Source of the DNA: Pseudomonadota bacterium
GTDB taxonomy: Bacteria; Bdellovibrionota; FAC87; UBA2466
Direction of reading: 5' to 3'
Assembly (NCBI GenBank): GCA_043767805.1
Contig: JAYUGC010000166.1
Span: forward strand, 1 to 22,748
Length of the DNA: 22,748 bases
Position numbers and translations under genes: made by a program. The notes under the pieces are model-generated. The model worked only from the letters and a program-made list of their open reading frames with translations, had not been told where the DNA came from and made no database searches. This document shows positions 1 to 22,748 of the stretch, in pieces (within the stretch, counting starts at the first letter, position 1; every line of letters begins with the position of its first letter).

Positions 1-478
1 TGAAGTAGCCGAAGCTCGCGTCCATCCCCACCAGCACCACGTAATGTCCGTCTTCCCAGTTATCCACCCAAGGCGTTTTGTCGCCCTCGGTGCGCCAAGC
101 CTGAATGTCCAAAATGATGGTCTCGCCCTGGCTTAGGCCAGCGCGCAGATCGCTCAAGGTCGTCGGCTCCTGAAGGCGGACTGAGAGGCCGTAGGATTTC
201 GCCACGCGGACGAGGGAGTCGGGTGCCGTCCCGTCCTTGGGATCGGTGCCCAACGGTCCAAAAAGTGCGGTCTCTCCCTCGTCGGTTTTCTTCCAATACT
301 GCAAGATGCCGAGAAGCGAAGCCGCTCCGCAGCTGTACTCGGTGGACTGGCGGACGATGGGAACGGGGAGGGCGTCGTTCGGAAGTTGAGCGTTCTGGCG
401 TAAGGGGGAAAAGAATCCGCACAACAAAAGGACTGCCACCAGAACCGGAGCGCCTAATTTTAATGAGAAAGACTTCAA
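1..478 (-). CDS. Secreted C39-family (papain-like) cysteine peptidase, 3' end outside window
   Basis: Not in the ORF track; translated by hand from TTG at 478 (GTG at 502 is an in-frame alternative): MKSFSLKLGAPVLVAVLLLCGFF... (signal peptide-like), VPIVRQSTEYSCGAASL (Q-x5-C-G catalytic Cys motif), ...DNWEDGHYVVLVGMD (catalytic His). The frame stays open to the window edge. Confidence 0.85.
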   Translation of the reverse strand, partial: MKSFSLKLGAPVLVAVLLLCGFFSPLRQNAQLPNDALPVPIVRQSTEYSCGAASLLGILQYWKKTDEGETALFGPLGTDPKDGTAPDSLVRVAKSYGLSVRLQEPTTLSDLRAGLSQGETIILDIQAWRTEGDKTPWVDNWEDGHYVVLVGMDASFGYF

Positions 479-488
479 GGCCTTGAAG
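473..488. repeat. Perfect 16-bp palindrome CTTCAAGGCCTTGAAG over the putative C39 peptidase start
   Basis: Read directly; the sequence equals its own reverse complement. Confidence 0.7.
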
Positions 489-541
489 CTACCCCTAGTC
501 ACCGTCCCAAAACAACGGTTAAGTTTCCGGCATTTGGGCTA

Positions 542-571
542 TCGCAACGCATAAAAAGGTTATGGTATAAC
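542..571 (+). promoter_or_regulatory. Possible sigma70 extended -10 promoter
   Basis: TGgTATAAC at 563-571 (TGn + TATAAC), with a weak -35 TCGCAA at 542-547 (18-bp spacer), in an AT-rich divergent intergenic region. Confidence 0.35.
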
Positions 572-671
572 CCGCCCTCCGCCCGGGGGAGTCTTGGCCA
601 GTTTGATCCTGCCCGCTTGGAAAAATTTACTGGTCTCGTTTTTTTCTCAGGTACCAACGTGCGGGCAAAAA

Positions 672-688
672 ACGGCATGGCTGTTGCT
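672..688 (+). promoter_or_regulatory. Sigma54 (RpoN) -24/-12 promoter of the PPTase-NRPS-barrel operon
   Basis: ACGGCATGGCTGTTGCT versus consensus YTGGCACGRNNNTTGCW. GG at 674-675 and GC at 686-687 have the exact N10 spacing, about 50 nt upstream of ATG 738. An A/T tract lies upstream at 621-646. Confidence 0.65.
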
Positions 689-737
689 GAAGAGTTCTGT
701 CGACGGTTTTTTGAAAAAGGGGTTTTTAGGGAGCGGA

Positions 738-1214
738 ATGAAGTTAAGTGAGGGGAATTCAGCCGGTTTCATCGAGGTGGCGCTGACACCTTTCGACTAC
801 CGGGAAATCAACGATCGCGCGGATTGGCTCGACGAAACTGAGACAGCCAAGCTCAACCAGTTCGTCCGCGAGACCGATCGCCGCCGTTTCGTGGCGAGCC
901 GGGTTTTGCTGCGCGAAACTCTGGCGCGGGCGACCGGCATCAGCCCGGCGAAATGGCGCTTTTCCCTGGAAGAGACCGGGCAGTGGCAAGTGGCCGAGAG
1001 CGCCGAGCTGCCTCAGGTCAGTTTCAGTACTTCCCATTGTGGTAACGCGGTCGCGGTAGCCGTCTCGGACCGCTTCCCCGTGGGCATCGATTTCGAGCCA
1101 CTGGCGCCCGGCACTCTCACATTTCCCATTGATGGCGTCTTAAACGATGCCGAGCCTTCGCAAATCCCAAGGATTGGGACGCAGGTCCTCGAGCTTACGA
1201 CTCCAGAGGAATAA
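738..1214 (+). CDS. Sfp-type 4'-phosphopantetheinyl transferase, C-terminally truncated (possible pseudogene)
   Basis: ATG 738 with AGGGAG SD at 728-733. Motifs DRRRFVASRVLLR, FSTSHC and VGIDFE are present. The ORF ends at 158 aa without the W-x-x-K-E-A motif. Confidence 0.75.
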   Translation: MKLSEGNSAGFIEVALTPFDYREINDRADWLDETETAKLNQFVRETDRRRFVASRVLLRETLARATGISPAKWRFSLEETGQWQVAESAELPQVSFSTSHCGNAVAVAVSDRFPVGIDFEPLAPGTLTFPIDGVLNDAEPSQIPRIGTQVLELTTPEE

Positions 1215-1216
1215 CC

Positions 1217-4200
1217 GTGGAAACGACACTACTCGATAAATCAGCAGCTCCTTTAGCCGGCCTTCGGGTCGGTAAGCAGGTTTCCCTTGGGCAGCACGAA
1301 GTCGGCTGTCTCCACGAGCTTTTCGAAGCTCAAGTGGATGCGACTCCGAACGCGATGGCGCTGATTTGCGGCGCTCGCTCGTGGTCGTATTCCGAGCTCG
1401 ATCGCGCGGCCAATCGCATGGCGCGGCTCTTGAAATTTCACGACGTGGGCCCCGGTCAGCTGGTCGGTCTCTACATGGATCGCTCGCACCTTCCGATTAT
1501 TTCGATTCTCGGCATTTTGAAAGCGGGAGCGGCCTACATTCCCATCGATCCGGTGCACCCGAAGGAGCGCATCCGGCACATTTTGAGCGAATCTCAAGCG
1601 ACGCTTCTGCTGACGGAAGCGGCCCTCCAGGAGCTCGCGAAAGAAAGATTCAGCGGCACGACGCTCGTCGTGGATCGTCTCGGCACCGAGCTTACGGGAC
1701 AACCCGATTGGCGGATGTCCAGACAGGAGACGGGCGCGCAAGCCACGGATCTCGCGTACGTGCTTTATACCTCGGGCACCACGGGTCGCCCCAAGGGCGT
1801 CATGGCGGAGCATCACAATGCCGTTCGCTACGTCCATGCTTTCAACGACGCGTGCCGGACGAGTCCCCTCGACCGGGTGTATCAGGGTTTCTCTCTCAGC
1901 TTCGACGGTTCCGTCGAAGAAATCTGGATGGCGTTCTCGAATGGCTCGGCGTTAGTCGTCGGCTCGAATGAGACGCCTCGCTTCGGTAACGATCTGGCGA
2001 AGTACCTCACCGACATGAACGTGAGTTATTTCTCGACGGTGCCGACGTTGCTTTCGACGATGTCGGACGCCATTCCCACGCTCCGCACGCTGGTGGTCAG
2101 CGGCGAGGCCTGTCCGCCCGAATTGGTGGATAAATGGGCGGGGAACGGCTGCCGCTTCTTGAACGTGTACGGCCCGACGGAGTGCACGGTGAACACGACG
2201 ATCGCGGAGTGCGCTCCGGGCCGTCCGGTTACCATCGGCCGTCCTCTGCGCGGCTATCGTCTCTATATTTTGAACGAGAATCTCGAAGTGGTCGCTGACG
2301 GCGAGAAGGGTGAGCTCTTCATCGGGGGCGACACGCTCGCTCGCGGGTACTTGAAGCAGCCCGAGCTTACCGAAAAGACTTTCATGACCGTGTTTTTCGC
2401 GGGAAGTGACGGACCACAGCGGCTTTATCGCACGGGCGATCTCGTGCGCCGTAACGAAGAGGGCGAGCTCGAGTTCTTCGGCCGCATCGACGGTCAGATC
2501 AAGATCCGCGGCTACCGCGTGGAGCTTTCGGAAATCGAATCGGTCCTTCGCGAATTTCCGGGAATCCGCGTCGCCATCGTGAAGCTCGTGAGCGGGGAAG
2601 AGATCGAGCGGCTCGCGGCTTACGTGGTCTTGGACGACAGCGTTCAGGCAATCGACACGAACGAAGTGCTGACTCTCTTGAAGCGCCGCTTGCCCGATTA
2701 CATGGTGCCGGCGTACCTCGACGTGCTCTCCGAAATGCCGATGCTCGCCAGCGGCAAGGCGGATCGCTCGCGCCTTCCGGAAGCGACTCGTCCTTTGATA
2801 CGGACCGACGCTGAGATCATCGCTCCCGCTACCGAGCTCGAGGCGAATGTCGCGGAAGCCTGGCGCAAGGTGCTGGGCGTGCCGAAAGTTTCCGTCGAAG
2901 CGGACTTCTTCACCGAGCTTGGCGGGCACTCGCTTCTCGCCGCTCAAGTGGTGACGATGCTCCGCAATCAGTTCGGTTTGGACGCCGCCATCCGCGACGC
3001 TTACAAGTTTCCGACGGTACGCCAGTTCGCGGCGCACTTGAAGAGCCGCGCGGCCGAAACCGTCGTCGCTCCCAGGGCCGAAGCGAAGGTTGCTTCGAGC
3101 AAAGCCGTGTTCGAGAGCGTCTCGCCTTTAACTCGCCGTCTGGTTACCGTGGGCCAGGCGCTTTCTCTTTACGTCATCTGGGCCATCCGCGGAGCGCCTT
3201 CCGCTCTCGGGCTCTTGGTTCTCTGGCGTCTTTATTGGGGAGCCCTTTCGGTCGTCGGCGCGATGCAATGGCTCGTTGTCATCGGGCTCGCCGTCGTTCC
3301 GGTGAACCTCGCCATCGGCCTCGGCGCGAAATGGATTCTCATCGGCCGCTACAAAGCCGGCCGTTATCCGCTTTGGGGAGCGTTCTACTTCCGCTGGTGG
3401 CTTGCCAATAAACTGCAGGGGTTCTTAGGCGCGGGGACTTTCGCTGGAACGCCTCTCATGAGCCTCTACTTCCGCCTCATGGGCGCGAAAGTGGGACGCG
3501 GCACGCTCCTCGATACGTCAAAAGGCGCCGCTTGGGACCTCATCTCCATTGGCGACGAGACGAGCATCGGATCGGACAGTCAGCTTCTGGGGTACCGCGT
3601 CGAGGACGGCATGCTAGTACTTGGCAAAGTCGAAATCGGCAGCCGCTGTTTCGTGGGTCTGCATTCGGCGCTGGGCCTCAACGTGCGCATGGAAGACGGC
3701 TCGCGCTTGGACGATCAAAGTCTTCTCCCGGATGGCGAAGTGATTGCCGCCGGGCAGGGGCGCCGCGGATCGCCCGCGCAGCCGGCTGAAGTGCCGGTGC
3801 CGGCAGGTGAACGAGAAGTCATCACCACCAAGAAAACCGTTGCTCTGGCCTTGGGCCAGCTCGTCGCCGGTTCGCTCCTTGGGCTTGCCATGATGCCGCT
3901 CGGCTTGGGTCTCATGGGCGCCTTCGTGTTTGCCTTCTGGAAGGGCGGCATCGCCGTCGGAATTTTGGCGGCGATTCTACTCGTCCCCGTCACCACCCCG
4001 CTTACCTGTTTCTATCTCGCGGGCGTAAAGCGGTTGATTCTAACGGGCGCGACGCCCGGCGTTTATTCCATCTACAGCTTGTACTACGTGCGCAAATGGC
4101 TCGTGGACGGTTTGGTCAGCGCGAGCCGCGCGACGCTCCTTCCGCTTTACACCACGATGTACTTGCCCTCGTTCCTGCGGCTCTTGGGCGCGAAGATCGG

Positions 4201-5239
4201 CAAGCGCGCGGAGCTCTCGACGGTCTGGTACTTCTCTCCCGACATGCTCGTCGCTGAAGACGAGAGCTTCTTCGCCGACGGTTGCATCCTGGGCGGGCGC
4301 CGAACGTTCGGTGGCCGCATGCAACTCGGTATTAACCACATCGGCAAGCGCAGCTTCGTCGGTAACAGCGCCATTCTGCCCATGGGCGGCGGCCTCGGAG
4401 ACAACTGCTTACTCGGCGTGCTTTCCTCGCCGCCCGTCGGAAGCGACCGCACGCCGAATGGAACGGAATGGCTTGGCGTGCCGGCGTTCTCGCTCCCCAA
4501 TCGGCCAAAGCCCTATAGCTTCGACGAAGCGGTCACCTTTCGTCCGACGAAAAAGCTCTACGCTCAGCGCGCCGTCGTCGATGCCATGCGCATCTTGATT
4601 CCGGGTTACGTGAGCCTCGCTGCTTTCCTGGCCGGCCTTGTCTCGATGGGGATGATCTACCGCGGTTTTGGTTTTCTCGTCCTCCTAGCTTTGCTTCCGA
4701 TTATCTCCATGGGGCTCTCGACGCTTACCATTCTGACGGTGGTGCTCTTGAAGGTCGTGGTCATGGGTAAGTTCAAGCCCGTGAAGAAGCCGCTTTGGTC
4801 CATGTACGTATGGCTGAACGAAATGGTGAACGGCGCTTACGAGAGCCTCATGTCGCCGGCGCTGGCGCCGCTTCAGGGCACGCCGTTCGTCGCGCCTTTC
4901 TTGCGGCTCATCGGCTGCAAGATCGGCCGGCACACCTACATCGAGTCCACGCTCTTTTCGGAATGGGATCTCGTCGAAGTGGGCGACTACGCGGCGCTCA
5001 ACCTGGGCTCCATCATCCAGACTCATCTCTTCGAAGATCGCGTGATGAAATCGTCGTATCTCAAGATCGGCGATGAGTGCTCGGTCGGCAATATGGCCGT
5101 GGTCCTGTACGACACCGAGATGCAGCAAGGCGCGAACCTGGCTCCGCTCTCGCTCGTGATGAAGGGTGAGCGTCTGGCGCCGTTCACCAAGTGGCACGGC
5201 ATCCCCACGGTGCAGGTTGGTCACGCGGTGACTCAGTGA
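1217..5239 (+). CDS. Pls/PosA-family single-module membrane NRPS (non-alpha poly-amino-acid synthetase-like)
   Basis: A-domain cores SYSELD, YTSGTTGRPKG, FDGS, NVYGPTE, YRTGD, GRIDGQIKIRGYRVELSEIE and SGKADR. T domain FFTELGGHSL (Ser codon 2930-2932). No C or TE domain. The C-terminus has TM pairs alternating with three hexapeptide/acetyltransferase-like domains (LMGAKVG, LLGAKIG, LIGCKIG; QTHLFEDRVMK). SD AGAGGA precedes the GTG start. Confidence 0.92.
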   Translation: METTLLDKSAAPLAGLRVGKQVSLGQHEVGCLHELFEAQVDATPNAMALICGARSWSYSELDRAANRMARLLKFHDVGPGQLVGLYMDRSHLPIISILGILKAGAAYIPIDPVHPKERIRHILSESQATLLLTEAALQELAKERFSGTTLVVDRLGTELTGQPDWRMSRQETGAQATDLAYVLYTSGTTGRPKGVMAEHHNAVRYVHAFNDACRTSPLDRVYQGFSLSFDGSVEEIWMAFSNGSALVVGSNETPRFGNDLAKYLTDMNVSYFSTVPTLLSTMSDAIPTLRTLVVSGEACPPELVDKWAGNGCRFLNVYGPTECTVNTTIAECAPGRPVTIGRPLRGYRLYILNENLEVVADGEKGELFIGGDTLARGYLKQPELTEKTFMTVFFAGSDGPQRLYRTGDLVRRNEEGELEFFGRIDGQIKIRGYRVELSEIESVLREFPGIRVAIVKLVSGEEIERLAAYVVLDDSVQAIDTNEVLTLLKRRLPDYMVPAYLDVLSEMPMLASGKADRSRLPEATRPLIRTDAEIIAPATELEANVAEAWRKVLGVPKVSVEADFFTELGGHSLLAAQVVTMLRNQFGLDAAIRDAYKFPTVRQFAAHLKSRAAETVVAPRAEAKVASSKAVFESVSPLTRRLVTVGQALSLYVIWAIRGAPSALGLLVLWRLYWGALSVVGAMQWLVVIGLAVVPVNLAIGLGAKWILIGRYKAGRYPLWGAFYFRWWLANKLQGFLGAGTFAGTPLMSLYFRLMGAKVGRGTLLDTSKGAAWDLISIGDETSIGSDSQLLGYRVEDGMLVLGKVEIGSRCFVGLHSALGLNVRMEDGSRLDDQSLLPDGEVIAAGQGRRGSPAQPAEVPVPAGEREVITTKKTVALALGQLVAGSLLGLAMMPLGLGLMGAFVFAFWKGGIAVGILAAILLVPVTTPLTCFYLAGVKRLILTGATPGVYSIYSLYYVRKWLVDGLVSASRATLLPLYTTMYLPSFLRLLGAKIGKRAELSTVWYFSPDMLVAEDESFFADGCILGGRRTFGGRMQLGINHIGKRSFVGNSAILPMGGGLGDNCLLGVLSSPPVGSDRTPNGTEWLGVPAFSLPNRPKPYSFDEAVTFRPTKKLYAQRAVVDAMRILIPGYVSLAAFLAGLVSMGMIYRGFGFLVLLALLPIISMGLSTLTILTVVLLKVVVMGKFKPVKKPLWSMYVWLNEMVNGAYESLMSPALAPLQGTPFVAPFLRLIGCKIGRHTYIESTLFSEWDLVEVGDYAALNLGSIIQTHLFEDRVMKSSYLKIGDECSVGNMAVVLYDTEMQQGANLAPLSLVMKGERLAPFTKWHGIPTVQVGHAVTQ

Positions 5240-6282
5240 GGCGGATTGGCTTTTTAATGTTACTTGCGCTGCTTCTCGTGAGAAGTGTCCCCGCGCCCGC
5301 CGAGGCCAAGGAAGCCGGCCTGACCAAAGCCCTCGTGGCCGAAGATCCGCTTGTCTCTTCCTCTGACGATGAGGACGAGGACGACGAGGATGAGGACGGG
5401 GAAGAGGGCGCGCAGACCGTCGCTTCGGCGGACGAAGACGACGAGGACGAGGAACAAATCGTCGTCAATCCGGCGACCGGCACGGGAGCCACGCTCACGG
5501 CTTCGAGCATGCTGAGAGGGTCCGGGGCTTTGAGCGGGTGGTTCGATCTTCGTCCCAGCTGGAGCGACTCGAGCCGACGTTTTCATTCCGAGAACGAAGC
5601 CGCTCTCGAGTACCGCTTCAAGGAAGATCGCGCGGTCGGCTACACCCAGGAGTTTCGCTCGAACCTCTTAAAGGGAGGCGTCGATAGCGATCGCGACGGC
5701 TTTGAGTTCGAGTTGGGCGATGGCTATCTTTGGGGAGACGTCTCCAATATCCTCGCCAACGACTTGGAGACTTTGACCTTGAGCTGGGAGCCTCGCTTGT
5801 ATCTTCCGACCATGCGCTCCGGGCGAGATTCGGGGATGGTGTTCTCCACCCGGCAATACTTGAAGCTCAACTGGGATGTGCAAGAGCACTTCGCACTCTT
5901 TTTGTGGGACGCACCCATTGGCTACGTCTATTCGGCGGCCGGCTACGACGGAGACGACGGGCTTACCGCCAATCGCGCCTTCGAGAATCGCATCGAGCTA
6001 GGCGCTCGTCTCAGTCTCTTTCAAGACAGGCTGACTCTCCGGCTCCCCGTTATTTTACAAAGTGTCCGGCACCGGAAGTTCGTGGCGGAAGCCACCAATC
6101 ATGACGCGTGGACACATTCGGTCTGGATCCACCCCGAGATCATGGTCCAGGTGGCCGCGAAAACCAGCGTGGGCTTGGCGTACTACAGCGACAGTCTCGC
6201 CGATGAACAACTGGCCAAAGCCGACCTGAGCTCCGGGCTAAAAAGAGGCGTGATCCAGCTAGTTCTCCAGCAGTCGATCTGA
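5236..6282 (+). CDS. Exported protein, putative outer-membrane beta-barrel with polyacidic N-terminal arm
   Basis: GTG 5236 overlaps the NRPS TGA (GTGA). Signal peptide MRRIGFLMLLALLLV...AEA, then D/E tracts, then many amphipathic aromatic-rich strands (ALEYRF, GYTQEF, GYLWG, LSWEPRLY, YLKLNW, RIELG, VGLAYY). Final strand IQLVLQQSI. Confidence 0.65.
   Translation: MRRIGFLMLLALLLVRSVPAPAEAKEAGLTKALVAEDPLVSSSDDEDEDDEDEDGEEGAQTVASADEDDEDEEQIVVNPATGTGATLTASSMLRGSGALSGWFDLRPSWSDSSRRFHSENEAALEYRFKEDRAVGYTQEFRSNLLKGGVDSDRDGFEFELGDGYLWGDVSNILANDLETLTLSWEPRLYLPTMRSGRDSGMVFSTRQYLKLNWDVQEHFALFLWDAPIGYVYSAAGYDGDDGLTANRAFENRIELGARLSLFQDRLTLRLPVILQSVRHRKFVAEATNHDAWTHSVWIHPEIMVQVAAKTSVGLAYYSDSLADEQLAKADLSSGLKRGVIQLVLQQSI
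5365..5454 (+). repeat. Low-complexity GAC/GAG/GAT codon tracts encoding DDEDEDDEDEDGEE and DEDDEDEE
   Basis: 21 Asp/Glu in 30 residues, read directly. Confidence 0.85.
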
Positions 6283-6403
6283 CAGTCTCTCTAATGGTCG
6301 CGCTCGCTTGACTCAGGCGGCTCGCAGTCGCTATGAATGTGGAGTAGGTTGTAGGCGGCTTTCCTTATATTCCGTCGGAAAAATGTGGGAGATTGGAGCC
6401 GAA

Positions 6404-8587
6404 ATGTTAGCGACCCGTTCGTCTACCATCGGACACAGAACTCACGGCTCTGGCTCGCTTTGGCGCTCTGTACCCATTTCCGTTGGCGTGTTCGCAATTT
6501 TATTTTCCCTTTGCGTGTTGCTCATCTGGATCTCAGGCTCCGACGAGCTGAGGGCTATCGTCTCCAGCCGGATGAAGGTCAATTCCGCCCTGGGTTGTCT
6601 TTTGATCGCCTCGGGTATCCTGGTCTGGCTCTGGGGTGAAGCTCCCCGGCCTGGAAGCCGGAGACTTCTCGCCGTCCGAGGGATCGCGGGTCTTGCCCTC
6701 GTCGTCGGTGGCGGCACGCTCATCGAATATGGGGCTGGAGTGAGTCTCGGCATCGACGAGCTCTTCATCCGGGATCAAGTGGCTTTGGGACAGGCGAGCT
6801 TTCCGGGCCGTATGGCGCTCAACGCCGCCATTTGTCTCTCTTTGCTGGGGCTCGCTCTTTTTGGCCGCACCCTGGGTGAGGAGCACCCGCTCCGGCGACA
6901 TAGTGCCAAAGGGCTCGTTTTGAACTTGCTCATCTGCCTGGGCGTGTTGTTCGGTTATCTCTATAACGCCCACGATTTTTATCAGTTCGCTTCCTTTCTG
7001 CGCATGTCGCCTTATACGGCGTTTGCCGACATCTGGCTGGCGGTGGCTATCTTTTGTCTCGATCCGCGAAGCTCCGAGATGCGCAACCTTTTTGGCCCGG
7101 GCCGCGGGTCTCAGGTGGCGCGCTGGTTGTTGCCGCCGGCGCTTATTTTGCCGGCGCTCCTCGGCCGCTTCCGGCTTTGGCTGCAGAACGAAAACGTCGT
7201 CAGCCCCGAAGAAAGCATGGCGTTCGTTTCGGTGCTGATGATTGTCATGTTCGCCTCCATCGTCTGGGCGGCGGCGCGATCGCTCAACGCGGGAGGCGAT
7301 CGAGAAGCGCTCGCGCAAGCCGAGACGGAAATTGAGCGAGAACGGTTGTCGGCGTCGCTTGCCACTTTGCGTTCCATTCACCAGGTGAGCAAGCAAGTCT
7401 CCGGCGAGCTCGACATGGAAAAGCTTGTGCAGAACGTCACGGACGCGGCGACGAGACTCAGTCACGCCCAGCTGGGAGCGTTTTTCTACAACGTCGTATC
7501 CGAAAAGGGAGAGTCCTACGTTTTGTACGCCATTTCGGGAGTGCCTCGGGAGGCGTTCTCGAAGTTTCCCATGCCTCGCAACACGGAAGTGTTCGCTCCG
7601 ACCTTCGCAGGTAAGGGTGTCGTGCGCAGCGCAGACATTCGGAAAGATCCTCGGTACGGGAAAAATGACCCGTACTTTGGAATGCCAGTCGGCCACTTGC
7701 CGGTGGCGAGTTATCTCGCGGTCTCAGTCGTCTCCCGCTCGGGCGAGGTGCTCGGCGGTCTCTTCTTCGGGCACGAGCAAAGGGGAGTTTTCACGGAGCG
7801 AGAAGAAGAGCTGGTCGTGGGACTCGCATCCCAGACGGCCATCGCCATGGACAACGCCCGCCTTTACGAGCGCGCTCAGAAAGCCATTCAGACCCGGGAT
7901 GAGTTTCTGTCGGTCGCTTCCCACGAGCTGAAGACCCCGCTCACGAGCCTTTCCCTTCAAGCGCAGCTTCGCTTGCGGCAGCTCGCCAAAAATCCGGAAG
8001 GGGCGATTTCGGCCGACAAGTGGAAGGCCTTACTCGAAGGCGACCTGCGCCAGTTCAAGCGAGTCAATCGGCTCATCGAGGACATGCTGGACATCGGCCG
8101 GATCAGCGCCGGCAAAATGAGCGTCGAGCCCGAAGAAACCGATTTGACGGTGCTGGCGGGCAACGTGATCGAAAGGCTCAAGCCCCAATACGAGGCGGCC
8201 GGTTGCCAAGTGGACTTGAAGACGGAGCCCGAAGCTTTTGCCGAGGTGGATGGCTTTCGCTTGGAGCAGGTGCTAGTCAACATGCTTTCCAATGCCTTCA
8301 AATACGGCGCGGGTAGGCCCATTGAAGTAGAAGTCCGAAAAGCCGCGGAAGGCGTCGAGCTACTCGTTCGCGATCAAGGCCGTGGTATTGCTCCCGAGGA
8401 CGCCCGGCGCATTTTTCGGCGCTTCGAGCGAGCGGTGCCCGGCAAGGAGATTAGCGGTCTCGGGCTCGGGCTCTACATCGCCGACCAAATCGTCGCGGCC
8501 CATCGCGGCCGCATTTCCGTGGATAGCGGATTGGGGAAGGGCGCGCTCTTTCGCGTCTGGGTCCCTCGCCACTTCGTCGCGTCTTAA
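6404..8587 (+). CDS. Membrane sensor histidine kinase (about 8 TM + GAF + HisKA + HATPase), orphan
   Basis: ATG 6404 with GGAG at 6395-6398. Hydrophobic N-terminus, GAF (...SYLAVSVVSRSGEVLGGLFFGH...AIAMDNARLY), H-box ASHELKTPL, N-box NMLSNAFKY, G1 DQGRGI, G2 GLGLGL. Confidence 0.92.
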   Translation: MLATRSSTIGHRTHGSGSLWRSVPISVGVFAILFSLCVLLIWISGSDELRAIVSSRMKVNSALGCLLIASGILVWLWGEAPRPGSRRLLAVRGIAGLALVVGGGTLIEYGAGVSLGIDELFIRDQVALGQASFPGRMALNAAICLSLLGLALFGRTLGEEHPLRRHSAKGLVLNLLICLGVLFGYLYNAHDFYQFASFLRMSPYTAFADIWLAVAIFCLDPRSSEMRNLFGPGRGSQVARWLLPPALILPALLGRFRLWLQNENVVSPEESMAFVSVLMIVMFASIVWAAARSLNAGGDREALAQAETEIERERLSASLATLRSIHQVSKQVSGELDMEKLVQNVTDAATRLSHAQLGAFFYNVVSEKGESYVLYAISGVPREAFSKFPMPRNTEVFAPTFAGKGVVRSADIRKDPRYGKNDPYFGMPVGHLPVASYLAVSVVSRSGEVLGGLFFGHEQRGVFTEREEELVVGLASQTAIAMDNARLYERAQKAIQTRDEFLSVASHELKTPLTSLSLQAQLRLRQLAKNPEGAISADKWKALLEGDLRQFKRVNRLIEDMLDIGRISAGKMSVEPEETDLTVLAGNVIERLKPQYEAAGCQVDLKTEPEAFAEVDGFRLEQVLVNMLSNAFKYGAGRPIEVEVRKAAEGVELLVRDQGRGIAPEDARRIFRRFERAVPGKEISGLGLGLYIADQIVAAHRGRISVDSGLGKGALFRVWVPRHFVAS

Positions 8588-8610
8588 AAGGTACTAACTT
8601 TCTTTTAAGA
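8582..8610. repeat. Inverted repeat TCTTAAAAG-N11-CTTTTAAGA, copy 1 (possible terminator or recombination/operator site)
   Basis: Perfect 9-bp arms at 8582-8590 and 8602-8610, overlapping the kinase stop codon. The same arms recur at 21534-21559. Confidence 0.7.
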
Positions 8611-8638
8611 ACTCGCAAAATAGTTTAAAAGTTGAATT

Positions 8639-11600
8639 GTGGTGCTTAAAGAATTCTCCTCGTGCGGCGTTGGGTTCGTCGTCGGCCTGGACAACCAATT
8701 CACGCATGAAAACCTTCAGCTAGGACTGAAAGCCCTGGGCAATTTGGAGCACCGGGGTGGCGCGAGTCCCGACGGGCGGGGCGGCGATGGCGCCGGCGTC
8801 ATGACCGACATTCCGCGGGATCTGCTCGGAGTCGCCGAAGGCGATGCCGTCGCCAATCTCTTTCTTCCCAGAGACCCCACGGCCCGGGTCCGCTCTTTGA
8901 AGATTTTCGAAGAGACTTTCAGCAACCTCGGCCTCGAAGTCCTTCAGTACCGCGAGGTTCCTTTTCGTCCCGAGGTACTTTCGCCGGGCGTGCAAGGAAA
9001 CCGCCCTGAGTTTCTGATGGCCGTCATCCGGCGCCCAGATCAGTGCAACACCCGCTTCACTTTCGAAAAACTTCTCTATGGAGCCAAGCAGCTGACCCGC
9101 AGCCGGCTGCGCGAAGCGGGCATCGTAAAGCAGTTTTTCTTCACCTCGCTTTCGGCGCAGACCATCGTTTACAAGGGGCTCACCCCGTCCGATGGGCTGA
9201 CCGAGCTTTTTCCCGATTTGAAAGATCCGCACTTCAAGACGCGCTTCGTCCTCTTTCATCGCCGATTTAGCACCAATACGGCGACCGCCTGGGATACGGC
9301 GCAACCCTTCCGCGTGGTAGCCCACAACGGTGAGATCAACACCATCTCGGGCAACCGGTCCTGGGCGTACTCGCGGGAACGGGCTTTGGGCCTTCGCGAA
9401 GACGAGCTTCTCACGCACCGGGGGATCAGCGACTCAGGGTCGGTCAACGAGATGATCGAGGCGCTTCTCTTTAGAAGCAGCATTCCGCACCCGGAAGACA
9501 TTCTCGCCATCATGATGCCGAAGGCGGAAACGGATCACTCCTTTTACAAATTTTGGCGCCGGGCCATGGAGCCCTGGGATGGGCCGGCTCTCTTCACGTT
9601 TTCCGACGGGCGCACCATTGGGGCGCGCCTCGACCGGAGCGGCTTTCGTCCGTGCCGCTGGTCTCGCACCGATAAACACTTCTTCCTGTCGTCCGAAGCC
9701 GGCTCTTTCGAAGTGCCCGAGTCGGAAGTCCGCGCGAAGGGCCATTTGAGCGGCGGCTCTTCGGTCACGATCCATATTCCGACGGCTTCGGTTCATTTCC
9801 GGGATCCGAGCGAAGGCCGGGAGAACCGCCACGCCACTTTCGATCCTCGGGTCGCCGAGCTCTCCCGTCTCGTGCCACCCCGTCAGGGCGAGCTCGATTC
9901 CGAGCGGCTCGAGCTTTTTCGCTTCACGGAGGAAGACTTGCGCCGGCTCATTGAGCCCCTGGTGCGAGAAGGCAAAGAGGCCATCGGGTCCATGGGGGAC
10001 ACCGCTCGCTTGGCCGTGCTCTCCGACGAGTACCGCTCGTTCTTCGATTTCTTCTATCAGCGCTTTGCCCAGGTAACGAATCCTCCGCTCGATTTCCTCC
10101 GGGAAAAGATCGTCACCGACATGTCCATCATCTTAGGACGTAAGCCCAATATCTTCGAGCCCAAGGAGCTCGTTCCGCTGAAGCTCGGGATCGAGCTGCC
10201 GGGTCCCGTGCTGACTTTGGGGCAGGCCGAGTTCTTAAAGGGACTCGAGGGCGAGGACGGGTTCGCGGGCTCGTGGCCGGCGTCTCGCACCTTCGACACG
10301 ACCTTTTCGAAGGCGGAAGGCCTTGCGGGAATGCTCGCCAAGCTCGAGCTCCTCAAACGGGAAGTGGTCGACGCCGTCCGAAACCACGTGAGCGTTCTCA
10401 TTTTGAGCGATCGCTCCGCGACCGAGCTGACTCCCGCCATTCCCTCCCTTCTCGTGCTGGTGACGATGCTCCAGGCTCTCAATCAGAGGGGCATGCGCCT
10501 TCGCGCTTCCTTCGTGATCGATAGCGGAGAGGTGAAGGAAACCCATCACGTCGCCGTCTTGACCGCTTTCGGAGCCGCCGCGGTTTGTCCTTATTTGACC
10601 TTGCAACTCGCTCGCTCCGCGCCCACTGAGATTTTTGGCGCTAAACCCGTGGAAGGCACGGCCGACGAGCGCGAGCTCAAGGTGGTCAAAGCCCTTGAGG
10701 CTGGGCTTCTCAAGGTGATGTCGAAAATGGGGATTTCCGTTTTCCGCAGCTATCAAGGGGCTGAGCTGTTCACCGTCCTGGGGCTTTCCGCCGAGGTCCA
10801 TCAAAAGTTCTTCCCGGCTCATGAATCGGTCATGGGAGGTTTGAGTCTCGCGGGACTCGCTGAATGGATTCTGAAAGATGTCTCCGACCCGGCCTTGGCT
10901 CGGGGGCCTTCGGGCCGCGTGCACAATTATCTCTACCAAGAGCATCCGCGCAGTCCCGTCGGTGAGAAGCATGCGATGACTTTACGCCGGTCGAAGCTCG
11001 TGCACAAAGTGGTCGCGCCCGCCGAAGGCGAAGACGCTTACGGCGATTTAATCAGAGGGACGGAAGAAGCGCCCATCTCTTTTCGCCATCTCCTTCGCCC
11101 CAAAGTGGCTCCGCAAGGGTTGAAGCTGGACGCGGTTCTCTCGCGTCGGGACGTGCTGAAGACGTTCGGCTCGGGAGCCATGTCGTTCGGGGCGATTAGC
11201 GCCGAAGCCCAGAGAGATCTGTTCCTCGCCATGCGGGAAGTGGGCGGCCGGAGCAATAGCGGCGAAGGGGGAGAGAATCCCTATTATTTTACCGAGGGCA
11301 TCACCGCGCAGACGAAACAAGTCGCGTCCGGCCGCTTCGGCGTGACCGCCGAGTACCTGATTACCGGTGAAGAAATTCAGATCAAGATCGCCCAAGGCGC
11401 CAAACCCGGGGAAGGGGGCCAGCTCATGGCGGCCAAAGTCGGCCCCGATATCGCCCGTGCCCGGCATTCCGATACGAACGTCGATCTCATTTCGCCGCCT
11501 CCGATGCACGACATCTACAGCATCGAAGACTTAAAGCAGCTCATTTTCGAGTTTCGGCAGTTAAAGCCGAAGACGCGGATCAGCGTGAAGCTCGTTTCGG

Positions 11601-13036
11601 GTGAGAACATCGGAGCCATCGCCGTCGGGGTCGCCAAGGCCGGAGCCGACGTCATTCATGTCGCTGGTCATGATGGCGGCACGGGGGCCGCGACCTTGAG
11701 CTCCATGAAGCACGCTGGCCTTCCTTGGGAGATCGGTCTTTCGGAAGTGCACCGGACCCTCGTCGCGCAAAAGGTGCGGGACACTGTGACCTTGCGGGTC
11801 GACGGCGGGCTCGTCACGGGCCGCGATATTTTGCTCGCGAGCGCGCTCGGCGCGGAAGAGTTCGAGTTTGGAAAGCTGCTTCTAGTCGCCGAGGGCTGCA
11901 TCATGGCCCGCATCTGCGAGAAGAACACCTGCCCGACGGGAATCGCGACCCACGATCCGAAGTTCAAGAAGCTCTACCGGGGCTCGAAAGAGAAAGTCGT
12001 TCGCCTGCTCGAGCGGCTAGCCGATGATGTGCGGGCGCAGCTGGCGGCCGCGGGTGTGGCTTCGCTTTCCGAAATGGTGGGCCGGTCGGATCTTTTGGAG
12101 ATCGACCCCGCTCATCAAGCTTTGGTCGATAAGCGCGGCCTCGATCTGACCGTGCTGCTTGCGCCCTCTCAGTCTCTTGGCCCGAAGCTCGTCAGCCCCT
12201 TCGCGGAGGCGGTGTCTTCGCTGAACCAGCGGCTTCTCGCCGACGTCGAAATGGGTAAAGTGAGCGCGTCGGGTTATCCGATTAAGCCCCAGGACCGCGC
12301 CGTTCCCGCGACCCTCGTTGGTCACGGCGCGCAGTTGCGAGTGTCCGGCAAAAAGACTTTGGCGCCGCTCTCTTTGCTTTTCCGCGGCAGCGCGGGGCAG
12401 GGATTCGGTGTCTTCCTGGAAGAGGGCACTTCGCTCCGGCTCCACGGCGAAGCCAACGACTCGGCGGGTAAGTCCATGTCGGGCGGTCGGATCGTCATCG
12501 TGCCCGCGCCGGAAAGCACGTTTTTCGCCGAGACCAATACCGTGATCGGCAACTGCGCACTCTACGGCGCAACCGGCGGCGTTTTTTACGCGAAGGGTGT
12601 CGCGGGTAACCGTTTCGCCGTCCGAAATAGCGGCGCGGTGGCCGTCGTCGAGGGCGTGGGCATGCACGCGTGCGAGTACATGACGCGCGGAACGGTAGTC
12701 GTACTCGGCGCGGCGGGCAGCAATATCGGAGCGGGTATGACCGGCGGCACGCTCTATCTACGACGGGACAAAGCTTCTCTGCTCAACGTCGAGTATCTGC
12801 GGGCGGTGGAATGTACCGGGGATGATGTCTCGGCCCTCGTGTCCTTGCTCAGCGACTATCACCGCGAGACGGCGAGCTCCACCGCGGCGGACTTGCTCAC
12901 GAGCCCGGAGACGCTCGGCGCTTTCTTCGTCAAATGTCTACCGCTTCGCATGGCTCAGCAGCTCGAGGAGCTGCCCACTAAGTTGCCTCTCGCGGCGCTC
13001 GTCGCCGAGACTACCTCGGCGCGGCTACCGCACTAG
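8639..13036 (+). CDS. gltB: Glutamate synthase large subunit
   Basis: N-terminal CGVGF nucleophile Cys; HRRFSTNT, HNGEINT, MEPWDGP, FAQVTNPP, AMSFGAIS, SNSGEGGE, KQVASGRFGV, AQGAKPGEGGQL and ISPPPMHDIYSIEDL; 3Fe-4S motif CIMARICEKNTC; GXGXG C-terminal domain. Exact start (8639 or 8642) is uncertain. Confidence 0.96.
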   Translation: MVLKEFSSCGVGFVVGLDNQFTHENLQLGLKALGNLEHRGGASPDGRGGDGAGVMTDIPRDLLGVAEGDAVANLFLPRDPTARVRSLKIFEETFSNLGLEVLQYREVPFRPEVLSPGVQGNRPEFLMAVIRRPDQCNTRFTFEKLLYGAKQLTRSRLREAGIVKQFFFTSLSAQTIVYKGLTPSDGLTELFPDLKDPHFKTRFVLFHRRFSTNTATAWDTAQPFRVVAHNGEINTISGNRSWAYSRERALGLREDELLTHRGISDSGSVNEMIEALLFRSSIPHPEDILAIMMPKAETDHSFYKFWRRAMEPWDGPALFTFSDGRTIGARLDRSGFRPCRWSRTDKHFFLSSEAGSFEVPESEVRAKGHLSGGSSVTIHIPTASVHFRDPSEGRENRHATFDPRVAELSRLVPPRQGELDSERLELFRFTEEDLRRLIEPLVREGKEAIGSMGDTARLAVLSDEYRSFFDFFYQRFAQVTNPPLDFLREKIVTDMSIILGRKPNIFEPKELVPLKLGIELPGPVLTLGQAEFLKGLEGEDGFAGSWPASRTFDTTFSKAEGLAGMLAKLELLKREVVDAVRNHVSVLILSDRSATELTPAIPSLLVLVTMLQALNQRGMRLRASFVIDSGEVKETHHVAVLTAFGAAAVCPYLTLQLARSAPTEIFGAKPVEGTADERELKVVKALEAGLLKVMSKMGISVFRSYQGAELFTVLGLSAEVHQKFFPAHESVMGGLSLAGLAEWILKDVSDPALARGPSGRVHNYLYQEHPRSPVGEKHAMTLRRSKLVHKVVAPAEGEDAYGDLIRGTEEAPISFRHLLRPKVAPQGLKLDAVLSRRDVLKTFGSGAMSFGAISAEAQRDLFLAMREVGGRSNSGEGGENPYYFTEGITAQTKQVASGRFGVTAEYLITGEEIQIKIAQGAKPGEGGQLMAAKVGPDIARARHSDTNVDLISPPPMHDIYSIEDLKQLIFEFRQLKPKTRISVKLVSGENIGAIAVGVAKAGADVIHVAGHDGGTGAATLSSMKHAGLPWEIGLSEVHRTLVAQKVRDTVTLRVDGGLVTGRDILLASALGAEEFEFGKLLLVAEGCIMARICEKNTCPTGIATHDPKFKKLYRGSKEKVVRLLERLADDVRAQLAAAGVASLSEMVGRSDLLEIDPAHQALVDKRGLDLTVLLAPSQSLGPKLVSPFAEAVSSLNQRLLADVEMGKVSASGYPIKPQDRAVPATLVGHGAQLRVSGKKTLAPLSLLFRGSAGQGFGVFLEEGTSLRLHGEANDSAGKSMSGGRIVIVPAPESTFFAETNTVIGNCALYGATGGVFYAKGVAGNRFAVRNSGAVAVVEGVGMHACEYMTRGTVVVLGAAGSNIGAGMTGGTLYLRRDKASLLNVEYLRAVECTGDDVSALVSLLSDYHRETASSTAADLLTSPETLGAFFVKCLPLRMAQQLEELPTKLPLAALVAETTSARLPH

Positions 13037-14244
13037 GCGGGCTTTAGAGCCGAGCCCAAGATTTCGACCGCTTGGGCGATTTGTTCGGCGTTAATCACGA
13101 GCGGCGGAGCGAAACGCACGACGTTGTCGCGGGTTTCCTTCGCGAGCAGCCCTTTCGCTTTTAGCGCGAGACAGAGATCCTTGCCCTTGGGTCCTTTTTC
13201 GATATCGAGCACGATGGCATTGAGCAGGCCTTTGCCGCGCACGTTCAAGATATAAGGCGATTTGAGGGCTTCCACGCTTTTGCGGAAGAGCTCTCCCATC
13301 GTTTGCGCGTTCTCGGCGAGCTTTTCGTCTTGAACCACCTGGAGAGCGGTGGTCGCCACCGCGCAGGCGAGCGAGTTACCGCCAAAAGTAGAGCCATGGT
13401 CGCCCGGCTGGAAGGTGAGCATCACCGCGTCGTCGGCGAGGACCGCCGACACGGGCATGGTGCCGCCCGAAAGCGACTTACCGAGGACGACGATGTCCGG
13501 GCGCACGTTCTCGTGATCGCACGCCAGGCGTCTGCCCGTGCGGGCAATGCCCGTTTGAATCTCGTCGGCGATGAAGAGGACTTCCGCCGAGGTGCAAAGC
13601 TCGCGCACGCCTTTTAGGTAGCCTTCCGGAGGGACGACCACGCCGCCTTCGCCCTGAATGGGCTCGACCACAAAGCCCGCCACCGTGGGATCTTTGAGCG
13701 CGGTCTCCAGCGCCTTCAAGTCGCCAAACGGAATGTGGAGAAAGCCCGGGACGAAGGGACCAAAGCTCGCGCGGCTCGCGGGACTCGAGGACGCCGAAAT
13801 GGCGGCCATGGTGCGGCCATGGAAATTGTTCTCACAGAAAATGATCTTGGCTTCGTTCTCGGGGATGCCCTTCGTCTTATAGCCCCACTTACGGCAAAGC
13901 TTGATGGCAGTTTCCACGGCTTCGACGCCAGTGTTCATGGCGAGCACGCGGTCGTAGCCGAAGTACTCGGTGATGGCTTTGGCGAAGGGTCCGAAGGTGT
14001 GGTTGTAAAACGCCCGCGACACGAGCGTCAGCTCGCCCGCCTGCTTGCTGAGCGTCTCGATGATTCTCGGATGACAGTGCCCTTGGCTGACCGCGCAGAT
14101 GCCGGAGAGAAAATCGAGATAGCGCACGCCTTCCGGATCCCAGACGTAAACGCCTTTTCCTTTGGAAAGCACCACGGGAAGCGGCGAGTAGTTCTGCGCG
14201 CCGTACTGTTTCTCTAAAGCGATGGTTTCTTCGGTGCTTAACAT
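13033..14244 (-). CDS. rocD: Class III PLP aminotransferase of ornithine aminotransferase (RocD) type, probably acting as acetylornithine aminotransferase
   Basis: YGAQNYSPLPVVL, QGHCHP, MNTGVEAVETA, NFHGRT, EPIQGEGG, DEIQTG, LGKSLSGG and HGSTFGGN. Last gene of the argG-argH run. Confidence 0.85.
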   Translation of the reverse strand: MLSTEETIALEKQYGAQNYSPLPVVLSKGKGVYVWDPEGVRYLDFLSGICAVSQGHCHPRIIETLSKQAGELTLVSRAFYNHTFGPFAKAITEYFGYDRVLAMNTGVEAVETAIKLCRKWGYKTKGIPENEAKIIFCENNFHGRTMAAISASSSPASRASFGPFVPGFLHIPFGDLKALETALKDPTVAGFVVEPIQGEGGVVVPPEGYLKGVRELCTSAEVLFIADEIQTGIARTGRRLACDHENVRPDIVVLGKSLSGGTMPVSAVLADDAVMLTFQPGDHGSTFGGNSLACAVATTALQVVQDEKLAENAQTMGELFRKSVEALKSPYILNVRGKGLLNAIVLDIEKGPKGKDLCLALKAKGLLAKETRDNVVRFAPPLVINAEQIAQAVEILGSALKPA

Positions 14245-15614
14245 TTGAGGGCCTCCTTGGCTTTCTCGATTTGGACGGTGACGGCGGAAGAGCCCGTGCC
14301 TCCGCGAGTCGACCGCGCTTCCACGCCTCGTTCGGGAAGGAGCCAGGGGCCGACGTCACTCGAAATGAGCGGTGAAAAGGCCGCGAACTGCTGGGGCGTC
14401 AGCGACTCGATGGCGGTTCCCTCGGTCACGCAGTGGCGCACGACTTTACCGACGACTTCGTGGGCCTGCCGGAAGGGCAAGCCTTTGTGCACGAGGTAAT
14501 CGGCGAGCTCGGTGGCGTTCGAGAAATCACCCGCGATGGCTTCCCGCATCCGTTCCGGATGGAAAGTCGTCACTTTGAGCGTAATGAAAGCGAGCCGCAC
14601 GCAGGAGCGTACCGTATCGACGCCTTGAAAGAGATGAACTTTGTCTTCCTGAAGGTCCCGGTTGTAAGCGAGCGGTAGACCCTTTAAGACGGTAAGGGCG
14701 CCCATGAGGCCTCCGACCAGCCGGCCCACGCGGCCGCGGATGAGCTCCGCGACGTCGGGATTCTTCTTCTGCGGCATGAGGCTACTGCCCGTCGTGACGG
14801 AATCGGCAAGCGTAATGAAGCCGAACTCCGGGGTGCTCCAGAGAATGATTTCTTCAGCGAGGCGAGAGAGATGGACGAGTATCAAGGAACCGGCCGCGAG
14901 GTACTCGACCACGAAGTCGCGATCGGACACGGCGTCGAGGCTGTTTTCGCAAACGCCTTCGAAGCCGAGCTCTTTGGCGACCGCAAGCCTATCGATGGGA
15001 TAGGGCGTGCCCGCTAAGGCGCCTGAACCCAGAGGCAGTTGATTGACCCGCTTGCGGCAATCTGCGAGACGAGCTCGGTCGCGGTCGAGCATCCAGAAGT
15101 ACGCCATCAGATGGTGAGCGAGACTCACTGGCTGGGCGTGCTGAAGATGCGTCATGCCAGGAAGGAGAGTCTTGAGATTCGCTTCCGCGGTCGTGACGAG
15201 CCATTCCTGAAGGGCGCGAATTTGCGTAATGTCTCCGTCGATTTCGCCGCGCAGGTAAAGGCGGGTCGCGGTCGCGACCTGGTCGTTCCGGCTACGCCCC
15301 GTATGGAGCTTTCCGGCAAGCGCCGCGACTTTTTCGCCGAGCCACTTTTCGATTTCGGAATGAATGTCTTCCGCTTCCGGATCGAAACGCCGTTTGCCTT
15401 GGGCGAGCTCTCCCGCCATGGCTTCCAAGGCGGAGACCAGCCCTAAGCCTTCAGCTTCGGTCAGCACTCCAGCTTTAACGAGCGACCGGGCGTGGGCGCG
15501 GCTCGCCGTGAGATCCGCCGCCGCAAGCCGCGCATCCGAAGCGATGGAGGTGGAGAAAGCCTCCACCTCTTTATCCGTGCCGCCCTCGAACCGGCCGCCC
15601 CAAAGCTTACTCAC
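14238..15614 (-). CDS. argH: Argininosuccinate lyase
   Basis: KLWGGRF, EDIH, LHTGRSRNDQVAT, THLQHAQP, GSSLMPQKKNPD, YNRDLQEDK. Confidence 0.97.
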   Translation of the reverse strand: MSKLWGGRFEGGTDKEVEAFSTSIASDARLAAADLTASRAHARSLVKAGVLTEAEGLGLVSALEAMAGELAQGKRRFDPEAEDIHSEIEKWLGEKVAALAGKLHTGRSRNDQVATATRLYLRGEIDGDITQIRALQEWLVTTAEANLKTLLPGMTHLQHAQPVSLAHHLMAYFWMLDRDRARLADCRKRVNQLPLGSGALAGTPYPIDRLAVAKELGFEGVCENSLDAVSDRDFVVEYLAAGSLILVHLSRLAEEIILWSTPEFGFITLADSVTTGSSLMPQKKNPDVAELIRGRVGRLVGGLMGALTVLKGLPLAYNRDLQEDKVHLFQGVDTVRSCVRLAFITLKVTTFHPERMREAIAGDFSNATELADYLVHKGLPFRQAHEVVGKVVRHCVTEGTAIESLTPQQFAAFSPLISSDVGPWLLPERGVEARSTRGGTGSSAVTVQIEKAKEALKC

Positions 15615-16816
15615 TTTTTCGGATTCCCAAGTTTCTGAACGAGGAGGGAATGCATCCGGGCCTGGAGCCCGAAGTGCTTCACCATGCCGGTGCTCTCCCT
15701 CTGATCGAAGCTCGTGGTGTCGAAGGACGCGAGCTCCTCATTGTAGAGAGCCCAGGCGCTCGAGCGCCCGATGACTTTGGCCGAGCCCTTGAAAAGCTTG
15801 AGCCGCACTTTACCGGTAACTCGACTCTGCGTGCTCGCGATGAAGGCTTCGAGGTCGTTTTTGAGCGGGTCGAACCACAGGCCTTGGTAGGCAAGGGTGC
15901 TCCACTCGGCGTCGACCATGGCTTTGAAACGGAGCTCGTCCCGGGTCAGGACCAGGCCTTCGAGAGCCCGGTGCGCGACTAGGAGGAGGGTCGCCGCGGG
16001 GCACTCGTAGTTCTCGCGAACCTTGAGGCCGAGCAGACGGTCTTCCATGATGTCGATACGCCCGATGCCGTTCGCGCCGGCCAAGGTATTCAAGCTCTGA
16101 ATGAGGCTCGCGGGAGAGCTCTTGTCCCCGTTGATGCTGACGGGCAAGCCGTCCTCGAACTCCAAGGCGACTTCCGTGGGTTTCGCCGCCGCGTTCTCCG
16201 GAGACTTGGTCCACTGGAAGATATCTTCCGGCGGGCTGTAGTCGGGATCCTCGAGCTGGCCGCCCTCGATGGACCGGCCCCAAAGGTTCTCGTCGACGCT
16301 CCAGATTTTCTCGAGGCTTTGCTGGATGGGCACGTTCTTGGCTTTCGCGTACTCGATTTCCCAGCTGCGGGTCATGTTCCGCTCTCGGACGGGGGCGTGG
16401 ATGACGGCATCGGGCATGAGCGAGCGAATGGCGAACTCGATGCGGAACTGGTCGTTTCCTTTACCCGTACAACCGTGGGCGAAGTCTTTCACTCCGAGCC
16501 GGTTGGCCATCTCGACGGCTTTGGCGCCGATGAGGGGGCGGGCGATGGAGGTGCTGATGGGATAGCCCTGGTAGTCGCCGTTCGCTTGGAGAGACTTGAA
16601 GCAAAAATCCTTCGCGAACTCTTCTTTCGCGTCGACCGTATAATGTTCGGTTTTGAGAATGGCGGCTTTTTCTTTCGCCTGGAGAAGGTCGGCTTGAGGC
16701 TGACCGAGGTCGATGGTGACGGTGATGACTCGCTCGTAGCCGTACTCTTCCCGCATGAGGGGAATGCAAATCGAAGTATCCAGACCGCCCGAGTAAACCA
16801 AAAGAACCGATTTCAT
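15611..16816 (-). CDS. argG: Argininosuccinate synthase
   Basis: YSGGLDTS, ARPLI, AHGCTGKGNDQ, SVDENLWGRSIEGG. AAGGAG SD upstream; 4-nt overlap with argH. Confidence 0.97.
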   Translation of the reverse strand: MKSVLLVYSGGLDTSICIPLMREEYGYERVITVTIDLGQPQADLLQAKEKAAILKTEHYTVDAKEEFAKDFCFKSLQANGDYQGYPISTSIARPLIGAKAVEMANRLGVKDFAHGCTGKGNDQFRIEFAIRSLMPDAVIHAPVRERNMTRSWEIEYAKAKNVPIQQSLEKIWSVDENLWGRSIEGGQLEDPDYSPPEDIFQWTKSPENAAAKPTEVALEFEDGLPVSINGDKSSPASLIQSLNTLAGANGIGRIDIMEDRLLGLKVRENYECPAATLLLVAHRALEGLVLTRDELRFKAMVDAEWSTLAYQGLWFDPLKNDLEAFIASTQSRVTGKVRLKLFKGSAKVIGRSSAWALYNEELASFDTTSFDQRESTGMVKHFGLQARMHSLLVQKLGNPKK

Positions 16817-16888
16817 CTTTCTCTCTCCTTTATATAGGGCCCGGAAAATTAAACTGGGCTAATTTTCGCCCCTTTTCCATAAACCCAG

Positions 16889-16906
16889 TATGCATATCTA
16901 TGCATA
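16889..16906. promoter_or_regulatory. ARG box (ArgR operator), argG side
   Basis: TATGCATATCTATGCATA, an 18-bp palindrome matching the TG(A/C)AT-N4-AT(T/G)CA ArgR consensus, in the divergent argG/argC region with argR in the cluster. Confidence 0.8.
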
Positions 16907-16951
16907 AAAAACCAATAGCGCAATGAGAAATCGCTTGGTTACGCATGAAAA

Positions 16952-16990
16952 ATCGGTTAATAATGCATATAGCATGCATAATTATTCACC
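16952..16990. promoter_or_regulatory. Tandem ARG boxes at the argC start
   Basis: Strong box CATGCATAATTATTCACC (16973-16990), preceded at 3-bp spacing by a degenerate box ATCGGTTAATAATGCATA (16952-16969). Confidence 0.72.
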
Positions 16991-18098
16991 TGAAATCGTC
17001 TCTCAAAAAGTGGGTGTGGTCGGCGGAAGCGGCTACGCTGGTCTCGAACTGGTTCGTCTTTTACAGAAGCACTCGCACGCTCAGATTCGCGCGTGCTTCT
17101 CTTCGAACCCGGAGTTCACCTTTGGTGACTTCCTTCCCACGCAAGGCGCTCAGGGCCTTCCGGTCATCGACGTAAAGCAAATCGATGCCTGGCTCCCGGA
17201 GCTGCACACGGTATTTCTCGCGACTCCCGCGGAAGTGTCGCTTACGCTCGCGCCGAAGATTCTCGCGGCCGGCGCGAACGTGATCGACTTGAGTGGCGCG
17301 TTTCGCCTTCAAGTGGGCAACGCCGAGGAAAAGGTGAAGGCCTATGAAACTTGGTACGGTTTGAAGCACCCGTGCCCGGAGCTCTTGGATAAAGCGGAGT
17401 ACGGTCTTTTGCCTTGGCTCGATGCCGGGACGTCTGGCCTTCGCGGAACGGCGTCCGTGAGCCCGCGTCTCATTGCGAACCCTGGCTGCTACGCGACCAG
17501 CGTGCTCATGGCGATCTTGCCTTTACTCCGTCGTAATTTGGTCAAGCCCGATAGTCTCGTCATCGATTCGAAGTCGGGCGCTTCGGGCGGAGGCCGTAAG
17601 GCGTCCGAGAACTTGCTGTTCACGGAAGTGGAGGGCGAGTGCCTTCCTTATAAGGTAGGGCGCCACCAGCATTTGCCGGAAATCAAAAATTTCGCGGCGG
17701 CGTTCTCTGGTCAAGCGATCGATCCCATGTTCACGACCCATCTGCTTTGCATCCGGCGAGGAATCATCTCCGCCATCTATGCAAAGCTTGCGGACGGCGT
17801 GACGGAGAACGACCTCGCGGTCGCCTTCGCCCAGGACTACTCGGACTACGGTCTCGTGCAGTGGAGCTCCCTCAACGGGCGCAATGCGCGGTCGACTGCG
17901 TACGAGCTCTCCTTAAAGCGAGTGGTTGGCACGGCGCTTACCCGCGTGCACTTCCAAGTGGACGGCGATCGGGTCTATCTCTTTTCGCTCATCGACAATC
18001 TTATAAAAGGCGCGGCCGGTCAGGCCGTCGAGAACTTCAATCGTTTGCTCGGACTTCCCGCGAAAGCGGGCTTAAGCGAACTGGAGGGAGTGCTATGA
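16974..18098 (+). CDS. argC: N-acetyl-gamma-glutamyl-phosphate reductase
   Basis: VGVVGGSGYAG, VIDLSGAFRL, IANPGCYAT, SGASGGG, HQHLPEI, IDNLIKGAAGQA. Start placed at ATG 16974 rather than 16923, which lies in the regulatory region. Confidence 0.95.
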   Translation: MHNYSPEIVSQKVGVVGGSGYAGLELVRLLQKHSHAQIRACFSSNPEFTFGDFLPTQGAQGLPVIDVKQIDAWLPELHTVFLATPAEVSLTLAPKILAAGANVIDLSGAFRLQVGNAEEKVKAYETWYGLKHPCPELLDKAEYGLLPWLDAGTSGLRGTASVSPRLIANPGCYATSVLMAILPLLRRNLVKPDSLVIDSKSGASGGGRKASENLLFTEVEGECLPYKVGRHQHLPEIKNFAAAFSGQAIDPMFTTHLLCIRRGIISAIYAKLADGVTENDLAVAFAQDYSDYGLVQWSSLNGRNARSTAYELSLKRVVGTALTRVHFQVDGDRVYLFSLIDNLIKGAAGQAVENFNRLLGLPAKAGLSELEGVL

Positions 18099-19291
18099 CG
18101 TTCGGCCCTGGAATCAGTCGTACCGTTCTGCCTAAAGGGTTTTCCGCGGGTGGCATAAATAGCGGCGTGCGCCGTTATCGGCCGGACCTCGGTATTTTGC
18201 TCTCGGACCGCGACGCGGTTGCGGCGGGCGTGTACACGAGAAACGAGTGCCAAGCGGCGAGCGTGCTCTATTGCAAGTCGCTCACCCCCAGCTCGAAAAT
18301 CCGCGCGTTGGTCACCAATAGCGGGCAGGCGAATGCGGCGACCGGGCCGGAAGGCGTCTTGACGAACTTGAAGATGGCGTCCGCCGTCGCGGAGCAGATT
18401 GGTTGCGAGTCGAACCAAGTGCTCACGGCGTCCACGGGTGTCATCGGCGTCGCCATGGAGATCGACAAGATCGTCCGCAGCGTGCCGGAGCTCGTCAACC
18501 GCGCGAGCGGCTTCGCCGAGCCTTTCGCGCTGGCGATTTTGACGACGGACCTCATCCCGAAGACGGTCTCCACCACGGTGGAACTGTCTCAGGGATCGAT
18601 CTGCATCACGGGCATCGCGAAAGGGTCGGGCATGATTCATCCGAACATGGCCACCATGCTGGGCTATTTGCTCACCGATGCGAATCTCGATGCGTCCTTG
18701 GCGCAGGAGCTTCTCTCGGAAGCGACGGACCAGACCTTCAACATGATTAGCGTCGACGGCGATACTTCAACGAACGATGCGGTCTTTCTTCTCGCCAACG
18801 GCGCGTCCCAGGTGGGCCTCGCTACAGTGGAAGATCGGGCGCTGTTCAGAAAGAGCCTCATCCAGATCGCGCAGGAGCTCGCGAAAGCGATCGCCCGCGA
18901 CGGCGAAGGCTCGACGAAGCTCATCGAAGTGGAGCTGCAAGGCGTTCCTTCCCTGGAGCTTGCGCGTAAGGCGGCTCGGGGAATCACCGTGAGCCCGCTC
19001 ATTAAATCGGCGGTGCACGGCGAAGATCCCAACTGGGGCCGCATTCTCGCGCGTCTCGGCGCGGAAGGCGTTCCGGCGGCGGTTCTCGAGAAGCTCGATC
19101 TCTCCATTCAAGGGGTGCAGGTCATGGCCGCTGGACGGCCGGTGCCTTTCGATCGGGAAGAGGCGAGAAAGTTGCTCAAGCAGGAGACCGTTCACATTCT
19201 CATTCAACTCAAGTCGGGCACCGCGAATGCTAAAGCCTGGGGGTGCGACCTTTCGGCGAAGTATGTCGCCATTAACGCGGAGTACTCGTAA
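18095..19291 (+). CDS. argJ: Ornithine acetyltransferase (possibly bifunctional with N-acetylglutamate synthase activity)
   Basis: ATGA overlap with argC and GGAGG SD. PKGF, NSGQANAATG, STGVIG, KGSGMIHPNMATML (autocleavage Thr), DGDTSTND, RDGEG, DPNWGR and INAEY. Confidence 0.96.
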   Translation: MTFGPGISRTVLPKGFSAGGINSGVRRYRPDLGILLSDRDAVAAGVYTRNECQAASVLYCKSLTPSSKIRALVTNSGQANAATGPEGVLTNLKMASAVAEQIGCESNQVLTASTGVIGVAMEIDKIVRSVPELVNRASGFAEPFALAILTTDLIPKTVSTTVELSQGSICITGIAKGSGMIHPNMATMLGYLLTDANLDASLAQELLSEATDQTFNMISVDGDTSTNDAVFLLANGASQVGLATVEDRALFRKSLIQIAQELAKAIARDGEGSTKLIEVELQGVPSLELARKAARGITVSPLIKSAVHGEDPNWGRILARLGAEGVPAAVLEKLDLSIQGVQVMAAGRPVPFDREEARKLLKQETVHILIQLKSGTANAKAWGCDLSAKYVAINAEYS

Positions 19292-20161
19292 ATGATGACG
19301 TCCCTCGATTCCGTGCTCACGACGCTGTCTTACGTAAAGAAGCTCTCGGGCTCGACCATTCTGGTGAAGCTCGGCGGCGCGGCGCTCCAGGATCTGGAAG
19401 GCTGCGACACGCTTTTCGAAGATTTCGCGGTCCTGCGTTCGGTGGGCGTTTCGGTCGTGGCCGTTCACGGCGGTGGCCCCATGATTAACGCGGAATTGAC
19501 CAAGCGCGGGATCACCTGGGAGTTCATCGACGGGCAGCGCGTGACCACGCCTGAGGTGATGGAAGTCATCGAGACCGTTTTGGGCGGCACCATCAATCGC
19601 AAAATCGTGCGCGCCCTGAATCTCGCGGGTATTCCTGCCGTGGGCTTGAGCGGGGTCGAGGCGAAAACGCTCTCGTGCCGTCCGGCCGCGGTGAAGCTCG
19701 GGCAGGTGGGCGTCATTCAAGACGTGGATACGTCCATCATCAATTCCATCCTTCACGCGAAAACCAAGGACGGCTGGGGAGCGGTGCCCGTCATCGCGCC
19801 CATCGGCATCGGCGTGGATAAAGATACGTTCAACATCAACGCGGACTGGGCGGCGAGCCGTATCGCGCAGAGTCTCGGCATTCAGAAGATGATCTTTTTG
19901 ACCGACCAGAACGGCATCTTGAACGAGGAAGGCAAAGTCATCCCCGAGCTCGATGCGAGTGAGCTCGAGATGCTCATTCAGTCCGGGACCGTGTCGGGCG
20001 GCATGCTCGTGAAAACGCGCACCATTCTGGATGCGCTTAAAAACGGCGTTTCCGCCGTGCACGTCATCGATGGCAAACGTCCTCATGCTCTCGTGGAAGA
20101 GCTCTTTACCGAAACGGGTGCGGGCACCGTGTGCCGGCTCCGATCGCGGGGAGGTCTGTAA
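19292..20161 (+). CDS. argB: Acetylglutamate kinase
   Basis: VKLGG, VHGGGPMI, GQRVT, NINAD, LTDQNG, GGMLVK, ELFTETGAGT. Confidence 0.96.
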   Translation: MMTSLDSVLTTLSYVKKLSGSTILVKLGGAALQDLEGCDTLFEDFAVLRSVGVSVVAVHGGGPMINAELTKRGITWEFIDGQRVTTPEVMEVIETVLGGTINRKIVRALNLAGIPAVGLSGVEAKTLSCRPAAVKLGQVGVIQDVDTSIINSILHAKTKDGWGAVPVIAPIGIGVDKDTFNINADWAASRIAQSLGIQKMIFLTDQNGILNEEGKVIPELDASELEMLIQSGTVSGGMLVKTRTILDALKNGVSAVHVIDGKRPHALVEELFTETGAGTVCRLRSRGGL

Positions 20162-21084
20162 TGACGACGCATTTTCTGACTGGAACCGAATTAAATCCCG
20201 TGGACATGAGAGGTCTTTTGGATCTCGCGGAACAGCTGCGTACGGAGCGTAATCAGGGCGCGACGCGCCGGGATCTCGCGGGCAAAAGCCTCGTGCTCCT
20301 TTTCGAAAAGCCGTCCTTGCGCACCCACATCAGCTTCACCATCGCGATGGAAGAGCTGGGCGGGTCGGTCATCGACAGCTTCTCCTTCAATCGCAAAAAA
20401 GAAGAGCCGGAAGACGTGGGCCGGGTGCTTGCGGGCTATTGCCACGCGATCATGCTGCGCACTCACGAGCACGCGGTGCTGGAGCGAATGGCCGCCAAGA
20501 CGCGTATTCCCATCATCAACGGGCTTTCGGATACCCATCATCCCTGTCAGGTGATGGCGGATATTTTGACGCTCCGGCAATACTTCAAATCGGTCGAAGG
20601 CCTGAAGCTTTGCTACGTCGGAGACGGCAACAACATCCTGCATAGCCTTTTGCTTCTAGCCCCGGTACTCGGCATTCACGTGAGCTACGCTTGCCCGAAG
20701 GGGTATCAGCCGAACGCGCTCGTGCTTCGTCAGGCGCGCGGTATCGCGAAAGAGTACGGCGGTAAAATCACGGCGGCGTTGTCGCCAGAAAGCGCGGCGA
20801 AAGATGCGCACGCGATTTATACCGACGTGTGGACCAGCATGGGCTTTGAGAAGGAAGAGGGCGAGCGCGAGGAAGCGTTCCGCGGTTATCAGGTGAACAA
20901 GGAGCTCTATGCGCTCGCTTCGCCCGACGCCATCATCATGCATTGCCTTCCCATGGTTCGCGGCCAGGAAATCACGGACGATATGGCGGAACACCCGAAC
21001 TCGGTACTCTTTCGCCAGAGCGAGAACCGGCTACACGTGCAGAAGGCCCTTCTTCTGCAACTGCTCGGCGGTCGTCCCGCATGA
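20161..21084 (+). CDS. argF: Ornithine carbamoyltransferase
   Basis: ATG 20161 overlaps the argB TAA. FEKPSLRT, INGLSDTHHPCQ, GDGNN, YTDVWTSMG, HCLP and QSENRLHVQKA. Confidence 0.95.
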   Translation: MTTHFLTGTELNPVDMRGLLDLAEQLRTERNQGATRRDLAGKSLVLLFEKPSLRTHISFTIAMEELGGSVIDSFSFNRKKEEPEDVGRVLAGYCHAIMLRTHEHAVLERMAAKTRIPIINGLSDTHHPCQVMADILTLRQYFKSVEGLKLCYVGDGNNILHSLLLLAPVLGIHVSYACPKGYQPNALVLRQARGIAKEYGGKITAALSPESAAKDAHAIYTDVWTSMGFEKEEGEREEAFRGYQVNKELYALASPDAIIMHCLPMVRGQEITDDMAEHPNSVLFRQSENRLHVQKALLLQLLGGRPA

Positions 21085-21539
21085 TTCGCGACGCGAAAGC
21101 ACGGCTCGAAGCTCTGCGGAAGCTCCTCACGGACGGGGAACTGAGCACTCAAGAGGAGCTTTGCGCGAAACTCGAGAAGCTCGATTTCGCGACGACCCAA
21201 TCGACGGTGTCTCGGGATTTGAGAAAGCTCGGCGCCATCAAGATTGTACAGACCGACGGCGAGACCAACTACCGTTTGCCCGAGGAAGAGCCGAGCCGAT
21301 TGCCCGCGAGCCTTTCGGATCTAGTCCGCTCCATCGAAAATAACGGCTCTATCATCGTCATCCGGACGGCGGTGGGCTCAGCGCCCTTGATCGCGCGCCA
21401 TCTCGACCGGCTTACGCCGGGTGGGATTTTGGGCACCATCGCGGGAGACGACACGATTTTCGTGGCGCCCGCGAGCCGCGAGCCCAAGGAAATCAAAGCC
21501 ACGGTCCGCGAGATCGAAGACTCCTTCGGCGTTTCTTAA
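21081..21539 (+). CDS. argR: Arginine repressor
   Basis: ATGA overlap with argF. TQEEL, TQSTVSRDL and GTIAGDDT; 152 aa. Confidence 0.95.
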   Translation: MIRDAKARLEALRKLLTDGELSTQEELCAKLEKLDFATTQSTVSRDLRKLGAIKIVQTDGETNYRLPEEEPSRLPASLSDLVRSIENNGSIIVIRTAVGSAPLIARHLDRLTPGGILGTIAGDDTIFVAPASREPKEIKATVREIEDSFGVS

Positions 21540-21559
21540 AAGGTAGGCCGCTTTTAAGA
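21534..21559. repeat. Inverted repeat TCTTAAAAG-N8-CTTTTAAGA, copy 2 (possible bidirectional terminator or recombination site)
   Basis: Perfect 9-bp arms at 21534-21542 and 21551-21559, filling the gap between the convergent argR and 21560-21982 stop codons. Confidence 0.7.
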
Positions 21560-21982
21560 TTAGTGCATCGGAACGGGCGGTTCCGATTCTTGCGCGACCT
21601 CGCCGGCCTCGCTCGCGCCTTCCTGCTTCTCGAGCGCCTTCAAGGCCGCGAGGCAGATTGTGAGCGGCGCCGTTTCGCCGACGGCCGCACCACCCGCCAC
21701 GAAATCCGCGGTCTGGAGATATTTGAGAAGTTCAGCCGGGCTCGTCCAGCCGCGCACGGGCCCGACTAAACCGAACCATTGTTCGTTCTCGATGGGAATG
21801 AGCGTGATGCCCATCTTGCGTACGATTTCCCAAGCGGCCGAGATATCGGTGGAGTAGGCCCGAAGCGGTCTGACTTGACCGGCTTTGGTGCGCTCTTTTA
21901 TCGCGCCCTTACGCTGCCCCACTATGGTGTGACCCAGTACCCGTTCCGCTACCCACGCGTCCAACTCTCTGCCTTGCTTCAT
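21560..21982 (-). CDS. Small hypothetical protein resembling the phage ABA-sandwich (BC1872-like) family
   Basis: Pattern ELDAWVAERVLG ... YSTDISAAWEIV ... APLTICLAALKA, recognised from memory of that family; not verified by search. Confidence 0.6.
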   Translation of the reverse strand: MKQGRELDAWVAERVLGHTIVGQRKGAIKERTKAGQVRPLRAYSTDISAAWEIVRKMGITLIPIENEQWFGLVGPVRGWTSPAELLKYLQTADFVAGGAAVGETAPLTICLAALKALEKQEGASEAGEVAQESEPPVPMH

Positions 21983-22028
21983 CCGTATTTTTTATTGCGG
22001 TGCACTTTTCTAGGCAAGCGGCGGCGCA

Positions 22029-22748
22029 TCAAGGAGCGAGGGAGATTTCGTACGTCTCGGGGCTCTCGGTGGGGGGAGCGGGCAAGAAGAGGAACTCGCG
22101 GCGGGGGAGGGTAAAGCTCGTCCCCGAATCGACGGCCTTCACCGTGACTGTCCGGCCCGGTCGCACGAGATGCACCACGAGGTAAGAGGTCGGGTGGGCC
22201 CGCGCGGTAACCTGGAAGCTACCTTCGTTATCGTAAACATAGTCGGGTAGGCGTCCCGCCCGGGTAGCGACGGCGAGGGAGCGCCGCGGATCGAAGCCGA
22301 ACTTGCCGCGTTTGGCGACCCGGTAGACGTAGAACTCGGGATTGCCATCGACCCAGATGGGATCGAAGGGCTCCAGGACCTCGATCCTCGGCTTGTTCGC
22401 GTCGAGCTTGAAGACGGTCGGATTTTTGCCATCGGCTTGAAGCAAGGCGTTCTGGGCGTATCCGCCTTGGCCAAACCCGCCCAAGCCTACGAGCCTTTCC
22501 GAATAGAGCGGGATCTCATAGTCCTGCAAGGACGCTTCGTAGAAGATGAGATCGTCCGCAGACGTGAGCTTTTTCAGCGAGAAAGCGGGAGCGAGACGCG
22601 GTCTAAAATCGAAGTAGAACGGCTCGTAATCAGTTAGCGCGTTCTTCATTCGCCAGGCCAACAGCACTCCCATGAAGGAAAGACAAAGCATCGCGTGGCG
22701 CTTCGGGAGAGAAAAAAGCGTCGTCATTCCGATGGCGGCGAGCACGAG
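22029..22748 (-). CDS. C-terminal part of a hypothetical membrane-anchored protein (5' end outside window)
   Basis: The frame is open to the window edge. One or two hydrophobic segments are followed by a soluble domain; no recognisable motif. Confidence 0.6.
   Translation of the reverse strand, partial: LVLAAIGMTTLFSLPKRHAMLCLSFMGVLLAWRMKNALTDYEPFYFDFRPRLAPAFSLKKLTSADDLIFYEASLQDYEIPLYSERLVGLGGFGQGGYAQNALLQADGKNPTVFKLDANKPRIEVLEPFDPIWVDGNPEFYVYRVAKRGKFGFDPRRSLAVATRAGRLPDYVYDNEGSFQVTARAHPTSYLVVHLVRPGRTVTVKAVDSGTSFTLPRREFLFLPAPPTESPETYEISLAP

Follow-up and report, generated by a model that had tools for sequence, protein, structure and literature searches.

A Pls/PosA-family synthetase of a Bdellovibrionota bacterium and its probable substrate, beta-lysine

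The contig analysed here (the window, meaning the whole stretch of 22,748 nucleotides; JAYUGC010000166.1 of assembly GCA_043767805.1) carries a synthetase with an adenylation (A) domain and, downstream of it, a set of arginine biosynthesis genes. This arrangement raises the question which amino acid the synthetase activates, and whether the neighbouring genes provide it. A sequence-only reading of the window had proposed a basic diamino acid, either ornithine or a shorter one, with gltB and the arginine genes as possible suppliers, and had cautioned that the two might lie side by side by coincidence.

The synthetase, its operon and its pocket

Judged by its sequence, the long open reading frame near the start of the window (Table 1) encodes a Pls/PosA-family homopoly-amino-acid synthetase. 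Its C-terminal domain scores above the TIGR02353 cut-off (560.8 bits, or 563.4 in the genome search, against 423.1; residues 663-1330), and the protein has a single A and a single carrier (T) domain, three transmembrane pairs and the pocket residues D230 and E234. TIGR01733 is matched at 419.4 bits against a cut-off of 317.4. A Pfam search found AMP-binding (residues 36-379, 2.2e-81), AMP-binding_C (residues 439-514), PP-binding and weak Hexapep matches and nothing else, so that no condensation or thioesterase domain was detected in this search. The best solved relatives of the A domain include 1amu, 7wew (the Pls A domain) and 8g95 (the PosA A domain). In the carrier domain, the serine S572 of the GGHSL motif (residues 569-573) is invariant in 32 homologues. 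A simple Kyte-Doolittle scan, rather than a dedicated transmembrane predictor, placed three transmembrane hairpins in the membrane domain (approximately residues 651-704, 875-929 and 1126-1172), lying between three beta-helix-like soluble parts. This agrees with the layout of the Pls/PosA family, in which six transmembrane helices in three pairs separate the regions C1-C3 (excerpts of PMC10522769).

The synthetase appears to be the middle gene of a three-gene operon, between a phosphopantetheinyl transferase (PPTase) and a predicted outer-membrane barrel protein. The PPTase stop codon lies 2 nt ahead of the synthetase start, and a PPTase also adjoins the synthetase in the same-genus locus L007 (60% identity), with weaker matches in L030, L033, L048 and L123. 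The barrel gene is translationally coupled to the synthetase, whose stop codon shares bases with the probable GTG start of the barrel gene (GTGA). Promoter-like sites were not found in 400-8800, and terminator-like sites numbered 12 against 10.4 expected.

No Pfam or NCBIfam family matched the 363-aa barrel protein, even at E up to 5, and its homologues number 268 representatives at E<=1e-3. Its AlphaFold2 model is all-beta with a mean pLDDT of 93.2, and the best Foldseek matches of this model were FapF (5o65/5o67; E 3e-7, TM 0.54-0.63), the COG4313 channel 4rl8, NanC and OmpG. The acidic stretch at the N-terminus of the protein is confined to this genus. The barrel was also considered as a general partner of such synthetases and was rejected in this role, because the family HMM matched only L007 and L040 of 80 related loci.

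Table 1. Features of the window, with position, strand and the evidence for each
Feature	Position	Strand	Basis
Sfp/HetI-type 4'-phosphopantetheinyl transferase	594..1214	+	Pfam AASDHPPT_N 1.9e-10; NCBIfam HetI-like 1.1e-12, below cut-off
Pls/PosA-family single-module synthetase, 1340 aa	1217..5239	+	A domain, T domain, membrane polymerisation domain; TIGR02353 and TIGR01733
Adenylation domain (residues 36-514), up to A10 lysine K514	1322..2758	+	Pfam AMP-binding, AMP-binding_C
Pocket residues D230 G231 E234 S273 V293 S295 V317 V325 N326 K514 (DGESVSVVNK)	1901..2760	+	Motif positions, alignment columns
Carrier (T) domain with GGHSL serine S572	2849..3040	+	Pfam PP-binding, residues 545-608, 5.1e-15
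C-terminal membrane polymerisation domain	3203..5206	+	TIGR02353, hydropathy segments, weak Hexapep matches
363-aa secreted protein, predicted outer-membrane beta-barrel	5236..6282	+	Signal peptide, Asp/Glu-rich stretch, ~260-aa barrel
GAF-HisKA-HATPase sensor histidine kinase	6308..8587	+	Pfam; between synthetase operon and gltB
Glutamate synthase large subunit, gltB	8639..13036	+	Pfam GATase_2, Glu_syn_central, Glu_synthase, GXGXG
Ornithine aminotransferase-like gene (OAT)	13033-14244	-	TIGR01885 619.5 vs 378.4; TIGR00707 394.9 vs 410.05
argH	14238-15614	-	Pfam
argG	15611-16816	-	Pfam
argC	16923-18098	+	Pfam, NCBIfam
argJ	~18122-19291	+	Pfam, NCBIfam
argB	19292-20161	+	Pfam, NCBIfam
argF	20131-21084	+	Pfam, NCBIfam
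argR	ends 21539	+	Pfam, NCBIfam

All motifs of the pocket DGESVSVVNK were found where the sequence-only reading had put them. FDGSVEE (nt 1901-1921) holds D230, G231 and E234 (codons 1904-1906, 1907-1909 and 1916-1918), YFSTVP (2027-2044) holds S273 (2033-2035), and LVVSGE (2090-2107) holds V293 and S295 (2093-2095 and 2099-2101). V317 (2165-2167) lies in NVYGPTE (2162-2182), with V325 and N326 (2189-2191 and 2192-2194) beyond it, and K514 (2756-2758) in GKADR. The register of these residues is based on matched ranges in 1amu and on the spacing of the published PosA residues. In a phmmer alignment with GrsA-PheA (1amu), residues 209-445 of the synthetase match 214-450 of the chain over equal lengths, which makes D230 the equivalent of GrsA 235; positions 299 and 301 follow from the logic of the LRxLxxGGE motif, which we take to set the register there. 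The PosA pocket residues 217, 218, 221, 260, 280, 304, 312 and 313 (excerpts of PMC10522769) are spaced exactly as residues 230, 231, 234, 273, 293, 317, 325 and 326 of the synthetase, with a constant offset of 13. Elsewhere, the same alignment columns recover known codes, namely DMEHNGTVTK (the published PosA code being DMEHNGTVSK) and the Lys-type codes with Ala at 236.

The identical ten-residue code is present in 108 of the 119 best non-self homologues (51-73% identity), so that Val prevails at position 299 in the clade. The remaining 11 comprise DGESISVVNK (5), DGESVSAVNK (4), DGESVAAVNK (1) and one truncated sequence.

Pocket codes, aminomutases and arginine genes

The combination of Asp235 and Glu239 in a Pls/PosA-type enzyme leads one to expect a basic diamino acid, since Asp at the first and Glu at the third pocket position are conserved in all cationic-substrate members of the family (excerpts of PMC10522769). 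In this respect the earlier proposal stands, and beta-lysine (3,6-diaminohexanoate) is one such diamino acid. Its preference for ornithine or a shorter diamino acid is not supported, because only 4 of 10 positions match the PosA code and because the side chain at 236 shrinks as the substrate becomes longer (Phe for Dap/Dab, Met for Orn, Ala for Lys), with Gly at this position described as one that "might activate a larger substrate" (excerpts of PMC10522769). The nearest published code, DGESISVVNK, belongs to the characterised epsilon-poly-beta-lysine synthetase of Streptoalloteichus hindustanus NBRC 15115 and to a homologue from Methylomarinum, whose A domain was insoluble in the PosA study; as quoted in the same excerpts, it is identical to the present code at 9 of 10 positions, the sole change being I299V. 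Position 299 corresponds to PosA Asn280, which makes no substrate contact in the PosA crystal structures (excerpts of PMC10522769). A characterisation of the DGESVSVVNK variant was not found in the open literature.

A further indication comes from the genes that adjoin such synthetases. We collected 80 genome loci of related synthetases, 68 of them with a full pocket code. A gene for a KamA-type lysine 2,3-aminomutase adjoins the synthetase in 20 of the 26 DGES[VI]SV[VI]NK loci (tblastn with HMM re-check) and in none of the 42 loci with other codes (Lys-, Orn- or Dap-type), among them 33 of the Lys-type DAES, though this contrast overstates the independence of the counts because the DGES loci are kin. 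The linkage holds for the V-type (15/19) as well as the I-type (5/7), and in two of the six loci without KamA the flanking sequence is very short (for L010, 1 bp upstream and 1.1 kb downstream; for L031, 1.6 kb upstream). The KamA neighbours come from several phyla, in four arrangements and two KamA subtypes. In all 17 that are complete at the checked columns, the CxxxCxxC motif, the Asp293 equivalent and the PLP lysine are kept, and the Asp330 equivalent is kept in 16 of these 17; we take the two Asp residues to be those that bind the epsilon-amine of lysine in 2a5h.

In a tree of the synthetases, the present enzyme nests in the DGES clade as sister to L007, and the next branches out are Myxococcota loci and KamA-linked actinomycete loci. 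Members of the clade come from Actinomycetota, Alpha-proteobacteria, Planctomycetota, Verrucomicrobiota, Myxococcota and Bdellovibrionota. Within it the I and V variants are mixed with one another and show the same linkage to an aminomutase. Its basal node has a support of only 0.688, its sister group is Lys-type, and one locus with a Lys-type code (L032) nests inside; pocket codes can, to judge from this tree, switch within a clade. All other Lys-type loci lie in other clades, as do the PosA-type codes (DMEHNGTVTK; L070 and L083) and the Dap/Dab-type codes with Phe at 236.

The context typical of the subgroup is absent from the present locus, since neither the operon nor the whole 22.7-kb contig carries a KamA-family gene. 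Nor was KamA found near the synthetase in the Bdellovibrionota relatives L007, L013 and L040. The genome has two KamA-family genes, both on one other contig (C74) and both below every equivalog cut-off. One of them encodes a 458-aa protein that matches the solved lysine 2,3-aminomutase 2a5h (E 2.2e-47), has both lysine-binding Asp equivalents, and shares 57-58% identity with the aminomutases that adjoin the synthetase in Kineosphaera (L043) and Pilimelia (L019), with a score of 193 against the NCBIfam lysine 2,3-aminomutase cut-off of 525. It is a core gene, found in 33 of 34 genomes of the family with or without the synthetase, which makes its profile against synthetase presence uninformative. 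This core gene is thus a possible source of beta-lysine, though not one shown to be dedicated to the synthetase. Aminomutases of the EpmB type produce (R)-beta-lysine, and those of the clostridial type (S)-beta-lysine.

The arginine pathway is complete and lies 3.4-16 kb downstream of the synthetase, on both strands and beyond the histidine kinase and gltB. The position of the kinase is not conserved in L007, where two unrelated ORFs are found instead, while gltB follows the synthetase in L007/G004 too (78% identity) and is 15 kb off in genome G018. In the whole 4.52-Mb genome, argJ and argC have one match each over cut-off, both in the window, and the arg genes are hence to be regarded as the housekeeping operon. 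Within 10 kb of the synthetase, all 80 related loci lack ArgC, J, B, F, G and H as well as OAT. Among the 34 genomes of the family, six carry the synthetase and five carry ArgJ, and the two overlap only in this genus; ArgJ is absent from four of the six synthetase-bearing genomes. G018 (98% complete, 8 contigs) has a synthetase with the same code and no ArgJ. In G004, the synthetase contig ends ~800 bp past gltB without a match to OAT or ArgH, and the arg genes are found on a 7.3-kb contig of their own, truncated on either side. On these counts the idea that the arg cluster supplies the substrate is not supported, and the caveat of coincidence that came with it was well placed. The gltB-arg genes are most likely an ordinary arginine pathway whose position beside the synthetase is due to chance.

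Candidate substrates and a possible export route

Taken together, the substrate call probably moves from ornithine to beta-lysine. Our main reading, to which we assign a probability of about 0.65, is that the synthetase of the operon would make an epsilon-poly-beta-lysine-type polymer, with beta-lysine supplied by a KamA protein encoded elsewhere and with the arg genes as chance neighbours. The A domain would activate L-beta-lysine, with Glu234 gripping the distal amine and Gly231 making room for a longer or shifted substrate, and the activated substrate would be loaded onto the carrier-domain serine, Ser572. Single units would then be joined by the membrane domain via the epsilon-amine to form a polycation of the epsilon-poly-beta-lysine type, which is exported from the cell. 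The beta-lysine itself would come from the KamA-type lysine 2,3-aminomutase on contig C74, and not from genes beside the synthetase.

This reading can be extended to the barrel, if only tentatively. The synthetase may have been captured without the aminomutase that usually accompanies it because a core KamA-type enzyme was already present throughout the family, and the acidic tail of the barrel, modelled as having 12-14 strands, might bind the nascent polycation and pass it through the outer membrane of this diderm, probably predatory lineage. If true, this coupling would amount to a module dedicated to exporting a poly-beta-lysine weapon and to protecting the producer from it, for which no counterpart has been described in organisms that make polylysine.

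It is unlikely, in our estimate, that the enzyme instead activates L-alpha-lysine and makes epsilon-poly-L-lysine, with Gly236, Ser301, Val322 and Asn331 as a second pocket solution for lysine. Such a substrate would fit the lack of an aminomutase with the synthetase both here and in three other Bdellovibrionota loci, and Asp235, Glu239 and Ser278 are common to Lys-type codes such as DAESIGTV.K. The Lys-type sister group and the Lys-type locus inside the DGES clade point in the same direction, as does the weak use of lysine by PosA, which shows that the selectivity of pockets in this family is not strict (excerpts of PMC10522769). However, alpha-lysine leaves the aminomutase linkage unexplained (20/26 against 0/42, including the 33 Lys-type DAES loci), Gly236 enlarges the pocket beyond that of the Lys enzymes, and the only characterised enzyme with such a pocket makes a beta-lysine polymer (for both, excerpts of PMC10522769).

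We consider it still more doubtful that another large cationic amino acid (e.g., arginine, beta-arginine, homolysine or a hydroxylated lysine) is built into an undescribed polymer. The KamA neighbours, which keep both Asp residues that presumably bind the epsilon-amine of lysine in 2a5h, speak against it, and so does the interspersion of the I and V variants in one clade with the same aminomutase linkage. On the other hand, the KamA family includes arginine and glutamate 2,3-aminomutases, and the C74 pair falls below every equivalog cut-off. The V299 variant has no characterisation that we found in the open literature, and a Bdellovibrionales Pls homologue with the code DSECYGGVTK was modestly active with L-arginine only (excerpts of PMC10522769); against this stands the 9/10 identity to the code of the beta-lysine enzyme, with the one change at a non-contact position.

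Activation of ornithine, Dab or Dap, with the adjacent gltB-arg genes boosting ornithine for a delta-poly-ornithine-type polymer, is highly improbable: Asp235 and Glu239 would suit any cationic diamino acid, gltB is near the synthetase in three relatives, and the complete pathway 3.4-16 kb downstream is rare in the family (5/34 genomes) and coexists with the synthetase in this genus, but Gly at 236 predicts a longer substrate (excerpts of PMC10522769), the code has 4/10 positions in common with DMEHNGTVSK, PosA-type and Phe-236 codes belong to other clades, and the arg genes are single-copy, on both strands beyond the kinase and gltB, and within 10 kb of the synthetase in 0/80 relatives, and ArgJ is missing from 4/6 synthetase-bearing family genomes.

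For this gene, whose family and kind are already known, the beta-lysine reading removes a mistaken pathway link to the arg genes. Since the Val-299 form of the beta-lysine pocket is the majority form of a large, multi-phylum and mostly aminomutase-linked clade, poly-beta-lysine-type polycations may be far more widespread than the single actinomycete example, and the code together with an aminomutase neighbour provides a simple predictor for genome mining. Interest in poly-beta-lysine stems from its potential as a cell-penetrating polymer and as an antimicrobial (excerpts of PMC9606270). In the literature on Bdellovibrio and poly-L-lysine, we found no report of such a synthetase apart from the different Bdellovibrionales homologue in PMC10522769.

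Comparison with known systems

PosA, the delta-poly-L-ornithine synthetase of Acinetobacter baumannii (PDB 8G95-8G98; excerpts of PMC10522769), shares with the present enzyme the TIGR02353 domain, the A-T-membrane layout, and Asp and Glu as the first and third residues of the pocket, and the pocket residues align without a change in spacing. It differs in its substrate, ornithine, in its clade, and in its code, where DMEHNGTVSK stands against DGESVSVVNK with Met218 replaced by Gly, Thr304 by Val and Ser313 by Asn. Thr304 and Ser313, both replaced here, contact the delta-amine of ornithine in PosA (same excerpts).

Pls, the epsilon-poly-L-lysine synthetase of Streptomyces albulus (7WEW), is of the same family and architecture, and its A domain is matched with E 3.1e-79. 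Asp235, Glu239 and Ser278 are common to the present synthetase and the Lys-type codes, whereas the Lys enzymes have Ala236 (excerpts of PMC10522769), Gly301 and Thr/Ser322 in place of Gly236, Ser301 and Val322, the present enzyme also having Asn331.

For the predicted downstream barrel, the best structural match is FapF (5O65), the secretion barrel of the Pseudomonas functional amyloid. Both are small barrels, each in an operon with the machinery of a secreted polymer. The sequence identity of 10-11% makes this a likeness at the level of the predicted fold, common also to NanC, OmpG and the COG4313 channel.

The closest known system overall is the epsilon-poly-L-beta-lysine synthetase of S. 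hindustanus NBRC 15115, reportedly described by Yamanaka et al. in ACS Chem Biol in 2022. Differences are Val in place of Ile at 299, the lack of an adjoining lysine 2,3-aminomutase gene, and the host, which is a diderm member of the Bdellovibrionota with a coupled PPTase and an outer-membrane barrel gene rather than an actinomycete. Family and architecture are the same, the codes (compared by the one quoted in the excerpts of PMC10522769) agree at all positions but one, and the clade of the present synthetase displays the same aminomutase linkage that led to the discovery of that enzyme.

Synthetase and pocket residues

Our best-supported reading of the synthetase, to which we give a probability of about 0.65, is that of an epsilon-poly-beta-lysine-type enzyme. 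The window is an entire contig (C166, 22,748 bp). The source genome (4.52 Mb in 204 contigs, completeness rating 100%) has as its closest relative in the genome collection an uncultured Pseudobdellovibrionaceae MAG of the same genus (G004), and the two synthetases share 73% protein identity. Past the PP-binding domain, Pfam gives weak hexapeptide-repeat matches, and the Pfam search found neither a condensation nor a thioesterase domain in the protein. Its C-terminal 670 residues match the NCBIfam model TIGR02353, 'Pls/PosA family non-ribosomal peptide synthetase', with 560.8 bits (cut-off 423.1), and a hydropathy scan places three pairs of membrane helices at residues ~651-704, ~875-929 and ~1126-1172, the same helix-pair layout as in Pls and PosA (PMC10522769). 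By its Pfam domains, the TIGR02353 match and the helix pairs, the protein is a single-module enzyme for cationic homopoly-amino acids.

Features of the synthetase contig and of contig C74 of the same genome
Feature	Position	Strand	Remarks
C39-like peptidase domain protein	2-502, off contig start	-	divergent from PPTase gene
Synthetase	1217-5239	+	1340 aa
AMP-binding	synthetase residues 36-379		Pfam
AMP-binding_C	synthetase residues 439-514		Pfam
PP-binding	synthetase residues 545-608		Pfam
Barrel protein ORF	5236-6282	+	363-aa frame; translationally coupled to synthetase
rocD-like aminotransferase	13033-14244	-	TIGR01885 (ornithine-oxo-acid transaminase), 619.5 bits, cut-off 378.4
argH, argG	arg cluster	-
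argC, argJ, argB, argF, argR	arg cluster	+
Small protein with phage ABA-sandwich domain	21560-21982	-	PF18066, 2.7e-12; past argR
238-aa ORF	22029-22745	-	past argR; no family found (Pfam/NCBIfam)
KamA-family, EpmB-like, 346 aa	C74 10486-11526	-	locus L006; below equivalog cut-off
KamA-family, lysine-2,3-aminomutase-like, 458 aa	C74 11579-12955	+	locus L006; below equivalog cut-off

The pocket residues D230, G231, E234, S273, V293, S295, V317, V325, N326 and K514 give the code DGESVSVVNK. The hand alignment of the sequence-only reading was correct, and all the motifs it named lie where it had placed them. The register rests on three observations: the match to the GrsA structure 1amu has equal lengths on both sides, with an offset of +5 at Asp235; the published PosA pocket residues 217, 218, 221, 260, 280, 304, 312 and 313 have a spacing identical to that in the synthetase (PMC10522769); and at other loci the same alignment columns yield codes already known, namely those of the PosA type, the Lys type and Phe-236. 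Among the best 119 non-self homologues (51-73% identity), 108 carry DGESVSVVNK, five DGESISVVNK, four DGESVSAVNK and one DGESVAAVNK, while one is truncated. The pocket code is under strong constraint.

The PPTase gene ends 2 nt ahead of the synthetase start, and the most likely start of the barrel ORF is GTG 5236, which overlaps the stop codon of the synthetase (GTGA). Its product has a signal peptide, an Asp/Glu run (~residues 57-90 of the 363-aa frame) and a domain of ~260 aa; it matches no family in Pfam or NCBIfam and has 268 representative homologues. AlphaFold2, run on a 62-sequence alignment, returned a confident all-beta model (mean pLDDT 93.2), whose best structural matches are the outer-membrane barrels FapF, a COG4313 channel, NanC and OmpG, so that an outer-membrane beta-barrel is confidently predicted. 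The acidic stretch is present in the same-genus homologue and absent from that of another family genome (G001), and the barrel family lies near the synthetase in 2/80 loci, both in Bdellovibrionota. The acidic tail of a protein encoded next to a polycation synthetase hints at a role of the barrel protein in export of the polycation or in self-protection, an attractive thought and nothing more. The C39-like peptidase is also kept, at the same place and with 57% identity, in the same-genus locus.

Aminomutase genes beside related synthetases

Epsilon-poly-beta-lysine was found via a lysine 2,3-aminomutase gene adjoining its synthetase (PMC10522769), and we therefore tested this linkage against the pocket code. 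A neighbourhood scan with one genome per species gave 80 loci, 68 of which yielded the full ten-residue code; the other 12 are cut within the A domain or lack it. By tblastn with an HMM re-check, a KamA-family radical-SAM gene directly adjoins the synthetase in 20 of the 26 loci with DGES[VI]SV[VI]NK (15/19 with Val and 5/7 with Ile at position 299). It adjoins none of the 42 synthetases whose codes differ from this one, a set made up of Lys-type DAES..., Phe-236 types, the PosA type and a single DVES. Fisher's test gives p 3e-12, which is overstated because the loci are kin. Two of the six DGES loci without such a neighbour, L010 and L031, have almost no flanks. The neighbours occur on either side of the synthetase and in either orientation (same-strand or divergent when upstream, same-strand or convergent when downstream), and belong to two KamA subtypes from several phyla; this speaks for sustained selection and against a single inherited accident.

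The neighbours were compared with the clostridial structure 2a5h. Of the 17 that have no gaps at the columns compared, all keep the CxxxCxxC cluster, the Asp293 equivalent and the PLP lysine, and 16 keep the Asp330 equivalent. We take these two aspartates to be the residues that bind the lysine epsilon-amine.

In a FastTree phylogeny of 69 sequences, the synthetase falls inside the DGES clade (basal support 0.688 only), with the same-genus locus as its sister; two Myxococcota loci come next, followed by the KamA-linked loci of Kineosphaera and Pilimelia.

Two other loci deserve mention. L032, from a Lacipirellulaceae MAG (synthetase 9734-14041), carries Lys-type DAESIGTVDK within the beta-lysine-type clade and no aminomutase neighbour; its specificity may have reverted to alpha-lysine. 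In L016, from an Akkermansiaceae MAG (9932-15178), the open frame of ~1750 aa exceeds the usual length by ~400 aa, which may reflect a C-terminal fusion or read-through of the stop-to-stop frame.

Lysine and arginine genes of the source genome

Searches by tblastn and HMM found no aminomutase in the window or in the same-genus locus. The genome has two KamA-family genes, which form a divergent pair on C74. The shorter of them (346 aa), EpmB-like with 319 bits against a cut-off of 369, probably serves EF-P modification; a GenX/EpmA-like gene is present as well, on contig C63. The 458-aa protein matches 2a5h (E 2.2e-47), has the equivalents of both aspartates, and is 57-58% identical to the synthetase-adjoining aminomutases of Kineosphaera and Pilimelia. 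However, its gene is a core gene of the family, found in 33/34 genomes as against 6/34 for the synthetase, and in most of these 33 a 346-like match lies within ~1.3 kb on the same contig. The 458-aa gene thus makes a source of beta-lysine plausible, though not a dedicated one, and supply is the weakest link in the beta-lysine argument. Because of it, alpha-lysine stays in play as a rival substrate.

The adjoining arg genes had been proposed to supply ornithine or a shorter diamino acid. The cluster is complete (gltB, rocD-like aminotransferase, argH, argG, argC, argJ, argB, argF, argR); the aminotransferase scores just under the argD model cut-off (394.9 against 410.05), which no gene in the whole genome exceeds. 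The genome has no second copy of argJ or of argC, so this is the housekeeping pathway. None of ArgC, J, B, F, G, H or the aminotransferase lies within 10 kb of the synthetase in any of the 80 related loci; ArgJ (5/34 family genomes) and the synthetase overlap in the source genus only, and G018, a family genome 98% complete in 8 contigs, has a synthetase with DGESVSVVNK and lacks ArgJ. In G004, synteny with the window extends over the PPTase, C39-like peptidase, synthetase, barrel gene and gltB; the contig stops ~800 bp past gltB and has no aminotransferase gene there, and the arg genes are on another, short contig. Only gltB is loosely near the synthetase in relatives, in G004 and, 15 kb away, in G018. 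In relatives outside the source genus, synthetase and arg genes are thus essentially unlinked, which by the sequence-only reading's own standard counts against it, and the proposed supply is not supported; the cluster is best regarded as an unrelated neighbour.

The five family genomes with ArgJ belong to three genera, the source genus among them (arg genes at 13033-21539 here). The whole arginine pathway is therefore probably limited to these five as well, and arginine prototrophy seems to be the exception in this family.

Comparison with characterised enzymes

Both the pocket code and its connection to beta-lysine have been published before (PMC10522769). Further interest is confined to how widely the Val-299 clade and its aminomutase partner are distributed and to the coupled barrel protein. 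In the account of the pocket given by Patel and Gulick (2023, PMC10522769), chain length is set by position 2 (GrsA 236): Dap/Dab enzymes have Phe there, PosA has Met and Lys enzymes have Ala. The ornithine code of PosA, DMEHNGTVSK, agrees with that of our synthetase at only 4/10 positions. The Gly in DGESISVVNK of a Methylomarinum homologue, it is said there, 'might activate a larger substrate', and the same code belongs to the characterised epsilon-poly-beta-lysine enzyme of S. hindustanus NBRC 15115. That code differs from ours solely by Ile instead of Val at 299, whose counterpart in PosA, Asn280, is described as making no substrate contact in the crystal structures. With nine of ten positions shared with the S. 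hindustanus enzyme, a change at a non-contact position and so poor a match to the ornithine code, the pocket points to beta-lysine and not to ornithine or a shorter substrate. The earlier 'basic diamino acid' thus survives in the broad sense only, while ornithine or a shorter diamino acid gives way to a code nearest that of the beta-lysine enzyme.
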